Made by a program: the position numbers and the translations under genes
The notes under the pieces: generated by a model
The model's database searches: none
What the model was told of the DNA's origin: nothing
What the model saw: the letters and a program-made list of their open reading frames with translations, nothing else
DNA from: Geminicoccaceae bacterium
Lineage (GTDB): Bacteria; Pseudomonadota; Alphaproteobacteria; Geminicoccales; Geminicoccaceae
Direction: 5' to 3'
NCBI GenBank assembly: GCA_039808865.1
Contig: JBDHTW010000014.1
Span: forward strand, 12-64,011
Length of the DNA: 64,000 nucleotides
Part shown: positions 1 to 64,000 of the stretch, piece after piece
Position numbering within the stretch: position 1 is the first letter of the stretch
Layout of the letters: each line of letters begins with the position of its first letter

Positions 1-1
1 C

Positions 2-136
2 CGGCCGCAGCTGTTCGACCTCGCCACCGACCTCGGCGAGAACGACGACCTCGCCGCTGGCAACCCGGACGTGGTGACGAGCCTGGGCCAAGCCCGTGCC
101 GGCTGGCTGCAGACATTGGCACCACGGATTTGGTAG
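2..136 (+). CDS. Sulfatase family protein, C-terminal fragment (gene begins before window)
   Basis: Frame from nt 2 reads RPQLFDLATDLGENDDLAAGNPDVV...W*, matching the typical sulfatase C-terminal 'LFDL..DPGE..NLA...P.VV' motif; TAG at 134-136. Confidence 0.7.
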   Translation, partial: RPQLFDLATDLGENDDLAAGNPDVVTSLGQARAGWLQTLAPRIW

Positions 137-234
137 CTGCCCACCGGCCGAGTCCGGCACACCGCCTACACATCTTGCCCGACTGCTGCTAGCAGCAGGC
201 AAGGCCCACGGGCCGAACGAACCCAGAGGGCGGC

Positions 235-1149
235 ATGCTGATCGGGATCGATTGGGGTGGCACCAAGATCGAAGGCATCGCGCTCAGTCCCGCCGGGCAG
301 GAGCTGGCGCGGCTGCGTGAACCGACCCCGCGGCACGACTATCACCGCTGCATCGAGACGATCGTCGACATCGTCGCGCGGATCGAGCGGCAGACCGGGC
401 GATGCGGCAGCATCGGCATCGGCATACCCGGCTCGCTCGAGCCGCGCTCGCGGCTGGGGAAGGGCGCAAGTTCGACCTGGCTTCTGGGCAGGCCGGTCGA
501 GGACGATCTGCGCACGGCCCTGGGCCGCGCGATCCGGGTCGAGAACGATGCCGACTGCCTCGCTGCGTCCGAGGCGGTCGACGGTGCCGGAGCAGGGTTC
601 AACGTCGTGTTCGCGGTGATCCTCGGCAGTGGCGCCGGAGCCGGCATCGCCATCGGCGGCCGGGCGCATCATGGGCCGAACAACAGTGCCGGCGAATGGG
701 GCCACAACCCGTTGCCGTTCCCCGACGTCACCGAGCTTGCGGGCACCGCGTGCTATTGCGGCAAGCATGGCTGCATGGAGACCTGGGTCTCCGGGCGAGC
801 CTTCGAGGCCGCCTATGCCCGCCACACCCAGGAGAAGCTGCCGGCCAGGGAGATCATGCACAAGGTCGACGCCGGCGACCGACTGGCGGGCCTGATCTGG
901 GACCGCTACGTCGATCGCGTCGCCCGGGGCCTCTCCGTGGTCGTGAACACGCTCGATCCCGACATCCTGGTCATGGGCGGCGGGATGTCCAACGTCGACC
1001 GGCTCTATGCCGACCTGCCGGCGCGCTTGGCCCACTACACCTTCTCGACCGTGTTCGAGACACCGATCCGCAAGGCCGTGCATGGCGATTCGAGCGGGGT
1101 TCGCGGTGCGGCGTGGTTGTGGAAGAACGATGCCGGATGCTCTTCCTAG
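235..1149 (+). CDS. ROK family sugar kinase (fructokinase Mak/YajF-like)
   Basis: GIDWGGTK phosphate-1 motif, GIGIPG, ENDADC, EWGH and the Zn motif CYCGKHGCME. Confidence 0.9.
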   Translation: MLIGIDWGGTKIEGIALSPAGQELARLREPTPRHDYHRCIETIVDIVARIERQTGRCGSIGIGIPGSLEPRSRLGKGASSTWLLGRPVEDDLRTALGRAIRVENDADCLAASEAVDGAGAGFNVVFAVILGSGAGAGIAIGGRAHHGPNNSAGEWGHNPLPFPDVTELAGTACYCGKHGCMETWVSGRAFEAAYARHTQEKLPAREIMHKVDAGDRLAGLIWDRYVDRVARGLSVVVNTLDPDILVMGGGMSNVDRLYADLPARLAHYTFSTVFETPIRKAVHGDSSGVRGAAWLWKNDAGCSS

Positions 1150-1167
1150 CGCCGAGCCCTACAGGAG

Positions 1168-1962
1168 ATGACGATGGATGCCCCCGCCTTGCAGGAGCGG
1201 TTCGAGTTCGCTTCGGCGCTGATCGAGGAGGCCGGTGCGCTGGCGTTGGGCTACTTCCACCGCCTGGACACGCTGGAAATCAAGAGCAAGGGCATCCAGG
1301 ATGTGGCCAGCGAGGCGGATGTCGCCACGGAACTGCTGATCCGCGACCGGCTGCGGCAGCGCTTTCCCGAGGATGGCTTCCTCGGCGAGGAGACCGGCCG
1401 GGGCGAGGTCGAGGCGGCCGACGCCATCTGGGTCGTCGACCCCATCGACGGTACGCAGCCGTTCGTCAGCGGGATGAGCAGCTGGTGCATCTCGATCGCC
1501 CTGGTCGTCGATCATCAGCTGGAACTCGGCTTGGTCACGAGCCCGGCACGTGGCGAGCTGTTCGCCGGCCGACGCGGTGAAAGGGCCACCTTGAACGGCA
1601 GGCCGATCAGCGTGAGCGGCGCGACGCGGCTCGATCAGGGCATCGTCGCCGTCGGCTACTCGCCGCGCGTGCGCCCGGCGCAGTTCCTCCCGCTTTTCGG
1701 TCGCCTGCTCGACCAGGGCGCCATGTTCTATCGGGACGGTTCGGGGGCCCTGTCGCTGTGCTACGTCGCCTGCGGCCGCCTGATCGGCTATGTCGAGCCG
1801 CACATCAATTCCTGGGATTGCCTCGGCGCCATGGCGGTGATCGAGGCCGCGGGCGGCCGCTGCAGCGATTTCCTCGCCGCCGGCGGGCTGTGGAACGGCA
1901 ACCACCTGATCGCCGGGCCGACGGCGCTCTATCCCGCGCTCGAGGCGGCGTTCACGGGCTAG
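1168..1962 (+). CDS. Inositol monophosphatase family protein
   Basis: EADVATE, FLGEE, WVVDPIDGT and WDCLGA metal-binding motifs; AGGAG upstream (start may be ATG 1174). Confidence 0.9.
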   Translation: MTMDAPALQERFEFASALIEEAGALALGYFHRLDTLEIKSKGIQDVASEADVATELLIRDRLRQRFPEDGFLGEETGRGEVEAADAIWVVDPIDGTQPFVSGMSSWCISIALVVDHQLELGLVTSPARGELFAGRRGERATLNGRPISVSGATRLDQGIVAVGYSPRVRPAQFLPLFGRLLDQGAMFYRDGSGALSLCYVACGRLIGYVEPHINSWDCLGAMAVIEAAGGRCSDFLAAGGLWNGNHLIAGPTALYPALEAAFTG

Positions 1963-2333
1963 TCGCTGCAACCGCGCCCGGTGTGCGCAAGACGGGTACT
2001 GGGCCGGCGGCATGGGTTGCACCGCATCCACCGCCACAGGACTACGCTGTCCAAAAAGGGCATGCGCCAAGATCGGCTCGAATCGCGGTGCCGAGAGCCA
2101 TGCACGGCCGATTGGTGGCGTGCTGACTGCTTTTCCGTCCTACTTGGCATCGGCTCGGGCAGTCCGTGACAGATCTTGCCGGCATCATGCGGCACGGGAC
2201 CGGCGCTGTCGTTCTTTTCTGTCGGTCGATGGCGCCGATCGCTATGCTTATGGCGCTGCTGCTAAAGAAGGCAGATTCGACCCGTGCGATCGGTAGCTCC
2301 TTCGGACCCGGTCGAGATCGGACCCGGACGGAC

Positions 2334-2900
2334 ATGGCCGCGTCCGCAGGACGCGAATCGCAATATCCGGAGGCAAAGGACATCGCAAACGTGTCGACCG
2401 GGGGCAAACGGGCCATCCGCCAACAATATGCGGCGCTGCCGTTGACGGTCAGCGAAGATGGCGAGCGTCGGGTGCTCCTGATCACCTCGCGCGAGACCGG
2501 GCGTTGGATCATCCCCAAAGGCTGGGCCGAGAAGGGGGTGGAGCCGCACGTCCTGGCCGCCCGGGAAGCCTACGAGGAGGCCGGGCTCGAAGGCCAGATC
2601 GGCTCCGAGCCGATCGGCCGCTACCGCTACATGAAGTGGCTGCGCCGGAAGAAGCGGCCGAAATGGGTCTGGTGCGACGTCGCGGTCTTCGTGCTGCTGG
2701 TGCAGCGGCAGCTCGCCGACTGGCCGGAAAAGGGCCAGCGCGAGCGACGTTCCTTCGGCATGGCCGAGGCGGCTCGCGTTGCCGACGATGGTGGCTTGGC
2801 CCTGCTGCTGTCGGAGCTGGAGCCGCTGGCCGCATGGACGCGCACCAAGCCGGTCAACGAGTCGAGCGGCACCGTCCTGCCAACGTACGGTCCGACATGA
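2334..2900 (+). CDS. NUDIX hydrolase (DIPP/Aps1-like alphaproteobacterial type)
   Basis: QQYAALP...LLITSRETGRWIIPKGW...AAREAYEEAGL Nudix box; WPEKGQRERR. Start uncertain (ATG 2334 or GTG 2391 with a GGA-rich SD). Confidence 0.85.
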   Translation: MAASAGRESQYPEAKDIANVSTGGKRAIRQQYAALPLTVSEDGERRVLLITSRETGRWIIPKGWAEKGVEPHVLAAREAYEEAGLEGQIGSEPIGRYRYMKWLRRKKRPKWVWCDVAVFVLLVQRQLADWPEKGQRERRSFGMAEAARVADDGGLALLLSELEPLAAWTRTKPVNESSGTVLPTYGPT

Positions 2901-3331
2901 CCGCACGGTTATCGTCATGAGCGAAGTTCTCATTTCCGGCATGCGCATGGATCAGCGATACTCTGCTGGTCGGTGACGCCGACGACGCTGGGAGGGAGAG
3001 CAAGCAAATGACCGTCGAGCATATTGGCAGTTCTTGCCATTGCGCTACCGGAGATGACTTGGCGACTTCGCTCCGCCTTCCGGTGATTTTCTTGCAGCGC
3101 ACCAAAATCTTCCGTCCGCATCCTTATCGCCGTCCTTAGCCGCGACCGTCGCCCAGCCTGTTCGCCAGGCGGATCGATGGGCTTTCGGGCTCGGATGCCG
3201 CGCGGTCGCGGTGCGATCGGCGCATCCTGCGCTCTCGCTAGGCATCGAGACCGTCCCGATCCCCGTGCCGCCCGCCGCAAGGTCGGGCTCAGGCCAAGTC
3301 GAACTTCAACCTTGCATAGGCAGACGAGCTC

Positions 3332-5101
3332 ATGTCGCTTGCGGGCAAAGAAAGCGTGGTCGATCTGGTCGTCGTGGGCGCGGGCGGTGCCGGCATGGCC
3401 GCCGCGCTGTTCGCGGCGATCGCCGGCCTCGACGTGCTTCTGCTCGAGCGGACCGAGTTCGTCGGCGGCACCACGGCATTTTCGGGCGGCACCGCCTGGG
3501 TCCCCAACACGCATCTCGCGGCCACGGTCGGCAGCGAGGACAGCCGTGCGAACGCCGCGGCATTCTTGAGCCGCGCCGTCGGCCAGTACGGGAGCGAGGA
3601 GCTGCACCACAGCTTTCTCGAGAACGGTCCTGCGGCCATCGCCACCCTGGCGCAGCATTCCGAGGTCAAGTTCCGCGCCTACCCGCTCCATCCCGACTAC
3701 ATGTCCGAGCTCGACGGCTCGACGCTGTGCGGGCGGGCCCTCGAGCCCCTGCCGTTCGACGGCCGGCGGCTGGGCGACGGGTTCACGCTGATCCGGCCAC
3801 CGATCCCCGAGTTCACCGCACTCGGCGGGATGATGGTCGACCGTACCGACATCAAGCATCTGCTCAATTTCACCAGATCCTGGGCGTCGTTCTACCACGC
3901 CATGGGCCTGCTCGGCCGCCACGCCAAGGACCGGCTGCGCCATGCGCGCGGCACGCGGCTGGTGATGGGCAACGCTCTGGTCGCACGGCTGCTCTGCTCG
4001 CTGCGGCAACGTCGCGTGCCGGTCTGGCTGCGCGCCGAGGTCCACGAGCTGCTGCTGCAGGACGGCCGCGTCGACGGCGTGCGCGTGCAGCATGACGGCG
4101 GCACCCACCGCATCCGGGCGCGCCACGGCGTGATCCTGGCGTCGGGTGGCTTCAACCGTCACCCGCGCCTGCGCCAGGAGCTGCTGCCCTCCGCGCCGAC
4201 CCACACGCCAGGCGCGCCGGGGCACACCGGGGCAGCGATCGAGCTGGCGTTGCGCGCGGGCGCCCGCCTGGGCAACCGCAACCTCACGAACGCCTTCTGG
4301 GCGCCGGTCTCGGTCCGGCAGCGCCCGGACGGCAGCACGGCGGTATTCCCGCATTTCATCCTGGATCGCGCGAAGCCGGGCACGGTCATCGTCGATCACG
4401 CCGGCCGGCGGTTCGTCAACGAGTCGACCTCCTACCATCTGATCGGCCGCGCCATGCTGGAGGCGCACGAGCGGGCACCGACGGTGCCGGCCTACCTGAT
4501 CGCCGACGCGCGCGCGCTCAAGGCCTACGGTCTCGGCATGGTGCGTCCCGGCGGGCGCGGACTGAAGCCGCTGCTCGCGGACGGCTACCTGGTCCGCGCG
4601 CCGACGCTCGCCGAGCTGGCGCGCAAGCTCGAGATCGACGCCGCCGGCCTCACGGCCACGGTGACGCGGATGAACGAGTTCGCCCGCACCGGCCTCGATC
4701 TCGACTTCCACCGCGGCACCACCGCCTACGAGCGCAATCTCGGCGACCCGGCAGCCGCGCCGAATCCGACCATGGGCCCGATCGCGCAGGCGCCGTTCTA
4801 CGCGATCCGGCTCTACCCCGGCGACATCGGCGCCAGCGCCGGCCTCGTGACCGACGCCCAGGCCCGGGTGCTGACAGCCGGCGACCGGCCGCTCGACGGT
4901 CTCTACGCCGTCGGCAACGACATGAACTCGATCATGGGCGGCACCTATCCGGGGCCCGGGATCACCATCGGACCGGGTCTGACCTTCGCCTTCATCGCGG
5001 TGCAGGACGCCGCACGCCGGGCCGCGGGTACCGCTGCCGACAACCGCCGAGCGTCGGTGCCGGCCGGCCCGAGCAGCGTCAGGGAGAGGCAGCATGCTTG
5101 A
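3332..5101 (+). CDS. FAD-dependent oxidoreductase, 3-ketosteroid-delta1-dehydrogenase (KstD)-like, paralogue 1
   Basis: GAGGAG FAD motif, GGTTAFSGG, PDY, RFVNES.SY, GLYAVGND, GGTYPGPGITIGP. Confidence 0.85.
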   Translation: MSLAGKESVVDLVVVGAGGAGMAAALFAAIAGLDVLLLERTEFVGGTTAFSGGTAWVPNTHLAATVGSEDSRANAAAFLSRAVGQYGSEELHHSFLENGPAAIATLAQHSEVKFRAYPLHPDYMSELDGSTLCGRALEPLPFDGRRLGDGFTLIRPPIPEFTALGGMMVDRTDIKHLLNFTRSWASFYHAMGLLGRHAKDRLRHARGTRLVMGNALVARLLCSLRQRRVPVWLRAEVHELLLQDGRVDGVRVQHDGGTHRIRARHGVILASGGFNRHPRLRQELLPSAPTHTPGAPGHTGAAIELALRAGARLGNRNLTNAFWAPVSVRQRPDGSTAVFPHFILDRAKPGTVIVDHAGRRFVNESTSYHLIGRAMLEAHERAPTVPAYLIADARALKAYGLGMVRPGGRGLKPLLADGYLVRAPTLAELARKLEIDAAGLTATVTRMNEFARTGLDLDFHRGTTAYERNLGDPAAAPNPTMGPIAQAPFYAIRLYPGDIGASAGLVTDAQARVLTAGDRPLDGLYAVGNDMNSIMGGTYPGPGITIGPGLTFAFIAVQDAARRAAGTAADNRRASVPAGPSSVRERQHA

Positions 5102-5894
5102 GAACCTGAGCGGCGCGACCCGCGTCTATTTCATCATCGGCCACCCGATCGCCCAGGTGAAATCGCCGAACGGCGTGACCCGCACCTTCGAGGCCAGGGG
5201 GCGCGACGCCATCCTGGTGCCGGTCCACGTGCTGCCCGAGGATGTCGGCACCTTCATCGACGCCGTCGCGCGCACCCGCAACGTCGACGGCCTGATCGTC
5301 ACCGTGCCGCACAAGTTCGCCGCCCAGCGTCATTGCGCGACGCTGTCGGAGCGGGCGCAGCTGCTCACCTCGGTGAACGTGCTGCGCCGCAACGCCGACC
5401 AGAGCTGGCACGGGGACATGGTCGACGGCGCCGCCTTCGTCGGCGGCCTCCGCAATGCCGGATGCGCGCCCGCCGGCAAGCGCGCCCTTCTGGTCGGCGC
5501 CGGCGGCGCCGGCAGCGCCATCGGCCTCGAGCTGCTCGATGCCGGCGTCAGCCGGCTGGCGGTGCACGACGGGGACGTCCAGCGCCGGGACGCGCTGATC
5601 GCGCGCCTGGAGCAGCGCCATCCGGGCAAGGCGACGGCCGGCTCGGCCGACCCGACCGGCCACGACGTCATCGCCAATGCCACCCCGGCCGGCATGCGGG
5701 CCGACGATGCGCTGCCGGTCGACGTGACCAAGCTTCGCCCGACCATGTTCGTCGGCGACGTCGTAACCGTCCCGGAAGTCACGCCACTGCTGGCGGCGGC
5801 CCGCGACCTCGGCTGCCGGACGTCGACCGGCGTCGACATGTTCAAGGTCGTCAACGGTCTGATGGTCGATTTCTTCATGCCGTCGTCGAGCTGA
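5094..5894 (+). CDS. Shikimate dehydrogenase family protein (RifI-like), paralogue 1
   Basis: IIGHPIAQVKSP, VTVPHK, SVNVL, GDMVDG, GAGGAG, NATPAG; overlaps the upstream stop. Confidence 0.85.
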   Translation: MLENLSGATRVYFIIGHPIAQVKSPNGVTRTFEARGRDAILVPVHVLPEDVGTFIDAVARTRNVDGLIVTVPHKFAAQRHCATLSERAQLLTSVNVLRRNADQSWHGDMVDGAAFVGGLRNAGCAPAGKRALLVGAGGAGSAIGLELLDAGVSRLAVHDGDVQRRDALIARLEQRHPGKATAGSADPTGHDVIANATPAGMRADDALPVDVTKLRPTMFVGDVVTVPEVTPLLAAARDLGCRTSTGVDMFKVVNGLMVDFFMPSSS

Positions 5895-5959
5895 TTGCCG
5901 GACGACGGCGGGCGATCCGTCATTTCCTCGCATCAACCGGACAACAAGGGAGAACGTCC

Positions 5960-6979
5960 ATGCGCAGATTCGCTCTCAAGCTGCTCGCTACCGCCGCCGT
6001 GCTGGCCGTGGCGCTGCCATGCGCCGTCGGGCAGGCGGCCGACATCCAGGAGCGCACGCTGCGCCTCTCGGTCGCCGGCAACAAGGGCAACCCGCAGGTC
6101 GACGGCGCGGAGAAGCTGGCGGCGCTGGTCAAGGAGAAGAGCGGCGGCCTGATCACGATCAAGCTGTTTCCCGGCGGTGTCCTGGGGCCGGACCTGCAGA
6201 ACTACTCGGCCATGCAGGGCGGCACGCTCGACATGAACATCAGCAACGCCAGCTACCTCGCTGGCAACGTCAAGGAGTTCGCGGTCCTCGACTTTCCGTT
6301 TCTGTTCAACAATGTCGAGGAGGCCGATGCCATCGTCGACGGCCCGGTCGGCAAGAAGCTGTTCGACAAGCTGCAGGAGCGTGGCCTGGTCGGGCTGGCC
6401 TACACCGAACTCGGGTTTCGGCAGCTCAACAACAAGGAACGCCCGATCAACACGGCGGCGGATCTCGAGGGGCTGAAGATGCGCGTCATCCCGACGCCGC
6501 TCTACATCGAGTACATGAACGCGATCGGCGCCAATGCGGTGCCCATGCCCTACACCGAGACCTACACGGCGCTCGAGACCGGCGCCATCGATGGCATGAC
6601 CAATACTTTGCTCAACATGATCGACATGAAATTCTATGAGGTCGCACAATACCTCACCATCGACAATCACATGTACAATCCTCAGGCGATCCTGATCAGC
6701 AAGATCACCTGGGACAAGCTGTCGGACGACGAGAAGAAGATCCTGCAGGAGTCGGCGACGGAAGCCGCTCTCTATCAGCGGCAGGTCAATCGCACCGCCG
6801 GCGCCAAGGCGCTCGAGCGGCTGAAGGACGAGGGCATGGAAATCAACGAGCTGCCGGCGGAGGAGATCGCCAAGCTCAAGGCCAAGGCGCAGCCGGTGAT
6901 CGACAAGTACACCGCCGATGTCGGCCCGGAGCTCGTGGCCGAGCTCGATGCCGAGCTCGAGAAGCTTCGCAAGAACTAG
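5960..6979 (+). CDS. dctP: TRAP transporter substrate-binding protein (DctP family)
   Basis: Signal peptide, LFPGGVLG, LDFPFLF, LGFRQL, conserved carboxylate-binding Arg in GLKMRV, ALETGAIDG; SD AAGGGAG before ATG 5960. Confidence 0.9.
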   Translation: MRRFALKLLATAAVLAVALPCAVGQAADIQERTLRLSVAGNKGNPQVDGAEKLAALVKEKSGGLITIKLFPGGVLGPDLQNYSAMQGGTLDMNISNASYLAGNVKEFAVLDFPFLFNNVEEADAIVDGPVGKKLFDKLQERGLVGLAYTELGFRQLNNKERPINTAADLEGLKMRVIPTPLYIEYMNAIGANAVPMPYTETYTALETGAIDGMTNTLLNMIDMKFYEVAQYLTIDNHMYNPQAILISKITWDKLSDDEKKILQESATEAALYQRQVNRTAGAKALERLKDEGMEINELPAEEIAKLKAKAQPVIDKYTADVGPELVAELDAELEKLRKN

Positions 6980-6989
6980 CGTCGCGTGA

Positions 6990-7016
6990 CCGGGGCGGCG
7001 ACATCCGCCGCCCCGG
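6990..7016 (+). terminator. Perfect 11-bp GC hairpin after dctP with no U-tract (mRNA-stabilising or attenuating element)
   Basis: CCGGGGCGGCG-ACATC-CGCCGCCCCGG read directly from sequence. Confidence 0.6.
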
Positions 7017-7043
7017 CGCCGCCGTCGACCAGAAGGAAGTCCG

Positions 7044-8780
7044 ATGTCGACCACTACCCCCCAGGAGGCCACGACGTGCGATCTCCTGGTGATCGGCTCA
7101 GGCGCAGGTGGCCTGTCCGCCGCCGTGACGGCCGCGTGGCACGGCCTCAAGGTGATCGTGGCCGAGAAGGAGCCGGTGTTCGGCGGGACCACGGCCTGGT
7201 CCGGCGGCTGGATGTGGATTCCGGGCAACCCGCTGGCCAAGCGCGCCGGCATCGACGAGGATCCGGCGGCATTCCGGACCTACCTGCAGCACGAGCTGGG
7301 CAACCACTACGACGAGGCCATCATCGAGGCCTATCTGCGGACCGGGCCGGAGATGGTCACGTTCTTCGAGGAACATACCGCGGTTCGTTTCATCGACGGC
7401 AACCGCGTGCCGGACTTCCACGGCCGTACCCCGGCCGCCGGCACGGGCGGCCGCTCGGTCTGCGCCGCCCCCTATGATGGCAGGCAGCTAGGATCGCTGC
7501 TCGGCCGGCTGCGGCCACCGCTGACCGAGATCACCTTCATGGGCATGGGCATCGCCGCCGGGGCCGATCTCGGCCATTTTCTCAACGTCACCCGCTCGCT
7601 GCCGTCCGCGCTGCACGTGGCGCGCCGGTTCGGCAAGCACCTGATCGATCTCGCCCTGCATCGCCGCGGCATGCAGCTCGTCAACGGCAATGCGCTGGTG
7701 GCACGGCTGCTCAAGTCGGCGGCGGATCTCGGCGTCCAGCTCTGGGAAGCGGCGCCGGCCCAGCGCCTGCTCATCGAGAACGGCGCGGTGCGGGGCGCGG
7801 TCCTGGCGACGGCGGCGGGCGAGCGTACCGTGCACGCACGCCATGGCACCTTGCTGGCCTGCGGCGGCTTTCCGCACGACGCGGCGCGCCAACAGCGCCT
7901 GTTCCCGCATGCCGCCATGGGCCAGCGCCATTGGTCGGCGGCGCCACGCACCAACACCGGCGACGGCCTGCGTCTGGGCGAGACCGCCGGGGGCCACGTC
8001 GACGAGGCGCTGGCGGCCCCGGCCGCCTGGGCACCGGTCTCGCTCGTGCCCCGGGGCGACGGGACCTTCGGCCATTTTCCGCATCTGATCGAGCGGGCGA
8101 AGCCGGGGCTGATCGCCGTCAGGGCCGACGGGCGACGGTTCGCCAACGAGGCGGATTCCTACCACGACGTCATGGGGGCGCTGCTCGCCGCGACCGGGCC
8201 GGGCGAAGAGGTGGCCGCGTGGCTCGTCTGCGATCATCGCTTCCAGCGCCGCTATGGCCTGGGCTTCGCGAAGCCGGCGCCGCTGCCGCTCTTGCCCTAT
8301 CTGCGCTCGGGCTATCTCAAGCGCGGCGCCACGTTGGGCGAGCTTGCCCGCGCCTGCGGCATCGATGCGGCCGGCCTGGAGCAGACGGTGGCGACGTTCA
8401 ACCGTGATGCCGAGCGTGGCGAGGACCCGGCTTTCGGACGTGGATCGACGGCCTACAACCGCATCCAGGGCGATGCCGGCCATGGCCCCAACCCGTGCGT
8501 GGCGCCGATCGCGCAGGGGCCGTTCTACGCCGTGAAGATCGTGCCGGGCAGCCTCGGCACCTTCGCCGGGCTGCGCACCGACGCGTTCGCGCGCGTGCTC
8601 GGCCAGGACGGCCAGCCAATCCCGGGCCTCTATGCCGGCGGCAACGACATGGCGGCCGTGCTGGGCGGCACCTATCCGGCCGGCGGCATCACGCTCGGCC
8701 CGGCCATGACCTTCGGCTACATCGCGGCCCGCCATGCGGCGGGCCTCGCCGACCGCACCCATGCCGCCGCTGCGGCCTAG
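7044..8780 (+). CDS. FAD-dependent oxidoreductase, KstD-like, paralogue 2
   Basis: GSGAGG, GGTTAWSGG, RFANEADSY, GLYAGGND, GGTYPAGGITLGP. Confidence 0.85.
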   Translation: MSTTTPQEATTCDLLVIGSGAGGLSAAVTAAWHGLKVIVAEKEPVFGGTTAWSGGWMWIPGNPLAKRAGIDEDPAAFRTYLQHELGNHYDEAIIEAYLRTGPEMVTFFEEHTAVRFIDGNRVPDFHGRTPAAGTGGRSVCAAPYDGRQLGSLLGRLRPPLTEITFMGMGIAAGADLGHFLNVTRSLPSALHVARRFGKHLIDLALHRRGMQLVNGNALVARLLKSAADLGVQLWEAAPAQRLLIENGAVRGAVLATAAGERTVHARHGTLLACGGFPHDAARQQRLFPHAAMGQRHWSAAPRTNTGDGLRLGETAGGHVDEALAAPAAWAPVSLVPRGDGTFGHFPHLIERAKPGLIAVRADGRRFANEADSYHDVMGALLAATGPGEEVAAWLVCDHRFQRRYGLGFAKPAPLPLLPYLRSGYLKRGATLGELARACGIDAAGLEQTVATFNRDAERGEDPAFGRGSTAYNRIQGDAGHGPNPCVAPIAQGPFYAVKIVPGSLGTFAGLRTDAFARVLGQDGQPIPGLYAGGNDMAAVLGGTYPAGGITLGPAMTFGYIAARHAAGLADRTHAAAAA

Positions 8781-8798
8781 CACAAGGTGGACTTGCAG

Positions 8799-9410
8799 AT
8801 GCGCTATGAACTCGCGACCCTGGCCGTGAAGATGGGCTCGACCGCCAGCGTGGCGCAGGGCGTCGAGGCCTTCACGACCGCGGCCGAGGCCAAGGGCAAG
8901 CTTCTCGGCTGCTGGTTCTCGGACATCGGCGCGCTCAACCAGGTGGCGGTGCTGCGCGGCTTCGCCGACGAAGCTGAGCTCGCCGCCGAGCGCTGGCGGA
9001 CCCAGACCAGCGGCAACCCGTTCGGCTGCGCCGACATGCTGAACCAGATGACGCTGGAGAGCTACGCACCGTTTCCCGACCTGCCGCCGGTGCAGCCGGG
9101 CGCGTTCGGGCCCGTCTACGAGATCCGCTCCTACATCCTGAAGACCGGTGGCCTTCTGCCGACCTTCGAGGGCTGGGCGGAGAAGCTGCCGGCACGCACC
9201 GCGGTCTCGAAGCTGGTGGTCGCGATGTACGGCTTGGACGGGGCGCCGCGGATCACGCACATCTGGCCCTATGCCAGCATCGACGAGCGCTCGGCGCTGC
9301 GCGCGAAGTCGGTCGAGGTCGGCGCCTGGCCGCCGAAGAGTGCCGTATGGCTCACCCCCACCATGCAGTCGACGATCTACCTGCCGACCGCGATCTCGCC
9401 CCTGAAGTAG
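8799..9410 (+). CDS. NIPSNAP family protein (two-domain)
   Basis: Two repeats: YEL...GCWFSDIGALNQV and YEIRSY...ITHIWPY...R...R...WPP. Confidence 0.85.
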   Translation: MRYELATLAVKMGSTASVAQGVEAFTTAAEAKGKLLGCWFSDIGALNQVAVLRGFADEAELAAERWRTQTSGNPFGCADMLNQMTLESYAPFPDLPPVQPGAFGPVYEIRSYILKTGGLLPTFEGWAEKLPARTAVSKLVVAMYGLDGAPRITHIWPYASIDERSALRAKSVEVGAWPPKSAVWLTPTMQSTIYLPTAISPLK

Positions 9411-9419
9411 GCGATACCG

Positions 9420-10244
9420 ATGCCGATCGCGTTCTCGCTCGCCCATCTGACCGTCTTGGGCCTGCCACCGCCCGAGATGATCCATGTAGCCGCCCGCACC
9501 GGCTACCGGCATGTCGGCCTCCGTCTGATCGCGGTCACGGCCGACAGCCCGGGCTACCCGCTGATGTCCGACCAGCCGATGCTGCGCGCGACCCGCGCAG
9601 CGATGGCCGACACGGGTATCGGCGTGCTCGACATCGAGTTCGTCAAGATCACGCCGGAACTCGACGTCGCGGCGCTCGAGCCGTTCGTCGCGGCCGGCGC
9701 CGAGCTCGGCGCACGGCACATCATCACTGCACCCTACGATCCCGATCTCGGCCGGCTGGCCGCGCGCCTCGCCGCAATCGGTGAGCTCGGTGCCCGCTAC
9801 GGGCTCGGCGCCGTGCTGGAGTTCTTCCCGTGGACGGTGGTACCCGACCTGGGCACGGCGGTGCAGGTCGTCGAGGCGACGGGGCGCGCCGATGTCGGCG
9901 TGCTGGTCGACACGCTGCATTTCGACCGCTCGGGCAGCACGCTGGCCCAGCTGCGCGCTGTTCCAGCTTCCCGGCTGCCGCTGCTCCACGCCTGCGATGC
10001 GCCAGCGGCGCGGCCGACGACCACCGAGGGCCTGCTGCATCAGGCGCGCGCCGAGCGGCTCCCACCCGGCGAGGGCGGGATCGACATCCGCAGCGTGTTC
10101 GCCACCATGCCGGCGGGTATCCCGGTCGCCGTGGAGGTGCCGATGGAGCGGCTGACGCGCGCGATCGGGCCGGAAGCCGTGGCGCTGCGGGCACGCGAAG
10201 CCGCAGCAGGTCTGCTCGAGCCGGATGGCCGGCTCGACGATTGA
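9420..10244 (+). CDS. Xylose isomerase-like TIM barrel (AP_endonuc_2) metalloenzyme, possible dehydratase or isomerase
   Basis: LEFFPW, VDTLHF, HACD, RLPPGEG and VEVP metal-ligand pattern. Confidence 0.8.
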   Translation: MPIAFSLAHLTVLGLPPPEMIHVAARTGYRHVGLRLIAVTADSPGYPLMSDQPMLRATRAAMADTGIGVLDIEFVKITPELDVAALEPFVAAGAELGARHIITAPYDPDLGRLAARLAAIGELGARYGLGAVLEFFPWTVVPDLGTAVQVVEATGRADVGVLVDTLHFDRSGSTLAQLRAVPASRLPLLHACDAPAARPTTTEGLLHQARAERLPPGEGGIDIRSVFATMPAGIPVAVEVPMERLTRAIGPEAVALRAREAAAGLLEPDGRLDD

Positions 10245-10266
10245 TGAACCGACAGGAGAGGCAAGG

Positions 10267-11100
10267 ATGATCAGTGGCAAGACGACGCTCATCGCCCATC
10301 TCGGCTACCCGACCGAGGCGTTCAAGGCGCCGATGATCTACAATCCGTATTTCGAGGATGCGGGCATCGACGCGGTGGTCGTGCCGATGGGCGTCAAGCC
10401 CGAGGACTACGCGCAGTTCGTGCCGATGCTGTTCCGGCTCAGCAACATCCGGGGCGCGCTCGTGACCATGCCGCACAAGGTGACGACCGTGGGCCTCGTC
10501 GACGAGGTGACGCCGACGGCCAAGATCGCCGGCGCCTGCAACGCGATCCTGCTGCGCCCCGACGGCACGCTCCTGGGCGACATGTTCGACGGTGCGGGCT
10601 TCGTCCGCGGCGTCGAGCGCAAGGGGCGCATGGTGCGTGGCGCGCGTGCGCTGGTGGTCGGCAGCGGCGGCGTCGGCTCCGCGATCGCGGCCTCGCTGGT
10701 GGCCGCTGGCCTCGCCGGGATCGGTCTGTTCGATTTCAATGCCGAAGCAGCGGTGGCGCTCGGCCAGCGCCTGCGCGAGCACTATCCCGACCTCGAGGTC
10801 ACGACCGGCGCGAAGGACCCGGCCGGCTACGACATCGTCGTCAATGCCACACCGCTCGGCATGAAGGACGGCGATCCCCTGCCGGTCGACGTGGAGCGCA
10901 TCACTCCTGCGACCTTCGTCGGCGAGGTGGTGATGAAGCAGGAGATGACGCCCTTCCTGCGCGCAGCCCAGGCCAAGGGCTGCCCGTTCCAGATCGGCAC
11001 CGACATGCTGTTCGAGCAGATCCCGGCCTATCTCGAGTTCTTCGGCTTCCCGACGACGACGGCCGACAATCTCCGTGCCCTGGCCAAGATCCAGTACTGA
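10267..11100 (+). CDS. Shikimate dehydrogenase family protein, paralogue 2
   Basis: VTMPHK, GACNAI, GDMFDG, GSGGVG, NATPLG; ATG 10267 after AGGA. Confidence 0.85.
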
Positions 11101-11140
11101 GCCGTCGCGCGACGATCCGACCTACGCAAGAGGGCCCAGC

Positions 11141-11590
11141 ATGAGCCGCCTCGTCTATTTCCTGAACGGTCCCAACCTGAACCTGCTCGGCAAGCGCCAG
11201 CCGCACATCTACGGCCACGAGACGCTGGCCGACGTCGAGGCCGGCTGCCGCAAGCTCGCGGACGAGCTGAAGCTCGAGCTGCGCTTCCACCAGAGCAACC
11301 GCGAGTACGAGATCATCGACTGGATCCATGAATCGCGCGAGATCGCCGGCGGACTTGCGATCAACCCCGGCGCGTTCACGCACACGTCCGTGGCGATCCT
11401 GGACGCGCTCAACGCGTGCGACTTCCCGGTGCTCGAGGTGCACATCTCGAACGTCCACAAGCGCGAGAGCTTCCGTCACCATTCCTACGTCTCGCTGCGC
11501 GCCGACGGCGTCATCGCCGGCTTCGGCACGCAGGGCTACGAGCTGGCGCTGCGCCGGCTGGCACGGCTGATCGATACCAAGGCGGGCTGA
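11141..11590 (+). CDS. aroQ: Type II 3-dehydroquinate dehydratase
   Basis: [48 protein letters not shown]. Confidence 0.95.
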
Positions 11591-12639
11591 TGACGACGGG
11601 CGCGGGCGGGCCGGTCGGGCTCGCGGTGATGGGCGCCGGGCTGATCGGCCGGCGACACATCGAGCACGTGCTGGCCCGGCCCGAAGCGCAGCTCGCCGCG
11701 ATCGTCGATCCGACGCCGGCGGCCAAGTCGCTGGCCGAGGAGAAGGGGGTCCCCTGGTTTCCGGACCTCCCGGCCATGCTCGCGACGGCAAGGCCCGAGG
11801 GCGTGCTGGTGGCGACGCCCAACCAGCTGCACGTGGCGAACGGCCTCGAGTGCGTCGCCGCCGGGATACCGGTCCTGATCGAGAAGCCGCTGGCCGACGA
11901 CGTCGATGCGGCAGCCGGCCTCGTGGCGGCGGCCGAGGCCGCGGGCGTGCCGCTGCTCACCGGACATCACCGGCGCCACAACCCGTTGATGCGCGAGGCC
12001 AAGGCCGCGATCGACGCCGGCAAGCTCGGCCGGCTCGTCGCCGTCCAGGGCACGTGCTGGTTCTACAAGCCCGACGACTATTTTGCGGTCGAGTGGCGGC
12101 GCCGCAAGGGTGCCGGCCCGGTCTTCGTGAACCTGATCCACGATGTCGACAACCTGCGCTACCTGTGCGGCGACGTCGTCGCGGTGCAGGCCATGGAGAC
12201 CAACGCGCTGCGCGGCAACGAGGTCGAGGACGCGGCGGTCATCCTGCTCCGCTTCGAGAGCGGCGTGCTCGCCACGGTCAGCGTCGCCGACAAGATCGTC
12301 GCTCCGTGGAGCTGGGAGCTGACCAGCGGCGAGAACCCGGCCTACCCGCAGACGGCGGAGAGCTGCTACTGCATCGGCGGCACGCGCGGCTCGCTGACGA
12401 TCCCCTATCTCGACCTGTGGCACAACCCGACCGAGCCGAGCTGGTGGGAGCCGATCGCGCGCGAGCGGCTGCCGATCACGCTCGACGATCCGCTCGGGCT
12501 GCAGGTTCGGCAGTTCTGCCGGGTGATCCGTGGCATCGAGCCGCCGCTGGTCTCCGGGCGCGAGGGACTGGAGACGCTGAAGGTGATCGTGGCGGTCAAG
12601 CAGGCAGCCGCCACGGGCCGCCTCGTGACGCTCGGCTGA
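11590..12639 (+). CDS. Gfo/Idh/MocA family NAD(P)-dependent oxidoreductase
   Basis: GAGLIG, ATPN..H, IEKP, NLIHDVD; TGATG coupling to aroQ. Confidence 0.9.
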   Translation: MTTGAGGPVGLAVMGAGLIGRRHIEHVLARPEAQLAAIVDPTPAAKSLAEEKGVPWFPDLPAMLATARPEGVLVATPNQLHVANGLECVAAGIPVLIEKPLADDVDAAAGLVAAAEAAGVPLLTGHHRRHNPLMREAKAAIDAGKLGRLVAVQGTCWFYKPDDYFAVEWRRRKGAGPVFVNLIHDVDNLRYLCGDVVAVQAMETNALRGNEVEDAAVILLRFESGVLATVSVADKIVAPWSWELTSGENPAYPQTAESCYCIGGTRGSLTIPYLDLWHNPTEPSWWEPIARERLPITLDDPLGLQVRQFCRVIRGIEPPLVSGREGLETLKVIVAVKQAAATGRLVTLG

Positions 12640-12651
12640 GGCGGACGCCGG

Positions 12652-13410
12652 TCAGCCGCGGCCGATATACGGCATCTTGGTCGCCATGACCGTCATGAAC
12701 TGGACGTTGGCGTCGAGCGGCAGGCTCGCCATGTAGACCACGGCGCTGGCGACATGGGCCACGTCCATGCGTGGCTCGGGCGCCAGGCGCCCGTCGGCCT
12801 GCGGCACGCCCTCGGTCATGCGCTGCGTCATGTCGGTGGCGGCGTTGCCGATGTCGATCTGGCCGACGGCGATGTCGTGCTGGCGGCCGTCCAGCGAACA
12901 GGAGCGCGTGAGACCGGTGATCGCGTGCTTGGTCGCCGTGTAGGGTGCCGAGTTCGGCCGCGGCACGTGGGCGGAGATCGAGCCGTTGTTGACGATCCGG
13001 CCGCCTTTGGGACTCTGGCTCTTCATGAGCCGGAACGCCGCCTGGCTGCACAGGAAGGCACCGGTCAGGTTGACGTCGAGCACGCCCTGCCACTGCTCGT
13101 AGGTCAGCTCCTCGAACGGGATCGGCGGCGCCCCGGTGCCGGCATTGTTGAACAAAAGATCGAGCCGCCCGAACGTCTCGCGCACCAGATCGAAAGCCTG
13201 GCCCACGTCGACCGGGTTGCCGATGTCGGCGGGCACCGCCAGCATCCGCGCGCGCGCATCGCCGCTCAGCGCCACCGTCGCCTCGAGCTGTTCCCGTCGC
13301 CGCCCGATCACGGCCACGGACCAGCCGGCCTCGACCAGCGCCAAGGCCGCGGCCCGGCCGATGCCGCTCCCGGCCCCGGTCACGACGGCGATCCGACTTG
13401 CCTGCGTCAT
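12652..13410 (-). CDS. Short-chain dehydrogenase/reductase (SDR)
   Basis: [22 protein letters not shown]; SD GAGGA before ATG 13410. Confidence 0.9.
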
Positions 13411-13574
13411 GTTTGTCCTCCCCTTGGTCTTGGTCCAACATGCACCGCCCCCGCCAATCGCGGAAGTGCGGCTCGCCACGACCGGTGCTCCGTGCTAACG
13501 CGCGCCGCAGGTCCCATGGCCTGGGCTCGGCCACGTCCGGTCGGCCCGCGCCGAACCGGAGGGACATTGCATCG

Positions 13575-14819
13575 ATGCTGCTTTCTCGCCTGCTGCGCCC
13601 ATTGATCCGCTTCGGCCGGCTCACGGTGATCGATGCCGATGACCGCCCGCACGTCTTCGGCTCCGAGATGTCACCCGCGGTCACGGTGCGCCTGCACGAC
13701 CGCCGCCTGCATTGGCGCCTCGCGCTGAACCCCGGCCTCCATGCCGGCGAAGCCTACATGGACGGCACGCTCACGGTCGAGGACGCCCCGCTTTACGCGT
13801 TCATCGAGCTGTTCGCGCGCAATCTCGGCCATGCCGGCGCCATCGACCTCAGCGGCCCGTTCGACCTCGTGAACCGGGCGGCACGCCGGCTGCAGCAGTT
13901 CAACCCGGCCGCCCGCGCCCGGCGCAACGTCGCCCACCACTACGATCTCTCGGCCGAACTCTACGACCTGTTCCTCGACAGGGATCGGCAATATTCGTGC
14001 GCCTACTTCACCGACCCCGGCGAGGATCTGGAGAGCGCGCAGCTCCGCAAGAAGCAGCACATCGCGGCCAAGCTCCTGATCGAGCCCGGTATGCGCGTGC
14101 TCGACATCGGCTGCGGCTGGGGCGGGCTCGGGCTCTACCTGGCCCAGGCGCTGGGGGCCGACGTCACGGGAATCACGCTCTCGACCGAGCAGCTCGCCGT
14201 CGCCAACGAGCGCGCCAAGGCGGCCGGGCTGGCCGACAAGGCCCAGTTCCACCTGCGCGACTACCGGCACGAGACCGGCAGCTTCGACCGCATCGTCTCC
14301 GTCGGCATGTTCGAGCATGTCGGCATCAACCACTATGGCGAGTTCTTCCGCACGCTGCGCGACCGGCTGAGCGACGACGGCGTGGCCCTGCTGCACACCA
14401 TCGGCCGGCGCGCCGGGCCGGGCAGCACCAACCCGTGGCTGCAGAAGTACATCTTCCCGGGTGGCTACTCCCCGTCTTTGTCCGAGATCGGCAGCGCGGT
14501 CGAGCGGTCGGGCCTGTGGATCAACGATGTCGAGGTGCTGCGGCTGCACTACGCGGAGACCCTCCGCCATTGGCGGCTGCGCTTCGAGGCCAACCGGTCG
14601 AAGATCGCGGCACTCTACGACGAGCGGTTCTGCCGCATGTGGGAGTTCTATCTCGCCACCAGCGAGGTCTCCTTCCGCCACCTCGATTCGGTCGTGTTCC
14701 AGGTCCAGCTCGCCAGGCGCCGCGATGCCGTGCCGCAGACGCGCGACTATCAGTTCGCCGCCGAGAGGCACCTGATCGACGCCGGCCCCGGCAACACCCG
14801 GCCGCGTCTCGTCGGCTGA
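13575..14819 (+). CDS. cfa: Cyclopropane-fatty-acyl-phospholipid synthase family methyltransferase
   Basis: NVAHHYDLS, QYSCAYF, LDIGCGWG, SVGMFEHVG, YIFPGG, HYAETL, MWEFYL. Confidence 0.92.
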   Translation: MLLSRLLRPLIRFGRLTVIDADDRPHVFGSEMSPAVTVRLHDRRLHWRLALNPGLHAGEAYMDGTLTVEDAPLYAFIELFARNLGHAGAIDLSGPFDLVNRAARRLQQFNPAARARRNVAHHYDLSAELYDLFLDRDRQYSCAYFTDPGEDLESAQLRKKQHIAAKLLIEPGMRVLDIGCGWGGLGLYLAQALGADVTGITLSTEQLAVANERAKAAGLADKAQFHLRDYRHETGSFDRIVSVGMFEHVGINHYGEFFRTLRDRLSDDGVALLHTIGRRAGPGSTNPWLQKYIFPGGYSPSLSEIGSAVERSGLWINDVEVLRLHYAETLRHWRLRFEANRSKIAALYDERFCRMWEFYLATSEVSFRHLDSVVFQVQLARRRDAVPQTRDYQFAAERHLIDAGPGNTRPRLVG

Positions 14820-14833
14820 GGGCCGCAGCGGCC

Positions 14834-16045
14834 TCAGCCCGGCCGCGCCGCCGTCCTCGCCTCGATCACGAACAGCAGCAGCGCCGCCAGGGCCAGCAGC
14901 CCACCGGCCGTGGCCGTCGCGCTCCAGCCGCCCTGATGGTAGGTGATCGTGCCCAGAACCGATCCGAGCGCGCCGCCGGCGAAGGTGATCGTCATGTAGA
15001 GCGCGTTGACCCGGCCACGGATCTCCGCCCCGGCCGAGAAGATGATGCGCTGGCTGACGATCTGGTTGGTCTGGACCGCGGCATCGATGACGATCGCCAT
15101 GACCACCATCGCGCCCAAGGCCACGGCCCGGGCGGCCCAGCCGGTGGCCGCGAAGGCCGCGCCCAGGACGACCATCGCCGCCGCCGTGGCGATGCGGCCG
15201 TGCCCGCGGTCGGCGAGCCTGCCGGCGACCGGTGCGGCCAGCGCGCCGCCGGCCCCGGCCAGGGCGAACAGGCCGATGCCGTGCTGGCCGAGCCCGAAGC
15301 GCTCGGCCAGCAGCAGTGGCACCGCCGTCCAGAACAGGTTGAACGCGGCGAACAGCAGCGCCTGGAAGGCCGCCCGCCAGCGCAGGAACGGCAGGTCGCG
15401 CAGCAGGCCGGCCATCGAGACCAGGATGTGGCCGTAATGGCCACCCGCGCGCGGCTGATGGCGGGGCATCGCTCGTGCCAGCACCAGCCCGATGCCCAGC
15501 ATCAACGCGGTCGAGAGCCAGAAGACGGCACGCCAGCCGAAGCTCGCCGCGACGAACAAGGCGAGCGGCCGCGCCAGCATGATCCCGGTGAGCAGGCCGG
15601 CCATCACGTTGCCGACGACCCGGCCGCGCCGCTCCAGGGGCGTGAGGTGCGCGATCAAGGGCACCAGCACCTGCGCGCCGGTCGAGCACAGCCCGATCAC
15701 GAAGGCCGCCATGAAGAACGGCACCAGCGCGGTCGCGGTCGCCATCCCGACCAGCCCCAGCGCGGTGATCGCCAGCGTCACCAGCACGAGCCTGCGGTTC
15801 TCGACGAGGTCGGCGAGCGAGACCAGGAACAGCAGGCCGGCGCCGTAGCCGAGCTGGGTCACGCTCGCGACCGAGCCGGCGAGATCGGAGCCGACCCCGA
15901 TCTCCGGACCGATCGTGGCGACCAGGGGCTGCGCATAGTAGAGATTGGCCACCAGCGCCCCCGTGGCGACCGCGACGATGCCGGTCAGCGCCGTCGACGG
16001 GCCCCGGTCGACCGGAGCGGTGGCCGTGGCCGCGCGCTCACGCAT
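14834..16045 (-). CDS. MFS transporter (YnfM/DHA-like)
   Basis: About 12 hydrophobic segments; ANLYYAQP, TQLGYGAGL, LADLVENRR, GRLADRG motifs. Confidence 0.88.
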   Translation of the reverse strand: MRERAATATAPVDRGPSTALTGIVAVATGALVANLYYAQPLVATIGPEIGVGSDLAGSVASVTQLGYGAGLLFLVSLADLVENRRLVLVTLAITALGLVGMATATALVPFFMAAFVIGLCSTGAQVLVPLIAHLTPLERRGRVVGNVMAGLLTGIMLARPLALFVAASFGWRAVFWLSTALMLGIGLVLARAMPRHQPRAGGHYGHILVSMAGLLRDLPFLRWRAAFQALLFAAFNLFWTAVPLLLAERFGLGQHGIGLFALAGAGGALAAPVAGRLADRGHGRIATAAAMVVLGAAFAATGWAARAVALGAMVVMAIVIDAAVQTNQIVSQRIIFSAGAEIRGRVNALYMTITFAGGALGSVLGTITYHQGGWSATATAGGLLALAALLLFVIEARTAARPG

Positions 16046-17084
16046 CGGCGGGCTTGGGCGCCAGCGCCGCCAATTGCGCCGCGTGCTGCCGCTCGATCAT
16101 CCAACCCGGATATTCCGGCGGCAGGGCGCTCACCGTCGCCAGCCGGTCCAGCTCGTCCGCATCGAGCCGCAGCGTCGTGGCGGCCAGATTGTCGTCGAGC
16201 TGCGCCACCGTCTTCGCGCCGACGATCACCGACATCACGAACGGCTGGTGGAGCACCCACGCCAGCGCCACGCGCGCGACCGAGACGTCCCGTGCCTCGG
16301 CGATCTCGCGCATCACGTCGATGCAGGCGAACGCCCGCGCCTTGTCGACCGGCGGAAAATCGAACGTGGCCCGCCGCGAGCCCTCGGGCCCATGGCCATC
16401 CCGGTCATATTTGCCGGAGAGCAGGCCGCCCGCCAGCGGGCTCCACACCATCAATCCCAGCCGCTCGGCCTGGAGCAACGGGGCGATCTCGCGCTCGAGG
16501 TCACGGCCAGCGATGGTGTAGTAGGCCTGCAGCGTGGCAAGGCGGGTCCAGCCGTGCCTGTCGGCGACGCCCAGCGCCTTCATGATCGTCCAGGCGGGCC
16601 AGTTCGACACGCCGACGTAGCGGACATGGCCCTGACGGACGAGGTCGTCCAAGGCCCGCACCGTCTCCTCGATCGGCGTCGTCTGGTCGAGGCCGTGAAT
16701 CTGGTAGAGATCGACATAGTCGGTCCCCAGCCGCTTCAAGCTGGCCTTGATCCCGTCCATGATGTGCGCGCGCGACGCGCCGCGCGCGTTGGGTCCGGCA
16801 CCGATGGTGCCGAAAACCTTGGTCGCCAGCACGACCTCCGCCCGGCTGCGGCCGGAGCTGCGGATCGCGCGGCCGGTGATCTCCTCCGACAGCCCTTCCG
16901 AGTAGACGTCGGCCGTGTCGATGAAGTTGACGCCCGCGTCGAGGGCACGGGCGACGATCCCATCCGCGACGCCCTGATCGAGCGTGCCGATGGCGGTCCA
17001 GAAGCCGCGGCCACCGAAGGTCATCGTGCCGAGGCAGATCTCCGACACCATGAGGCCGGTCCCGCCGAGGGTCTTGTAGCGCAT
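16038..17084 (-). CDS. Aldo/keto reductase
   Basis: LGTMTFG, FIDTADVY, ATK, DLYQIH, GVSN, WSPLAGGLLSGKY. Confidence 0.92.
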   Translation of the reverse strand: MRYKTLGGTGLMVSEICLGTMTFGGRGFWTAIGTLDQGVADGIVARALDAGVNFIDTADVYSEGLSEEITGRAIRSSGRSRAEVVLATKVFGTIGAGPNARGASRAHIMDGIKASLKRLGTDYVDLYQIHGLDQTTPIEETVRALDDLVRQGHVRYVGVSNWPAWTIMKALGVADRHGWTRLATLQAYYTIAGRDLEREIAPLLQAERLGLMVWSPLAGGLLSGKYDRDGHGPEGSRRATFDFPPVDKARAFACIDVMREIAEARDVSVARVALAWVLHQPFVMSVIVGAKTVAQLDDNLAATTLRLDADELDRLATVSALPPEYPGWMIERQHAAQLAALAPKPADA

Positions 17085-17186
17085 GTCGTCACCTCAGTGC
17101 TGGCGCGGAGCAGGCTTTACCGCTCCCGGTTGCCGATGTGGAACCGCCAAGGCGGCAGGATAACCATGCCCGGGCTTCATAGGCCG

Positions 17187-17201
17187 TATAGCCTGGCTAT
17201 A
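17187..17201. promoter_or_regulatory. Palindromic LysR-type binding site between divergent AKR and LysR genes
   Basis: TATAGCC-T-GGCTATA is a perfect 7-1-7 palindrome containing T-N11-A. Confidence 0.6.
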
Positions 17202-17242
17202 TAATCGACCCGATCACTGCACTCCCGCCGTGCGGACCGCCG

Positions 17243-18142
17243 ATGGCACGCCCCGATTCGTTCGATGGCCTCTCGGAATTCCTCGCGATCGTGCGGCGTG
17301 GCAGCTTCCGCTCGGCGGCCATCGAGCTCGGCGTCACCCCCGGGGCGATCAGCCAGGCCGTGCAGACGCTGGAGCGGCGGCTCGGGCTGCCGGTGTTCCA
17401 CCGCACCACACGGCGGGTGACGCTGACCGAGGCCGGCGAGAAGCTGTTCCAGCGGCTGGAGCCGGCGGCAGAGACGATCACCGGCCTGCTCGACGAGCTG
17501 ACCCGGATGCGCGCGCACCCGGCCGGCACGTTGCGGCTGCTCGTGCATCGGATGGCACTGCAGTCCGTGATCGAGCCCGTGCTGCCCTTGTTCCGGGCGG
17601 CATGGCCAGACGTGAAGGTCGAGATCACGCTCGACGACACGCGGCAGGAGATGGTCGCCGGCGGCTTCGACGCCGGCATCCGCATCGGCGAGTTCATCGA
17701 TCGTGACATGGTCGCGATGCGGGTGTCGCCGAGCTTCCGTTGGATCGTCGTCGGTGCCCCCGCCTATCTTGCCAAGCACGGCCGGCCGAACACGCCCGAG
17801 GATCTCGCCCGGCACGAATGCCTCCGCTACCGTCGCCCGGACGTCGGCGACGTCTATCGCTGGGAGTTCGAGCGCGACGGGCAATCCCTGAGCATCGACC
17901 CGCCCGGAGCGGTGGTCGTCAACGACTCGGCGTTGCTGCGCGCGCTGGCGATCCGCGGCATGGGCCTCGCCTACACGTCCAGCCTGCAGGCGGATCCCGA
18001 GATCGGGCGCGGGCTGCTGGAGCCGGTGCTCGAATCATTTGCGCCGGCGCGCGACAGCCTGTTCATCTACTTCCCGCGGACGAGCCGGAACCAGCCCAAG
18101 CTGCGCGCCTTCGTCGAGGCCTGCGCGCAGCTGGTCCGCTAG
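17243..18142 (+). CDS. LysR family transcriptional regulator
   Basis: GSFRSAAIELGVTPGAISQAVQTLERRLGLPVFHRTTRRVTLTEAG HTH; FDAGIRIG. Confidence 0.95.
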   Translation: MARPDSFDGLSEFLAIVRRGSFRSAAIELGVTPGAISQAVQTLERRLGLPVFHRTTRRVTLTEAGEKLFQRLEPAAETITGLLDELTRMRAHPAGTLRLLVHRMALQSVIEPVLPLFRAAWPDVKVEITLDDTRQEMVAGGFDAGIRIGEFIDRDMVAMRVSPSFRWIVVGAPAYLAKHGRPNTPEDLARHECLRYRRPDVGDVYRWEFERDGQSLSIDPPGAVVVNDSALLRALAIRGMGLAYTSSLQADPEIGRGLLEPVLESFAPARDSLFIYFPRTSRNQPKLRAFVEACAQLVR

Positions 18143-18166
18143 CCGCCGGAGCCGGAGTGGTCGTGC

Positions 18167-19336
18167 ATGCGCCCTGTCGATAGCCTGTCCGCTGCGGCGG
18201 CGCGCCGGATCGCCCTTGCGGCGCAGGGCTTCGGCCGGCCCCGCCTCGACGCGCCGCCGAGCCCGGCGCAGGCGCAGCGCCAGATCGAGCGCCTGGGCCT
18301 GGTGCAGATCGATTCCGTGAGCGCCGTCGTCCGCTCGCACTACCTGCCGCTGTTCTCGCGGCTCGGCCCCTACCCGCACGCGCTGCTCGACCGGCTCGCC
18401 TACGACGGACGGCGGCGCCGGCTGTTCGAATACTGGGGCCACGAGGCGTCCTTGCTGCCGGTGGCCTCGCAGCCGCTCCTGCGCTGGCGGATGGCGCGCG
18501 CCGCGGCTGGCCAGGGCATCTATGGCGGGCTCGCCAGGTTCGCGCGCGAGCGGCGCGCCTTCATCGACGAGGTGCTGGCCGAGATCCGCGCGCGCGGCCC
18601 GCTCGGTGCGTCGGAGCTCACCAACGCCGTGCCCGGCCAGGGAGGCTGGTGGGGCTGGAGCGACGGCAAGGGCGCGCTCGAGTTCCTGTTCTGGGCCGGG
18701 CTGGTCACGACGGCCACGCGGCGCGGCTTCGAGCGCATCTACGACCTGCCGGAGCGGGTGCTGCCACAGACGGTGCTGACGACGCCGACGCCCGAGCCCG
18801 CGGCGGCGCAGCGCGCGCTGCTGCTGCAGGCGGCAAGGGCCCTCGGCGTCGCCACCCTGCGCGACCTGCGCGACTACTTCCGTCTCGACGCCGCCGAGGT
18901 GCCGGCCCGGCTCGCGGAACTGGTCGAGGCGGGAGCGCTGCTGCCGGTCAAGGTCGAGGGCTGGAAGCAGCCCGCCTATCTCGACCCGGCCGCGCGCCAC
19001 CCACGGCGTCTCGACGCGCGGGCCCTGCTGTCGCCGTTCGATTCCCTGGTCTGGGAGCGCGAGCGCGCCTTGCGCGTGTTCGGCTTCCATTACCGGCTCG
19101 AAATCTACACGCCGGCGCACAAGCGGGTGCACGGCTACTACGTGCTGCCGTTCCTGCTCGGCGACCGGCTGGTGGCCCGGGTCGACCTGAAGGCCGATCG
19201 CAAGGCGAGCCGGCTGCGCGTGCTGGCGACCCACGTCGAGGCCGAGATCGACGAGCGCCAGATCGCCGGGCCGCTGGCGGACGAGCTACGGCTGATGGCC
19301 GACTGGCTGGCGCTGGAGCGGGTCACCGCCGAGTGA
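18167..19336 (+). CDS. ycaQ: YcaQ/AlkZ-family (HTH_42) DNA glycosylase for interstrand crosslink repair
   Basis: LVQIDSV (QxD catalytic motif of the YcaQ subtype), RSHYLPLFSRLG, EYWGHEAS, LLSPFDSLVWER, EIYTP..KR.HGYYVLP. Confidence 0.85.
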   Translation: MRPVDSLSAAAARRIALAAQGFGRPRLDAPPSPAQAQRQIERLGLVQIDSVSAVVRSHYLPLFSRLGPYPHALLDRLAYDGRRRRLFEYWGHEASLLPVASQPLLRWRMARAAAGQGIYGGLARFARERRAFIDEVLAEIRARGPLGASELTNAVPGQGGWWGWSDGKGALEFLFWAGLVTTATRRGFERIYDLPERVLPQTVLTTPTPEPAAAQRALLLQAARALGVATLRDLRDYFRLDAAEVPARLAELVEAGALLPVKVEGWKQPAYLDPAARHPRRLDARALLSPFDSLVWERERALRVFGFHYRLEIYTPAHKRVHGYYVLPFLLGDRLVARVDLKADRKASRLRVLATHVEAEIDERQIAGPLADELRLMADWLALERVTAE

Positions 19337-19741
19337 GGCGATCACCTCGTCGGGTACCGGCAGGGCCTTCAACCGGCCGGGGCGATCGGGATCGGCCGCC
19401 GCCCAGACCCGCGTCTCCACACCCTCGACCGCCAGCACGCCGTCCTTGAGCAGCCGATGCTGCACCTCGAAGCTGCTGCGGCGGAACGTCCTGACCTGGG
19501 TCTCGACCACCACCTCGTCGCCGTAGGTCGACGGGATCAGGAAGCGTGTGCGCAGATCGACCATCGGACAGCCCACGGTGCCGTAATGGGCCAGAAGCTC
19601 CCGCTTGCGCCGGCCGAGGGCCGCCGTGAACAGCGCCCAGGTGCAGGCGTCGAAATAGGCGAGATAGCGCGGGAAGAACACGATGCCGGCGGGGTCGCAG
19701 TCGCCCCATTCGATCGTGATCCGGCGCGTGTTGACGAACAT
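19286..19741 (-). CDS. Acyl-CoA thioesterase (4-hydroxybenzoyl-CoA thioesterase/hotdog fold)
   Basis: IEWGDCDPAGIVFFPRY motif; SD GGAGG before ATG 19741; 3' end overlaps ycaQ by 51 nt. Confidence 0.85.
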   Translation of the reverse strand: MFVNTRRITIEWGDCDPAGIVFFPRYLAYFDACTWALFTAALGRRKRELLAHYGTVGCPMVDLRTRFLIPSTYGDEVVVETQVRTFRRSSFEVQHRLLKDGVLAVEGVETRVWAAADPDRPGRLKALPVPDEVIASLGGDPLQRQPVGHQP

Positions 19742-19767
19742 CGGCAGCCACCTCCAGCGGCACGGGA

Positions 19768-20541
19768 TCAGCTGGCCCCCGTCACCCATTGCAGCGCCTG
19801 CCGCCACAGGCGGGCATAGCCCGGCCAGGCGACGAAGCTGTCGGGCAGCCAGTGCGGGCCGATGTCCGACATCCAGGCCAAGGTCCGGCCCTTGCCGTGC
19901 GCGCCCACGGCGAGCAGCGGATGGCCGCCGGTATCGGCCGGTGTCTGCGCCAGGAGCTCGACCCCGGGTCCGGCCTTGAGCACGACCTCGTTGAGCCCGA
20001 GCAGCACCGGCCACTCGCCGTCCAGGCCGGCCAGGATCGGATGGCCCGGCTGGAGCAGCTCGGCGCGGAATCCCTCCGGCACCTCGAGCCGGTCGTCGAT
20101 CGGCAGGCAACGCACCGGCAGCACGTCCTCGACCGGCGTCTTGTGCCAGCGGGCGGCGCCGTTGATGCCCTGGAAGCTGAAATAGCCGCCGATCATCATG
20201 AGGCCGCCGCCATCGACGACATAGTCGCGCAGGAGCTTGAGCCGGTTGGGCACGGTCCTGCCCTTCAGCCACACGTCGGGATGGAGCAGGAGCGTGTTGG
20301 CGCCGATGTCGGACAGGATGACGGCACCGTAGTCCTCGAGCCCGGCGCGCGTGGTCGGGAACGCGGTCGCCGCCTCGTGCGCCGGCATGTAGTGCAGGTC
20401 GAACGGGCCGTCGCGCAGCGCCTCGACCAAGGGCTCGGCCCCGAGATGGAAGGTGACCGAGCCGAACTGGTCGAAGCCCTTGTAATGCGTGGCGGCGCTC
20501 ACCCAGCTCTCGCCGGCGAGCAGTACCCTGGTCTTGGCCAA
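19768..20541 (-). CDS. Class I glutamine-amidotransferase-like protein (DUF1355/STM3548-like)
   Basis: LLAGESW, VILSDIGANTLLL, GGGLMMIGGYFSFQG, SDIGPHW; TTG start with GGAGG SD. Confidence 0.8.
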   Translation of the reverse strand: MAKTRVLLAGESWVSAATHYKGFDQFGSVTFHLGAEPLVEALRDGPFDLHYMPAHEAATAFPTTRAGLEDYGAVILSDIGANTLLLHPDVWLKGRTVPNRLKLLRDYVVDGGGLMMIGGYFSFQGINGAARWHKTPVEDVLPVRCLPIDDRLEVPEGFRAELLQPGHPILAGLDGEWPVLLGLNEVVLKAGPGVELLAQTPADTGGHPLLAVGAHGKGRTLAWMSDIGPHWLPDSFVAWPGYARLWRQALQWVTGAS

Positions 20542-20552
20542 TTCGCCCTCCC

Positions 20553-21608
20553 CTAGCCCGCCGCGAACACGGCGCGCGGGTTGTCCAGCAAGAGACGGCC
20601 GATCGCCGCCTCGTCGACCCCGTGCCGACGCAGCCGCGGCACGAAATGGCGCAGCACGTAGGCGTAGCCGAAACCACCGTAGCGGGTGAGCATCATCTTC
20701 AAGAACACGTCCTGCGACAGCAGCAGCTTGTGCCCGAAGCCGCGCGCGATCAGCCGCGCGATCGCGGCCGCCGTCTCCTCGTCGGACGGGCACTGCACCT
20801 GCTGGTCGGCGTACCAGTAGTCCATGCCGATCATGTCGTATTCGAGAAACGCGCCGCGGCGGGCGCAGGCCTCCTGGTAGTCGGGGTCCGCGAACGACGG
20901 GTTCATGTGGCAGAGCACGGTATGGTCGAGGTCGCCGCCCTCCTCGGCGACGATGTCCAGAACCTTGAGCCCGTGCCGATACCATCCGGGCAGGTGCACC
21001 ATCAGCGGCAGCCTGGTGCGCACCTGCGCCCGGGCGGCGCCGCGCAGGCTCTTCTCCTCGGCGGCGGTGAACTCGCCCGAGACCCCGATCTCGCCGATGA
21101 GCCCGATCCTGACCCCGTCGATCCCCTGCAGCGCCTCGGCCACGATCTCGTCGGCGATCGCATCCGCCGACAGCGTGCGCACCACGTCGGGATGCGAGCT
21201 CTCGAGGTAGTAGCCGGCGCCCATGACGATCTGCAGGCCGGTGGCACGGCTGATCCGTACCAGCGCCGCAGGGTTGCGGCCGATGCCGCGGCAGGTCGGG
21301 TCGACGACGGTGGCGCCGCCGGCATGCCGGAAGGCCAGCAGCTCGGCCGTGGCCAAGGGCTCGTCGTCCAGCGCGCAGTTGTGCAGGTTGACGAACGGAT
21401 CCATCCGCAGCTCGCCGAGGATGCCCTGGTGCACCGGCTCGGTCGCCAGATGCTGCCGTTCGGGCTCGCGCGGCGGATTCCACCAGCAGCGGCAGTCGTT
21501 CAGGATGTGCTCGTGCGGCAGGGTGATGCCGAGCGCGCCGGCCGGGATCGGGCCCAACACGGTCATGACCTGGCCGGAGCCGACATGGCAGGAAGAGAGC
21601 TCGCTCAT
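20553..21608 (-). CDS. Phosphotriesterase-homology (PHP/PTE) amidohydrolase
   Basis: TVLGPI, LPHEH, VDPT..GIGRNP, GAGYY, GEIG (Glu bridging ligand), VHLP, LCHM, LSQD. Confidence 0.9.
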   Translation of the reverse strand: MSELSSCHVGSGQVMTVLGPIPAGALGITLPHEHILNDCRCWWNPPREPERQHLATEPVHQGILGELRMDPFVNLHNCALDDEPLATAELLAFRHAGGATVVDPTCRGIGRNPAALVRISRATGLQIVMGAGYYLESSHPDVVRTLSADAIADEIVAEALQGIDGVRIGLIGEIGVSGEFTAAEEKSLRGAARAQVRTRLPLMVHLPGWYRHGLKVLDIVAEEGGDLDHTVLCHMNPSFADPDYQEACARRGAFLEYDMIGMDYWYADQQVQCPSDEETAAAIARLIARGFGHKLLLSQDVFLKMMLTRYGGFGYAYVLRHFVPRLRRHGVDEAAIGRLLLDNPRAVFAAG

Positions 21609-22612
21609 CTGCGTCCGATCTGCGCCATGCGCGCGAACAGGCGGGTGTTGAGCCAGATCGCGAGCAGGATGATCAGCCCGGTGACGATCTGGGTGAAGAA
21701 CGGCGACACGTGGGCGAGGATCAGGCCGTTGCCGATGACGGCGATGGTGAGAGCGCCCAGGACGGTGCCGACGATGCTGCCACGGCCGCCGGTCAGCGCG
21801 GTCCCACCCAGCACCACGGCCGCGATCACCTCGAGCTCGAAGCCGACCGCGGCATTCGAGCTGCCGGAGCCCAGCCGGCCGGCGATGACGATGCCGGCCG
21901 CGGCCGCCGCGGTGCCGGTCAGCACGTAGACCAGCAGCGTGATCCGCGCCACGGCGATGCCGGCGCGCCGGGCGGCCTCGGCATTGGCGCCGAGCGCCAC
22001 GACGTAGCGGCCGAAGCGGGTCCGGGTCAGCGTGATCCAGCCGGCCAGCGCCACGACGATCGCGAACGCCGCCGGCAGCGGGATGCCCAGGAACCAGCCG
22101 CGGCCGAGCTGGACGAACCAGCTGTCGGGCGCGATCGGAATCGAGAAGCCCTGCGTCAGCAGGAGCGCGACGCCGCGCAGGACCGACAGGCCGGCCAGGG
22201 TGACGATGAAGGAGGGGATGCGCTCGACGGCCACGAACCAGCCCTGCACGGCCCCGACCAGCGCGCCCAACAGCAGCATCAGCAGGACGGTGAGCGGCCA
22301 CGGCAAGCCCGCCTGCAGCGCTATCGCCGCCAGCGCGTTGACCAGGGCCACGGTCGAGCCGACCGACAGATCGATGCCGCCGGTGGTGATCACGAAGGTC
22401 ATCGCGACCGCGACCATCAGCAGGGGAGCCGACTGGCGCAGCAGGTTGAGCAGGTTGACCTGGGACAGGAAGGCGTCGGTGCCGATGGCGAACCCGGCCG
22501 CCATCAGCACGAAGAACACGGCGATGCTCAGCACCGGCGCCTGGGTCAGGACGAGGTCGGCCCAGGGGCTGCCCTGCGGGCGGCGCGCGCGCACCGGCTC
22601 AGGCCCGGCCAC
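21605..22612 (-). CDS. Monosaccharide ABC transporter permease (RbsC-like)
   Basis: TGGIDLSVGS, IPSFIVTLA, GANAEAARRAG, ELEVIAAVVLGGT. Confidence 0.92.
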   Translation of the reverse strand: MAGPEPVRARRPQGSPWADLVLTQAPVLSIAVFFVLMAAGFAIGTDAFLSQVNLLNLLRQSAPLLMVAVAMTFVITTGGIDLSVGSTVALVNALAAIALQAGLPWPLTVLLMLLLGALVGAVQGWFVAVERIPSFIVTLAGLSVLRGVALLLTQGFSIPIAPDSWFVQLGRGWFLGIPLPAAFAIVVALAGWITLTRTRFGRYVVALGANAEAARRAGIAVARITLLVYVLTGTAAAAAGIVIAGRLGSGSSNAAVGFELEVIAAVVLGGTALTGGRGSIVGTVLGALTIAVIGNGLILAHVSPFFTQIVTGLIILLAIWLNTRLFARMAQIGRR

Positions 22613-23372
22613 GCAGGCGCTCGGCCTTGCCGCCGACGATCAGGCCGACGAGATCCTCGAGATCGGTCTCGCCGATCCGCCGCTCGGCGACCTTGAGGCC
22701 CTCGTACATCACGGCGATCCGATCGCAGACCAGGAACAGATCCTGCAGCCGATGGGTGATCAGGATCACGCCGGCGCCGTCTTCGGCAAGCCGGCGGATC
22801 AGGCGCAGCACCGCCTCGACCTCGGCCACGGCCAGGGCCGAGGTCGGCTCGTCCATGATCATGACCTTGGGCGCGAACGCGGCGGCGCGGCCGATCGCGA
22901 TCGACTGGCGCTGGCCGCCGGACAGGCCGCCGACCAGGGCGCGCAGGTTCGGGATGTGGATCCCCAGCGCCTCCAGGTGTGCCCGAGCCTCGGCCTGCAT
23001 GCGCCGCTGGTCCAGCAGCGTCAGGCCGAGCAGGCGCCGGACCGGCTCGCGCCCCAGGAACAGGTTGCCCGCGACGTCGACCGAATCGCACAAGGAGAGA
23101 TCCTGGTAGACCATCTCGATCCGGCGCGCCCGGGCCTCCGCCGGCGTCGCGTAGGCCACCTGCTCGCCGTCGACGAGGATGCGGCCGGCATCCGGCACGT
23201 AGGCGCCGGCGATGATCTTGGTCAGCGTCGACTTGCCGGCGGCATTGTCGCCGACCAGCCCCAGAACCTCGCCGGGCCACAGCTCCAGATCGACACCGCG
23301 CAGCGCCTCGATCGAGCCGAAGCGCTTGCGGATGCCTTCGAGCCGCACCCTGGGGACGGCGGCCGTCGCCAC
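22599..23372 (-). CDS. Monosaccharide ABC transporter ATP-binding protein (single domain)
   Basis: GDNAAGKST, LSGGQRQ, MDEPT, ITH; GTG overlapping the upstream TAG. Confidence 0.92.
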   Translation of the reverse strand: MATAAVPRVRLEGIRKRFGSIEALRGVDLELWPGEVLGLVGDNAAGKSTLTKIIAGAYVPDAGRILVDGEQVAYATPAEARARRIEMVYQDLSLCDSVDVAGNLFLGREPVRRLLGLTLLDQRRMQAEARAHLEALGIHIPNLRALVGGLSGGQRQSIAIGRAAAFAPKVMIMDEPTSALAVAEVEAVLRLIRRLAEDGAGVILITHRLQDLFLVCDRIAVMYEGLKVAERRIGETDLEDLVGLIVGGKAERLRGRA

Positions 23373-24316
23373 TACTTGAAGACGGCGCGGTACGGGTCGA
23401 CGTTGGCCTTGGTCACGATCGTCACCGGCACCGCGATCTTGGCCGGCACCTTGCCGCCCTTGATCGCGGTCATCAGCGCGTCGACCGCGGCCGCACCCAT
23501 GCCGGCCGGATCCTGCTGCACGACGCCCACGACATAACCGTCGTCGATGCCCTTGATCGCCGAGGCGGTCAGATCCCAGCCCACGACCTTGACGCTGCCC
23601 TGCCGGCCCTGGCTCTCGACCGCGGCCACCGCACCGAGCAGCGCCGGCTCGCCGGTGGCATAGATGGCGGTCAGGTCCGGATTGGCCGTCATCAGGTTCT
23701 CGGCCGCGGCCATCGCGTTGTCCTGGATGTTGCGCCCGTCGACCACGCCGACGTTGGTGATGCCCGAAGCGGTCGCCACCACCGAATCGAACCCCTTCTG
23801 GCGGACGTTCTGGATGAACGAGTTGAGCGCGCCGACCGAGCCCAGCTTGGCCTTGCCGCCCATCTCGTCGTTGACGATCTTGACGAAATGCTCGCCGATC
23901 AGCTTGCCCGCGGCCTCGTTGTCGACGCCGACCTGCGCCAGCTGCGGCCCGGGCGGCAGGATCGCATCCACCGCCACCACCGGAATGCCCGCCTTCGCCG
24001 CCGCTTCCACCGCCGGCATGACGCCGTTGACGTCGATCGCGACGACGACGAGGCCATCCACCTTCTGCGCGATGTAGGTCTCGATCGCGTTGTTCTGCGC
24101 CGCCGGGTCGTTGTTGGCGTTGAAGATGACCAGCTTCGCGCCCAGCTCGGCCGCCTTCTTCTCGGCGCCTGCGTTCATCTGGGTGAAGAACAGCGCCTGC
24201 TGATTGATCTGCACGAGCGCGATGGTGGGCTCCGCGGCGCGGGCCGCATGATCGCCCAGGACGAGTGAGCCGGCGAGCACAAGGCCCGCCGCAAGCAGCT
24301 GGCGACGACAGCTCAT
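23372..24316 (-). CDS. Monosaccharide ABC transporter substrate-binding protein
   Basis: N-terminal signal, Peripla_BP_4-like pattern (FFTQMNAGA, GIPVVAVD, VVGWD, VQQDP); start could be up to 51 nt further upstream. Confidence 0.9.
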   Translation of the reverse strand: MSCRRQLLAAGLVLAGSLVLGDHAARAAEPTIALVQINQQALFFTQMNAGAEKKAAELGAKLVIFNANNDPAAQNNAIETYIAQKVDGLVVVAIDVNGVMPAVEAAAKAGIPVVAVDAILPPGPQLAQVGVDNEAAGKLIGEHFVKIVNDEMGGKAKLGSVGALNSFIQNVRQKGFDSVVATASGITNVGVVDGRNIQDNAMAAAENLMTANPDLTAIYATGEPALLGAVAAVESQGRQGSVKVVGWDLTASAIKGIDDGYVVGVVQQDPAGMGAAAVDALMTAIKGGKVPAKIAVPVTIVTKANVDPYRAVFK

Positions 24317-24413
24317 CGGTGCGTTCTCCCCAGCCATGCCGCGGTGCCCGGGGTCCCGGGCGTTCACGTGGACGGTTCCGGTGCATGGGCAAACCGACCG
24401 TAGCTCGCACCCG

Positions 24414-24425
24414 TGAAACGTTCAA
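24414..24425. promoter_or_regulatory. Possible LacI-family operator upstream of the sugar ABC operon
   Basis: TGAAACGTTCAA matches the LacI-type palindrome TGAAACGTTTCA at 10 of 12 positions. Confidence 0.4.
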
Positions 24426-24538
24426 ACGCTGCTTGCCGGGGTCCGACGAGCTGGGCACCAACAAGAGCGGACGACTGCGCCCCACCGCGCAAACGTGCTA
24501 AGCCTGCCTCGTCTCCTGTCACTGCCCGGGCGTCGTTC

Positions 24539-25939
24539 TTGGCTCCTGTCGTCCTTTCCCGCGAGCTGCCCTGGCTCGAGCCACTGGCCGCGTTTGCGGT
24601 GGTGCGCAAGCTGGCGTGGCCGGTGCTGCTGGACAGCGCGCGCGTCGACCCGCGCCTCGGCCGCTGGAGCTACGTGGCGGCCGACCCCTTTCTCCGGCTG
24701 GTCAGCAAGGACGGGCGCATCGCGCTGGGCGAGCGCAGCTTCACCGGCGACCCGTTCGCGATCCTGCAGCGCGCCCTGGCCCACTACCGGCTCGGGCACG
24801 ATCCCGGGCTGCCGCCGCCGTTCCAGACCGGCGTCATGGGCTGGCTCGGCTACGACCTCGCCCACCATCTGGAGCGGCTGCCCCATCCGGCCACGGACGA
24901 TCTGGGCTTTCCCGATCTGGCGCTCGGCTTCTACGACACGGTGCTGGCGTTCGACCTCGCCGAGCGGCGGCTCTGGCTGATGAGCAGCGGCTGGCCCGAG
25001 AGCACGCCCGAAGCCAGCATGCACCGGCGGAAAGCGCGGGCCGATTTCTTCGCCGGGCTCGTGCTGCAGGCGACGGACGTCGAACCGCCGCCCGAGCTGA
25101 CGAGCGAGGTCGGGATCGAGTCGAATTTCACCCGGCCCGCGTACGAGGCGGCGGTGCGGCGCGTGATCGACTACATCCTGGCCGGCGACATCTTCCAGGC
25201 CAACCTGTCGCAGCGTTTCCGGGCCTCGATGCCGGCGGGCCTCGATGCCTGGGGCCTCTACCGCCGGCTGCGCCGACGCAACCCGGCTCCGTTCGCCGCC
25301 TATCTCGACCTGGGCGGCACGCAACTCGTCTCCGCCTCGCCCGAGCGGTTCCTCGAGCTGCGCGGGCGGCAGGTGGAAACCCGGCCGATCAAGGGCACGC
25401 GACCGCGCGGGGCCACGCCCGAGGCAGACCGACGGCTCGGCGAGGAACTGCTCGCGAGCGAGAAGGACCAGGCCGAGAACGTGATGATCGTCGACCTCCT
25501 GCGCAACGATCTCAGCCGGGTCTGCCGCGACCATACCGTGCTGACGCCCGAGATCTGTGTGCTCGAGAGCTTCGCCACCGTGCACCATCTGGTCTCGACG
25601 GTGACCGGCGAGCTGCGCCCCGGCCTCGATGCGGTCGACCTCCTGCGCGCGACCTTTCCCGGCGGCTCGATCACGGGCGCGCCCAAGATCCGCGCCATGG
25701 AGATCATCGCCGAGCTCGAGCCCACCGCGCGTGGCCCCTATTGCGGCGCCATCGGCTGGCTGGGCTGCGACGGCTGGATGGACACCAGCATCACCATCCG
25801 CACGCTGGCCATCAAGGACGGTTCGGTGGTGTTCCAGGCCGGCGGCGGCATCGTCGCCGACAGCGACCCGGCGGCCGAGTACGATGAAACGCTGGCCAAG
25901 GCGTGCGCGATCTTCGATGCGCTGCGGGAGGGCACGTGA
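24539..25939 (+). CDS. pabB: Aminodeoxychorismate synthase component I
   Basis: GRWSY, GDIFQANLSQRF, SPERF, PIKGT (PabB-type), ENVMIVDLLRND, FPGGSITGAPK; start uncertain (TTG 24539). Confidence 0.88.
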   Translation: MAPVVLSRELPWLEPLAAFAVVRKLAWPVLLDSARVDPRLGRWSYVAADPFLRLVSKDGRIALGERSFTGDPFAILQRALAHYRLGHDPGLPPPFQTGVMGWLGYDLAHHLERLPHPATDDLGFPDLALGFYDTVLAFDLAERRLWLMSSGWPESTPEASMHRRKARADFFAGLVLQATDVEPPPELTSEVGIESNFTRPAYEAAVRRVIDYILAGDIFQANLSQRFRASMPAGLDAWGLYRRLRRRNPAPFAAYLDLGGTQLVSASPERFLELRGRQVETRPIKGTRPRGATPEADRRLGEELLASEKDQAENVMIVDLLRNDLSRVCRDHTVLTPEICVLESFATVHHLVSTVTGELRPGLDAVDLLRATFPGGSITGAPKIRAMEIIAELEPTARGPYCGAIGWLGCDGWMDTSITIRTLAIKDGSVVFQAGGGIVADSDPAAEYDETLAKACAIFDALREGT

Positions 25940-26511
25940 TCGTCCTCATCGACAATTACGACAGCTTCGTCTGGAACCTTGCCCGCTACGTGGGCGAACT
26001 CGGGCATGCCCGCATCGTCGTCCGCAACGACGCCACGAGCCTCGAGGACATCGCCGCTCTCGCGCCGACGCACATCATCGTCTCGCCGGGCCCCTGCACA
26101 CCCGAGGAAGCCGGAATCAGCAACGCGGTGATCGCAACGTTCGGCGCGACCATCCCGATCCTGGGCGTGTGCCTCGGCCACCAATGCATCGGCGCGGCGC
26201 TGGGCGGCAAGGTCGATCGCGCCCGGCGCCCCATGCACGGCAAGACCTCGCTGATCCGGCACGACGGTAGCGATCTGTTCGCCGGCCTGCCCGACCCCTT
26301 GCGGGTGACCCGGTACCATTCGCTGATCGTCGAAGAGGCGGGCCTGCCGGACTCCTTACGCGTGACCGCACGCAGCGAGGAGGGCGAGATCATGGCCCTC
26401 CAGCATCGGTCCTGGCCGTTGGCGGGGGTGCAGTTCCATCCAGAGGCGGTGCTGACCGAGCACGGCCACGCGCTGCTCGGCAATTTCCTGGCCCGGTCGG
26501 CAGCCGCCTGA
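25936..26511 (+). CDS. pabA: Aminodeoxychorismate/anthranilate synthase component II (glutamine amidotransferase)
   Basis: IDNYDSF, SPGPC, GVCLGHQ, RYHSL, QFHPE; GTGA coupling to pabB. Confidence 0.9.
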   Translation: MIVLIDNYDSFVWNLARYVGELGHARIVVRNDATSLEDIAALAPTHIIVSPGPCTPEEAGISNAVIATFGATIPILGVCLGHQCIGAALGGKVDRARRPMHGKTSLIRHDGSDLFAGLPDPLRVTRYHSLIVEEAGLPDSLRVTARSEEGEIMALQHRSWPLAGVQFHPEAVLTEHGHALLGNFLARSAAA

Positions 26512-26570
26512 GCCGCGACGGCGCATTGCCCGGCCGCATCCCGGCGGGCACCCGGCCAGCACGGCCCGGA

Positions 26571-26957
26571 TCAGTCCGCCGTCTTCTTGGCCCGGGTGCG
26601 CCGCTTGGGCGTGGCAGCCGCCGCGCGGACCCGCTTGCTGATGGGATTCTCCTGCTCGGCGGTCGGAAGCTGCTCGGCCGCGGGCACGGCCTCCTCGACC
26701 GAGGCCTGCAACGCCGCTTCGGCTGCCGGCGCGGCCACGGCCGGCGCGGCGGTCGGGCCTTCGGCGCCACCGGCCATCTCGCCTGGAGCGAACTCGTCGA
26801 CGCCTGCCAGCGGATCCTCCTCGCCGGCTACCGACAGCCCGGCGATCTCGCTCTCGGCCTCCAGCCAGTAGGCGAGGTCGCCGCCTTCCGGGCGGCCGGC
26901 CTGCTCCCACAGCGCATAGGCGCGCTCCTGGATGGCCTTGCGCAGCTTCTCGTCCAT
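26571..26957 (-). CDS. DUF2934 domain protein with Ala/Glu-rich linker and basic tail
   Basis: IQERAYALWEQAGRPEG...WLEAE N-terminal motif; SD AGGAG. Confidence 0.85.
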   Translation of the reverse strand: MDEKLRKAIQERAYALWEQAGRPEGGDLAYWLEAESEIAGLSVAGEEDPLAGVDEFAPGEMAGGAEGPTAAPAVAAPAAEAALQASVEEAVPAAEQLPTAEQENPISKRVRAAAATPKRRTRAKKTAD

Positions 26958-27103
26958 TGCTTGTCTCTCCTGTGGGCGGCCCAGCCCGCTATCAACCGGT
27001 CAGGGCGGGATCGGATGCACGTGACCGTCCGTCGCATGGCACGTGCTGCGTAGCGGCCTGTGTCCCTGTTTATCGCCGGCTCGTCATGTCGTGAACCGAC
27101 TTG

Positions 27104-28462
27104 TCAGCGCCCGACCTTGAGCCGCGTGCGTTTACCGTCGACCAGGGTGTGCGCTGGTCCGAGTGGCGTGAGCGTGTGCACGCCGTCCGGGTAGGGACCG
27201 GCAGGATCGGGCTCGATTCGCGCCACGGGAATCTCCTCGAACCGCTCGGGCGTCAGCACGTCGATGCGCAACAGGACCACGGCACCACCGTAGCGCTCGG
27301 AGCAGTCCTGGGCCGGACGGTAGAGCCGCCCGTCGTGCACGAAGGGCGGCCCGGCCGGGCGCGCGCTGCGGACGTCGCAGCGCACCGGATTGCCGGCGTG
27401 CGGCTGCCACGGCCCGAGGAGCCGATCGGCGTGGAACAGGAACAGCTTGGTCACGTCCTGATCGGCGTGATCCATGGCCAGCATCCACCACCGCCCGTCA
27501 TGGCGGAAGGGCGTGCAGTCGACACCGGCGAACCCGTCGAGCAGCACGGCCGCCGGCTCGAAGCGCTCGGGGAGGCGTACCGCACGCAGCAGGGTCACCC
27601 GGCCGGACGCCGAGTTCTCCGGCACGCAGTAGAGCACGCCCTCGTCCTCGACGAGGCACGGGTACGAGAGGTGCCCGGCGAGGCCGGTCGTCACCGGCAG
27701 CGGCTCCGGCGATTCCGGGCGAAGCGCCACGATCTCGCCACGACCGAGGCGCGGATCGAAGGCCTCGGCCAGGATGACCGGGCCGGTGGCGTCGACGAGG
27801 CCGAACGGATCGGCCAGGAAGCCGCCGCCGCTACGCTCGGGCAGCCACGCGACATCGTCGAGCGCCGGTCGGGTCAGAAAGCTGGCGATCGGCCGCGGCG
27901 CGATGCCGACCGCCCAGATCTCCTCGGTCAGCGCCTCCCGCACGCGCCCGACCGCGTTGCGCGCGACCTGCAGCGGCAGGGTCAGCCAGTCGGCGGCGGC
28001 GCTGGCATGCGGCTGCCCGAGGGCTGGCCCCGCCGTCGTGGCGCGATCCCGACCGAGCACGCGGGCGGGCCAGTCGGCACAGGTTTCGAGGATCCGCCGC
28101 AAGGTCAGGTACGGCGACAGCCCGCTGGACTTCACGGCCCCGGTCCGGAGCCGTCGCGCCGCGCCGTCGCTCGGCATGACGGCGAGCAGCGACACGGCGA
28201 CCGATCGGCCGGCCGCCGCGATCGCGGGCAGGCTCAGGGTGCGTGGTCCGGCCGGCGCATCGACCGCCAGGACGAGCAGCGGCAGCTCATGCCGGCGGGC
28301 CAGATCCGTCGCCACCCGGTTCGGGAGCAGGCTGACGACCGCCTCGGCCCGGGCCTCGTCCGCGGCGGCAAGCCGCAGCCCGAATCTCGCCAGGGCCGCC
28401 TCGGTGCGCCGGTCGAGATCGGCACGCCCGGTCGGGACGAGATGGACACTGCGCCTAGGCAT
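27104..28462 (-). CDS. GINT1-N-terminal-like beta-propeller protein (glycoside-hydrolase-like fold), function unknown
   Basis: FLADPF, HLSYP, GPWQPHAGNPV..D..SARPAG, RPAQDCS..YG motifs; TGATG coupling to the upstream glycosyltransferase. Confidence 0.7.
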   Translation of the reverse strand: MPRRSVHLVPTGRADLDRRTEAALARFGLRLAAADEARAEAVVSLLPNRVATDLARRHELPLLVLAVDAPAGPRTLSLPAIAAAGRSVAVSLLAVMPSDGAARRLRTGAVKSSGLSPYLTLRRILETCADWPARVLGRDRATTAGPALGQPHASAAADWLTLPLQVARNAVGRVREALTEEIWAVGIAPRPIASFLTRPALDDVAWLPERSGGGFLADPFGLVDATGPVILAEAFDPRLGRGEIVALRPESPEPLPVTTGLAGHLSYPCLVEDEGVLYCVPENSASGRVTLLRAVRLPERFEPAAVLLDGFAGVDCTPFRHDGRWWMLAMDHADQDVTKLFLFHADRLLGPWQPHAGNPVRCDVRSARPAGPPFVHDGRLYRPAQDCSERYGGAVVLLRIDVLTPERFEEIPVARIEPDPAGPYPDGVHTLTPLGPAHTLVDGKRTRLKVGR

Positions 28463-29754
28463 CACGATCCCGCCGCCAGGGAACCGTAAACGGCACACAA
28501 CCGGTCGGCCGCCCGTTGCCACGTCCAGTGCGCCACCGCGTCCTTGCGGCCGGCCGCACCCATAGCGCGAGCGCGCTCGGGGTCGGCCAGCAGCGTGAGC
28601 AGGGCGTCCGCCAGCGCCAGCGGGTCGCCCGGCTCGACGAGCAGCCCCGTTCGTCCGTCGGCCACCAGTTCGGGGATACCGCCGGCCCGGCTGGCCACCA
28701 CCGGCCGGCCCGCGGCCATGGCCTCCACCACCGGCAGGCCGAACGGCTCCTGGATCACCGACGGCGTCACGGCCACGGCGCTGCGGCCATAGATCAGCGG
28801 CATGCGCTCGAAAGGCTCGGCCGCCAGGAATCGCGTCGCCGCACGGGCCGCGGGCGAGAGCCGCCGCTCGATGGTCCGACGGTAGCTGCTGCGGCTCGAG
28901 ATCACCTGCCGGGACAGGCCGACGAGTGGATTCCGGCCGTAGAGGTCGCGCAGGCCCTCCAGGAGCGGGCCGCGGCCGAATTGGGGCAGAATCGAGGCCG
29001 GCAGGTAGCCCGGGCGGCCGACGATCTCGAGCGTGGCCTCGGGCCGGACCGCGACGACGCGGCTGAAGGCTTGGGCCAGGACGTGGACGCCCTTCTCGGG
29101 TGAGACCCGGCCCACGAAGAGGAGCCGGGCCGATGCGCCGCCGGCATCGGCGTCGGGGGCCGCGAACGCATCGGAATCGACACCGTTGCCGATCATGTGG
29201 AACTTGGCGGCATGGCTCGGCAGATGGGCGCGCAGACGCTGCGCCAGATGCTCGGAGCAGGTGACGACGACGTCCACGGCATCCAGCGCCCGCGCGGCCG
29301 CCTCGGGCGCGAAGCCGAACGGATGCGGGTGGTGCAGGTGCAGGACCAGCGGCACGTCGGGCAGGGCTGCGCGCAACCTCGGCGCGTGCTGCAGGTAGGT
29401 CTGCAGGTGCAAGAGGTCGGGCGGTTCGCGCCCGAGCAGCTCGGCCACGCGCGCGAAGTAGCCGCGATAGTAGCCCGGCGCCACGGAGCGCGCCGACAGG
29501 CCGGGCCAGAGGCCGGAAAGCAGCTCGAGCGCCTGCTCGTTGCGATCGCCCTCGACCGGGACCTGCACGACCGGATGCCCGCCGGGTCCGGCAGCGGCTG
29601 CCGTCTCGCCGTGGTCGGAGCCGACATAGAACGTGAGCGCGTAGCCGGGTGGCAGGCACTTGGCGAGCTCGGAGGCGACGATGCCGGTGGAACCGCTCAA
29701 CAGACCGCTCGCGAGCAGCCGGTCACGCGGCTGGCACACCATGGCTATGCGCAT
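28462..29754 (-). CDS. GT4 family glycosyltransferase
   Basis: IGNGVD, LFVGRVSPEKG, PSVIQEPFGLPVVEAMAAG, GGIPE. Confidence 0.92.
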   Translation of the reverse strand: MRIAMVCQPRDRLLASGLLSGSTGIVASELAKCLPPGYALTFYVGSDHGETAAAAGPGGHPVVQVPVEGDRNEQALELLSGLWPGLSARSVAPGYYRGYFARVAELLGREPPDLLHLQTYLQHAPRLRAALPDVPLVLHLHHPHPFGFAPEAAARALDAVDVVVTCSEHLAQRLRAHLPSHAAKFHMIGNGVDSDAFAAPDADAGGASARLLFVGRVSPEKGVHVLAQAFSRVVAVRPEATLEIVGRPGYLPASILPQFGRGPLLEGLRDLYGRNPLVGLSRQVISSRSSYRRTIERRLSPAARAATRFLAAEPFERMPLIYGRSAVAVTPSVIQEPFGLPVVEAMAAGRPVVASRAGGIPELVADGRTGLLVEPGDPLALADALLTLLADPERARAMGAAGRKDAVAHWTWQRAADRLCAVYGSLAAGS

Positions 29755-29939
29755 CGCGCCTCCACGCCCGGGATCGAGAAGGGGCTGCATTTGCGTCGGC
29801 GGCTGTGCTCGCCGGACGCGCCCGAAGGCTGGGTTTGGCGGGCGGCACGGTGTAGACGGCCGGCATACCGTCGTCCATGTGCACCTGCGTCACGGACGGT
29901 CCGTCGATGCGGCGCTTGCTGCGGGAGAGGAAACTCGAG

Positions 29940-31190
29940 GTGAGAATAGGTTGGGTCTATCCGCATTCCCGTTTCCCGAGCGCCGACTTCAAGCTGTTCG
30001 ATGCCCTGGCCGTCGTGACCTACGAGCTGACGCGGCGCCTGGCCCGCACGAACGACGTCACGGTCTATGCCCGGCGCGGCGAGGGCGACCTGCCGCGGGA
30101 GACCCGCGAGCGGGTGGAGTTCCGCCGCTTCTCGCAGACGCTCGACCAGCTCTTGTGGTCGCTCAACATCGTCGACCGCCTGGGCCTCACCTCGCCGTCG
30201 CGGCCTCTGCGGATGAGCAGCCTCTACTATCGCATCTTCGCCGAGCGCGTCGCCCGCGACGCCGCCAAGCGGCGCCTGGACGTGATCCACATCTATGGCA
30301 CGACGAACTTCATCCCGGTCGTTCGCCGGCACAATCCCGACGCCGTGATCGTGCTGCACAGCCATGATCACGCGCTGGTCGATTTCGATCCCGACCTGAC
30401 GGCCACGCGCCTCGCCCAGGCATCCTTGATCCTCGGCTGCAGCGAGACCGTGACCCGCACGATGCAGGTCAGATTTCCGGCCCTCGCGGCACGCTGCCAC
30501 GCCTTGCCGAACGGCGTCGACGAGCGGTTCTTCACGGTCGCGAGCGATCCGGCAGCCAGCAGCACGGTCATGTTCGTCGGCCGCCTGGCACCCGAGAAAG
30601 GCGTGCACCTGCTGCTCGAGGCCTTCGCCCGGGTGGCCGCCGACCGGCCCGAGGCCCGCCTCGAGCTGATCGGTCCGCGCGATCTTTCGCCCAAGCAGTT
30701 CGTCGATCCGTTCGGGCGCGACCCGCTCATCGCTTCGGTCAGCGCCTATTACAAGGATCCCGACAGCTTCCGGGCACTTCTGGACGCGACGGCGCGCCGC
30801 TCCGGGCCACAAGCCACCTTCCGCGGGCCGATCGCCAACGACGCCCTCCACGGCGAGCTCGCCCGGGCAGGTGTGTTCGTGTTCGCCTCGCTGTGGGAGG
30901 AGCCGTTCGGCATACCGGTGATCGAGGCCATGGCGGCGGGGCTGCCGGTCATCGTTGCCCGGTCCGGCGCCCTGCCCGAGATCGTCGAGGACGGGGTGAG
31001 CGGCATCATCGTGCCGCGGGGCGACGTCGCGGCGCTGGCACAGGCGATCGACGGCCTGCTCGCCGACCCGAGCCGGCGGGCGGCGATGGGACAGGCGGCA
31101 CGGGCCAGGGCACGCCGCCATTACCACTGGGACGGATGCGCCGAACGGCTGCTGAAGCTCTACGACAGCGCCAGGAACAGGCCGGCGTGA
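29940..31190 (+). CDS. GT4 family glycosyltransferase
   Basis: LPNGVD, FVGRLAPEKG, SLWEEPFGIPVIEAMAAG; start taken as GTG 29940 (ATG 29907 possible). Confidence 0.92.
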   Translation: MRIGWVYPHSRFPSADFKLFDALAVVTYELTRRLARTNDVTVYARRGEGDLPRETRERVEFRRFSQTLDQLLWSLNIVDRLGLTSPSRPLRMSSLYYRIFAERVARDAAKRRLDVIHIYGTTNFIPVVRRHNPDAVIVLHSHDHALVDFDPDLTATRLAQASLILGCSETVTRTMQVRFPALAARCHALPNGVDERFFTVASDPAASSTVMFVGRLAPEKGVHLLLEAFARVAADRPEARLELIGPRDLSPKQFVDPFGRDPLIASVSAYYKDPDSFRALLDATARRSGPQATFRGPIANDALHGELARAGVFVFASLWEEPFGIPVIEAMAAGLPVIVARSGALPEIVEDGVSGIIVPRGDVAALAQAIDGLLADPSRRAAMGQAARARARRHYHWDGCAERLLKLYDSARNRPA

Positions 31191-31224
31191 GCCGCCGGCT
31201 GGCGAGGTCACGACCGGCCGAGGC

Positions 31225-32409
31225 TCAGGCCAGAGCCTCGACTTCCGGCTCCAGGCCCAGTCGCCGCAGCTCGGCACCGATCTCGCCGACATAGATGGCG
31301 TTCATCACCAGCACGACGTCGGGCCGCAGCGCCACCAGGGCTTCGGGTCCGACGATCTCGTGGCCGGTGCCGGCCAGAAACTTGCCGTGCTTGTGCGGGT
31401 TGATGTCGACCACGGCGGCGATCTCGTCGCGCAGGCCCAAGGTGGTGAGGTAGCTCACCGCCTTCGAGCCCGAGCCCCAGATCGCCACCTTCCTGCCCGC
31501 GCTCGACCAGCCGGTCGCCTGCTCGCGCAGCTTGGCGAGACGGGTCCGGATGTCGACCTCGAACGCCGCCACCAGCTCGGTGATGCCGGCCAGATCGTCC
31601 TCGGCCGGCAGCGTCGGCTCGGTGGGACCGGCCACGGGCCGGGCTTCGATCATGAGGTACTGGTCGTCGTAGGCCTTCCACAGATCGGTGACGTCGAAAC
31701 CGGTCCGTCGGAACAGCCGCGCCAGGGAGCCCAGCGTGAAATAGGAGCAGTGCTCGTAGTAGATGTCCCAGAAGGCGCCCTCGCGCAGCACGCGCTCCAT
31801 GTCGGGCAGCTCGAAGAACACCGGCACTTCCGGCCGATCGCCGATCGCCGACCGGACCAGCCGCATGAACTCGAGCACCTCGTGGATGTGCTCGAGCGTG
31901 TGCCGGCAGCAGACGTAGTCGGCCGCGAGGTGCTGATACTTGGGACCGTAGAAGTCCTGCACGAAGTTGAGCCGCGCCGCCGCCGGGCTGTTGGTGCGCT
32001 CCGGCCGGTAGCCCGGATCGATGCCGATGCCGGCACAGCCCGTACGTTCGCACAAGGCGACCAGAAACTCGCCCTTGCCGCAGCCGATCTCGAGCGCGGT
32101 CTTGCCGGCGAGAGAGTATTTGCGGTCCTGGTCGTCGCAAATCTCGGCGACGAAGCGTTGGAAGCGCGGCGAGAAGATCTGGGTCTCCTCGTAGTCGATC
32201 GAGTAGCGATGGGCCGTCGGGTCGAACAGCACGTTCTGCACGAAGCCGCAGTCGGTGCAGAAGCCCAGCTCCAGGTTCTGGCGTGGAAAGGCCAGCGCGG
32301 CTTCGCGGCTGTCCAGCATCAGGCAGCTGTGAACGGGAATGTCGTCCACGCGATAAAAGGCATGGATGTTGCCGCCGCCACAGGCGGCACAGGTCGTCCG
32401 TGAGTTCAT
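31225..32409 (-). CDS. NDP-sugar C-methyltransferase-like protein (Zn-finger + SAM domain), paralogue 2
   Basis: CAACG...CTDC Zn motif, LEIGCGKG, HTLEH, IYYEH, WGSGSK, VDINP.KHG. Confidence 0.8.
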   Translation of the reverse strand: MNSRTTCAACGGGNIHAFYRVDDIPVHSCLMLDSREAALAFPRQNLELGFCTDCGFVQNVLFDPTAHRYSIDYEETQIFSPRFQRFVAEICDDQDRKYSLAGKTALEIGCGKGEFLVALCERTGCAGIGIDPGYRPERTNSPAAARLNFVQDFYGPKYQHLAADYVCCRHTLEHIHEVLEFMRLVRSAIGDRPEVPVFFELPDMERVLREGAFWDIYYEHCSYFTLGSLARLFRRTGFDVTDLWKAYDDQYLMIEARPVAGPTEPTLPAEDDLAGITELVAAFEVDIRTRLAKLREQATGWSSAGRKVAIWGSGSKAVSYLTTLGLRDEIAAVVDINPHKHGKFLAGTGHEIVGPEALVALRPDVVLVMNAIYVGEIGAELRRLGLEPEVEALA

Positions 32410-32415
32410 GAGCTT

Positions 32416-33654
32416 CTAGAGCACCGTGGGCTCGGGAATGGGAATGATGAACCGACCGCCGCGGCTAGCGTAAATCGCCTGCTGGCCGATGATCTCCTCC
32501 TGGAAGTTCCAGGGCAGGATCAGCACGTAATCCGGCTGCCGCTCGAGCAGGGCTTCGGGGGGCAGGATCGGCAGGCGCACGCCCGGGATCCATTTGCCCT
32601 GCTTGTGCCGATTGCGGTCGACGACGAATTCCAGCGTCTCGGGACCGATACCGACATAGTTGAGCAGGATGGTCCCTTTGGCAGCCGCGCCGTAGCCGGC
32701 GAGGCTGCCGCCCTTGGCCTTGATCTCGCCCAGCAGCGCCTGCAATCGGTCCCGGATGGCCTCCACCCGGCGGGCGAAGCCCGCATAGTAGGCGAAGCCG
32801 TCCATGCCGAGCTCGTGCTCCTCGCGCAGCAGCGCGTCGACCGAAGGCTCACGCCGGGGCTGCCGCTCGACGAACACGCGCAGCGAGCCGCCGTGGATGT
32901 CGATCCGCTCGACCCGGTTCAAGAACAGCCCGTGCCGGCTGAACAGGCGGTCGAGCGCCATCACCGAAAAATAGCACAAGTGCTCGTGATAGATCGTGTC
33001 GAACTGGCCTTTGTCGATCAGGTCACGCACATAGTGCATCTCGAGGACGGCGAGACCGTCGTCCTTGAGCAGGGTCGCGATGCCCTGCACGAAGCCGTTG
33101 GTGTCCGCCACGTGCGCCAGCACGTTGTTGGCGTGGAGCACGTCCGCACGGCGGCCGCCGGCGGCAAGATCGTCGGCCAGTTCGCGCCCGAAGAAGGCCT
33201 GCAGACTCTCGACGCCCTTGGCCCGCGCCGCGGCGACGGGACCGGGGGTCGGATCGATGCCCAGCACCCGGATGCCGGCGGCGAGGTAATGCTGCAGCAG
33301 GTAGCCGTCGTTGCTCGCGAGCTCGATCACGAGACTGTCCGGGCCGAGGCCACGCTCCTCGATCCTGGCGGCGACGTTGCGCGCCGAATGCTGCACGAGC
33401 GCGTCGATCACCGACGAGAAGTAAGGATAGTCGGCGGCGAACAGCTCCTCGGGTGGCACGGTGTGCAGGATCTGCACCAGCGTACAGTCGTGGCAGAACG
33501 CCACGTCGAGCGGGTAGCGGGCCTCGGCGCGGTCGAGCGCGTCCGCGGCGATGAACGCGTCCGAGGGCGGCAGATCCCCGAGTGCGAGGAAGGTCTCGAG
33601 TCGATGGGAACCACAAGCGCGACAGGTCTCGATCGGCGCCACGCTGGACGTCAT
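32416..33654 (-). CDS. NDP-hexose C3-methyltransferase (TcaB9/KijD1 family), paralogue 1
   Basis: CRACG...CHDC, ELASNDG, NNVLAH, TIYHEH, YGAAAKG, VDRN..KQG. Confidence 0.88.
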
Positions 33655-34691
33655 GCGGCCTCGCGCAGATAGCGCAGACTGGCGCCGTCGACACGTCCGG
33701 CCGCCATCAGGTTCTTCAGATGCTGCACCCGCATCCAGCTCGGGCCGAAGAACTGCTCGGCGGTGACCTTGGCCCCACGATAGGCCTCGTAGATCTCCTC
33801 GATGCCGCGGCGCAGCGTCCACTGCGGCTCGTAGCTCGGGACCATGCGCCGGATCTTGTCGCAGTTCACGCGGTAGTTGCGGCGATCCGGGCTGGCGTCG
33901 CTGGCGAACGACACCGTGGCGCCCGGCACGATCTCGGCCACCATCTCGGCGACCTCGCGCACCCGGTAGTTCTCCGTGGTGGCACCGACGTTGAAGGCCT
34001 CGTCGTGCACCTGCTCGCGCGGCGCCTCGAGCACCGCCAGATAGGCGCGGGCGATGTCCTCGATGTGCACCAGCGGCCGCCACGGCATGCCGTCGCTCTT
34101 CATCGTCACGCTGCCGGTGGTGAAGGCATAGCCGACGAGATTGTTCACGACGAGGTCGGCACGGAGCTTGGCGGAGATGCCATAGGCCGTGCCGGCCCGC
34201 AGATAGACCGGCGTGAAGGTCGCATCGGCGAGCGGGCTGATGTCACGCTCGGCCAGGACCTTGCTCTCGGCGTAGGGGGTCACCGGGTTGAACGCGGCCG
34301 TCTCGTCGACGAAGCCGTCGGTCGAGGCGCCGTAGTTGCTGCAGGACGAGGCGAACACGAACCGGCGCACGCCGGCGGCCTTGGCCAGCCTGGCCAAGCG
34401 GGCCGCGGCCTGGTGGTTGACCTCGTCGGTCATGGCCGGGTTGAGATCGCCGAACGGATCGTTGGAGACCCCGGCCAGATGCAGGACGGCATCGAGGCCC
34501 GCGAGCATCGCAGGCGTCACGTCGCGCACGTCCTGCCAGTGCATCGGCACCACCGGTCGCGGCTGGCCGGGAAAGATGCACTCCGCAAACAGGCCGCTGT
34601 CGAGACCGGTCACCTCGTGACCAGCCTTCTGCAGCAGCGGAACGAGGACTTGGCCGATATAGCCGTCACTGCCGGTCACGAGCACACGCAT
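33651..34691 (-). CDS. NAD-dependent sugar epimerase/oxidoreductase (extended SDR)
   Basis: [28 protein letters not shown]. Confidence 0.88.
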
Positions 34692-34695
34692 CGGC

Positions 34696-35469
34696 TCAGC
34701 TCCAAATCTTCCACGGCGCTTCGCCGCTTTCCCACAGCTCGTCCAGCCGCGCCTTGTCGCGGACCGTGTCCATGCACTGCCAGAAGCCATAGTGCCGGTA
34801 GGCCATGAGCTGACCGTCGGCGGCCAGCCGCTCCAGCGGCTCGCGTTCGAAGGGGGTCAGGTCGTCGTCGATGTAGTCGAAGACGCCGGGTTCGAGCACG
34901 AAGAAGGCGCCGTTGATCCAGCCCTCGCCGGTCTGCGGCTTCTCGGTGAAGCTCGCGACCTTGTCGTCCTCGAGATCGAGACGCCCGAAGCGCGCCGGCG
35001 GCCTGACCGCCGTGACCGTGGCGAGCTTGCCGTGGGCGCGATGGAACGCCAGCAGCGCATGCAGGTCGACCGTCGAGACCCCGTCGCCCCAGGTCAGCAT
35101 GAAGGTGCTCTCGCCGAGATAGGGTCGCAGACGCTTGATGCGCCCGCCGGTCATCGAGCGCTGCCCGGTATCGACGAGATCGACCTTCCAGGACTGCTGC
35201 AGACCCGCCGCATGCGCGTCGACGGCACCGGAAGCGAAGTCGACCGTAAGATCACGATTCAAAAACCAGAAATCCATCATGTATTTTTTGATGTACTCGC
35301 CCTTGTAACCCAGAGCGATGGCAAACTCGTTGAAACCATAATGACTATAATGCATCATGATATGCCAAAGAATTGGCCGGCCACCGATCTCCACCATGGG
35401 TTTTGGTCTGACGGCGGTTTCCTCGGCCAAGCGAGAGCCGACACCACCGGCAAGTATACCGACCTTCAT
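34696..35469 (-). CDS. rfbF: Glucose-1-phosphate cytidylyltransferase
   Basis: [52 protein letters not shown]. Confidence 0.93.
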
Positions 35470-35914
35470 GAAACCTCCGATTCGACCTGCGGCGGGTAAA
35501 ATACTCATCGCATGGTCGCTACGGTCGATCAGGACTTACTGCGAAAGACACCCCGGCGCACCTGGATGGGGTGTAGATGTCTGCTGTCCAACGTCGCAAC
35601 CGCAACATATTGACGCGGCTCGGCCGACTATCATTTCCGCCTTGGACGCCAACGCTTGACGCGCATTAGCAATGATACAAGATGGTCCATCCGGCCCTGT
35701 CAATAGCCTTTACCGCAACTGCGTTGTCTGGTCGGGTGCGGTTGCTCCGGCAACACATCGGGCGCTCGGGCACCTTGCGGGTGCAATGACGATCACCCGA
35801 TGGCAAGGCTGTGGTTGTCGAAACGACACGGGCCTGCGAGTATGGAGCGGCGGTGCCGCCCTAGAAGGCCGCTCGCAGCCTCAGGACCTGCCGACGTCGC
35901 ATGATGCCATACCG

Positions 35915-37372
35915 ATGAGCCTCGCCAGATCGCTGACCTCGAGCATGGTCGTGCTGGCCGGCGGGCGCGTGCTGAGCATCCTGCTCGCCTTGGTCACCGT
36001 CGCGATGCTGACACGGGCGCTGGGCCCCGAGGATTTCGGCTATTTCCGCACCGCGATCGCCTATCTGAGCCTCGCCATGCTGATCGGCGGCTTCGGCCTC
36101 AACACGGTGGTGGTGCGCGAATTGGCGCGGGCCGAAGCCGACCAGCCGCGAATCCTGGGGAACGCGCTCGCCCTGCGGCTGACCCTGTCGGCAACGGCCA
36201 TCACCGTCGGCTGCCTGCTCGCCTGGCTGCTGCCGTTCGATCTCGATGCCCGCGCGTGCATTCTCGCCGGCAGCTTCGGCTTCGCCTGCTACGCCGCGCA
36301 CATGATGCTCGCGGGCTTCTTCCAGCAGCGGCTGAGACAGACCGGATCGGTGCTGGCCGAGATCACCGGTGCCGCGCTGCTGCTCGCCGCCGTCGCCTGG
36401 CTGCGGCGCAATGGTGCGCCGGTGGTCGACTTCGTGCTCGCCCAGGCGGTCGCGTACGTGGCGATGCTGGCCGTGTCCTGGGTGGCGGCCTGGCGGTTGA
36501 CGCCGTTCCGGCTCCGTGCCGAGCCGCCCGTCTGGCGCCGGCTGTTCGGGCGAGCGCTGCCGCTGGCAGGGGTCGATTGGCTCAATCTGGTCTATTCCCG
36601 CTCGGACACGCTGCTGCTGGCGCTCTGGGGCACGGCGGCGAGCGTCGGCCTCTACGGCGTCGCGGCCAAGATTTACGACACGTTCCTCGGCATCTCGATG
36701 CTGTTCGTCGGCATGGTCGGCCCGATCCTGGGCCGTCGTGCCCATGTCGATCCCGAGGGCTTCCGCAGCTTTCTTGCCACCGGCTGGACGCTCCTGATGG
36801 CGGGCGTGGTCGGAATCGGGCTGATGCTGTGGTCGTTCGCCCCCGAATTCATGTCGATCATCGCCGGCAGCGAATTCGTGGCCGGCGCCGCCGCGCTGCG
36901 CGTGTTCAGCCTGCTCATCGTCGTCGGACCGTCGCGGGTGCTGTTTCGCGACGTGACGACCATGCTCGATCTGCAACATCGGCTGCTGCCCGGATCGATC
37001 ATCGGCGCCGTGGTCGGCCTCGCCGCCTACGCCGTGCTCATTCCGAGGTTCGGCGCGGTCGGTGCGGGTTGCGCGCTGTTGCTGGCCGAGCTGACCGTGT
37101 GCATCCAGGCGGCTCTGGTGCTGATCGGCGCCGGGGCCACGCGCCTGGCCTTCCGGGCACCTCTGCTCGCGATCGGCTGCGGCCTGCTCGCCGCTTGGGC
37201 GATCGAGCTGCTGCGCGGGTTCGGCCTGCCCTGGCCCCTGCTCGCCGTTCTCGGTGGCCTGGGCTACCTCGCGCTGCTGGTGCTCACTGGCGTGCTGCAG
37301 CCTCGTGCATGGCTGCAGCTGGTCGTCGAGCGCCCGGCTGCCGCAGGCTTGGCCGGTGGGCCGCAGCCATGA
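35915..37372 (+). CDS. wzx: Polysaccharide flippase (Wzx/MATE-like)
   Basis: Many TM segments; RALGPEDFGY, DTLLL...VGLYGVA, LIPRFGAVGA motifs. Confidence 0.88.
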   Translation: MSLARSLTSSMVVLAGGRVLSILLALVTVAMLTRALGPEDFGYFRTAIAYLSLAMLIGGFGLNTVVVRELARAEADQPRILGNALALRLTLSATAITVGCLLAWLLPFDLDARACILAGSFGFACYAAHMMLAGFFQQRLRQTGSVLAEITGAALLLAAVAWLRRNGAPVVDFVLAQAVAYVAMLAVSWVAAWRLTPFRLRAEPPVWRRLFGRALPLAGVDWLNLVYSRSDTLLLALWGTAASVGLYGVAAKIYDTFLGISMLFVGMVGPILGRRAHVDPEGFRSFLATGWTLLMAGVVGIGLMLWSFAPEFMSIIAGSEFVAGAAALRVFSLLIVVGPSRVLFRDVTTMLDLQHRLLPGSIIGAVVGLAAYAVLIPRFGAVGAGCALLLAELTVCIQAALVLIGAGATRLAFRAPLLAIGCGLLAAWAIELLRGFGLPWPLLAVLGGLGYLALLVLTGVLQPRAWLQLVVERPAAAGLAGGPQP

Positions 37373-37460
37373 ATCGCGTCATCCACCAAGCTGTGCCCGA
37401 CTTGCCACGGCACGCCGGTGTAACGACGCCCGCGATCGTGACGGAAGGGTGAAGGACGCC

Positions 37461-38501
37461 ATGGCGACGGCTGACGTCTTCGGGGACTGCGCGCCGATCT
37501 TCGTCGTCGGTGCGGCACGCTCCGGGACCACGTTGATGCACCGGATGCTGCATGCCCATCCGGACATCGCGTTGATGGACGAGGCCGCATTCTTCGAGGG
37601 CATCTTGAAGGTACGGCCGGTGCTGCCGGACCTGCGCGCTCCCGGAGCGGTCGAGCGCTTCTTCGAGCTTCTGCCACGTATCCAGCACATCCAGCACTGG
37701 AGCGGGATGGACGAGGTCCTGGCCGACGTCCGCATCAGGCTGGCAGCCGATCCCGCGCCGAGCTACGGCCGCTTCTACTTCCTGCTGATGGACGCGTTGG
37801 CCCGGCAGAGCGGCGCCCGGCGCTGCGGCGACAAGACACCGGAGAACATCCGCTATCTGCCCGAGCTGGCGGCCATGTTCCCGCGCTGCCAGATCATCCA
37901 CATGGTGCGCGATCCGCGCGGCAACATCGCCTCGCGCTTGCGGCTCGACTGGGCGTCCAACGATATCCTGAGCAACGCCGTGAAGTGGAAGCTTGACGTC
38001 CGCGCCGGCCGCCGCTTCGGCCGGACGGCCCCGGCCGGCCGCTATCTCGAGGTCAAGTACGAAGAGCTGGTCGGTGCGCCGGAGGCGACGCTGCAGCGCG
38101 TGTGCACATTCCTCGGCGAGGCTTACCGGCCGGAGATGCTGCAGTTCTACGAGTCGAAATCGGTGCTGTTCAAGAACGAGCCGTGGAAGGACACGACCTT
38201 CGCGCCGGTGACGACGAACTATATCGAGACGTGGCGCAAGTCCTTGAGTCCGGCACAGCTCTTCTTGATCGAGCGTGTCGTCGGCAACGAGCTGCGCGAG
38301 TTCGGCTATGCCCTGTCGCCGTGGCGCGCCGTGGACGTCCCGGCTGCGGCCCCACAATTGGTTCGCGAGCTGGCGAGCTGGGTCGGTCACAAGCGGCGTG
38401 AGCGACGGCTGCGACGCGAGCAGCCCGAAGTTGAATTCTTCGTCGGCAATTCGTTGACGGCCAAGGTGCTGCAGCAGGTGCGTGGCCGGACGCCTTACTG
38501 A
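37461..38501 (+). CDS. PAPS-dependent sulfotransferase (Sulfotransfer_3-like)
   Basis: 5'-PSB motif GAARSGTT, GDKTP, 3'-PB motif MVRDPR, VKYEELV. Confidence 0.9.
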   Translation: MATADVFGDCAPIFVVGAARSGTTLMHRMLHAHPDIALMDEAAFFEGILKVRPVLPDLRAPGAVERFFELLPRIQHIQHWSGMDEVLADVRIRLAADPAPSYGRFYFLLMDALARQSGARRCGDKTPENIRYLPELAAMFPRCQIIHMVRDPRGNIASRLRLDWASNDILSNAVKWKLDVRAGRRFGRTAPAGRYLEVKYEELVGAPEATLQRVCTFLGEAYRPEMLQFYESKSVLFKNEPWKDTTFAPVTTNYIETWRKSLSPAQLFLIERVVGNELREFGYALSPWRAVDVPAAAPQLVRELASWVGHKRRERRLRREQPEVEFFVGNSLTAKVLQQVRGRTPY

Positions 38502-38727
38502 GCTGCGGCTGAACGCGCCCTTGATCGACGCGCGGTATCGATGCACGACCGTACTGGGTTCAGCTCTTGATAACAAGTCGGCGACGATCGGTCAGGCGAA
38601 GCTGTTTGCTACTCGGTTGCATCTTTTTCGCGCGGAGCAACCCGTGGTAAGGGCTTTGCCAATTGGTCGGGCCGTGCGCGCATGGCCAAAGCTGGCGACC
38701 CCGCCAAGCCATTGAGGAGCGTGAGCA

Positions 38728-39672
38728 TTGCCCCGTGTGAGCATCGGCATCCCGGTCTTCAACGGCGAGAATTTTCTGGAGGACGCGATCCGCTCGGTTC
38801 TGGCGCAGAGCTACCAGGACCTGGAGCTGGTGATCGCGGACAACGCGTCGACGGACCGGACGGCGGAGATCGGGCGGGACTTTGCCGCCAGCGACGGTCG
38901 GGTCCGCTACCTGCGCAACGAGCGCAACCTGGGCGCGGCGCCGAACTACAACCTGGTCTGGGAGCAGAGCCGCGGCAGCCTGTTCAAGTGGCTGTCGCAC
39001 GACGACCGGATTTTGCCGGAGTTCGTGGCGCAGACGGTGGCGGCGCTGGACGCCGAGCCGGACGCGGTGCTGGCCAACGGCCTGGTCGAGTACATCGACG
39101 CCCAGGGCAAGGTCTTCGCGCACTATCCGAGTGTCCTCGGCGCGGCCGGTGGCCCGTCGCCGGCGCAGCGCTTCGCCGCCATGGTGCTGCGCTCGCATTC
39201 GTGCGTGGACTTCTTCGGCATGGTGCGGCGCGAGGCCATGCAGGGCTCGCTGCTGCATGCGAGCTTCCACGGCGCCGACCGGGCGTTCCTGGCGCAGATG
39301 GCGCTGCGTGGCCGGCTGCTGCAGCTGCAGCAGCCCCTGGTGCAGATGCGCGAGCACCAGAGCCGCTACACCCGCAGCAAGGTCGACGCCCGGACCCGGC
39401 AGCTCTGGCACGACAGCAGCGCCAAGCGGGCACCTCGACTGCCGACGCTGCATCTGTACCGTCAGTACCTGCACATGGTGCAGCAGGAGCAGCTGAGCCC
39501 GGCGGAACGGCGGCGCTGTATGCAGGTGCTGGCGCGCTGGTGGTTCAACAACTGGAACGCGGTCCGGGTCGGCACCGACGCACTGGGTCTGGTGCTGCCG
39601 GGAATCGTCGGCCATGCCGAACGCGTGAAGACCCGCGTGTTCGGATTGGCCCCGGGACACTTCGTCCGCTGA
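38728..39672 (+). CDS. GT2 family glycosyltransferase
   Basis: VSIGIPVFNGE, DNASTD, NLGAAPN, WLSHDD (DxD-like); TTG start after GAGGAG. Confidence 0.92.
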   Translation: MPRVSIGIPVFNGENFLEDAIRSVLAQSYQDLELVIADNASTDRTAEIGRDFAASDGRVRYLRNERNLGAAPNYNLVWEQSRGSLFKWLSHDDRILPEFVAQTVAALDAEPDAVLANGLVEYIDAQGKVFAHYPSVLGAAGGPSPAQRFAAMVLRSHSCVDFFGMVRREAMQGSLLHASFHGADRAFLAQMALRGRLLQLQQPLVQMREHQSRYTRSKVDARTRQLWHDSSAKRAPRLPTLHLYRQYLHMVQQEQLSPAERRRCMQVLARWWFNNWNAVRVGTDALGLVLPGIVGHAERVKTRVFGLAPGHFVR

Positions 39673-39728
39673 GCCGGCGGCGAGGGTGCCGCTGCCCCCT
39701 CACCTGCCTCCCGCACGGACGAGCGGTG

Positions 39729-40226
39729 CTACGCGCGCTCTGCGTCCGCCGGCGCGGCGAGCCTGTCTTCACCACGGCCGAGCTTGTCGGGCAGCGGCTG
39801 CTGCAGCGGGACGAACTCCAGCGCCACGGAGTTGATGCAGTAGCGATGCCCGGTCGGTGGCGGGCCGTCGGGGAAGACGTGACCCTGGTGGCTGCCACAG
39901 CGTGCGCACAAGGTCTCGATGCGGATCATCCCGTAGCTGGTATCGCGCTTCAGCTGCACATGGCCTTCGGCATAGGGTGCATTGAAACTCGGCCAGCCCG
40001 TGCCGCTCTCGAACTTGGTCGTGGCGGCGAACAGGGGCAGGCCGCAGAGCTTGCAACAGTAGGTCCCCGCCTGCTTGTTGCCCAGCAGCGTGCCGCAGAA
40101 CGGGGCTTCGGTGCCATGGCTCAAGAGCACACGACGCTCCTCGGCGCTGAGCGCCGCCTCGAGAGTCCGGCGCTGCTGCGGTGAGGGCGGGGTGAGATCG
40201 AAGCCGGCGGTGACGGCGTCTGACAT
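39729..40226 (-). CDS. msrB: Peptide-methionine (R)-S-oxide reductase
   Basis: GTEAPF, CKLCG and CARCG Zn pairs, GWPSF, GHVFPDGP, RYCINS. Confidence 0.95.
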   Translation of the reverse strand: MSDAVTAGFDLTPPSPQQRRTLEAALSAEERRVLLSHGTEAPFCGTLLGNKQAGTYCCKLCGLPLFAATTKFESGTGWPSFNAPYAEGHVQLKRDTSYGMIRIETLCARCGSHQGHVFPDGPPPTGHRYCINSVALEFVPLQQPLPDKLGRGEDRLAAPADAERA

Positions 40227-40244
40227 GGGGAACGTCCTTCTGGG

Positions 40245-40865
40245 CTAGCTTGCGCGGCGGGCGGCAGCATCCTTCAGCCGGTCGCCGTGCACTTGGCGCA
40301 GCTTCTTGACCTTGGGTTCGGCGACGGCACGGATGTAGGGCTGTTCGGGATTCCGCGCCGCATAGCCGTGATGATAAGCCTCAGCCTCGTAGAAGGCGGT
40401 CAGCGGCTCGAGCGTCGTCTGCACCTTGGCGTCGAAGATGCCGGCCCGATCGATCTGCCGGATATAGGCCGCCGCCACGTCGCGCTGCCCCTCGTCGGCA
40501 TAGAAGATCGCCGAGCGGTACTGGCGGCCGACATCATGGCCCTGGCGATCCTTCTGGGTCGGATCGTGCGCGATCGAGAAGAACATCTTCAGGATTTGGC
40601 CCATGCTGATCCGGGCCGGATCATAGGTGATCTCGATCGCCTCCGCATGGTCGGTGCGACCACCGCACACCGTGCGATAGTCGGCGGTCTCGGCGGTGCC
40701 GCCGGCATAACCCGGACGCACGGCGAGCACACCGTCGAGCTGCGCATAGACGGCCTCGGTGCACCAGAAGCAGCCGCCGGCGAGAACCAGCTTCGCCGGC
40801 GCCGGCCCGGCCGGCAGATCCTGCTCGGGATCGGGAAACGACCAGGGATCGATCTTCAGCGCCAT
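40245..40865 (-). CDS. msrA: Peptide-methionine (S)-S-oxide reductase
   Basis: GGCFWCTE, GYAGG, DHAEAI, HDPTQ.DRQG.DVG.QYRSAIF, AEAYH. Confidence 0.95.
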   Translation of the reverse strand: MALKIDPWSFPDPEQDLPAGPAPAKLVLAGGCFWCTEAVYAQLDGVLAVRPGYAGGTAETADYRTVCGGRTDHAEAIEITYDPARISMGQILKMFFSIAHDPTQKDRQGHDVGRQYRSAIFYADEGQRDVAAAYIRQIDRAGIFDAKVQTTLEPLTAFYEAEAYHHGYAARNPEQPYIRAVAEPKVKKLRQVHGDRLKDAAARRAS

Positions 40866-41040
40866 GGCTTCCTCCGTACAACCGGCTGGGCATGCAGATG
40901 GCGATGCGGCACCGCGTTTTGCAGTGGCGGCCATGCCGGCGCAATCTCCCATGCGCGTGAGGACGATGGCGGATGCGCTTATCAAGACCGCCATCGGCAG
41001 CTAAAGGCATCCAACAAGCTGCCGCAAGGACGAGGGAAGC

Positions 41041-42030
41041 ATGCGCTCGATCAGGATCGTGTCGGCTGCGGCGGCGCTGACGCTGGCGTGCCTGCTGCCA
41101 CAGCCGGGCTTCGCCGACGACAGCTCCGTGCCCGAGCAGATCGTCGACACCATGAACCAGCTCTGGGGCCGGCATCCCGGCATCCGCGCCAACCATGCCA
41201 AGGGGATCGTGGTCGAAGGCAGCTTCGTCCCCAGCGCCGAAGGTGCGAAGCTGAGCACGGCCATCGTGTTCAAGAGCGGAACGATCCCCGTGATCGCCCG
41301 GTTTTCGGACGCGACGGGCCTGCCCACGATCGCGGACGGCAGCGCCAACGCCAACCCGCACGGGTTCGCCGTCCGCTTCCAGCTGCCGGACGGCGGCGAG
41401 ATGGATGTCGTCACCAACTCGCTGGCATTCTTTCCGGTGGCCACCGGCGAGGAGTTCCGCGATCTGCTGCAGGCGGTGGCGATGACCGGACCGGATGCCG
41501 CCAAGCCCACGCCGGTCGAGCGCTTCATGGCGGCACACCCGGCCGCGCCGCAGGCCTTCGCCAGCGTGGCCACGCCCACGAGTTTCGCGCGCGAGATCTA
41601 CAACGGCGTCAACGCCTTCGTGTTCGTCGACGCTGCGGAGAAGCGGCAGCCGTTCCGCTTCCAGCTGGTTCCGGTCGAAGGCGCGGAACATCTGAGCGCC
41701 GCCGAAGCGGCCAAGCGGGGTCCGGATTTTCTGACCGAAGAGCTGCGCGCGCGCCTGGCCAAGCAGCCGGTGGCGTTCCGCCTGCTCGCCCAGCTCGCCG
41801 AGCCCGGCGATCCGATCGACGACGCGACCAAGCCCTGGCCGGCCGAGCGCCGCGAGGTCGATCTCGGCACGATCACCCTGACCAAGCCGGTGGCCGACAA
41901 CGCGGCGGCCGAGAAGGAGCTGCTGTTCCTGCCCAGCAACCTCACCGACGGCATCGAACCCTCGGACGACCCGTTGATCGACACCCGCGTCCAAGCCTAT
42001 GCGGTGTCGTTCGACCGACGCTCGCAGTGA
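41041..42030 (+). CDS. Catalase-related peroxidase (SrpA-like), exported
   Basis: Signal peptide; RANHAKG (distal His), ARFS, TNS (distal Asn), proximal R..AY..S..RR. Confidence 0.88.
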   Translation: MRSIRIVSAAAALTLACLLPQPGFADDSSVPEQIVDTMNQLWGRHPGIRANHAKGIVVEGSFVPSAEGAKLSTAIVFKSGTIPVIARFSDATGLPTIADGSANANPHGFAVRFQLPDGGEMDVVTNSLAFFPVATGEEFRDLLQAVAMTGPDAAKPTPVERFMAAHPAAPQAFASVATPTSFAREIYNGVNAFVFVDAAEKRQPFRFQLVPVEGAEHLSAAEAAKRGPDFLTEELRARLAKQPVAFRLLAQLAEPGDPIDDATKPWPAERREVDLGTITLTKPVADNAAAEKELLFLPSNLTDGIEPSDDPLIDTRVQAYAVSFDRRSQ

Positions 42031-42048
42031 GCCTCCGCGCCGGGCGCG

Positions 42049-42471
42049 TCAGCCCGGCGGCGCTTCCCTCCACCCGAGTTGCGCCATGATCTCGGCGGCA
42101 GGCTCGGCCAGGTACGAGGGAATCGGCTCGAGCTCGATCCGGCCGCCATCGGCGCGGATATGGAGCAGCAGGTCGATGTCGGCGGGGCGATCGCGCGTCT
42201 TGCTCGCAGGATGCTCCCGGTCGCGGCCGAGCGCGAGTTCGATCGCGATGCAGTCTGCCTTGCAGGCCGCCGGCTCGAGCCCCGTCGGGACGAACGCGCA
42301 GAAATTGACGAACGGCCGCTGGCTTTCCATGCCGACCGGCTCGGTCACATGGAAACGGCTGAGCAGGATCTCGCCGAAGCGTTGCCGCAGATGCTCGACG
42401 ATCCGTCGCGCGTTGCGCTGCGGATCGAGATTGCTGCCGATGCCGAGGACATAGCCCGGAGCGAGGTGCAT
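42049..42471 (-). CDS. folK: FolK/HPPK-like pterin pyrophosphokinase (short, divergent C-terminus)
   Basis: LGIGSNL, S.F..TEPVG, FVN, IELALGRDR, RPADIDLL (two Mg-binding Asp). Confidence 0.78.
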   Translation of the reverse strand: MHLAPGYVLGIGSNLDPQRNARRIVEHLRQRFGEILLSRFHVTEPVGMESQRPFVNFCAFVPTGLEPAACKADCIAIELALGRDREHPASKTRDRPADIDLLLHIRADGGRIELEPIPSYLAEPAAEIMAQLGWREAPPG

Positions 42472-42491
42472 CGCGGATCGGCTCCGGCCGC

Positions 42492-43001
42492 TCAGCGCAC
42501 TTCGAGCGCGGTCAACTGCCAGATCGACTTGAAGTTCTGCGAATCGGCCTGGAACTCGGGATACTGATCACTCGGCAGGATGACCCATAGCGGCCCGCGG
42601 TCCCGAAGCCGCAACGGTTTGCCATCCTGCTCGAGCGCGATCAGGATCGGGTAGCGCCGCATTTCGTCGACATCGAGCTCGATCTGATAGCCGTTGGCGG
42701 CGATCGCGCGCAGCTTTTGACCGGTGGCGCCCACGGCGTCGAGCACCTTGCTCATGACGATGCCCCGGAACGTGGGCTTGCCGTCGGTGTAGGGCGTCGA
42801 GGTGGTGAGATCGCTCAACCCGAGCGCCTCGAACATCGCGCGATCGAACTCGGCCTTGCCGGGCGCGTTCGTGTTGGCGATCGCGCCACTGACCGTGAGC
42901 AGCACCGGTCCGGTGGGCGTCGCCAGCGCCTGGGCCCGGGCGTCGTGCCCCAGGACCGTGCAAGCGGCGAGAAACATCAGCGCGAAAAGGCGTGCCATCA
43001 T
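42492..43001 (-). CDS. PruR-like periplasmic pterin-binding protein (Moco-less sulfite-oxidase fold)
   Basis: Signal peptide ending ARA; LLTVSG.I, FDRAM.EAL, T.TPY, AANGY, RDRGPLW, SIWQL..LEV; no Cys in the mature protein. Confidence 0.78.
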   Translation of the reverse strand: MMARLFALMFLAACTVLGHDARAQALATPTGPVLLTVSGAIANTNAPGKAEFDRAMFEALGLSDLTTSTPYTDGKPTFRGIVMSKVLDAVGATGQKLRAIAANGYQIELDVDEMRRYPILIALEQDGKPLRLRDRGPLWVILPSDQYPEFQADSQNFKSIWQLTALEVR

Positions 43002-43058
43002 CCCCACAGTCCCTTTAGAGGGTTGTTGATCAAAGACATCCCTCGCCAGCACCGGCAT

Positions 43059-45644
43059 TCATGCGCTGCGCTCGAGCTGCTGCATCGCGGTGCGACTGAT
43101 TTGAACCACCCGTCCGAGCTCGACCACCAGGTCGGCCACGTCCTCGCCCCGGTCGGCCCGCTCCTCGATCATGCTCGCCAACACCGACACACGGGCAAGA
43201 CCAAAACTGCCCGCCGTTCCCCGCAGGCGATGCGCCAGCTGCAGTAGCCGTTCCCGATCACCCAGAGCTTTGAGCAATAGATCGAAACTTTCAACTGCAC
43301 CGTCCAAGCCACGGCTCATCAGCTTGCGGAACACCTGGGGCGGCACGTTGCGGGCCATGCCTTCGAGCAGCTCGCGGTTGAGCAACGGCTGGTCACTGGC
43401 CATGCTCGGCTCGGTCTCGGGCGACGGCGCGGTCGGGTCGGCCGCCGCGATCTCGGCAAGGGCGGCGAACAGATCGCGCCAGACGATGGGCTTGGTCAGG
43501 CACAGATTCATGCCTGCGGCGAGATAGCGCTCGCGCTCGGCGGTCATCACGTTGGCGGTCAAGGCCAGGATCGGCACATGCGCGGCGGGGCCAGGCAGAC
43601 GACGAATGCGCCGCGTCGCCTCGATGCCGTCCATGACCGGCATCTGCACGTCCATCAGCACGACGTCGAACCGCTCCTCGGCAGCCAGCCGCACGGCGGC
43701 ATTGCCGTCACCTGCCACCACCACCTCGTGCCCGCGGCGGGCGAGCATCTCGGCGAGCAACTCGCGGTTGACGTCGACGTCATCGACGACCAGGACCCGC
43801 AGATGACGGGTGGCCGTTGGCTCGAGATTGCCACGCTGGGCCGCCGCAACGGCGTCGCCCAATCCAAGCGTCAGCTCGAACCAGAACAGGCTGCCCTTCC
43901 CGGGCTCGCTCTCGAGCCCGATCTTGCCGCCCATCGCCTCGACCAGAGACTTGCAGATCACGAGGCCGAGGCCGCTGCCACCATAATTGCGCGTGGTCGA
44001 GCTGTCGGCTTGCACGAAAGGTTGAAACAGCTCCGACTGCCGTGCCCGCGGTATACCGATGCCGGTGTCGCGCACCTCGAAGCGCAGGCGGGTGGTCTCG
44101 CCCTGCGTCGCGAGCTGATGGACGGAAAGCGTGACCGTGCCCCGGGCGGTGAACTTGAGCCCGTTGCCGACAAGGTTGACCAGCACCTGCCGCAGCCGCG
44201 TCGGGTCGCCGCGCACGACCAAGCTTGTCGACGTGATCAGCATGACCCGCAGCTCCAGGCCACGCTCGGCCGCCTGGGGTGCGAGCAGGGAGCGGACCTG
44301 CTCCAAGATCTCGACGATCGGGAAATCGATGCGCTCGAGATCGAGATGCCCGGCCTCGATCCGCGAGAAGTCGAGAATGTCGTTGATGATGCTGAGCAGG
44401 TGACGACCCGAGGTGCGGATCGTATCGACGTAGCGCCGTTGCGTCACCCCCAGCTTCTCGACCGCCAGTAGGTCGGCCATGCCGAGGACGCCCGTCATCG
44501 GTGTCCGGATCTCGTGGCTCATCGCGGCGAGGAACTCGGATTTGGCCCGGTTCGCCCGGTCGGCCATCTCGGCCAGACGGCGCATTTCCTCGGCCTGCTG
44601 CTCGAGCCGCGTCGTGGCCGCGGTCAGTTCGAACTCGCGCCGCTTGAGTTCGCTGATGTCGGTGCACACGCTGACGAAACTGCCGTCCTCGGTCAGCCGA
44701 TCCGAGACCAACAGCCAGCGGCCGTCGTCGAGATGCTCCTCGACGGAACTCACTCGGCTCTGCCGTTCATCCGGGTTGCTGTCCACGGCCGTCCGATAGC
44801 GAAGCAACGGTGGCCTGGACTGCTCCGGGTAGAACTCCTGGTAGCGCTGGTTGCAGAGCACGAGCTTCGCCTTCGCGTCGAAGATCGCGAACCCCTCGCT
44901 GATGCTCTCGATCGCCTGACGCAGCTGCAGCCGCGATCGCTCCGCGTCCCGCCGCGCGGCGGCGGTAAAATGGAGCAGCCGGTGCGTCTGCCACGTCGAC
45001 CGCAGCGCTCCCACCACGACGAGGACCGCCGCGGCGAGGAACAGAACCACGAACATGAGGACATGACGGGTCACGTCCTGGTTCACGACACGCAGGTCTT
45101 CTTGCTGTTCCAGGTTGCTCCGCAGATCCGTGACGGTCAGCCTCTGGACCCGCTCGAGGAACGGCGCGAACTCATGGTAAAGCGCACCGGCGCCGGCCAT
45201 GTCGCCGAAGCGCAGCGCGGCGACGATCGAGTCCGACGCATCGAGCAGGCCGCGCAGACCTTCGATCAGATCCATCGTCTCCGGCTGATCGGCGATCGCG
45301 GCGCCGAGACGGCCGCTTCTGTACATGTCGACCCGGCTCCACAGCAGGTCGAAGCGCTTCTGCAGTTCGGCCGCATCGAACGACGACGTGCCACTGCCAT
45401 ACTGCAGGACCGCGAGCAGAAAGCGCTCCATCTCGAGTTCGAGCTGGGCGGAATTCCAAGCCTGGTTGACGGAGAACTTGACGTTCAGACGATCCTGGAG
45501 CTGTTCATAGCGCGTGATCGAGAACACCAGCAGGCCGGCCAAGGCCAGCACGAGCGCGAACAGCACGACGGACCATGCCGTTGCGGTACGTCGCAGCCGC
45601 TGAATGCTCGCACCTTGATCAGCTTCAGCCGACGTAGTGATCAT
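43059..45644 (-). CDS. Membrane hybrid histidine kinase: TM-periplasmic DcpA-like domain-TM-PAS-HisKA-HATPase-REC-Hpt
   Basis: TM1 about aa 24-43; W-x7-E and RFDLLWSR; TM2; PAS (EGFAIFD..LVLCN...[10 protein letters not shown]); SHEIRTPM; NLVGN..KFT, DTGIGI, GSGLGL; REC (DD..N, MDVQMP, KP); Hpt AHRLRGTAG. Confidence 0.9.
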
Positions 45645-45907
45645 GAATGTCGTGGCTTCGCCCGCGGCACGAAAGTCGCTGCGCGCCCAGGCCTCCCGAG
45701 GGCCAGGTTGCCAGCATCCTGGCCGCATCCGCGCAATCTACTACAGATTGCGGCGTTTCCTTCTTCGACAGAGCCGATCCGAGTAAACCGTAGAGGTGAT
45801 GGGAATCAAGCTGTTTCTATCATGTGTACATCTTCGCGCACGGCGATCCGGGTGCTTTCTCCACGCGCCGCGTCCGGCCACCATCCCGTCATTCCGGAGC
45901 TGTTCCG

Positions 45908-46522
45908 GTGACAGGTGAGCCGGGCTGGCACGCGTATTACGCGGCGACCGACGGCAGGCCGCCGCGGCCGACCCTGCTGCGCGCGTTGGCGGGATTCTCG
46001 GATGCATGCCCGGCCCCGGGACTCCCGGCACTGCTCGCGGCCGACCTCGGCTGCGGCATCGGACGCGATACGCTGGTGCTGCTGCGCGCCGGCTGGCGGG
46101 TCTGGGCGCTGGACGGGCAGGCGGACGCGCTCGCGGAACTGGAGCGCCGAGCCGCCGTCGAAGGGCTGGTCGGCCTCGAGACGGTGCTCGGCCGCTTCGA
46201 GGACACGACCGTGCCGTCCTGCGACCTGATCAATGCCTCGTTCTGCCTGTTCGCCTGTGAGCCGGCTGCATTCAGCAGGGTCTGGTCCGGCCTGCGTGCC
46301 GCCCTACGGCCAGGAGCACGCTTCGCCGGTCAGCTGCTCGGACCGCGCGACAGTTGGGCTGGAAGATCCGATACCACGATCGTCGATCGGGAGACGCTGG
46401 ATGGCATGCTGGCGGGGCTGCGCGTCGAGCATCTCGAGGAGGAGGAGAGCGACGCCGTGACGCCGCGCGGCGAGGCGAAGCATTGGCACATCTGGCACGT
46501 CAATGCGCACCGTCCGCTATGA
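45908..46522 (+). CDS. Class I SAM-dependent methyltransferase (TehB-like)
   Basis: AADLGCGIGRD, WALDG, GRFED; GTG start after GGAG. Confidence 0.82.
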   Translation: MTGEPGWHAYYAATDGRPPRPTLLRALAGFSDACPAPGLPALLAADLGCGIGRDTLVLLRAGWRVWALDGQADALAELERRAAVEGLVGLETVLGRFEDTTVPSCDLINASFCLFACEPAAFSRVWSGLRAALRPGARFAGQLLGPRDSWAGRSDTTIVDRETLDGMLAGLRVEHLEEEESDAVTPRGEAKHWHIWHVNAHRPL

Positions 46523-47125
46523 GCCGGTCCGGCCGCCGAAGCTCAGCCGGTTCTCCTGCCCCCGCAGCAGCCGGCCGATATTGTCGCGATGCTTGAGGAC
46601 GATCAGGGCCGCCACCAGCAGGTAGAGCCAGGCAGCAGGTCCGTTGCCGAGCAGGAGCGCTGCCAAGGGTGCCAGGCAGGCTGCGGTGATGGAGCCCAGC
46701 GAGACCCAGCGGGTCGCGGCGACGACAGCGATGAATCCGATCAGGATCAGCGGGAACACCACCGGGGTGAGACCCAGCACCACGCCGCCGGCAGTGGCGA
46801 CGCCCTTGCCGCCCTTGAAGCCGAGCCAGACCGGGTAGCAGTGGCCGACGATCGCCCCGGCTCCGGCCATGACCGCACCCCAGGGGCCGAGCCACGCCAA
46901 GCCGAGCGCGGTCGGCAGGCCGCCCTTGGCGAGATCGAGCAGCAGGGTGGCCAGCGCCAGACCCTTGCGCCCGGTGCGCAGCACGTTGGTGGCGCCGATG
47001 TTGCCCGAGCCGATGGCACGGATGTCGCCTGCCCCCGCCCAGCGGGTCAGCAAGAGCCCGAACGGGATCGAGCCGAGGCCGTAGCCGGCCAGCAACGCCA
47101 GGGCCCAAGGCCACCATTCGCTCAT
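46517..47125 (-). CDS. plsY: Glycerol-3-phosphate acyltransferase (acyl-phosphate dependent)
   Basis: YGLGSIPFG, GSGNIGATNVLR, GHCYPVWLGFKGGKGVAT, KHRDNI.RL..G.E. Confidence 0.95.
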   Translation of the reverse strand: MSEWWPWALALLAGYGLGSIPFGLLLTRWAGAGDIRAIGSGNIGATNVLRTGRKGLALATLLLDLAKGGLPTALGLAWLGPWGAVMAGAGAIVGHCYPVWLGFKGGKGVATAGGVVLGLTPVVFPLILIGFIAVVAATRWVSLGSITAACLAPLAALLLGNGPAAWLYLLVAALIVLKHRDNIGRLLRGQENRLSFGGRTGS

Positions 47126-47199
47126 CAGCTTGCCTCCACCGCGAGCGCCGCTCCTACCACGCCAGCGGCAGCGGACCAAGCGGCCGCGGTCCCCAGCGA

Positions 47200-48276
47200 T
47201 CATACCGAGGTCGGTGGCGGCTCCTCGTCGAGCCAGCTCCGAAAGAGCGTGTAACCGACGCCGAGCAGCGTGGCACCGACAAACAGGCCGATGAAGCCGT
47301 AGGCGAGCAGGCCGCCGATGACGCCCACGAAGATCAGCAGGAGCGGCAGCTTCGCGCCCTGGCTGATCAGGTAGGGACGGATGAAGTTGTCGACCGTGCT
47401 GACGACGAACGTCCCCCAGACGGCCAGGAAGATCGCGAGCCCGGTCGAACCCTTGTAGCCGAGCCAGATCACCACCGGCAGCCACACCAGCCAGTTGGGC
47501 AGCTGGAGCACGAGCAGAAAGAAGGTGACGAAGCCGAGCACCACCGGGCCCGGGGCGCCGACGACGACCAAACCGAACACCAGCAGCACGGCTTGAATGA
47601 ACGCCGTGAAGATGATGCCGGCGGCGACCCCGCGGATGGTCTGGGCGGCGACGTCGATCAGGCCCAGATGGTGCTCGCCGCCGACCCGCGCCACGAACCG
47701 CTGCAGCACCAGCACCGCCGACTCGCCGGTGACGAGGAGTATGGCGGCGATGATGATCGCGACCAGGAATTCCAGGATCGCCACGCCGAGCCCGGCGCCG
47801 AACGACAGGCTGTAACCGGCCGCCGTGCCGATATAGGGCTGCAGCCGCTGCAGCGATGCCGGGAGATCGACCATCGCCTCGCGCCAGCGATCGTCCAGCG
47901 TGATGCCGATCACCGGCAGGTCGCGCAGCCAGGTCGGAGGCTCGGGCAGCCGCACCGTGGTGAGGTCGCGCACGAGCCCAGCCACGGCGCCGACGCCTTC
48001 GGCGAGCGAGGTCACCAGCATGGTGATCGGCACGACGAGGATGAGCAGGAGCGCGACGGTGACGATCACCGCCGCCAGCTTGCGGCGATTGCCCAGATAG
48101 CCGGCAAGCCAGCGGTACGGGTGCCAGGAGGCGACGGCGATGATGATGCCCCAGAGCATCGGCCCGACGAACGGCTCGACGATCTGCAGGCAGGCGACGA
48201 CGAGGAACACCAAGAGCGCCAGCAGGATGACGCGCTCGACGAAGCGATCACGCAGAAAGTCGCCCGTTCGGTTCAT
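47200..48276 (-). CDS. AI-2E family transporter (YdiK-like)
   Basis: PFVGPMLWGIIIA..WHPY, DNFIRPYLI, GVIGGLLAYGFIGLFVG. Confidence 0.88.
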   Translation of the reverse strand: MNRTGDFLRDRFVERVILLALLVFLVVACLQIVEPFVGPMLWGIIIAVASWHPYRWLAGYLGNRRKLAAVIVTVALLLILVVPITMLVTSLAEGVGAVAGLVRDLTTVRLPEPPTWLRDLPVIGITLDDRWREAMVDLPASLQRLQPYIGTAAGYSLSFGAGLGVAILEFLVAIIIAAILLVTGESAVLVLQRFVARVGGEHHLGLIDVAAQTIRGVAAGIIFTAFIQAVLLVFGLVVVGAPGPVVLGFVTFFLLVLQLPNWLVWLPVVIWLGYKGSTGLAIFLAVWGTFVVSTVDNFIRPYLISQGAKLPLLLIFVGVIGGLLAYGFIGLFVGATLLGVGYTLFRSWLDEEPPPTSV

Positions 48277-48340
48277 ACCGTCCGCCACTCCGCCGGCCCG
48301 GCTGCAAGCTAGCACCGCCTCGCCCGGCATGGGATGCGGC

Positions 48341-49636
48341 TCAGGTCTCCTGCTGAAAGATAGTCCGCCCGTCGACCAGCGTGCGCAGCACCCGCCCCTC
48401 GACCAGCCGGCCCTCGAACGCCGTGTTCTTGGACAGGCTCTTCAGGCTGGCCTCGGTGATCTTCCAGGGCGCATCCGGATCGAACAGCACGAGGTCGGCG
48501 GGCGCGCCCTTGGCCAGCCGGCCGGCATCGAGGCCGAGAATGCGCGCCGGGGCTTCGGTCATCGTCCGCAGCAGCGGCAGCAGGCCGAGCTCCCCCTCGT
48601 GCACCAGGCGCAGGCAGATCGGCAGCATGGTCTGCATGCCGAGCACGCCGAACTCGGCCTGGGCGAACGGCAAGCGCTTGCTGTCCTGATCCTGCGGGCA
48701 GTGATCGCTCGCGATGACGTCGATGGTGCCATCCTTGAGCCCGGCCACCACCGCGAGCCGGTCGTCCTCGGTGCGCAGCGGCGGCCTGACCTTGGCGAAG
48801 GTCCGGTAGCCTTCGACCTCGAGCTCGTTCAGGGCCAGATAATGCGGGGCCGTGTCGCACGTGACCTGCAGACCGCGCCGCTTGCCGTCCCGGATCGCGG
48901 CCACCGCTCCGGCCGTCGACACGTGGGCGAAGTGCAGCCGGCCGCCGGTGAGCTCGAGCAGGCGCAGGTCGCGCTCGATCATGATGGTCTCGGCGGCCGG
49001 CGGGATGCCGGCAAGGCCGAGCCTGGACGCCAGCGGGCCCTCGTTCATCACGCCGTGCAGCGCCAGCGCCGGCTCCTCCGGATGCTGCACGATCAGCGCG
49101 TCGAAGCCCGCCGCGTAGGACAGTGCCCGGCGCATGACCCGCGCGTCGGCCAGCGCCCGCTCGCCGTCGGTGAAGGCCACGGCCCCCGCGGCCTTGAGCA
49201 GGCCGATCTCCGCCAGCTCCTGGCCCTTCAGCTGCTTGGTGATCGCGGCGTAGGGGTGGACCTTGCCGAGCTTCACCTGCCGGGCGCGGCGGGCGACGAA
49301 CTCGACCATCGCCGGGTCATCGATCGGCGGGTCCGTGTTGGGCAGCACCGCCATGCTGGTGACGCCGCCGGCCGCCGCGGCAGCGGCGCCGCTGTCGACC
49401 CGCTCCTTGTGCTCCGCACCGGGCTCGCCGAGCTGGACGCGCATGTCGACGAGGCCGGGCGCCAGGCAGAAGCCCCTGGCGTCGATCACCTCCGCACCAC
49501 CCGGGGCCATCGCACCGGTGACGCCCGGGCCGAGCTCCGCGATGCGCGTGCCGACGATGAGCAGGCCGCCGCGGCTGTCGAGTCCGGTCGCGGGATCGAG
49601 CAGCCGTGCGTTGACGATCAGGACCGGGCGGCTCAT
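48341..49636 (-). CDS. pyrC: Dihydroorotase (alphaproteobacterial PyrC/PyrC'-type)
   Basis: PGLVDM, PNT.P, TDG, PPLR, ASDHCP, SKNT.F; the metal-binding HxH reads R-V-Q, so it may be the inactive PyrC' that partners PyrB. Confidence 0.85.
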
Positions 49637-50589
49637 GCCGCCTCCCCGCGCAGCTCGCGGGTCAAGGCATCGAGCACGGCCATGCGCACCGCCACCCCCA
49701 TCTCGACCTGATCGAGGATGGCGCTGCGGTCGATGTCGTCGGCGACCACGCCGTCGATCTCGACCCCGCGGTTCATCGGCCCCGGATGCATGATCAGCGC
49801 ATCGGGCCTGGCGACGCGGAGCTTGTCGTAGGTCAGCCCGTAGAAATGGAAATACTCGGCCACGGAGGGCACGAAGCTGCCCTGCATCCGCTCGGTCTGC
49901 AGCCGCAGCATCATGACGATGTCGACGTCCTCGAGCCCACGCTGCATGTCGGTGAACACGTCGACACCGAAGCTCTCGATCCCGCTCGGCAGCAGCGTCG
50001 GCGGCGCCACCACCCGCACGCGCGCGCCCATCGCCAGCAGGAGCAGGATGTTCGACCGGGCGACGCGGCTGTGCAGGATGTCGCCGCAGATGGCGACGGT
50101 CAGGCCCTCGATCCGCCCTTTGCGCCGCCGGATCGTCAACGCGTCCAGGAGAGCCTGGGTCGGGTGCTCGTGGGCACCGTCGCCGGCGTTGATCACCGAG
50201 CAACGCACATGCCGGGCGAGCAGCGCCACGGCGCCACTGTCCTGATGCCGCACCACCAGCACGTCCGGATGCATCGCATTCAGCGTCATCGCGGTGTCGA
50301 TCAGCGTCTCGCCCTTCTTCATGGCCGAGCTGGCGACCGACATGTTGACGACGTCGGCGCCGAGCCGCTTGCCCGCCAGCTCGAAGCTGGTCTGCGTGCG
50401 GGTGCTGCTCTCGAAGAACAGATTGATGTGGGTGAGGCCGCGCAGAAGCTGGAGTTTCTTGTCGGCCTGCCGGTTCAGCGCGACGAAGCCGTCGGCGCGA
50501 TCGAGCAGATCCTGAATCTCGAAGGCCTGCAATCCCTCGATCCCGAGGAGATGCTTGTGCTGGAAGGCGAGCGGCGGGGCGGTGCGCAT
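49633..50589 (-). CDS. pyrB: Aspartate carbamoyltransferase catalytic subunit
   Basis: [54 protein letters not shown]. Confidence 0.97.
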
Positions 50590-50849
50590 CGGGCGCGGAC
50601 TATGCCGTCGTCGCTCGCGCCCGGCAAGGGTGCTGCCGCGGCCCGGCTCTTGGTGCAGGTGCAACCGGGACCATATCCAGGTATCTTGTGGCGTTTTTTG
50701 CCGTGCCTCGGGCGCGAGCAGAAGGCTACCAACGCCGGCAGGGCTCGGGCCCGGCGCAAGGACCGATCTCGGACCAAGCGGCCTGGCGCGCATGAGCCGG
50801 CCGGAAGCAGCGTGGCCGACCGAGCGATCAGGCCATGCCGGAGTGATGC

Positions 50850-52430
50850 ATGCTTCGTGAATCGAGCTGGCGCAGGCGGGCGAGATGGTTCCGGTGCGCG
50901 ATCGCGGCCATGGCGGCCGGCACGGCCGTCCTGCCGCCGCCCGACGCCCGGGCGGCCAGCGGCGATCCCGCGCCGACGGCCTCGCCATTGTCTCCGGCCA
51001 CGCCCGCCTATTTCCGCTTCCTCTATCCGATGTACGCCAAGGCCCCCCGGCCGGCGGAAATCTACCGCCAGGGCGGCATCCCGGCCATCGTGCCCAAGCT
51101 CGAGGTCGACTGGGACCCGTTCGGCAGGGTCGGCACCTACCTGCCGAACGGCCCGGTGCAGACCGCCGCCAACGCCTTTTTCCAGGCGCTGGGAACCAAC
51201 GGTCGCTCCTGCGCCACCTGCCATCAGCCGTCGAGCGGCATGGGGCTGAGCTTGCGCAACATCAAGGCGCGGTTCAACGCGACCGGCGGGAAGGACCCGC
51301 TGTTCGCCCCGGTGGACGGCGCCAACTGCCCGCCAGCCGCCCCGCCGGGCTCCACACCGACGACCAATCGCGCGGCCTACAGCGTCATGCTCGACCGCGG
51401 CGCCGTGCGCATCCCGCTACCCTGGCCGCCCAGGGATGCCGGCGGCATGGCCAAGCCGGTCGAGTTCGACATCACGATCACGCCGCAGGCGGACAAGCCG
51501 GGGTGCAACGTCGACTCAACCTACGGGGTCACCGCCGGCTACGTCTCGGTCTATCGGCGGCCGCTGATGGCGGCCCAGATGAACTTCAAGACGCTGCGTG
51601 CGAACGGTAAGGGTCCGATTCTCCCCGGCAGCCTGATGTGGGACGGCCGTGAGCCGTCCCTGGAGCAGCAGGCGATCAACGCGACCCTCGGCCACGCGCA
51701 GGCGACCCATGCCCCGACCACGGCCGAGCTTCGCCAGATCGTCCAGTTCCAGAACGGCATCTTCAGCGCGCAACTGATCGATGGGGCGGCGGGCCGGCTG
51801 GATGCGCAGGGTGCCAAGGGCGGGCCGGTGCACCTTGCCAAGCAGGTTCCCGAGCAGGCCGTGGGTCCGACCTTCGACGAGTACCAACGCTGGGCGGGCG
51901 GTGCGGCGAAGGCGCGCTCGATCGCGCGCGGTCAGGACATCTTCAACAACCGGCTGTTCATCATCCAGAACGTCGCCGGCTTCAACGACCGCGTCGATGT
52001 CGGCAATCCCGCGGTCGGCTCCTGCAGCACCTGCCACAACGTCGCCCATGCCGGGTCCGATGCGCTGGCCGGGCCGCAGCGCGACATCGGCATCGGCGGC
52101 ACGGCGCAGTTCATCGGCGGCCCGAAGCCGGCAGCCAGCCTGCCGCGCTTCACGCTGACCTGCCATGCCGACGCCATACCGCATCCCTATCTCGGGCGCG
52201 GACCGATCGTGACCAACGATCCCGGCATGGCGCTGCTGACCGGCAAGTGCGCCGACATCGGCAAGTTCACGCTGCCGCAGCTGCGCGCCCTGGCGGCGCG
52301 GGAGCCCTATTTCCACGACGGCAGCGCGCGCACCTTGAAGGCCGTGGTCGACGTCTACAACCAGCGCTTCAACGTCGGCCTGACGGCCCAGGACGAAGAG
52401 GATCTCGTCAGTTTTCTGGCCGCACTCTAG
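50850..52430 (+). CDS. Exported di-haem cytochrome c of the bCcP/MauG superfamily
   Basis: Two CxxCH (CATCH 51210-51224, CSTCH 52023-52037), [28 protein letters not shown]...VVDVYN; N-terminal signal. Confidence 0.82.
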
Positions 52431-52590
52431 GCACGGGTCTGGCGGCCCGTTCCCGGCGCGGGCGTTGCGCCTCCTCGTGGGGGTGAGGATGGAACGGTCG
52501 AGCAGGGGCGCACATCGTCCTGGCCAAGCATGGCGGGCGACCGTACGTTCCGGCCGATGCGTCGACCTAGCTACGGAGTGAACGGCCATC

Positions 52591-53040
52591 ATGGCCGAAG
52601 GGCTGCTGACCCGGGAACCGATCACCGATTTCGGCGAATTCCGGGCCTATCTGCGCCACGAGCGGGAGGAGATGGTCTTCGAGGCGTTCCGCGAGCAGGA
52701 CGGGCGCGCCTGGCTGCTGCGGGTACCCGTGCAGGCGCGGACGGCGCTGGCAGGCCTCGTGCGCGAGGTCGGGCCGATGCTGGCCGATCCGGCGCAGGCC
52801 GCGGCCATCGACCCGGCCGGTGCGGCCATCCTCAAGCAGGTGGCGATCGGGCCGAAGGATCAGCTCGCCGCCGTCGTGCTCGAGGACGGTGGCGAGCGGG
52901 CGTTCGCGCTGTGGCGTCAGGAGCAGCTGCGTAGCGGCTGGAGCTGGACCATCGACGTCGTGGTGGTGCCGATCGAGCTCGCGAAAAGCCTGTGCAGCCT
53001 CGTGCTGCAGGTGATCGATCGGCTCAACGGCCGGCGCTAG
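52591..53040 (+). CDS. Hypothetical protein (149 aa, no recognised domain)
   Basis: Open frame filling the gap between known genes, GC3-rich codons, GGAG upstream. Confidence 0.65.
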   Translation: MAEGLLTREPITDFGEFRAYLRHEREEMVFEAFREQDGRAWLLRVPVQARTALAGLVREVGPMLADPAQAAAIDPAGAAILKQVAIGPKDQLAAVVLEDGGERAFALWRQEQLRSGWSWTIDVVVVPIELAKSLCSLVLQVIDRLNGRR

Positions 53041-53050
53041 AGGCGTCGAT

Positions 53051-53467
53051 TCAGTAGATCATGCCCAGCTCGAGCTGGGCCTCCTCGGTCATCATCGACG
53101 GATTCCACGGCGGATCCCAGACGATCTTGACCTCGCAGCCCTGCACGCCCTCGACGGCACCGACCTTCAGCTCGACCTCGCCCGGCAGCGATTCGGCCAC
53201 CGGACAGTTCGGCGACGTCAACGTCATCTCGAGCAGGACACGGTCGTCGTCCTCGATGTCGATCTTGTAGACCAGCCCCAGCTCGTAGATGTTCACCGGG
53301 ATCTCGGGGTCGTAGATCGTCCGCAGCGCCTCGATGATCCGCTCGCCCAGCTGCTCGACCTCGGCCTGCCGCGCGCGCTCGGCCTGCGCGGCCGGCTCGT
53401 CGGCCAGGATCGCCTCGGCCCGCTCGAGGGCGGCGTCGGCGCCGGTCACCGTTGCGAAATCCGTCAT
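53051..53467 (-). CDS. sufT: SUF system Fe-S cluster maturation protein (DUF59)
   Basis: IYDPEIPVNIYELGLVY, MTLTSPNCP, WDPPW. Confidence 0.9.
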   Translation of the reverse strand: MTDFATVTGADAALERAEAILADEPAAQAERARQAEVEQLGERIIEALRTIYDPEIPVNIYELGLVYKIDIEDDDRVLLEMTLTSPNCPVAESLPGEVELKVGAVEGVQGCEVKIVWDPPWNPSMMTEEAQLELGMIY

Positions 53468-54723
53468 TGCAGCATCTCCGCTACTCGCCTGAGGCTGGCG
53501 ACGAAGGCATCGATATCGTCGTGGCTGGTGTAGAGGCCGACCGACGCCCTGGCGCTGGCGGCCAGGCCCAGCCGATCGTGCAGCGGCATGGCGCAGTGAT
53601 GGCCGGTGCGCACCGCGATCCCGTCGAGATCGAGAAGCGTGCCGATGTCCTGTGGATGCACGCCGTCAACGGCGAAGGTCAGCACGCTGCACTTGTCCCG
53701 GGCGGTGCCGATGACGCGCACGCCCGGCACCTGGTTGATCGCCCGGGTGGCATAGGCCAGCAGCTCGCCTTCGTGCGCGGCGATCGCCTCCAGGCCCAGC
53801 CCCCGGACATAGTCGATCGCGGCACCCAGAGCCACGATCCCGGCGATGTCGGGCGTGCCGGCCTCGAACTTGAAGGGGATCTCGTTCCAGGTCGTCCCGG
53901 CGAAGCTCACCCGCTCGATCATGTCGCCGCCGCCCTGATAAGGCGGCATCGACTCCAGATGGCCGGCCTTGCCGTACAGCACGCCGACGCCGGACGGGCC
54001 GTAGAGCTTGTGCCCGGAGAAGGCGAGGAAGTCGGCGTCCAGCTCCTGCACGTCGACCGGGATGTGCTGCACGGCCTGGGCCGCGTCGATCAGGATCGGA
54101 ATGCCCCGCGCATGCGCGATCCGGACCAGCTCATGCACCGGGTTGACCGTGCCCAGCACGTTGGACACCCACGCGACCGCGATCATCCGGGTCCGCTCGC
54201 TGATCCGCTCGACGAAGGCGTCGAGCAGCAGCTCGCCCGCATCGTCGACCGGTGCCGCGACGACCTTGGCCCCGGCGGTGGCGGCGGCCATCTGCCACGG
54301 CACGATGTTGGCGTGGTGCTCCATCTCGGTCACCAGCACCTCGTCGCCGGGCTGCAGGCGAGGCCGCAGGAACGAGGCCGCGACCAGGTTGATGGCCTCG
54401 GTGGCGTTGCGGGTGAAGATGATCTCGCGCCAGTCGGCGGCGCCGAGGAAGCGCTGCACCTTGCGCCGGGCCGCGTCGTCGGCCGCCGTCGCGCGCTGGC
54501 TGAGATCGTACACGCCGCGGTGGATGTTGGCGTAATCCTGCTCGTAGAAGCGCTTGAGCGTGTCGATGACCACCGCCGGCTTCTGCGCGCTGGCCGCGGT
54601 GTCGAGATAGACCAGCGGCCGGTCGTTCATCCGCGTCGCCAGGATCGGGAAATCGCGGCGCACCCGCTCCACGTCGTAGGCCGGCGCGGCCGCGGCCTGT
54701 GGACGGGCCGCCATCGTGTTCAT
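53464..54723 (-). CDS. sufS: Cysteine desulfurase (group II)
   Basis: YLDTAAS, ANIHRG, EMEHHAN, FSGHK (PLP Lys), RTGHHCA. Confidence 0.95.
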   Translation of the reverse strand: MNTMAARPQAAAAPAYDVERVRRDFPILATRMNDRPLVYLDTAASAQKPAVVIDTLKRFYEQDYANIHRGVYDLSQRATAADDAARRKVQRFLGAADWREIIFTRNATEAINLVAASFLRPRLQPGDEVLVTEMEHHANIVPWQMAAATAGAKVVAAPVDDAGELLLDAFVERISERTRMIAVAWVSNVLGTVNPVHELVRIAHARGIPILIDAAQAVQHIPVDVQELDADFLAFSGHKLYGPSGVGVLYGKAGHLESMPPYQGGGDMIERVSFAGTTWNEIPFKFEAGTPDIAGIVALGAAIDYVRGLGLEAIAAHEGELLAYATRAINQVPGVRVIGTARDKCSVLTFAVDGVHPQDIGTLLDLDGIAVRTGHHCAMPLHDRLGLAASARASVGLYTSHDDIDAFVASLRRVAEMLQ

Positions 54724-56051
54724 GCCAGCTCCTCCAGCGCCGCCCCGCCCGGCAGCCGCGCCAGCGCCGCGCGGCGCACGTGACGGCGCACGGAATCGTC
54801 GGTGAAGCGCTCGATGACCTCGGCCGCGAACGCGAAGGTCAGCACGCTCTCGGCCACCGCCCGCGGCAGCCCGCGCGAGCGGAGATAGAACAGGGCCACC
54901 GGGTCGAGCTCGCCGCAGGTGGCGCCATGGCTGCACTTGACGTCGTCGGCGTAGATCTCGAGCTCGGGCTTGGTGTCGATCTCGGCATCGTCCGACAGCA
55001 GCAGATTGTCGTTCTTCTGGAAGGCGTTGGTCTTCTGCGCCTCCTTGTGCACGAAGATCTTGCCGGCGAAGACCGCATGCGCGCGATCACCGATCACGCC
55101 TTTGTAGAACTGATCGGAGTGGCTGCCCGGAGCGGCATGATGGACGTGGAGCAGGTTGTCGACGTGCTCGCGCCCCTGGGCCAGATAGACGCCGTTGAGC
55201 AGGCACTCGACGCCACGGCCTTCGAGCCGGGCATCGGTCTCGTTGCGCAGCAGGGCACCGCCCATCGTCGCCAGCGACTGCGTCGAGCGCACGTCCTTGG
55301 CCAGCCGCATGAACGTCTTGCCGATCAGGCTGCTCTCGTCGCCCAGCACCTGGACCCGGTCGTGCTGCAGCACGGCACCCGCCTCGAGCCCGATCTGGGT
55401 GACGAGATTGGTCAGGTTGGGTCCACGGCCGAGCGTGGCGTGGCTCTCGATCAGCCGCAGCTTGGCACCGGCGCCGAGCCTGACCACGATGCGCGGATGG
55501 CTCATGAACGGCGCCGTCCGGCCGACGGTCAGGAACAGCAGCTGCACCGTTTCCGGCGCCTCCACCCCGTCGTCGAGCTCGATCCAGGCGCCGCCACCGG
55601 CGAAGGCGGCATTGAGGGCCGTGAAGGAGCGGTCGTCGGTGGCCTCGGCCAGGGTCGCGGCCACGCGGGCCGGATCCTGCTCGAGCGCGCGCGCGAGGCT
55701 CATCACCCGCATGCCGGCCGGCAGGCTCTGCACATGGCTCAGCTCGGTCGAGACGTGGCCGTTGACGAAGATCAGGCGCCGGGTGAGCGGACCGCCCAGC
55801 AGGTGCGGTGCCACGGCATCCAGCGCGACGTCGGTCCTGGGTGCCAGCGCCATCGGCACGTTCGCCACGCGCGCGACGTTGGTGTACTTCCATGCCTCGC
55901 TGCGCGTGGTCGGAAAGCCCTGGGTCTCGAACCGCGCGAAGCTGGCCTGCCGCCAGTCGCGCAGGCCGGTACCGGGCAGCTTGCCCTGCACGTCGGCGAA
56001 GGCCGCGCCGAACGCCGGCAGCGGCTCGATGCTGCGTCTGGCCAGCGCCAT
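54720..56051 (-). CDS. sufD: Fe-S cluster assembly protein SufD
   Basis: EAWKYT, ALNAAF, TKPELEIYADDVKCSHGATCG, FYLRSRG. Confidence 0.95.
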   Translation of the reverse strand: MALARRSIEPLPAFGAAFADVQGKLPGTGLRDWRQASFARFETQGFPTTRSEAWKYTNVARVANVPMALAPRTDVALDAVAPHLLGGPLTRRLIFVNGHVSTELSHVQSLPAGMRVMSLARALEQDPARVAATLAEATDDRSFTALNAAFAGGGAWIELDDGVEAPETVQLLFLTVGRTAPFMSHPRIVVRLGAGAKLRLIESHATLGRGPNLTNLVTQIGLEAGAVLQHDRVQVLGDESSLIGKTFMRLAKDVRSTQSLATMGGALLRNETDARLEGRGVECLLNGVYLAQGREHVDNLLHVHHAAPGSHSDQFYKGVIGDRAHAVFAGKIFVHKEAQKTNAFQKNDNLLLSDDAEIDTKPELEIYADDVKCSHGATCGELDPVALFYLRSRGLPRAVAESVLTFAFAAEVIERFTDDSVRRHVRRAALARLPGGAALEELA

Positions 56052-56053
56052 GG

Positions 56054-56836
<783 letters not shown>

Positions 56837-56863
56837 GATCCGATCCGTACTCCTGAGCCGTCC

Positions 56864-58309
<1,446 letters not shown>

Positions 58310-58343
58310 CTCTACCACTCCGTCACGTTCCAGCGCCGTCGCG

Positions 58344-58802
58344 TCACGACCGCGCGTTCACCACAGGCTGCTCGCCGGGGAGCAGGAAAGCCGCCGGGAT
58401 CGTCAGCGCCATCTCGGCCAAGGTGACCTCGCTCAGCGCATCGCGGATCGCACCGTTGATCCGCTCCCAGTTCGCCCGCGCCGGGCACAGGCTGATGATG
58501 CTGCAATCGCCGGGCGTCGGTTCGCTGCACGAGGTGATCGCGATCGGCCCGTCCAGCGCTTCGATCACCTCGGCCACCGTGATCGCGGCCGCTGTGCGGG
58601 CGAGACCGTAGCCACCGTGCGCGCCGCGGTGCGAAACCAGCAGCTCGGCCCGCGTCAGCAGCTTCAGGACCTTGCTGGTCATCGGCTGCGGCACGTTCGT
58701 CGCCACCGCGATCTCGGGCGCCGTCTGCTGGCGGTCGGGGTGCCGAGCCAGATGCGACGCGACGACGATGCCATAGTCGGCGAGCTTGCTGAGCCTGATC
58801 AC
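58344..58802 (-). CDS. Rrf2-family SUF regulator (IscR-like)
   Basis: [23 protein letters not shown], three Cys in C-x7-C-x5-C. Confidence 0.9.
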
Positions 58803-58825
58803 CGTCCGTCCGCAGACTGGTGGAA

Positions 58826-58850
58826 AATCAGGACCAACTCGGTCCTGATT
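58826..58850. promoter_or_regulatory. Rrf2-type operator for the suf operon
   Basis: Perfect 10-5-10 inverted repeat AATCAGGACC-AACTC-GGTCCTGATT, 24 nt upstream of the Rrf2 start. Confidence 0.75.
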
Positions 58851-58885
58851 GCTTCTTTAGATGCCTTCTGAATAGCGGATGTCAA
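58851..58885 (-). promoter_or_regulatory. Sigma70-type promoter of the suf operon
   Basis: TTGACA on the minus strand at 58880-58885; weak -10 (CATCTA/TCTAAA) 16-18 nt downstream, just before the operator. Confidence 0.5.
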
Positions 58886-59014
58886 GCCGGGTCGTTGGAA
58901 TCCTGTCGGCGGCGACGCTGCACGCCGCCAAGCCCGGCTTGCCGCGCCGGCGGGGCAGCGTTAAGCACGTCGCGCCGGCGCGCGCCAGCCCGCCGAAGCC
59001 GGAGGGCCGCAAGA

Positions 59015-60238
59015 ATGACGATGCCGCAGGCACTGGCCGGTGTTCGCATCCTGGACCTGACGCGGATCCTGGCCGGACCGACCTGCACCCAGCTCCTGGG
59101 TGACCTGGGCGCCGACGTGATCAAGATCGAGCGCCCGGGTGCCGGCGACGACACGCGCAAATGGGGCCCGCCCTATGTCGAGGGCCGTGACGGCCCCACG
59201 GCGGAGAGCGCCTACTATCTCTGCGCCAACCGCAACAAGCGCTCGGTCGCGGTCGACATCGCCAAGCCGGCGGGCCAGGCGCTGGTCAAGCGCCTGCTGG
59301 CCCAATGCGACGTGCTGGTCGAGAACTTCAAGGTCGGCGACCTCGCCCGCTACGGCTTGGCCTACGACCAGCTCCAGGCGGCGTTCCCGCGGCTGGTCTA
59401 TGCGTCGATCACCGGCTTCGGGCAGACCGGCCCCTATGCGCCGCGTGCCGGCTACGATTATCTGGCGCAGGGTCTCGGCGGCATCATGAGCCTGACCGGC
59501 GCACCGGACGGCGAGCCGATGAAGGTCGGCGTCGGCATCGCCGACGTGATGTGCGGGATGTACGCCGCCGTGGGCATCCTGGCGGCGTTGCGCCACCGCG
59601 ACCTGACCGGATCGGGCCAGCAGCTCGACCTCGCCCTGCTCGACACCCAGGTCGCCTGGCTCGTCAACGAAGGCACCAACTATCTGGTGTCCGGCAAGAC
59701 ACCGCGGCGGCTCGGCAACGAGCACCCGAACATCGTCCCCTACAAGACGTTCGAGAGCAGCGACGGGCACGTCATCCTGGCGATCGGCAACGACGCACAG
59801 TTCCAGCGCTGGTGCCGCTTCGCCGGCGCCGACGATCTGGCCGGCGATCCACGCTTCACGACCAACAGCCTGCGCGTCCGGCACCGCCAGGAACTTTATG
59901 CACTGATGCCGGCCTACGTGCGGGTGAAATCCACCACCGCCTGGGTCGAGGGTCTGGCCGCGCTCGGTGTGCCGTGCGGGCCGGTGAACGGCCTCGATCA
60001 GGTGTTCGCCGATCCACAGGTGCGGGCCCGTGGCATGCGGATCGACGTGCCGCACGCGACGGCGGCCAGCGGCAGCGTGCCGCTGATCGCCAACCCGATC
60101 CGGATGAGCCGCACCCCGCCCAGCTACCATCAGGGGCCGCCCACGCTGGGCGAGCATACCGATGCCGTCCTGGCCGAGCTGCTCGGGCTCGACGATGCCG
60201 AGCGCGAGGCTTTGCGGGCGGCCGGGACGATCGGCTGA
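59015..60238 (+). CDS. CaiB/BaiF family III CoA-transferase
   Basis: ILDLTRILAGP, VIKIERPG.GDDTR, NRNKRS, ENFK, ITGFGQTGP, catalytic Asp in GIADV. Confidence 0.93.
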   Translation: MTMPQALAGVRILDLTRILAGPTCTQLLGDLGADVIKIERPGAGDDTRKWGPPYVEGRDGPTAESAYYLCANRNKRSVAVDIAKPAGQALVKRLLAQCDVLVENFKVGDLARYGLAYDQLQAAFPRLVYASITGFGQTGPYAPRAGYDYLAQGLGGIMSLTGAPDGEPMKVGVGIADVMCGMYAAVGILAALRHRDLTGSGQQLDLALLDTQVAWLVNEGTNYLVSGKTPRRLGNEHPNIVPYKTFESSDGHVILAIGNDAQFQRWCRFAGADDLAGDPRFTTNSLRVRHRQELYALMPAYVRVKSTTAWVEGLAALGVPCGPVNGLDQVFADPQVRARGMRIDVPHATAASGSVPLIANPIRMSRTPPSYHQGPPTLGEHTDAVLAELLGLDDAEREALRAAGTIG

Positions 60239-60252
60239 TCGCCCGCCCGCGG

Positions 60253-60714
60253 TCAGCGCCGGGCCTGGAAGAAGGAGCGCAGCAGATCGGCCGCGGCGCT
60301 GGCCGCGATGCCGCCATAGACGTCCGGCCGATGATGGCAGGCGGCGCTCGCGAAGATGCGTGGCCCGTGGTCGACGCCGCCACCCTTGGGATCCTCGGCG
60401 CCGTAGTAGATGCGCCGCAGCCGGGCGAGGCTGGCAGCAGTGGCGCACATCGGGCACGGCTCGAGCGTGACGTAGAGGTCGCAACCGACCAGCCGGGGCG
60501 TGTCCAGCCTCGCCGCCGCGGCCCGGATGACCAGCATCTCGGCATGCGCGGTCGGATCGCGCCGCTCCTCGATGCGGTTGCGGTCGCGGGCCAGCAGCGT
60601 CCCGTCCGGAGCGACCAGGACCGCGCCGACCGGCACCTCGCCGGCGGTCGCGGCAGCTCGGGCCTCGGCAAGCGCGAGCGCCATCGGCCCCGCCCGGTCG
60701 CCCGCTGCGCTCAA
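60253..60714 (-). CDS. tadA: tRNA adenosine(34) deaminase / nucleoside deaminase
   Basis: GEVPVGAV, DPTAHAE, VTLEPCPMC, DPKGG. Confidence 0.88.
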   Translation of the reverse strand: MSAAGDRAGPMALALAEARAAATAGEVPVGAVLVAPDGTLLARDRNRIEERRDPTAHAEMLVIRAAAARLDTPRLVGCDLYVTLEPCPMCATAASLARLRRIYYGAEDPKGGGVDHGPRIFASAACHHRPDVYGGIAASAAADLLRSFFQARR

Positions 60715-61352
60715 TGCGGCTCGCCGAAGGAAACGGCCACGTCCTTGGCCTCCGCCGGCGGTGCGCCGAGCCGGACCTCGAAGCGTGCCGCGCCCCCCGG
60801 TTCCAGCGCCGGCCGTGGTGGATCGAACAGGCCGAAGTCGAGCTCCTGCTGCTCGCCGTCGAGCAGCGCCACCCTGATCGGCGGCAGCTCACGCTCGTGC
60901 GCCGAAACATTGGCGATCTGGCCGGTGACCACCAGGACCGGTCGGCCATCGTCCTGCCGCTGCGCCGCGTTCAGCTCGCGGAACTCCACGCCGAGCGGCA
61001 GCTCCAGCGACAGGCCGAGGCTGCGGTAGAGCGGCACCGTCACCGGCAGCTTGGCCGCGATCTCGTTGCGGCCGGCCACGGCGGCCGTCATGAGAAGGAC
61101 GGCGAGGCCGGCCAGGAGCCAGCCGGTGAGCAAGCCGCGGCGCGCCCGCGGCGTCGCAACGCCGGCATCGGCGGGCGCATGCGCCGGCACGGCGGGCTCG
61201 TCGACCGGTGGTGCTGCGGCCGCGATCGTGCGGAGCCCTTCGACGAACCAGCGTTCCCGGCAGGCCGAGCAGCGAACGGTGCGCCCGACCGGGCCGAGCG
61301 CCGCCGGATCGATGCGGAACTGGATGGAGCAGCTTGGGCACGTGACGATCAT
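60711..61352 (-). CDS. MJ0042-type zinc-ribbon + DUF3426 membrane protein
   Basis: CPSC...VRCSAC..W zinc ribbon, Pro/Ala linker, TM segment, LVVTGQIAN...LPP..V.L.D domain. Confidence 0.85.
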   Translation of the reverse strand: MIVTCPSCSIQFRIDPAALGPVGRTVRCSACRERWFVEGLRTIAAAAPPVDEPAVPAHAPADAGVATPRARRGLLTGWLLAGLAVLLMTAAVAGRNEIAAKLPVTVPLYRSLGLSLELPLGVEFRELNAAQRQDDGRPVLVVTGQIANVSAHERELPPIRVALLDGEQQELDFGLFDPPRPALEPGGAARFEVRLGAPPAEAKDVAVSFGEPH

Positions 61353-61469
61353 CGGGCTGGTCCGCAGCATGCAGTCGGCAGGTCATACTCTTCGGTTGAA
61401 ATTCTATCTGATTATTCTATTAAATATAGGAGTCGCCATCGGCAAGCAGGGACTGTCGGACCAAAAGCG

Positions 61470-62177
61470 GTGCAACCGGACGGCACCACGATCGTGCGGC
61501 TGGAGCGGGTCGGCTTACGGTACGACCCAAACGCGGAGGTTTTGCGCGACATCGATCTCACCCTTGCCGCGGGCACCTTCCACTTCCTCGTCGGCCCTGT
61601 CGGCGCCGGCAAGACTTCGCTGATCCGGCTGCTCAATCTGACGCAGGTGCCGTCGCGCGGCAGGATGGTGCTGTTCGGTCGCGACGTCGCGCAGCTGGAC
61701 CAAGGCGAGCTGATCGCCCTGCGCCGGCGGATCGGCGTCGTGGACCAGGACTTCCGGCTGCTCGACGAGATGTCCGCCTTCGACAACCTGGCGTTGCCGC
61801 TGCGGCTCGCCGATGGCGATGCGCCCCTGCCCGTCGGCCAGGTCGCCGACCTGCTGGATTGGCTTGGGCTCGGCGACGTGCTGGAGAGGCGCCCCGGCGC
61901 GCTGTCGGCGGGTCAGCGGCGGCTTTTGGCGGCGGGCCGGGCGACGATCGGCCGGCCGCAGCTGCTTCTCGCCGATTGCCCGACCTGCGACCTCGACGGC
62001 GACAGCTGCCGTCGTCTGATGCGGCTCCTGCTCGCGCTGCACGAGCGGGGCACGACCGTCGTGCTGGCGACGCACGACGAGCGTCTGGTGCGTCGTCACG
62101 GCTTTCCCACGCTGGAGCTGGCCGCGGGCGGGTTGCACCGGCCGCCGGCGCTTGCGGCATCGCGGCTGAGCGCGTGA
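61470..62177 (+). CDS. ftsE: FtsE-like cell division ABC ATPase with degenerate catalytic motifs
   Basis: VGLRY, FHFLVGPVGAGKTSL, RRRIGVVDQDFRLL, ATHD; Walker B reads LLADCPTCDLD; synteny with ftsX. Confidence 0.8.
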   Translation: MQPDGTTIVRLERVGLRYDPNAEVLRDIDLTLAAGTFHFLVGPVGAGKTSLIRLLNLTQVPSRGRMVLFGRDVAQLDQGELIALRRRIGVVDQDFRLLDEMSAFDNLALPLRLADGDAPLPVGQVADLLDWLGLGDVLERRPGALSAGQRRLLAAGRATIGRPQLLLADCPTCDLDGDSCRRLMRLLLALHERGTTVVLATHDERLVRRHGFPTLELAAGGLHRPPALAASRLSA

Positions 62178-63067
62178 GCTTCGCCAAGATGGCCGCACAC
62201 CGCGTCCCGACCCCGGATCTGCCGCTCACGCTGGACCCGGTCGGCCATCTGCTGACCTGGAGCGCCGGCGGCCTCGTCCTGGCCATCGTGCTCGCCCTCG
62301 CCGTCGCTGCGACGGCCAACGGCACGGCGGCGCGCCTGGATGTGGAGCCGCGCCTGGTCACGGTGGTGCTGCCCAGCGCCGCCGTGGGCGCGCCGTCCGA
62401 GGCCGAGATGGCGGGCATTGCCGCGGGGCTGGAACGGCTCGACGGCGTGGCGTTCGCGCGGGTGCTGACCCCGCAGGAGCTGGCCCGGCTTTGGGCGCCG
62501 TGGCTGGCGTCGGCGAGCGGCATCCCGCTGCCGCGGCTGATCGACCTTGCCTTCAACCCGGGCCGCGAGCCGCCATGGCCGGCGCTGGCCGCCCAGGTGG
62601 CACGCCTGGCGCCGGGGGCGACGCTCGAGCAGCGCGCCGACGACGGAACGGCGACGCGGGAGGCGGCCCGGCTGCTGCGGTCGACGGCGCTCGGCGCCGC
62701 GGCGGTGCTGCTGGCGCTGCTCATGGGTGTCGTGAACCGGCTGACCCGGATCGGTCTCGCCCTGCAGCGCGAGACCGTCGGCATGCTGCGGCTGTGGGGT
62801 GCTGCCGAGGCCGATATCGGGCGCGAGCTTGCACGGCGGGTGCTGACCTGCGTGCTGCGCGGCGGTCTGTGCGGGTTTGCTGCAGCGAGCTCGCTCGCGC
62901 TGGGCCCGTCCCTGGCACCCGCGGCCTGGCCGCACGGTGGCCTGCCCGCCTTGCATCTCGGTCCGGCCGACTGGCTGCTGCTCGGGTGCGTCCCCATCGC
63001 GGCGGCGCTGCTGGCGGTGTGGGCCGCCCGCTGGACGACACGCCGCCATCTGGCCGGTTCGCGCTAG
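62174..63067 (+). CDS. ftsX: FtsX-like cell division permease (divergent)
   Basis: TM1, periplasmic loop with L..LWAPWL...PLPRLIDL, three further TMs, ETVGMLRLWGA..ADI; GTGA coupling to ftsE. Confidence 0.75.
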   Translation: MSFAKMAAHRVPTPDLPLTLDPVGHLLTWSAGGLVLAIVLALAVAATANGTAARLDVEPRLVTVVLPSAAVGAPSEAEMAGIAAGLERLDGVAFARVLTPQELARLWAPWLASASGIPLPRLIDLAFNPGREPPWPALAAQVARLAPGATLEQRADDGTATREAARLLRSTALGAAAVLLALLMGVVNRLTRIGLALQRETVGMLRLWGAAEADIGRELARRVLTCVLRGGLCGFAAASSLALGPSLAPAAWPHGGLPALHLGPADWLLLGCVPIAAALLAVWAARWTTRRHLAGSR

Positions 63068-63152
63068 GCTGCTTGCCAAACCCGGTCGGGACGGCATTCT
63101 TTCGGCCGGTGTTCAGCCCGGGAGCATTGCCGCCTTGCCAGCCTCGCCAGTC

Positions 63153-63875
63153 GTGGTCCTGCGCTCTCTGGCGTTCGATCTGTTCTTCTATGGCTCGACC
63201 AGCTTCTATTGTCTGGCCGTGCTGCCCGCCTACCCGTTCCTCTCGCCGGCCGGCATGCGGCGGGTGGCGAGAACGTGGCAGCGTCTCGTCATCTGGGGCC
63301 TGCGGGTGATCGTCGGCCTCACCTACGAGGTGCGTGGCCGCGAGTTCCTGCCGGTCGAGCCGGTGATCCTGGCCAGCAAGCACCAGTCGGCCTGGGAGAC
63401 GCTCGCCTTCCACGTGCTCGTGCCCGAGGTCGCGGTCTGCCTCAAGGAGGAGCTCACGCGCATCCCGGTGTTCGGCGCGTACCTGATGCGCGCCGGCAGC
63501 ATCCGCATCGACCGCGGCGCCGCTGCCCGCGCGATCCGCTCGCTCATCGAGGGGGCGAAACGTGCGGTGGCGGACGGCCTGTCGGTGCAGATCTACCCGG
63601 AAGGCACCCGGCGCGGCGTGGGCGACCCGCCGGACTACAAGCCGGGCGTGATGGCGCTCTATGGCGCGCTCCGCCTGCCGGTGGTGCCGATAGCGCTGAA
63701 CTCGGGACTGTTCTGGCCGCGGCACGGCCTGGTCAAGCGGCCGGGCCGGATCACGGTCGAATTCCTGCCGCCGATCCCGGCCGGCCTCGACCGCAAGCTG
63801 TTCATGCAGCGGCTGGAGCAGGACATCGAGGCGGCGACCGCGCGGCTGGTGGCCGAGGCGCGGCAGGCGGCCTGA
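63153..63875 (+). CDS. plsC: 1-acyl-sn-glycerol-3-phosphate acyltransferase
   Basis: SKHQSAWET (HxxxxE/D), KEEL..IPVFG, IDRG, IYPEGTR, VVPIALNSG. Confidence 0.9.
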   Translation: MVLRSLAFDLFFYGSTSFYCLAVLPAYPFLSPAGMRRVARTWQRLVIWGLRVIVGLTYEVRGREFLPVEPVILASKHQSAWETLAFHVLVPEVAVCLKEELTRIPVFGAYLMRAGSIRIDRGAAARAIRSLIEGAKRAVADGLSVQIYPEGTRRGVGDPPDYKPGVMALYGALRLPVVPIALNSGLFWPRHGLVKRPGRITVEFLPPIPAGLDRKLFMQRLEQDIEAATARLVAEARQAA

Positions 63876-63940
63876 ACGGGAGGCCGGCACCCGGGCTGGA
63901 CAGGCCGTCACGATACCGCTATATGCGGAGCCGCCTTTGG

Positions 63941-64000
<60 letters not shown>

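Follow-up and report, generated by a model that had tools for sequence, protein, structure and literature searches.

What do two KstD-like flavoproteins do in one operon with a 3-dehydroquinate dehydratase? The question is raised by a locus in the 64-kb stretch of DNA analysed here in full (the window). The host is an alphaproteobacterium that is related to Geminicoccaceae and occurs in sludge-type metagenomes. The operon spans positions 3332–12639 and contains nine genes on the forward strand. Family assignments were made with Pfam and NCBIfam. In order, the genes encode the KstD-like flavoprotein FAD1 (FAD_binding_2; 3332–5101), the RifI2-type SDH1 (Shikimate_dh_N; 5094–5894), the TRAP-type periplasmic solute-binding protein DctP (5960–6979), the second KstD-like flavoprotein FAD2 (FAD_binding_2; 7044–8780), a two-domain NIPSNAP protein (8799–9410), a xylose-isomerase-like TIM barrel (PF01261; 9420–10244), SDH2 (Shikimate_dh_N, of the catabolic quinate/shikimate-dehydrogenase type by neighbourhood; 10267–11100), the type II 3-dehydroquinate dehydratase AroQ (DHquinase_II; 11141–11590), and the Gfo/Idh/MocA NAD(P) oxidoreductase GFO (11590–12639). 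The intergenic gaps are −8, 65, 64, 18, 9, 22, 40, and −1 bp, with an 8-nt overlap of FAD1 and SDH1 and the GFO start overlapping the AroQ stop. A convergent SDR gene follows (12652–13410, reverse strand; adh_short, E = 2e-50).

All ten genes are present at the predicted coordinates, and the ORF list matches gene calls made independently for identical contigs from metagenomes. GC3 is 0.86–0.94 across all genes, including DctP. Expression is represented by a few short metatranscriptome contigs, in which DNA carry-over is possible. The 431-bp non-coding region 5' of FAD1 (2901–3331) contains no ORF with coding-type GC3 and presumably holds the promoter and operator of the operon; a search of it for the sigma-70 consensus gave no match.

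The original prediction treated these genes as a single homogeneous pathway cluster that included the SDR. The nine co-oriented, tightly spaced genes, the convergent SDR, and the named families are confirmed; however, the operon combines two modules, each conserved on its own. FAD1, SDH1, FAD2, NIPSNAP, and the TIM barrel form a conserved block, module F. Neighbourhood analysis, proposed together with the prediction, revealed FAD2–NIPSNAP–TIM with FAD1 and SDH1 in roughly 30 alpha-, beta-, and gammaproteobacterial genomes. When 47 module-F loci, the window included, were clustered, the NIPSNAP family was found in 35, the FAD pair in 32, TIM in 26, SDH in 24, an IclR regulator in 19, and GFO in 14; FAD2 lies directly upstream of NIPSNAP in 29 of 45 anchored loci. 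The SDH2–AroQ–GFO block, module Q, recurs in dozens more genomes, and because both blocks recur, the gene arrangement exceeds chance. The two modules abut, with module F next to SDH2/AroQ, in the window and four other loci (at least five genomes). Some loci of either module have an SDR gene nearby, but there is no consistent ortholog (best matches 30–41% identical, 3 of 80 loci); the SDR of the window is not conserved as a partner, and it is doubtful whether it belongs to the system.

Module Q is the classical quinate/shikimate entry module, probably with DctP included. SDH2 has relatives in at least 577 genomes. In the loci of the best 80, which are 68–79% identical, protein clustering places AroQ in 35, a QuiC1-type dehydratase in 30, PcaHG in 22, and GFO in 22, with PcaB also among the neighbours; by tblastn, AroQ is found in 46 and GFO in 25 of the 80. 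The AroQ of the window scores 186.3 bits against TIGR01088 (cut-off 169.85) and is up to 84% identical to SDH2-adjacent AroQ proteins of other genomes. GFO is 55–70% identical to its counterparts in AroQ–GFO–SDH2 loci versus 42–48% to those in module-F loci, and only 24–25% identical to genuine LigC. DctP (PF03480, E = 2.4e-90) has its closest PDB match in 4P47 (E = 5e-109), a ligand-free structure; its carboxylate triad is legible as Arg, Arg 21 residues on, and Asn 40 further (4P47 numbering). It is an orphan, with no DctQ or DctM in the whole 64 kb; in 15 of the 80 quinate-type loci, DctP relatives of 46–56% identity adjoin DctM and SDH2/AroQ. Module Q would oxidise quinate to 3-dehydroquinate and then dehydrate it to 3-dehydroshikimate. 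Thus, the prediction that all nine genes belong to a novel pathway fails for AroQ, SDH2, GFO, and probably DctP; the novel part is module F.

The flavoproteins of module F share 41% identity and pass NCBIfam models (FAD1: PRK12843, 877.6 bits, cut-off 758; FAD2: PRK06134, 933 bits, cut-off 747) whose curated label is merely "FAD-dependent oxidoreductase"; FAD1 matches FAD_binding_2 with E = 1.4e-93. The equivalents of KstD Y119, Y318, Y487, and G491 are kept in 22 of 22 aligned FAD1-type sequences, including the window copy. The FAD2 subfamily likewise conserves Y318, Y487, and G491, so that both flavoproteins carry the predicted KstD-type catalytic residues (Tyr/Tyr/Gly); at the Y119 position, however, most FAD2 orthologs have Phe then His, with no equivalent of this tyrosine. 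The nearest solved structures are AcmB and KstD1, AcmB (7P18) being the closest PDB match of FAD2 (E = 1.6e-88), and this favours true steroid or terpenoid ring desaturases in a partial system for degrading steroids or isoprenoids. Such an origin is scarcely credible: both proteins fall below every NCBIfam KstD cut-off, neither the window nor about 45 related loci contain other steroid-degradation genes, AroQ, SDH, and protocatechuate genes lie alongside, and the transporters of module-F loci (TRAP, TTT, MFS, or Liv-type ABC) are of kinds typical for organic acids. NCBIfam has equivalog models for the 4-oxocyclohexanecarboxylate desaturases ChcC1 and ChcC2; FAD2 scores 544 bits against the ChcC2 model, below the cut-off of 900 but above its score on any steroid KstD model.

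The nearest solved relative of both SDH1 (E = 1.1e-48) and SDH2 is RifI2 of Pseudomonas putida (4K28), and SDH1 lies under every NCBIfam AroE/YdiB cut-off. The 23 SDH1-type sequences compared, among them that of the window, retain the catalytic Lys/Asp, N86, T61, and S16 (Ala in one), whereas in nearly all S14 is replaced by V, N59 by I or V (Leu in one), and Q244 by hydrophobic V, L, or A (one has Gln, one is gapped). These substitutions are a weak sign of a less hydroxylated substrate, because SDH2, of quinate/shikimate type by context, likewise lacks both carboxylate-binding serines.

A profile of 23 TIM-barrel orthologs matches Lmo2234 (1.8e-22), the dehydratase domain of QuiC1 (5HMQ, 1.3e-14), IolI (2.8e-13), and AsbF (3.6e-3). 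The protein is thus distantly related to dehydroshikimate dehydratases and a candidate enzyme of this type; its E134, D164, and E239 (invariant) and Q190 (near-invariant) correspond to E134, D165, E239, and Q191 of QuiC1. The QuiC1-type dehydratase usual in module Q is absent from the 64-kb window, and the TIM barrel may double as the module Q dehydratase in this genome. Possibly, then, the cluster encodes a complete classical quinate route of SDH2, AroQ, and the dehydratase-like TIM barrel.

Could this route be all there is? SDH2 and/or SDH1 and GFO would oxidise quinate and shikimate, AroQ would dehydrate dehydroquinate, the TIM barrel would dehydrate dehydroshikimate, and the flavoproteins and NIPSNAP, for example as partners in electron transfer or redox balancing or as enzymes for another substrate class, would be co-located only for regulation. 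Besides the AroQ equivalog score, the qui/pca neighbourhood of SDH2, and the QuiC1 relationship, the homologous P. putida cluster speaks for it: quinate elicits the strongest response of its lig2 promoter, and the authors' scheme leads from shikimate/quinate through DHS to PCA without a role for the flavoproteins (2025 preprint). Nevertheless, we consider this reading unlikely. The constant partners of the TIM barrel over about 30 genomes are FAD1, FAD2, NIPSNAP, and SDH1, not AroQ, which is missing from most module-F loci; most module-Q loci have a QuiC1-type dehydratase and no flavoprotein; and a substrate-desaturating active site is conserved in both flavoprotein subfamilies. P. putida, moreover, already has a separate quinate pathway besides lig1/lig2.

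The predicted link to hydroaromatic and protocatechuate metabolism is borne out by the AroQ, QuiC1-type, and PcaHG neighbours of module Q and by the flanks of module F. In four Comamonadaceae-type loci, module F is flanked by protocatechuate 4,5-cleavage genes: LigA, LigB, a LigC-like Gfo-family protein, a LigI-like amidohydrolase, and a canonical AroE, not all in each. The class III extradiol dioxygenases there could also indicate gallate as the product, formed if the flavoproteins oxidise 3-dehydroshikimate (or 3-dehydroquinate) at C4–C5, with NIPSNAP as tautomerase and the module as a branch from quinate/shikimate to gallate; dehydroshikimate minus 2H would be gallate, and a KstD-type enzyme could take the alpha proton at C4 and the beta hydride at C5. 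We hold this to be distinctly improbable. The dioxygenase misses the gallate dioxygenase cut-off (301 versus 412 bits), while the adjacent LigA passes the protocatechuate 4,5-dioxygenase model TIGR02792 (235.7 bits, cut-off 108.6). The LigC-like and LigI-like neighbours (the former passing no NCBIfam model, the latter below cut-off) are needed for protocatechuate and not for gallate, and one desaturase would suffice, leaving SDH1 and the TIM barrel unexplained.

A role in cyclitol, keto-sugar, or sugar-acid catabolism, of inositol- or ketofructose-like kind, is very improbable, although several relationships point that way. GFO resembles inositol and anhydrofructose oxidoreductases, a 5-ketofructose reductase of the SDH family exists (7COK), the sugar-acid binder 7BBR is the second-best solved relative of DctP, and the IolI match would fit an IolI/IolE-type isomerase or dehydratase beside GFO and SDH-family sugar dehydrogenases or reductases. 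However, pathways for sugars or inositol are not known to involve KstD-type desaturases. Genes for a QuiC1-type dehydratase and pcaHG accompany AroQ and SDH2, and ligAB genes adjoin module F; in P. putida, IclR-type regulators and induction by quinate, PCA, and 4HBA are reported (2025 preprint).

Given the retained KstD residues, the dehydratase-like TIM barrel, and the linkage to protocatechuate genes and module Q, an aromatising function is the best reading of module F, and the two flavoproteins probably help convert plant-derived cyclohexane acids to aromatic acids. We put at about 50% the probability that the operon joins two hydroaromatic-acid catabolic modules, of which module F feeds related cyclohexane(ene)-carboxylates, more reduced or with fewer hydroxyls, into the funnel of quinate. 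We infer all reactions, substrates, and the step order from what is observed directly: the gene content, the two-module structure, the conserved catalytic residues, and the proximity of protocatechuate-cleavage genes in genomes. With NAD+ as acceptor, SDH1 would convert a hydroxyl of the ring into a ketone, FAD1 and FAD2 would introduce C=C bonds beside it, and the TIM barrel would eliminate the leftover hydroxyl as water in the manner of dehydroshikimate dehydratase, giving protocatechuate, or 4-hydroxybenzoate from monohydroxy substrates. NIPSNAP, with PF07978 in two stretches, a conserved Tyr–Glu pair at the start of each half (Y7–E8, Y111–E112), seven conserved Arg, and weak PDB matches exclusively to uncharacterised NIPSNAP proteins, might conceivably aid keto–enol or ketol isomerisation.

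Several facts weigh against the aromatising reading. With a dehydrogenase, a pair of desaturases, and a dehydratase, the set offers more oxidation and dehydration steps than the aromatisation of any single candidate substrate requires, so either several substrates are processed or some assignment is wrong. Peek et al. 2013 reportedly found weak shikimate and trace quinate activity in RifI2, which tells what this enzyme does not prefer rather than what it does. FAD2 lacks the Tyr119 equivalent, pobA adjoins module F in only one of about 47 loci, no regulator gene adjoins the operon, and the 64-kb window contains no dedicated regulator, ring-cleavage, or DctQM genes. The growth defects of P. putida ligR1 and ligR2 mutants on glucose (2025 preprint) are not predicted by a purely hydroaromatic pathway.

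The expected correspondence with the P. putida RifI2 locus is real: module F shares its gene set with the lig1/lig2 cluster of strain KT2440 (PP_2601–2609), which comprises rifI, two FAD oxidoreductases, NIPSNAP, a transporter, a sugar-phosphate-isomerase-like "DSD", a Gfo-family "LigC", and IclR regulators, published without enzymology (2025 preprint). The claim of an uncharacterised new route survives in part. The flavoproteins have no specific NCBI name, but the gene set is in print and the chemistry has a precedent: in Sinomonas, ChcC1 and ChcC2, two successive KstD-like desaturases, aromatise 4-oxocyclohexanecarboxylate (pathway summary: PMC9795900), and aromatisation of a cyclohexanone-carboxylate in this way, the role proposed here for FAD1 and FAD2, is thus established chemistry.

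All ten genes of the original prediction were found in the region; the gene map was drawn from the ORF listing, Pfam and NCBIfam scans, and gene predictions made independently on metagenome contigs of identical sequence. Nine of them lie on the forward strand: FAD1 (g1, 3332–5101; FAD_binding_2), SDH1 (g2, 5094–5894; Shikimate_dh_N), the TRAP binding protein DctP (g3, 5960–6979), FAD2 (g4, 7044–8780; FAD_binding_2), a NIPSNAP protein with two NIPSNAP domains (g5, 8799–9410), a xylose isomerase-like TIM barrel (g6, 9420–10244), SDH2 (g7, 10267–11100; Shikimate_dh_N), AroQ (g8, 11141–11590; DHquinase_II), and the Gfo/Idh/MocA protein GFO (g9, 11590–12639). The tenth gene, SDR (g10, 12652–13410; adh_short), is convergent and lies on the reverse strand. 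The gaps between the nine forward-strand genes range from −8 to 65 bp, their GC3 is uniform (0.86–0.94), and they form an operon-like unit.

The remaining genes of the window are unrelated (Suf, glycosyl-, sulfo-, and methyltransferases, and anthranilate synthase). The 64-kb window contains no genes for DctQ/DctM, IclR or AraC regulators, lig/pca proteins, a QuiC1-type dehydratase, or PobA, and hydroxylase and ring-cleavage genes are likewise absent from it. The operon has no dedicated regulator, although 19 related loci have an IclR gene; the nearest regulator is an unrelated LysR gene (17243–18142). The 431 bp upstream of FAD1 (2901–3331) contain no recognisable sigma-70 promoter, and promoter and terminator scans revealed nothing exceeding the shuffled expectation. 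The SufB protein of the window shares 92% identity with its counterparts in Benzoatithermus flavus and in a Geminicoccaceae MAG, and the window sequence occurs in metagenomes from sludge, activated sludge, bioreactors, soil, and indoor surfaces. In biofilm metatranscriptomes (window positions 1–16000, runs X25/X32), a few short exact contigs map to g1, g4, g6, g9, and the g8/g9 (AroQ/GFO) junction. They suggest low-level in situ transcription, though they may stem from DNA carry-over, and are too sparse to show co-induction. Elsewhere in the window (28462–38501), two GT4 glycosyltransferases, a C-methyltransferase, an NAD-dependent epimerase, and a sulfotransferase are grouped, possibly as a locus for a glycan modified by sulfation or methylation.

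With NIPSNAP as the anchor, 45 loci were collected from species-representative genomes, the window proteins were mapped to them, and all neighbours were clustered. In these loci, FAD2, NIPSNAP, and the TIM barrel are mostly contiguous, with FAD1 and SDH1 alongside; we refer to this block as module F. The full block is present in about 30 species-level genomes from three proteobacterial classes, and module F hosts include Acidocella, Marinobacterium, Limnohabitans, Sphaerotilus, Xanthobacter, Hydrogenophaga, and Stutzerimonas. AroQ is not a member of the conserved block. Neighbour clustering placed, besides the 19 IclR regulators, a Gfo/Idh/MocA gene in 14 module F loci. Module F is common; in a search with FAD2 limited to 8000 scored candidates, at least 7996 homologs had E ≤ 1e-30. 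An NAD-dependent epimerase/dehydratase (3-beta-HSD-like, ~300 aa) is a recurrent neighbour of module F (five loci), as is a second TIM-barrel paralog (four loci), all drawn from L012, L038, L048, L050, and L053; these are possible accessory steps that are not in the window. NIPSNAP proteins 43–57% identical to that of the window occur in other Alphaproteobacteria without flavoprotein, SDH, or TIM-barrel partners (L019, L023, L026, L034, and L040–L044), so the NIPSNAP family is not exclusive to this pathway. In two Chloroflexota loci (L046 and L047), a 30%-identical NIPSNAP lies within a different shared neighbourhood.

SDH2 has another set of companions. Its relatives are present in at least 577 genomes, and the best 80 of these (68–79% identity) were used for neighbourhood counts by protein clustering. 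AroQ adjoins SDH2 in 35 of the 80 loci (46 by tblastn). Other neighbours are a QuiC1-type dehydroshikimate dehydratase of 650 aa (30 loci), an MFS transporter (25), and a Gfo/Idh/MocA protein (22, or 25 by tblastn). PcaHG is encoded in 22 of the 80 loci and PcaB in 16, while 15 carry a DctP that is 46–56% identical to that of the window, mostly together with DctM. This neighbourhood is the classical quinate/shikimate-to-beta-ketoadipate cluster. The GFO of the window is 55–70% identical to the GFO proteins of quinate loci, compared with 42–48% for those of module F loci. Because GFO and its neighbours match classical quinate loci, SDH2, AroQ, and GFO, probably together with DctP, form a second module (module Q) that has been joined to module F. 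Four other loci (L050, L079, L107, and L129) show this fusion as well. The g6-type TIM barrel occurs in 4 quinate loci versus 23 with the QuiC1-type dehydratase, and one locus has both, numbers that are too small to indicate mutual exclusion. A Gfo/Idh/MocA gene is common in classical quinate clusters, often in the order AroQ–GFO–SDH2 (L059–L137, e.g., L075, L080, and L133; Rhizobium is one example); to our knowledge, the textbook quinate pathway assigns no role to such a protein.

FAD1 passes the PRK12843 model (877.6 bits) and FAD2 passes PRK06134 (933 bits) in the June 2026 release of NCBIfam, which names both families simply ‘FAD-dependent oxidoreductase’. FAD2 was aligned with KstD1 (4C3X) and AcmB (7P18), and 54 module F flavoproteins were aligned with each other. 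In the latter alignment, FAD1 and FAD2 represent two paralogous subfamilies with 41% identity. Tyr318, Tyr487, and Gly491 (KstD1 numbering) are kept in all FAD1 and FAD2 orthologs; the equivalent of Tyr119 is kept in FAD1, whereas most FAD2 orthologs have Phe-His there. In KstD1, Tyr318 is the catalytic base, Tyr119 is the partner of this base, and Tyr487 and Gly491 polarise the ketone. Neither protein reaches the NCBIfam cut-offs for 3-oxosteroid 1-dehydrogenase (512 and 471 bits at best versus 788–793). On the ChcC1 model (cut-off 1000), FAD1 and FAD2 each score about 327 bits, and on the ChcC2 model (cut-off 900), they score 426 and 544 bits, respectively; the latter value is higher than that of FAD2 on any steroid KstD model. 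Being below these equivalog cut-offs, FAD1 and FAD2 are not orthologs of ChcC1 and ChcC2. The flavoproteins of the window are credible ring desaturases.

The best solved relative of SDH1 is RifI2 (4K28, E = 1.1e-48), and both proteins have the AQVKSP and VTVPxK motifs. AQVKSP stands in place of the canonical HSxSP, and this signature is kept in 23 orthologs. Residue numbers for SDH1 are those of E. coli AroE, mapped by motif. In nearly all 23 SDH1-type sequences, the Lys/Asp dyad, N86, T61, and S16 are retained, while S14 is replaced by Val, N59 by Ile or Val, and Q244 by Val or Leu. SDH2 has Phe and Ala at the two serine positions. Given that SDH2 sits in classical quinate clusters, the serine substitutions alone are no evidence for a deoxy substrate. 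SDH2 scores below all NCBIfam AroE/YdiB cut-offs, yet in many genomes its orthologs adjoin AroQ, the QuiC1-type dehydratase, and pcaHG. AroQ is a type II 3-dehydroquinate dehydratase by TIGR01088 (186.3 bits versus a cut-off of 169.85). An identification of GFO as LigC was rejected, as the protein is 24–25% identical to the LigC encoded beside LigAB and matches no LigC-specific model. The label ‘LigC’ given to PP_2602, the Gfo/Idh/MocA gene of the Pseudomonas putida lig2 cluster, in a recent preprint (bioRxiv 10.1101/2025.08.13.670189) also looks unsafe, the corresponding family here showing the same 24–25% identity to LigC beside LigAB.

The window encodes no 3-dehydroshikimate dehydratase that belongs to a recognised type (QuiC1/QsuB, AsbF, or QuiC), and the sole candidate is the distant TIM barrel g6. 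A search with its single sequence gave no match to QuiC1 or AsbF. A profile of 23 orthologs matched Lmo2234 (1.8e-22), the dehydratase domain of QuiC1 (1.3e-14), IolI (2.8e-13), and AsbF (3.6e-3). E134, D164, and E239 are invariant in these orthologs and Q190 is nearly so; they align with E134, D165, Q191, and E239 of QuiC1. The aligned E-D-Q-E residues are presumably metal ligands, with Gln, not His, being typical of dehydratases. Thus, the TIM barrel is related to QuiC1 (5HMQ), AsbF (3DX5), and Lmo2234 (2G0W) at the profile level and has the E-D-Q-E positions in common with them; however, it is distant from dehydroshikimate dehydratases, IolI scores about equally, and the HPPD-like C-terminal domain is absent. 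By its gene number, lmo2234 would adjoin lmo2233 (quiR2), where the qui2 protocatechuate operon of Listeria begins. As for NIPSNAP, all its structural relatives are uncharacterised; many Arg, Tyr, and Glu residues are conserved.

DctP has the Arg/Arg/Asn carboxylate triad, as read off its sequence with 4P47 numbering; its nearest solved relative, 4P47, is ligand-free and so uninformative on the ligand. With no DctQ/DctM homologs in the 64-kb window, DctP is an orphan there, whereas its 46–56% identical relatives elsewhere adjoin DctM. Either its membrane partner is encoded elsewhere or DctP has a non-transport role. Horizontal acquisition of DctP, considered because the region has a GC content of 63%, was rejected, as its GC3 of 0.90 is like that of its neighbours. 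A scan for close relatives of DctP gave only four loci, none linked to the cluster. Module F loci swap transporter types (TRAP, TTT, MFS, and Liv-type ABC), and this interchangeability fits an organic-acid substrate.

Several module F loci also encode enzymes of aromatic acid degradation. In four Comamonadaceae-type loci (L021, L022, L027, and L037), module F is flanked by lig-type genes, not every gene being present in each. The neighbouring LigA passes TIGR02792 (235.7 bits versus 108.6), and LigB, the class III extradiol beta subunit, scores 575.6 bits versus a cut-off of 317. A LigC-like Gfo-family gene that passes no NCBIfam model, a LigI-like amidohydrolase, and a canonical AroE passing PRK00258.1-2 are also found beside module F. 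An intradiol dioxygenase is encoded near module F in L050. The pobA gene, tested as a sign of a 4-hydroxybenzoate product, adjoins module F in L006 only. Directly downstream of the module F TIM barrel, L020, L021, L022, and L037 carry genes for a family I CoA-transferase and an acyl-CoA dehydrogenase, the latter reaching 233 bits on the model for cyclohexane-1-carbonyl-CoA dehydrogenase, which is below the cut-off. These neighbours hint that some hosts have a CoA-dependent side branch for alicyclic acids.

The following mechanism can be proposed. In module Q, SDH2 would oxidise quinate to 3-dehydroquinate, AroQ would convert it to 3-dehydroshikimate, and GFO may oxidise shikimate or an epimer. 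The substrates of module F would most plausibly be ring acids without the hydroxyl leaving groups required by the two classical dehydrations. SDH1 would form the ring ketone, and a KstD-type desaturase would add a conjugated double bond, for example, converting 3-oxo-4,5-dihydroxycyclohexanecarboxylate to 3-dehydroshikimate. Either the second desaturase or the TIM barrel, which is dehydratase-like, would then finish aromatisation, with protocatechuate as the product or, for a 4-hydroxy acid, 4-hydroxybenzoate. We infer every reaction of this scheme, the Sinomonas chc pathway being the precedent. We put at about one in three the probability that SDH1–FAD1–FAD2–NIPSNAP–TIM barrel is a widespread, unrecognised proteobacterial route in which compounds that arise when shikimate and quinate are reduced to a saturated ring (dihydroshikimate, 3,4-dihydroxy- or 4-hydroxycyclohexanecarboxylate) are aromatised through flavin-dependent desaturation, yielding protocatechuate or 4-hydroxybenzoate. 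Counting against the mechanism are the excess of enzymes over what any one substrate needs, the lack of Tyr119 in FAD2, and the growth defects of P. putida regulator mutants on glucose (bioRxiv 10.1101/2025.08.13.670189). Further weak points are the absence of hydroxylase, regulator, DctQM, and ring-cleavage genes from the window and RNA evidence that consists of short metatranscriptome contigs. The hydroaromatic catabolic operon with ring-desaturating flavoproteins that was originally predicted thus holds as regards the operon and the credible desaturases, but part of it, SDH2–AroQ–GFO, is the ordinary quinate pathway. The chemistry has a known precedent in ChcC1/ChcC2 of Sinomonas.

Plant litter, rhizospheres, and wastewater contain large carbon pools of quinate, shikimate, and the compounds to which microbes reduce them. 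Should saturated ring acids indeed be aromatised by the flavoproteins, this would be a second, dehydratase-independent entry to the protocatechuate funnel; it would explain thousands of ‘FAD-dependent oxidoreductase / 3-ketosteroid dehydrogenase-like’ annotations and provide new biocatalysts with which alicyclic feedstocks, naphthenic-acid-type pollutants among them, could be turned into aromatic acids. The structure of RifI2 has reportedly been available for more than a decade with no function assigned. If the proposed route is true, RifI2-class SDH homologs and bacterial NIPSNAP proteins would gain a biochemical function. The composite operon sets module F in line with identifiable quinate genes and therefore narrows the substrate search.

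A literature search on PP_2602–2608, lmo2234, and KstD together with quinate found only the 2025 preprint. According to it (bioRxiv 10.1101/2025.08.13.670189), the lig1 cluster of P. putida KT2440 contains rifI (PP_2608, RifI2), two FAD oxidoreductases, NIPSNAP, and the MFS transporter PP_2604, and lig2 contains a sugar-phosphate isomerase or ‘putative DSD’ (PP_2603) and ‘LigC’ (PP_2602). The two clusters (PP_2601–PP_2609) come with the IclR regulators LigR1 and LigR2, of which LigR1 binds 4-hydroxybenzoate; RifI is called functionally uncharacterized, and the flavoproteins are given no role. The suggested comparison with the RifI2 locus showed a likeness: lig1/lig2 has the gene set of module F, with two FAD oxidoreductases beside a RifI2-type SDH, NIPSNAP, a sugar-phosphate-isomerase-like TIM barrel, Gfo/Idh/MocA, and a transporter, in addition to the match of SDH1 with 4K28. 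For PP_2603–PP_2607, this likeness follows the description in the preprint, RifI2 being the one protein compared by sequence; it is a likeness of gene sets and no claim of the same function. The cluster was rightly called uncharacterised in that no function has been explained, but its core gene set had already been described. The window differs from P. putida in having a TRAP binding protein instead of an MFS transporter, in lacking IclR regulators, and in its extra SDH2–AroQ–GFO quinate module, which is explicitly absent from the P. putida cluster; its GFO is nearer to the quinate-module type than to the module F type.

When compared with classical quinate clusters of rhizobia and Betaproteobacteria, the window has orthologs of SDH2 (68–79% identity), AroQ (up to 84%), GFO (up to 70%), and DctP (46–56%), but it lacks the QuiC1-type fused dehydratase and pca genes and has module F genes intercalated in the operon instead. 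In Sinomonas cyclohexanicum, the chc pathway (ChcB, ChcC1, and ChcC2) aromatises cyclohexanecarboxylate to 4-hydroxybenzoate (PMC9795900). The logic is alike: a dehydrogenase produces a ring ketone, and then two successive KstD-family flavoprotein desaturases aromatise it. In the window, however, the dehydrogenase has the SDH fold rather than being an SDR, the P450 hydroxylase is absent, the dehydratase-like TIM barrel, NIPSNAP, and Gfo protein are extra, and the host is proteobacterial, not actinobacterial. FAD1 and FAD2 score under the KstD equivalog cut-offs, and FAD2 has Phe-His instead of Tyr119; nevertheless, they have the fold, the FAD-binding motif, and the catalytic Tyr/Tyr/Gly in common with KstD1 (4C3X), AcmB (7P18), and cyclohexanone dehydrogenase (8AM3), and their genomic context is that of hydroaromatic acids rather than steroids.

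Follow-up and report, generated by a model that had tools for sequence, protein, structure and literature searches.

Classical operons for CDP-3-C-methyl-6-deoxyhexoses, of which SMb21416-21418 of S. meliloti (ddhA-ddhB-CMT) are an example, start with rfbF and employ a TylC3-type C3-methyltransferase that acts on a 4-keto intermediate bound for a surface glycan; their products are 6-deoxy sugars owing to a CDP-glucose 4,6-dehydratase, and they contain a single methyltransferase and a separate 4-reductase. In Bacillus cereus, one C-methyltransferase together with a dehydratase and a reductase reportedly suffices for cereose and cillose (a JBC paper of 2017). CDP-vinelose from Azotobacter vinelandii, which is CDP-6-deoxy-3-C-methyl-2-O-methyl-L-talose, carries two methionine-derived methyl groups, and we know of no characterized genes for it. 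Methylation at C5 is exemplified by NovU of noviose biosynthesis, a TylC3-family enzyme acting on a 4-keto NDP-hexose that is a dTDP-6-deoxy substrate. Among the structurally solved methyltransferases, TcaB9, KijD1, and MtmC (PDB 3ndi, 5t64, and 4rv9) have three domains, a zinc-binding Cys4 site, a SAM motif, and the residue set His/Tyr/Glu/His, and MtmC is both a 4-ketoreductase and a 3-C-methyltransferase (PMC10269268). A different route to a 4-keto sugar is found in the GDP-heptose pathway of Campylobacter jejuni HS:2 (Cj1427/Cj1430/Cj1428), wherein a dedicated extended SDR oxidizes C4 without 6-deoxygenation, Cj1427 using a ping-pong, alpha-ketoglutarate-dependent mechanism, before separate enzymes alter C3 and C5 of the free 4-keto intermediate (PMC10680097).

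The cassette described here shares with the classical operons the rfbF start, the TylC3-type C3-methyltransferase, and the surface-glycan setting, yet it has no dehydratase, no separate reductase, and a pair of methyltransferase paralogues (with a third in about half of its relatives that have the collinear cassette). It shares with the C. jejuni system an SDR that is closest to Cj1427 in both sequence and fold, as well as RmlC-like or LhgO partners in some loci; unlike that pathway, the cassette is predicted to handle CDP and a hexose, has C-methyltransferases in place of the epimerase, and lacks a Cj1428-type reductase. Its methyltransferases resemble TcaB9, KijD1, and MtmC in domain plan and motifs, whereas the substrates of those enzymes are dTDP-2,6-dideoxy or 3-amino sugars of antibiotics. 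The proposed product would likewise differ from CDP-vinelose, which is 6-deoxy (and so needs a dehydratase) and bears one of its methyl groups on oxygen; neither genome scan had an Azotobacter locus in its best 80 matches.

The cassette comprises four minus-strand genes at 31225-35469 of the 64-kb window (the whole stretch of DNA analyzed), and their coordinates and short junctions agree with the preliminary description of them as one tightly coupled unit. The first gene, rfbF/ddhA, encodes a glucose-1-phosphate cytidylyltransferase (34696..35469, minus strand, 257 aa; TIGR02623, PF00483) and has a GGAGG ribosome-binding site 4 nt before its ATG at 35469; its stop lies 4 nt from the ATG of the gene for an extended SDR (33651..34691, minus strand, 346 aa; PF01370), a candidate Cj1427-like CDP-glucose C4-dehydrogenase. 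The ATG of CMT1, a TylC3/MtmC/TcaB9-type NDP-4-ketohexose 3-C-methyltransferase (32416..33654, minus strand, 412 aa; PF08421, class I methyltransferase, PF08484), shares an ATGA overlap with the SDR stop codon, and CMT2, a divergent CMT1 paralogue and putative second nucleotide-sugar methyltransferase (31225..32409, minus strand, 394 aa; PF13489, PF08484), follows after 6 nt. The SDR and CMT2 have a GC3 of 0.87-0.89; the frames of rfbF and CMT1 fell outside that filter.

Far from being peculiar to this window, the cassette is a module that is both conserved and widespread across genomes: collinear rfbF-SDR-CMT1-CMT2 genes are present in 57 of 80 CMT2-seeded and 31 of 75 SDR-seeded loci from many phyla. 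These sets comprise the 80 best matches per scan and partly overlap, such that the fractions are not population estimates. No paper on an rfbF-SDR-CMT1-CMT2 cassette was found in the literature, and the preliminary description had missed its conserved, widespread nature.

The cassette is best read as a self-contained C4-dehydrogenase route to a C-methyl-branched CDP-hexose that retains its 6-hydroxyl and is methylated first at C3 and then probably at C5, a reading to which we assign roughly even chances. CDP-D-glucose would be made by RfbF, as its equivalog-level match suggests (371 bits against TIGR02623, cutoff 300; 60-74% identity among orthologues in related loci). Specific homology and gene neighborhoods suggest that the SDR would then oxidize C4 to CDP-4-keto-D-glucose without 6-deoxygenation; in a Cj1427-like reaction, tightly bound NAD(H) would be re-oxidized by alpha-ketoglutarate, giving L-2-hydroxyglutarate. 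CMT1, given its 38-45% identity to solved C3-methyltransferases and its intact active site, would deprotonate C3 beside the ketone and attach a methyl group from SAM. CMT2, which shares the fold and catalytic residues and has a nucleotide-binding C-terminal domain, may add a second methyl, for which C5, as the one other enolizable carbon, is the most plausible site; this regiochemistry is assigned purely by inference, with NovU, likened by its described function alone, as the precedent. Lastly, and speculatively, the 4-ketone may be kept as a non-enolizable 4-ulose or reduced back, either by the SDR in its NADH form or by a methyltransferase paralogue acting like bifunctional MtmC.

Both methyltransferases look catalytically competent throughout their families, as judged from conserved residues. 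The zinc Cys4 site and catalytic histidines attributed to both in the preliminary description are present: each has four N-terminal cysteines, and the motifs ANNVLAH and IYHEH of CMT1 and RHTLEH and IYYEH of CMT2 align to H183/Y224/E226/H227 of KijD1, equivalent to H181/Y222/E224/H225 of TcaB9 (numbered after the mutant names given in PDB titles). Cys4, the H/Y/E/H residues, and the SAM motif are kept across 57 CMT1 orthologues; in CMT2, Cys4, the SAM motif EIGCGKG, and the same four residues are kept in 67-68 of 68 orthologues, while the third paralogue carries Ile, Leu, or Val in place of the catalytic Tyr. CMT1 scores 296 bits against MtmC (4rv9) and about 270-275 against KijD1 and TcaB9. 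CMT2 is only 25% identical to CMT1 and 20-26% identical to TcaB9, KijD1, and MtmC (64 bits against MtmC), the source annotations returned give its family no name, and it matches PF13489, PF08484 more weakly (50.6 bits), and PF08421 below threshold; its AF2 model (pLDDT 89) nonetheless finds full-length fold matches in MtmC, KijD1, and TcaB9 only (TM 0.79-0.83).

A possible, if rather doubtful, alternative is that the C4-dehydrogenase route delivers a single C-methyl group and that CMT2 is either a 4-ketoreductase that binds NADPH in its SAM pocket, as in MtmC, or an enzyme that O-methylates the CDP-sugar; this would yield a CDP-3-C-methyl-hexose with its 6-hydroxyl kept and possibly O-methylated. 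Because MtmC is bifunctional (PMC10269268) and, among solved structures, the nearest relative of both CMT1 and CMT2, the second paralogue could be the missing reductase rather than a second methylase. The Arg-His pair of the MtmC motif GRHVFAHI is common to CMT2 and the third paralogue (CMT1 has Asn-Asn there and KijD1 Ala-Asn), and no stand-alone 4-ketoreductase is conserved in the related loci. Some loci, moreover, hold three to five paralogues (L070/L117), which cannot all C-methylate one hexose, since it offers only two enolizable carbons, and the combination of one C-methyl with one O-methyl has a parallel in CDP-vinelose. Against this stands the near-invariance of EIGCGKG and the four C-methyltransferase catalytic residues in CMT2. 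In mithramycin biosynthesis, furthermore, the methylated ketosugar still needs a separate reductase, MtmTIII (PMC10269268). Finally, five loci combine CMT2 and the SDR in the absence of CMT1, and in 10 of 75 loci rfbF, SDR, and CMT1 stand without CMT2; a reductase role for CMT2 is therefore not obligatory, and, as each occurs without the other, CMT1 and CMT2 would each be able to act alone on the SDR product.

The preferred C4-dehydrogenase route depends on the SDR, whose part as the source of the 4-keto group is a point absent from the preliminary description. The protein matches PF01370 (E 7e-43), and 6vo6, identified as Cj1427 by its entry title, scores 171 bits with the family profile, compared with at most 96 for 4-epimerases and at most 72 for 4,6-dehydratases. 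Its AF2 model (pLDDT 91) likewise has Cj1427 as top fold match, although fold comparison alone hardly separates Cj1427 from 4-epimerases, and sequence identity to Cj1427, whose substrate is a GDP-heptose, is only 25-29%. Together these comparisons make the SDR a Cj1427-like C4-dehydrogenase candidate. A role as a 4,6-dehydratase was considered and rejected: the acid/base pair is absent, Cys-Ser occupying the Asp-Glu or Asp-Lys position (T-D-E or T-D-K in dehydratases) in the motif SSCSNYG...YAESK, and the TIGR02622 score is only 29.7 bits (cutoff 278). SSCSNYG is invariant across 22 SDR orthologues.

Neighboring genes bear on the same assignment. LhgO (L-2-hydroxyglutarate oxidase) is encoded within or next to the cassette in 7 of 80 loci and in L094, eight loci in all, from Cyanobacteria, Opitutales, Tepidisphaeraceae, Bacteroidales, and Acidimicrobiia (559-612 bits against equivalog NF008726, cutoff 299, in the three copies scanned), and is not nearby in 147 of 155 related loci. 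The SDR family also has RmlC-like 3,5-epimerase partners, in 21 of 75 loci and here too with no dehydratase present, an arrangement that mirrors the Cj1427/Cj1430 pair.

An unlikely explanation is a classical 6-deoxy pathway with rfbG outside the window, wherein CMT1 methylates C3, the SDR acts as terminal 4-ketoreductase, CMT2 is inactive or an O-methyltransferase, and the product is of a known type, like cereose, cillose, or vinelose. Many NDP-hexose 4-ketoreductases are indeed PF01370 extended SDRs, rfbF-rfbG-CMT clusters are known from S. meliloti and the B. cereus cereose operon, and no more than 64 kb of the genome lies in the window. A profile of the SDR family run over every window ORF of 150 aa or more nevertheless recovered the cassette SDR alone, and tblastn of the window with RmlC-like epimerase, LhgO, and third-paralogue queries gave no further gene, in line with the initial observation that the window has no RfbG-type 4,6-dehydratase, 3,5-epimerase, or separate 4-reductase (as regards reductases, those of the SDR fold). 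The absence of RfbG is systematic and not an accident of window size: rfbG normally adjoins rfbF, and a TDK-motif dehydratase-like SDR occurs within about 8 kb in just 1 of 155 related loci. A terminal reductase also fits poorly with a gene that is second in the operon, right behind rfbF (median distance about 15 nt), with a family specifically nearest a C4-dehydrogenase, and with LhgO adjacency, which would make no sense for a reductase. That the SDR might simply be a CDP-glucose 4-epimerase yielding CDP-galactose, with both methyltransferases O-methylating the sugar or polymer, is very improbable: 4-epimerases are its next-best relatives after Cj1427 in structure and sequence, but they trail Cj1427 by 75 bits, CMT1 keeps the whole active site of the 4-keto-requiring enzymes it resembles, and the LhgO and RmlC-like neighbors argue otherwise.

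The genes around the cassette provide the context for a surface-polysaccharide role. Divergent from rfbF, across an intergenic region presumed from sequence and gene calls to hold the promoters of both transcription units (35470..35944), lie plus-strand genes for a Wzx-type polysaccharide flippase (35945..37372; PF01943, PF13440), a sulfotransferase (37461..38501; PF13469, PF00685), and a GT2 glycosyltransferase (38728..39672; PF00535). On the other side are a GT4 glycosyltransferase convergent with CMT2 (29877..31190, plus strand; PF00534, PF13439), a second GT4 enzyme (28462..29790, minus strand; PF00534, PF13439), and, at the cluster end, a GINT1_N-domain protein that is putatively glycosyltransferase-like (27104..28462, minus strand; PF24793, E 2e-30) and has zero NCBIfam matches. 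The top NCBIfam matches of the GT2 enzyme are TuaG/PglI/EpsE-type and all below cutoff; of 155 related loci, 50 have a homologue of it, which in 21 of those is no more than 300 bp away from a cassette gene. This enzyme is the likely transferase, and a candidate for a dedicated one, for the CDP-sugar of the cassette.

In summary, because a Cj1427-like C4-dehydrogenase would replace the usual 4,6-dehydratase, the 6-hydroxyl should be retained, and the product is probably an undescribed methyl-branched sugar derived from CDP-glucose. Of the doubly C-methylated or 6-hydroxy sugar first suggested for this locus, the 6-hydroxy part is favored by the absence of RfbG and the nature of the SDR, while double C-methylation is a matter of inference; to our knowledge, no natural 3,5-di-C-methyl hexose has been described. 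Where LhgO accompanies the cassette, it would recycle the by-product of the Cj1427-type reaction. The cassette may be horizontally mobile, and its sugar would be destined for a Wzx-dependent surface polysaccharide.

The four minus-strand genes at 31225-35469 were found to have the positions and identities given in the preliminary description: rfbF (34696-35469), an extended short-chain enzyme (SDR; 33651-34691), and two methyltransferase genes of the TylC3/TcaB9/MtmC type, CMT1 (32416-33654) and its divergent paralogue CMT2 (31225-32409). Genes were called by third-position GC (GC3) and checked against those annotated on a public metagenome contig of identical sequence (ENA ERZ28619945); the annotation of positions 1-23000 consists of GC3 ORF calls alone. 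The tight coupling previously ascribed to the unit holds: 4 nt separate rfbF from the SDR gene, the SDR stop and the CMT1 start overlap as ATGA, and CMT2 begins 6 nt after CMT1, junctions that show translational coupling; a GGAGG site lies upstream of the rfbF ATG. The product of rfbF matches the NCBIfam equivalog TIGR02623 at 371.2 bits (cutoff 300.25) over residues 1-256 of 257, and thus qualifies as a glucose-1-phosphate cytidylyltransferase (RfbF/DdhA).

The cassette lies within a 12.5-kb polysaccharide island (27104-39672) that also encodes a GINT1_N-domain protein, two GT4 transferases, a divergent Wzx flippase, a sulfotransferase, and a GT2 transferase, and that is bordered by a chorismate-binding/GATase gene pair and msrB. 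The G+C content falls to 0.64-0.665 across 32000-36000, where the cassette is located, versus 0.69-0.73 on either side (about 70% for the window), which, together with a distribution spanning phyla, suggests that the cassette was acquired horizontally; among the matches listed, the nearest named relatives of its proteins belong to Geminicoccaceae (64-72% identity). At the end of the cluster, the GINT1_N-domain gene (27104-28462, minus strand, 452 aa) matches PF24793 (E 2e-30) and no NCBIfam family; this domain is the N-terminal part of the eukaryotic glucosamine inositolphosphorylceramide transferase GINT1, encountered here in a bacterial polysaccharide cluster. The sulfotransferase gene (37461-38501, plus strand; PF13469/PF00685) sits between the Wzx flippase and GT2 genes, and the polysaccharide made by the island may be sulfated. 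Beside the island are msrB (39729-40226) and genes for a short catalase-domain protein of 329 aa (41041-42030), a weak molybdopterin-oxidoreductase-domain protein (42492-43058), and a hybrid histidine kinase of 889 aa with receiver and Hpt domains (43059-45728), a set that looks like an oxidative-stress neighbourhood.

Related loci (numbered with the prefix L; 155 in all) were gathered in two sets, which are reported apart because they partly share contigs, and their gene counts were taken from tblastn matches. In the CMT2-seeded set, the 80 best matches of a scan in which each species was represented by one genome, all four genes are present in 61 loci and collinear as rfbF-SDR-CMT1-CMT2 in 57. 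The SDR-seeded scan yielded at least 600 matching stretches, with 598 confirmed relatives, and the full cassette is collinear in 31 of the 75 loci retained beyond the CMT2-seeded ones. Median gaps between cassette neighbours are 15-70 nt. Carriers include Alpha-, Gamma-, and Deltaproteobacteria (rhizobia among them), Planctomycetota, Cyanobacteria (e.g., Moorena producens 3L), Actinomycetota (e.g., Frankia), Bacteroidota, Fibrobacterota, Chloroflexota, Acidobacteriota, Gemmatimonadota, Nitrospirota, and others; each protein search returned at least about 8000 homologues, all with generic names. Cultivable carriers among the loci are Mesorhizobium qingshengii CGMCC 1.12097 (L049), Geminicoccus harenae CPCC 101083 (L006), Psychromarinibacter halotolerans (L054), Frankia sp. 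AgB1.9 (L040), and Moorena producens 3L (L042), and the cassette is also present in the complete genome of Stenomitos frigidus ULC029 (CP170648.1). Homologues of the GT2 encoded at 38728-39672 occur in 50 of the 155 loci, within 300 bp of a cassette gene in 21; assignment of this enzyme as a GtrB/ArnC-type polyprenyl-phosphate transferase was rejected, its best NCBIfam matches being of the TuaG/PglI/EpsE type and all below cutoff. Three large ORF families that emerged from all-against-all clustering of the loci were discarded as antisense shadow ORFs of high-GC genes.

Judged by its sequence, the SDR is no 4,6-dehydratase. The CDP-glucose 4,6-dehydratase model TIGR02622 (RfbG/DdhB) aligns with its C-terminal part only, at 29.7 bits against a cutoff of 278.45. 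In dehydratases of this type, the catalytic Thr is followed by an acid/base pair (T-D-E or T-D-K, then x-Y-G) that is required for the elimination of water across C5-C6; the corresponding motif of the SDR is S-S-C-S-N-Y-G, with Cys-Ser at the Asp-Glu/Asp-Lys positions, and S115, C117, S118, and Y120 are invariant among 22 orthologues. An NAD-type Rossmann motif (GSDGYIG, with D31 closing beta-2) and the catalytic Ser/Thr-Tyr-Lys of SDRs (S115/S116 and Y140-x3-K144) are in place and likewise invariant among orthologues. When a profile of the 22 orthologues was compared with all PDB sequences, the top entries were 6vo6/6vo8 (171.1 bits, E 3e-49), the former identified by its Foldseek entry title as Cj1427, the GDP-heptose C4-dehydrogenase of Campylobacter jejuni; the next entry scored 96.5 bits, the best 4-epimerases reached at most about 96 bits, and dTDP-glucose dehydratases at most 72 bits, so that by profile score the family is nearer to Cj1427 than to either alternative. 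In the profile alignment, the SDR consensus SPRLRFDLVVNN stands opposite SPRMRLDLLVND of Cj1427, and PDKRNY opposite PDKRDY. The fold matches of an AF2 model of the SDR built with database homologues (pLDDT 91) are likewise headed by 6vo6/6vo8, yet Cj1427 is not strongly separated from the epimerases by fold alone. Cj1427 holds its NADH so tightly that turnover requires the conversion of alpha-ketoglutarate to L-2-hydroxyglutarate, and the free 4-keto sugar that it releases is taken up first by a C3/C5-epimerase and afterwards by a separate reductase (PMC10680097).

The genes that accompany the SDR bear on the same point. In the window, it adjoins C-methyltransferases, which are users of a free 4-keto sugar, and a search of all ORFs of at least 150 aa with an SDR-family profile returned the cassette SDR only, which, for enzymes of the SDR type, agrees with the earlier statement that no RfbG-type 4,6-dehydratase or separate 4-reductase is present there. 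The flanks of the 155 loci (about 2 Mb) hold only about 20 other extended SDRs, and the dehydratase TDK motif occurs in one of them, a protein of L155 distinct from the cassette SDR. An RmlC-like 3,5-epimerase gene lies beside an SDR-family gene in 21 of the 75 SDR-seeded loci, and these 21 also hold genes for a distant nucleotidyltransferase, a DRL/GFO-type oxidoreductase, a PIG-L deacetylase, and a GT2. C-methyltransferases and 3,5-epimerases alike require a 4-keto sugar; given such partners and the near-absence of dehydratases, the SDR would supply the 4-ketone by dehydrogenation with the 6-hydroxyl group kept, and this is the best-supported step after rfbF. To that extent, homology and gene context give reasonably good support to the 6-hydroxy branched sugar proposed in the preliminary description.

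In five of the epimerase-type loci (L138, L150, L147, L115, and L160, at about 8000-13500), the SDR gene heads a second architecture, in which it is followed in order by genes for the RmlC-like 3,5-epimerase, a DRL_cat/GFO-type oxidoreductase (436 aa), a distant nucleotidyltransferase (35-38% identical to rfbF), a PIG-L deacetylase, and a GT2; no 4,6-dehydratase is found in this arrangement, which looks like a Cj1427/Cj1430-style pathway to another sugar. A Euryarchaeota MAG (L144, 5000-11200 of an 816-kb contig) has an SDR orthologue of 54% identity together with CMT1-like, RmlC-like, and distant nucleotidyltransferase genes, reflecting either cross-domain spread or a binning error. In Bradyrhizobium (L113, 9050-10387) and an Acidobacteriaceae genome (L159, 6486-7844), the SDR is adjoined by a DUF4910/DUF2172/HTH_47 protein resembling M28 aminopeptidases.

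A further neighbour, a FAD enzyme of about 400 aa, is encoded in or beside the cassette in 8 of the 155 loci (seven CMT2-seeded loci and the SDR-seeded L094), from at least five lineages. Three copies were scanned against the L-2-hydroxyglutarate oxidase (LhgO) equivalog NF008726 and scored 559-612 bits (cutoff 299), and the remaining copies share 52-69% identity (tblastn) with the one in Moorena. The gene lies between CMT2 and a third methyltransferase paralogue in Moorena (L042), immediately 3' of CMT2 in L053, L058, and L065, 3' of CMT2 in L080, 3' of the third paralogue in L021, and, in L064, between the second copies of rfbF and the SDR gene. The expectation for a single-copy housekeeping gene to fall beside a given locus is far below the frequency seen, and the adjacency is most simply explained if LhgO recycles the L-2-hydroxyglutarate formed in a Cj1427-type reaction. 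The Tepidisphaeraceae locus L064 (1909-9923) carries the full cassette followed directly by rfbF2, LhgO, SDR2 (44% identical), and an RmlC-like epimerase gene, tandem sets that would place two C4-dehydrogenase pathways side by side; the notion that the second set conceals an rfbG was rejected, as the gene between its rfbF and SDR encodes the L-2-hydroxyglutarate oxidase. Within the 64-kb window, tblastn detected no LhgO, RmlC-like epimerase, or third paralogue.

CMT1 is, on sequence grounds, clearly an orthologue of C3-methyltransferases: PF08421, a class I methyltransferase domain, and PF08484 all score above cutoff, and it matches MtmC at 296 bits and KijD1 and TcaB9 at about 275 bits. CMT2 is 25% identical to CMT1, matches MtmC at 64 bits, and scores above cutoff for PF08484 and below it for PF08421 (17.5 vs 31.3 bits). 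Its AF2 model (pLDDT 89, pTM 0.88) matches only MtmC, KijD1, and TcaB9 over the full-length fold (TM 0.79-0.83), all other matches being confined to the Rossmann domain. The C-terminal PF08484 domain binds the nucleotide in solved enzymes; as CMT2 retains both this domain and the full-length fold, it is most likely a nucleotide-sugar enzyme as well. The motifs quoted for the two proteins in the preliminary description are present and align with the catalytic His/Tyr/Glu/His of KijD1 and TcaB9, the TcaB9 residue numbers given there agree with PDB titles, and both window enzymes carry the Zn Cys4 site along with His181, Tyr222, Glu224, and His225 (TcaB9 numbering). These four positions are conserved in 56, 57, 39, and 57 of 57 CMT1 orthologues and in 68, 67, 68, and 68 of 68 CMT2 orthologues, respectively, and the zinc cysteines and SAM motif (E-x-A-S-N-D-G in CMT1, E-I-G-C-G-K-G in CMT2) are essentially invariant in both groups. 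The Glu224 equivalent, Glu in the window enzyme, is Gln in the other 18 CMT1 orthologues, the same change as in the PDB-listed engineered TcaB9 mutant E224Q.

The SDR occurs with CMT2 but without CMT1 in five loci, and CMT1 without CMT2 in ten, so that each methyltransferase can probably use the SDR product directly. In a 4-keto hexose, C3 and C5 are the only enolisable carbons, and C5 methylation by a member of this methyltransferase family is exemplified by NovU; from these two points and the orthology of CMT1, we infer, rather than demonstrate, C3 as the candidate site for CMT1 and C5 for CMT2. The third paralogue shares 32-50% identity with the CMT queries and lies directly downstream of CMT2 in about half of the loci (L010, L015-L018, L021, L023, L024, and others), and one Acidimicrobiia contig has three copies (L070/L117, 11500-15300). 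Of 37 third-paralogue sequences, 36 have Ile, Leu, or Val in place of the catalytic Tyr (KijD1 Y224), with the His, Glu, and His retained. In loci with three to five paralogues, C-methylation of only two enolisable carbons cannot account for all of them, and some, at least, must do something else.

In the proposed pathway, the candidate CDP-glucose C4-dehydrogenase would oxidise its substrate with tightly bound NADH re-oxidised by alpha-ketoglutarate, giving L-2-hydroxyglutarate, and the candidate C-methyltransferases would transfer methyl groups from SAM to carbon beside the C4 ketone, although the atom methylated by CMT2 could be C5, C3, or an oxygen. No conserved stand-alone 4-ketoreductase was found among the related loci, and the pathway might end in any of three ways. 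The NADH form of the ping-pong SDR could reduce the 4-ketone; the ketone could be left unreduced, reduction being dispensable if a 3,5-dimethylated 4-ulose is formed, which cannot enolise; or a methyltransferase paralogue could serve as the reductase. The last is a real possibility by analogy with MtmC, a bifunctional 4-ketoreductase and 3-C-methyltransferase that accepts NADPH or SAM in one pocket (PMC10269268). The Arg-His pair of the MtmC motif GRHVFAHI is common to CMT2 and the third paralogue and absent from CMT1 and KijD1. Taken as a whole, the proposal is tentative and rather doubtful in all its parts at once: a CDP-3,5-di-C-methyl-hexose or non-enolisable 4-ulose with its 6-hydroxyl kept would be made through a C4-dehydrogenase running on an alpha-ketoglutarate/L-2-hydroxyglutarate shuttle, in bacteria from over a dozen phyla and in at least one archaeal MAG, and in about half of the carriers further paralogues would introduce more methyl groups. 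The doubly C-methylated sugar of the preliminary description is plausible but unproven, and we know of no doubly branched 3,5-di-C-methyl sugar described in nature.

Classical CDP-branched-sugar operons, such as ddhA-ddhB-CMT of S. meliloti, use the RfbG route with one methyltransferase and a separate reductase, and the cereose/cillose operon of B. cereus is reportedly of this type. The present cassette differs in having a single, non-dehydratase SDR and, in place of a stand-alone 4-reductase, a second methyltransferase paralogue as its fourth gene; it resembles a hybrid in which the logic of Campylobacter Cj1427 is combined with the C-methylation chemistry known from antibiotic deoxysugars. 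To our knowledge, every established route to a C-methyl-branched sugar, whether of a polysaccharide or of an antibiotic, begins with a 4,6-dehydratase and consequently gives a 6-deoxy product, whereas the cassette seems to obtain the 4-keto intermediate that it needs by simple dehydrogenation at C4, a reaction that we know to have been shown solely for GDP-heptoses in Campylobacter. A literature search for the cassette, a CDP-glucose C4-dehydrogenase, and doubly C-methylated sugars gave no relevant paper.

The finding is real and more general than the preliminary description supposed, and its importance lies in the breadth of the cassette and in a hypothesis directly testable in vitro. If correct, it would extend the Cj1427 ping-pong mechanism to CDP-hexoses, explain the link of that mechanism to L-2-hydroxyglutarate metabolism, define at least one new monosaccharide, and provide a function for thousands of genes labelled only 'NAD-dependent epimerase' or 'class I SAM-dependent methyltransferase'. 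The product of the cassette is probably a common, unrecognised part of the cell surfaces of environmental bacteria.

Follow-up and report, generated by a model that had tools for sequence, protein, structure and literature searches.

What does a three-gene locus made up of a hybrid histidine kinase, a small protein of the sulfite oxidase fold and a relative of the folate enzyme HPPK respond to, and what is the HPPK relative doing beside a sensory kinase? The genes lie co-oriented on the minus strand of the 64-kb stretch of Geminicoccaceae DNA analysed here (64,000 nucleotides, termed the window), in the order kinase, pruR-like gene, HPPK-like gene (Table 1), and the analysis suggests that they probably form a pterin-sensing two-component system of the PruR-DTB type, with an unusual kinase-first order, together with a divergent HPPK-fold protein tied to the branch of metabolism that makes the signal pterin.

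The gene layout, the motifs and the intergenic gaps of 57 nt (kinase/pruR) and 20 nt (pruR/HPPK-like) in the original prediction were all present as described there, the gaps being those given by the chosen ATG starts. The longest open reading frame of the kinase gene (43059-45728) would encode 889 residues, compared with 861 for a start at ATG 45644, the one that homologues use and that is backed by an alignment of residues 1-225 with residues 1-225 of one of them (P0178). For the pruR-like gene the longest reading frame spans 42492-43058, and the ATG at 43001 gives a product of the same length as its homologues (169 residues).

Table 1. Features of the locus, with positions counted from the first nucleotide of the window.
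Feature	Position	Strand	Basis
HPPK-fold paralogue (HPPK-like), 140 aa	42049..42471	-	Pfam HPPK, AF2, Foldseek, active-site mapping
Predicted Mg-binding D98/D100 of HPPK-like protein	42172-42180	-	
PruR-like periplasmic pterin-binding protein (predicted), 169 aa	42492..43001	-	PDB similarity, residue mapping
Predicted pterin triad, N103/Y105 and W161	42687-42695 (N103/Y105); 42519-42521 (W161)	-	mapped onto A. tumefaciens PruR N102/Y104/W160
Predicted signal peptide of PruR-like protein, aa 1-23	42933-43001	-	hydrophobic N-terminus, A-R-A site
Hybrid sensor histidine kinase, DTB type, 861 aa (TM1, DcpA-like periplasmic domain, TM2, PAS, HisKA, HATPase, REC, Hpt)	43059..45644	-	Pfam, NCBIfam
Hpt domain, aa 788-843	43116..43283	-	PF01627, 29.6 bits (cut-off 24.6)
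REC receiver domain, aa 617-729	43458..43796	-	PF00072, 94 bits
HATPase_c catalytic domain, aa 479-593	43866..44210	-	PF02518, 106 bits
HisKA phospho-acceptor, aa 367-432, SHEIRTP H-box	44349..44546	-	PF00512, 81 bits
TM2, aa 193-215	45000-45068	-	hydropathy
Periplasmic DcpA-type sensor domain, aa 45-192 (~148 aa)	45069..45512	-	hydropathy, relatives, BLASTP
RFDLLWSR motif, aa 97-104	45333..45356	-	aligned on RLDIMLSR of DcpA
WX7E motif, W63 (codon 45456-45458) to E71	45432..45458	-	aligned on DcpA W40/E48
TM1, aa 24-44	45513-45575	-	hydropathy
TehB-like SAM methyltransferase	45824..46522	+	Pfam; divergent from kinase; same place in loci L001 and L109

Receptor and kinase

When the small protein was compared with known structures, as the original prediction had proposed, PruR entries of the PDB were recovered at 2.6e-35 (7KOS), 2e-33 (7RKB), 2e-18 (7KP2) and 8e-17 (7KOM), against E values of about 0.8 for sulfite oxidases. 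The protein contains the sequences NGY, RDRGPLW and WQL, and the positions of the PruR pterin triad are occupied by N in 64, Y in 88 and W in all of 89 PruR homologues. Its single cysteine sits in the signal peptide, leaving a mature protein with no cysteine to bind Moco; where PruR has a P-W motif in place of the Mo-ligating cysteine, a P-Y is found, and Tyr occupies this position in 27 of the 89 homologues. On the PDB scores, the small protein is clearly a homologue of PruR rather than a catalyst of the SUOX or MsrP type. A lipobox-like L-A-A-C in the signal peptide was considered as a lipoprotein signal and dropped because the Cys is missing in several close homologues; the protein is probably not a lipoprotein.

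The sensor domain of the kinase, in comparison with DcpA of Agrobacterium, gave a BLASTP E value of 2e-8 with W63/E71 falling on W40/E48, and phmmer values of 1e-5 to 1e-8 with reciprocal similarity. By sequence, therefore, the periplasmic domain of the kinase is a homologue of that of DcpA, which agrees with the predicted relationship. A total of 321 relatives of the domain were found at E ≤ 1e-3; among the best 80 of these, R104 is invariant and W63, Q67, E71, D99, W102 and S103 are nearly so (alignment A2), and the domain occurs with HisKA in 65, with Hpt in 13 and with GGDEF and EAL in 5. The window kinase belongs with the majority: Pfam detects PAS_7, HisKA, HATPase_c, Response_reg and Hpt, and the Pfam scan returned no match to GGDEF or EAL. 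The cytoplasmic half thus holds all the domains of the His-Asp-His relay that had been predicted, and the best full-length NCBIfam model is TorS (436 bits, under its cut-off).

A pterin receptor coupled to a phosphorelay is not the unknown kind of system that the locus was first taken to represent. PruR paired with a DcpA-type sensor on a TorS/BaeS-like kinase has been published as 'PruR-DTB' and accounts for ~29% of 5,595 PruR-regulator pairs (Greenwich et al., 2024; PMC11194511); the class is also treated in a review (PMC13259868), with WP_011045932.1 of R. pomeroyi as an example. The locus shares with this class a PruR homologue that retains the pterin triad, a WX7E sensor with two TM segments, the PAS-HisKA-HATPase-REC succession and adjacent, co-oriented genes, but departs from its norm in that the kinase gene lies upstream of pruR, whereas the regulator lies downstream in 76 of the best 80 of 405 PruR loci; the kinase-first order is common to the window and loci L001 and L109. 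Beyond the usual PruR-DTB inventory are the additional Hpt domain of the kinase, the HPPK-like gene 3' of pruR and the lack of a response regulator in the 64-kb window, where a phmmer search with the kinase REC domain against all ORFs of at least 70 aa matched the kinase alone.

Compared with the PruR-DcpA system of Agrobacterium tumefaciens, the locus has the same type of receptor and a homologous WX7E partner domain, and the ligand, as in that system with its PruA, is presumably a reduced pterin from a FolM/PruA-type reductase; the predicted output is a phosphorelay here and GGDEF-EAL there. Around pruR-dcpA of Agrobacterium and Brucella, no gene of pterin synthesis is found within 4 kb, whereas in relatives of the window locus a reductase and FolE are adjacent. 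The combination of a periplasmic binding protein with a hybrid kinase carrying REC and Hpt domains also recalls TorT-TorS of E. coli, but neither TorT nor the TorS sensor domain is related to its counterpart in the window, and the ligand of the TorS system is TMAO.

A terminator scan found no terminator-like site in either spacer; its single consensus match falls inside the kinase coding region, a count equal to the shuffled expectation, and the promoter and terminator scans together gave nothing exceeding chance. Metatranscriptome contigs touch parts of all three genes, and one contig only (42384-42498, pruR/HPPK-like), belonging to a run that is labelled as RNA by guess, bridges a junction. 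Many short matches at 44056-44087 represent conserved HATPase motifs of other organisms.

The HPPK-like protein and its partners

The third protein scores 55.4 bits against PF01288 (HPPK; cut-off 25.7) and 51.1 bits against the NCBIfam folK model TIGR01498, slightly under the cut-off of 54.1. Its AF2 model (pLDDT 93.8) finds HPPK structures as best Foldseek matches (TM 0.72). The E. coli FolK reference used for numbering agrees with published residue numbers and matched E. coli folK at 100% identity; in that numbering T42, F53, N55, E77, R82, R84, R92, D95, D97, Y123 and E130 are retained, with conservative exchanges of Y53 to F and F123 to Y in the pterin site. Apart from the fold, the protein resembles E. 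coli FolK (PDB 1HKA and others) at T42, Y/F53, N55, F/Y123, D95, D97, R82, R84 and R92. It differs from FolK in a deletion of 6-7 residues that takes out the ATP-site residues H115, Y116 and R121, in the replacement of R110 by L and of the loop-3 W89 by T, in the lack of conservation at T112, and in a loop 3 that is longer by 2-3 residues and carries a highly conserved GRDRxHPxxKTRDRPADID; the residue pattern is family-wide. On this residue mapping the protein is a divergent HPPK paralogue with conserved pterin and Mg sites and an altered ATP site.

The company kept by this family in other genomes is remarkably constant. An SDR gene adjoins the HPPK-like gene in 64 of 66 genome loci, with FolE in 15 of the 66 and FolB in 28. 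For the partner SDRs, dihydromonapterin reductase is the top NCBIfam model in the four proteobacterial cases scanned, at 221-238 bits (cut-off 249), other pteridine-reductase-like models come first for the one from Bacteroidia, and the motif TGX3RXG is present in the three partner SDRs whose N-termini were read. This near-universal FolM/PruA-like reductase partner points to production of the ligand rather than to its consumption, and the frequent presence of GTP cyclohydrolase I or FolB as well argues for a reduced non-folate pterin branch. Duplicated FolK ('FolK2') and folM-like gene clusters are already on record (de Crecy-Lagard et al., 2007; PMC1971073), in a paper that reports neither a link to PruR/DcpA-type sensors nor the loss of ATP-site residues.

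Such a link is seen in several arrangements. The Geminicoccaceae type, as in the window, recurs in loci L001, L002 and L109, and in sister genomes the kinase, pruR, HPPK-like, reductase and FolE genes are contiguous; the folK-like gene next to the kinase-pruR pair is conserved there, as predicted. In the Azospirillum type (12 loci), pruR-HK-folE is divergent from the HPPK-like/SDR pair, with folE directly 3' of the DTB kinase and co-oriented with it. A JGI contig carries HPPK-like, SDR, FolE, MFS and pruR genes and a large downstream gene ended by the contig edge, and in locus L110 a DcpA-type GGDEF-EAL gene lies directly upstream of HPPK-like/SDR, where tblastn found no PruR remnant. Seen from the PruR side, an HPPK-like gene is near 2 of the best 80 of 405 PruR loci, a sample (alignment A4) that favours close relatives and in which the Azospirillum-type loci did not reappear. 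In Benzoatithermus, the closest cultured relative, pruR-HK and HPPK-like/SDR/FolE are on separate contigs. The association between sensor and HPPK-like genes is real, is restricted to a few lineages and has not been described previously.

Compared with its sister loci, the window is incomplete. It is collinear with L001 from pyrB through the HPPK-like gene and divergent thereafter, synteny breaking 18 nt past the HPPK-like stop codon, and a search of the whole 64 kb found no FolM-like reductase, FolE or FolB. The window locus has lost its reductase and FolE, in whose place a rearrangement right after the HPPK-like gene has set a gene for a catalase-like protein, the MsrA/MsrB genes and a polysaccharide cluster (28-39.7 kb). 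The originally predicted role of the HPPK-like protein, a pterin kinase that would consume or tune the ligand, gains no direct backing from the altered ATP site, the canonical FolK that Azospirillum has besides, the reductase partner of the family, or the absence of that partner and of FolE from the window.

Alternative explanations

The kinase and PruR-like protein could form a PruR-DTB system beside which the HPPK-like gene is an ordinary folate FolK, present through inherited plsY-folK synteny. Family members are labelled HPPK in public sources and occupy the classical plsY/folB-folK position in gammaproteobacteria (Methylophaga, Permianibacter and relatives), plsY is 4 kb from the HPPK-like gene in the window, and both the scarcity of HPPK-like genes in the PruR survey and the unlinked genes of Benzoatithermus fit such an accident of position. 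We nevertheless hold it to be unlikely, in view of a link that recurs in at least four gene arrangements (Geminicoccaceae, Azospirillaceae and metagenomic contigs), the placement of FolE right after the DTB kinase in the Azospirillum-type loci, the ATP-site residues gone from the family, and the separate, canonical FolK of Azospirillum, which has an intact PHP..R..F motif and is encoded on chromids, the HPPK-like copy being on chromosome contigs.

Considerably less probable is that the window copy is a decaying remnant, functionless since the rearrangement removed its partners. The proximity of the synteny break and the missing SDR and FolE would suit such a remnant, as would the absence of the ~35-aa C-terminal extension found in most family members, but the short C-terminus is shared by L001 and L109, where SDR and FolE persist. 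Moreover, the reading frame is intact with every family-invariant residue present, the structural model is confident, the GC3 of 0.84 is similar to that of the adjoining genes, and a 99% identical gene is present in other metagenomes. Scarcely credible is a third possibility, in which the small protein would be a molybdoenzyme with SUOX/MsrP-type catalysis and the kinase would respond to another signal; a weak Pfam match to Oxidored_molyb (22.3 bits, under the cut-off of 24) and the MsrA and MsrB genes 1-2 kb away are set against the cysteine-free mature protein, the retained PruR triad, the gulf between the PruR and sulfite oxidase E values and a length of 169 residues, too short for a complete SUOX enzyme.

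Proposed working and significance

In the preferred reading, that of a PruR-DTB system joined by a divergent HPPK-fold protein of the signal-pterin branch, and by analogy with Agrobacterium PruR-DcpA, the secreted PruR-like protein would act in the periplasm, binding a reduced pterin and docking on the DcpA-type domain of the kinase (WX7E and RFDLLWSR), and so alter the autokinase or phosphatase activity of the kinase. Phosphotransfer would then run from the HisKA His via the REC Asp to the Hpt His, and finally to a response regulator whose gene lies beyond the 64-kb window. The HPPK-like protein is predicted to be cytoplasmic and not the housekeeping FolK, and its family most likely serves the branch supplying PruR-type receptors with the reduced non-folate pterin that they sense. 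It is conceivable, if doubtful, that the family is no pyrophosphokinase but a missing signal-pterin enzyme, for example a dihydroneopterin/dihydromonapterin triphosphate phosphatase, or acts at another step on phosphorylated pterins. If this were true, the HPPK-like protein, the FolM/PruA-like reductase and FolE would constitute a dedicated signal-pterin module joined to PruR-type sensors in several lineages, and the RND and MFS transporter genes that abut the pterin module in some genomes would encode the missing pterin exporters.

Pterin signalling through PruR has so far been worked out in one organism, with a c-di-GMP output, and the kinase-coupled DTB class, although large, has no experimentally characterised member. 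Taken alone, the window carries a more modest message, that of a PruR-DTB system which is readily recognised and has a single unusual gene added to it; together with its relatives, the locus connects the sensor, at the genomic level, with the probable ligand-making genes (FolE, the FolM/PruA-like reductase and the atypical HPPK-fold paralogue). A 2026 review lists the pathway phosphatase as unidentified, knows of no pterin efflux system, and mentions a 2'-O-methylated monapterin with no methyltransferase named (PMC13259868). The conserved neighbours found here are concrete candidates for the phosphatase, for pterin efflux and for the methyltransferase; the TehB-like methyltransferase is a conserved neighbour in the sister genomes, its membership of the system being uncertain.

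The predicted pterin-receptor pair

The region 42049-45644 comprises three minus-strand ORFs, and the genes, motifs and domains originally described for it are present as described (see table). The longest ORF of the kinase gene begins at 45728, and the ATG at 45644, giving 861 aa, agrees with where P0178, the closest homologue (867 aa), starts (residues 1-225 aligned on 1-225); that of the pruR-like gene begins at 43058, and the ATG at 43001 agrees with homologue lengths of 169-170 aa. With these starts the spacers are indeed 57 and 20 nt, and no terminator-like site was found in either. Metagenomes from sludge, activated sludge, biofilm and indoor sources contain the sequence, and metatranscriptome contigs match parts of pruR and the kinase gene at 99-100% identity. 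One contig, from a run with an RNA label that is only guessed, covers 42384-42498, bridging the spacer between pruR and the HPPK-like gene, which weakly suggests that these two genes are co-transcribed.

Two hydrophobic segments of the kinase lie at aa 24-44 and at aa 193-215, and Pfam assigns it PAS_7, HisKA, HATPase_c, Response_reg and Hpt domains; the predicted motifs W63 (codon 45456-45458)...E71 and RFDLLWSR (aa 97-104) are present. With kinase aa 1-225 as query, a full HMMER scan covering 1.84 billion representative proteins returned 321 relatives at E<=1e-3. Among the best 80 of these, W63, Q67, E71 (WX7E), D99, W102, S103 and R104 are invariant or nearly so, and the accompanying domains are HisKA (65), REC (27), Hpt (13) and GGDEF + EAL (5), so that one sensor module is shared by kinases and diguanylate cyclase/phosphodiesterases. 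The Agrobacterium pruR-dcpA locus (L075) encodes a PruR 100% identical to the 7KOS sequence and a DcpA of 644 aa with W40 and E48, in agreement with the published protein. BLASTP matches the kinase to Agrobacterium DcpA N-terminal regions (E 2e-8, 29% identity over 112 aa), pairing W63 with W40, E71 with E48 and RFDLLWSR with RLDIMLSR, and phmmer comparison of the sensor domain with DcpA is reciprocal (1e-5 to 1e-8). On this sequence evidence the kinase sensor domain is assigned to the DcpA type.

The small secreted protein gives a sub-threshold Pfam Oxidored_molyb match, and its best matches among all PDB sequences are the four solved PruR-family 'pterin binding proteins' (7KOS, E 2.6e-35; 7RKB, 2e-33; 7KP2, 2e-18; 7KOM, 8e-17), compared with E of about 0.8 for sulfite oxidases. 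According to Greenwich et al. (2024; PMC11194511), N102, Y104 and W160 form the PruR pocket and the Mo-binding Cys is replaced by a P-W motif. All three pocket residues are found here (N103, Y105, W161), along with the predicted NGY, RDRGPLW and WQL, and the P-W motif reads P-Y, Tyr also occupying this position in 27 of 89 homologues. These features identify the protein as a PruR homologue. Its sole Cys lies within the signal peptide; as this Cys is not conserved, a lipobox reading of L-A-A-C was dropped, the likelier alternative being a type I signal peptide.

Relation to published PruR-DTB systems

The original prediction, of a pterin receptor driving a phosphorelay in place of c-di-GMP with a FolK-like gene that would consume or tune the ligand, is partly supported: it withstood its own refutation tests, the role of the FolK-like gene stays putative, and the claim to novelty fails because PruR-DTB systems, in which PruR is paired with a TorS/BaeS-like kinase bearing a DcpA-type periplasmic domain, have already been published. 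Greenwich et al. counted 5,595 unique pruR-regulator pairs (PMC11194511), and a 2026 review depicts a DTB protein that carries PAS, HisKA, HATPase and REC domains (PMC13259868); the arrangement is thus a known class, predicted but not characterised. The locus is set apart by its kinase-first order, its atypical HPPK paralogue and the broader association of PruR sensors with pterin-synthesis genes.

Gene order was surveyed in the best 80 of 405 PruR loci from species-representative genomes; in 76 of these, pruR is immediately followed by a gene with a DcpA-type domain. The kinase-upstream order of the window recurs there in one clear case, a Geminicoccaceae MAG, in whose sister the kinase is cut by the contig; an 'upstream' call at a further locus, L146, was rejected as an overlapping-ORF artefact. 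In the closest cultured relative, Benzoatithermus flavus, the order is pruR first and then an 855-aa kinase with matching architecture. Two further differences from PruR-DTB loci are the HPPK-like third gene and the lack of a response regulator: a stand-alone receiver protein was found nowhere in the 64 kb. In other genomes, DTB loci are accompanied by regulators of NtrC or GerE type and by polysaccharide genes.

The HPPK-like family and its neighbours

The third gene matches Pfam HPPK (55 bits) and, slightly below the cut-off of 54.1, NCBIfam folK (51.1 bits). The best 48 Foldseek matches to its AF2 model (pLDDT 93.8) are all HPPK structures (TM up to 0.73), which places the protein in the HPPK fold, and by sequence it is distant from canonical enzymes (best PDB E 8e-4). 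The family is tight, with an invariant loop LGRDRxHPxxKTRDRPADID. In E. coli FolK numbering, it shares the pterin site (T42, F for Y53, N55, Y for F123) and the Mg ligands D95 and D97, plus E77, R82, R84 and R92. In contrast, W89 and R110 are replaced, T112 is not conserved and a deletion of 6-7 residues removes H115, Y116 and R121, these residues belonging to the nucleotide side of the active site. A C-terminal extension of ~35 aa is present in most members and missing from Geminicoccaceae forms, including the window's. In Azospirillum the HPPK-like copies lie on chromosome-sized contigs; canonical FolK (LEIPHPRxAERAFVL intact) is on chromids of A. brasilense, A. argentinense, A. ramasamyi and strain B510, where no HPPK-like copy was found. 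In Azospirillum, at least, the HPPK-like protein is therefore a paralogue of FolK.

Across 66 HPPK-like loci from species-representative genomes, an SDR gene directly follows in 64, mostly convergently, and FolE and FolB are nearby in 15 and 28, respectively, the FolB cases having a plsY / folB - HPPK-like / SDR layout (Methylophaga, Permianibacter and others). Four proteobacterial SDRs scanned matched dihydromonapterin reductase (FolM) best in NCBIfam (221-238 bits; cut-off 249), a Bacteroidia example matched other pteridine-reductase-like models best, and the signature TGX3RXG is present in all three SDRs with N-termini inspected. PruR-type sensors adjoin these genes in several arrangements (see table), yet within 4 kb of pruR-dcpA in Agrobacterium and Brucella none of the pterin-synthesis genes was found, so the link recurs but is limited to certain lineages. 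Being genetically tractable, Azospirillum is the easiest place to test it. At L110 no PruR was found within 9 kb. In Aeromonas caviae (L193, NZ_AP026896.1), an HPPK-like gene (41% identity) adjoining a FolM-like SDR diverges from paired kinase and response-regulator genes; at 4.9 Mb, the replicon, which PLSDB lists as a plasmid, is evidently a chromosome.

Features of the window and of the compared loci
Feature	Location	Strand	Remarks
Polysaccharide biosynthesis cluster	28462-39672		two GT4, methyltransferase, NAD epimerase, Wzx-like flippase, sulfotransferase, GT2
MsrB	39729-40226	-	
MsrA	40245-40994	-	
Secreted catalase-related protein	41041-42030	+	
HPPK-like (FolK-like) gene	42049-42471	-	
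PruR-like gene	42492-43001	-	
Kinase gene	43059-45644	-	
TehB-like SAM methyltransferase	45824-46522	+	divergent from kinase; same position in L001, L109
Di-haem cytochrome c peroxidase/MauG-like gene	50850-52430		
suf Fe-S assembly operon + Rrf2 regulator	53051-58802		two SufB/SufD-family, SufS-like aminotransferase, FeS_assembly_P
Kinase, pruR, HPPK-like, then SDR + FolE	Geminicoccaceae MAGs L001, L002; metagenome contig L109		
pruR-kinase-folE divergent from HPPK-like/SDR	12 Azospirillum-type genomes		
pruR, ~535-aa non-hybrid DTB kinase, folE	L004-L015 (Azospirillum + relatives), about 4900-9300 per locus		co-oriented, close-packed; HPPK-like divergent, FolM-like SDR convergent with HPPK-like
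HPPK-like, SDR, FolE, MFS transporter, pruR, large gene	JGI contig		large gene cut by contig end
DcpA-type GGDEF-EAL gene + HPPK-like/SDR	L110:6169-10245		GGDEF-EAL gene directly upstream of HPPK-like/SDR
pruR divergent from folE-dcpA-like	Lichenihabitans MAG		
RND efflux genes	L070:3718-8525 (Benzoatithermus)		MFP + ACR_tran permease; end at or overlap HPPK-like start
RND efflux gene	L069:4944-8486		permease only; ends at or overlaps HPPK-like start

Working model and flanking genes

Beyond the observed identities of the three proteins, the homology of the sensor to DcpA, the His-Asp-His relay domain set and the conserved linkage, analogy with Agrobacterium (PMC11194511) suggests that PruR loaded with a pterin would dock on the kinase periplasmic domain and shift kinase activity, the phosphoryl group leaving, by the same analogy, via Hpt to an unlinked response regulator. 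Genomic context suggests that the HPPK-like protein would be cytoplasmic and act on a pterin together with the FolM/PruA-like reductase, yielding a reduced pterin that would be excreted and then sensed. A true HPPK would instead commit 6-hydroxymethyl-dihydropterin to folate and possibly lower the signalling pool, the 'tuning' originally predicted; a reaction other than that of HPPK is at least as likely, since ATP-site residues are missing and Azospirillum has its own separate canonical FolK. According to the 2026 review, the phosphatase of the pterin pathway is unidentified and no pterin efflux system is known (PMC13259868). A candidate for this phosphatase is the HPPK-like family, and candidate pterin exporters are the RND genes abutting HPPK-like (Benzoatithermus, L069) and, on the JGI contig, the MFS gene lying between FolE and pruR. 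The value of the locus lies mainly in such candidates, which allow unassigned steps of bacterial pterin signalling to be tested.

The window is collinear with L001 through pyrB, pyrC, an AI-2E-family transporter, plsY, the TehB-like methyltransferase, the kinase, pruR and the HPPK-like gene, where synteny ends. In L001 and L109 a reductase and FolE follow; in the window there are a secreted catalase-related gene (stops 18 nt apart), MsrA, MsrB and the polysaccharide cluster, with no FolM-like SDR or FolE anywhere in the 64 kb. The window is thus an exception in its own clade, reductase and FolE being gone from the locus. The polysaccharide cluster is a possible output of the sensor system; polysaccharide export genes also neighbour the PruR-DTB loci L073 and L074. 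A. tumefaciens makes 2'-O-methylmonapterin, the methyltransferase for which is not named in PMC13259868, and a tie between the TehB-like methyltransferase and its formation is speculative. The MsrB, MsrA and catalase-related genes (39729-42030) occupy the exact position of the pteridine reductase and FolE in the sister genomes; the placement of oxidative-stress genes beside the sensor of an oxidation-prone ligand may be a coincidence.
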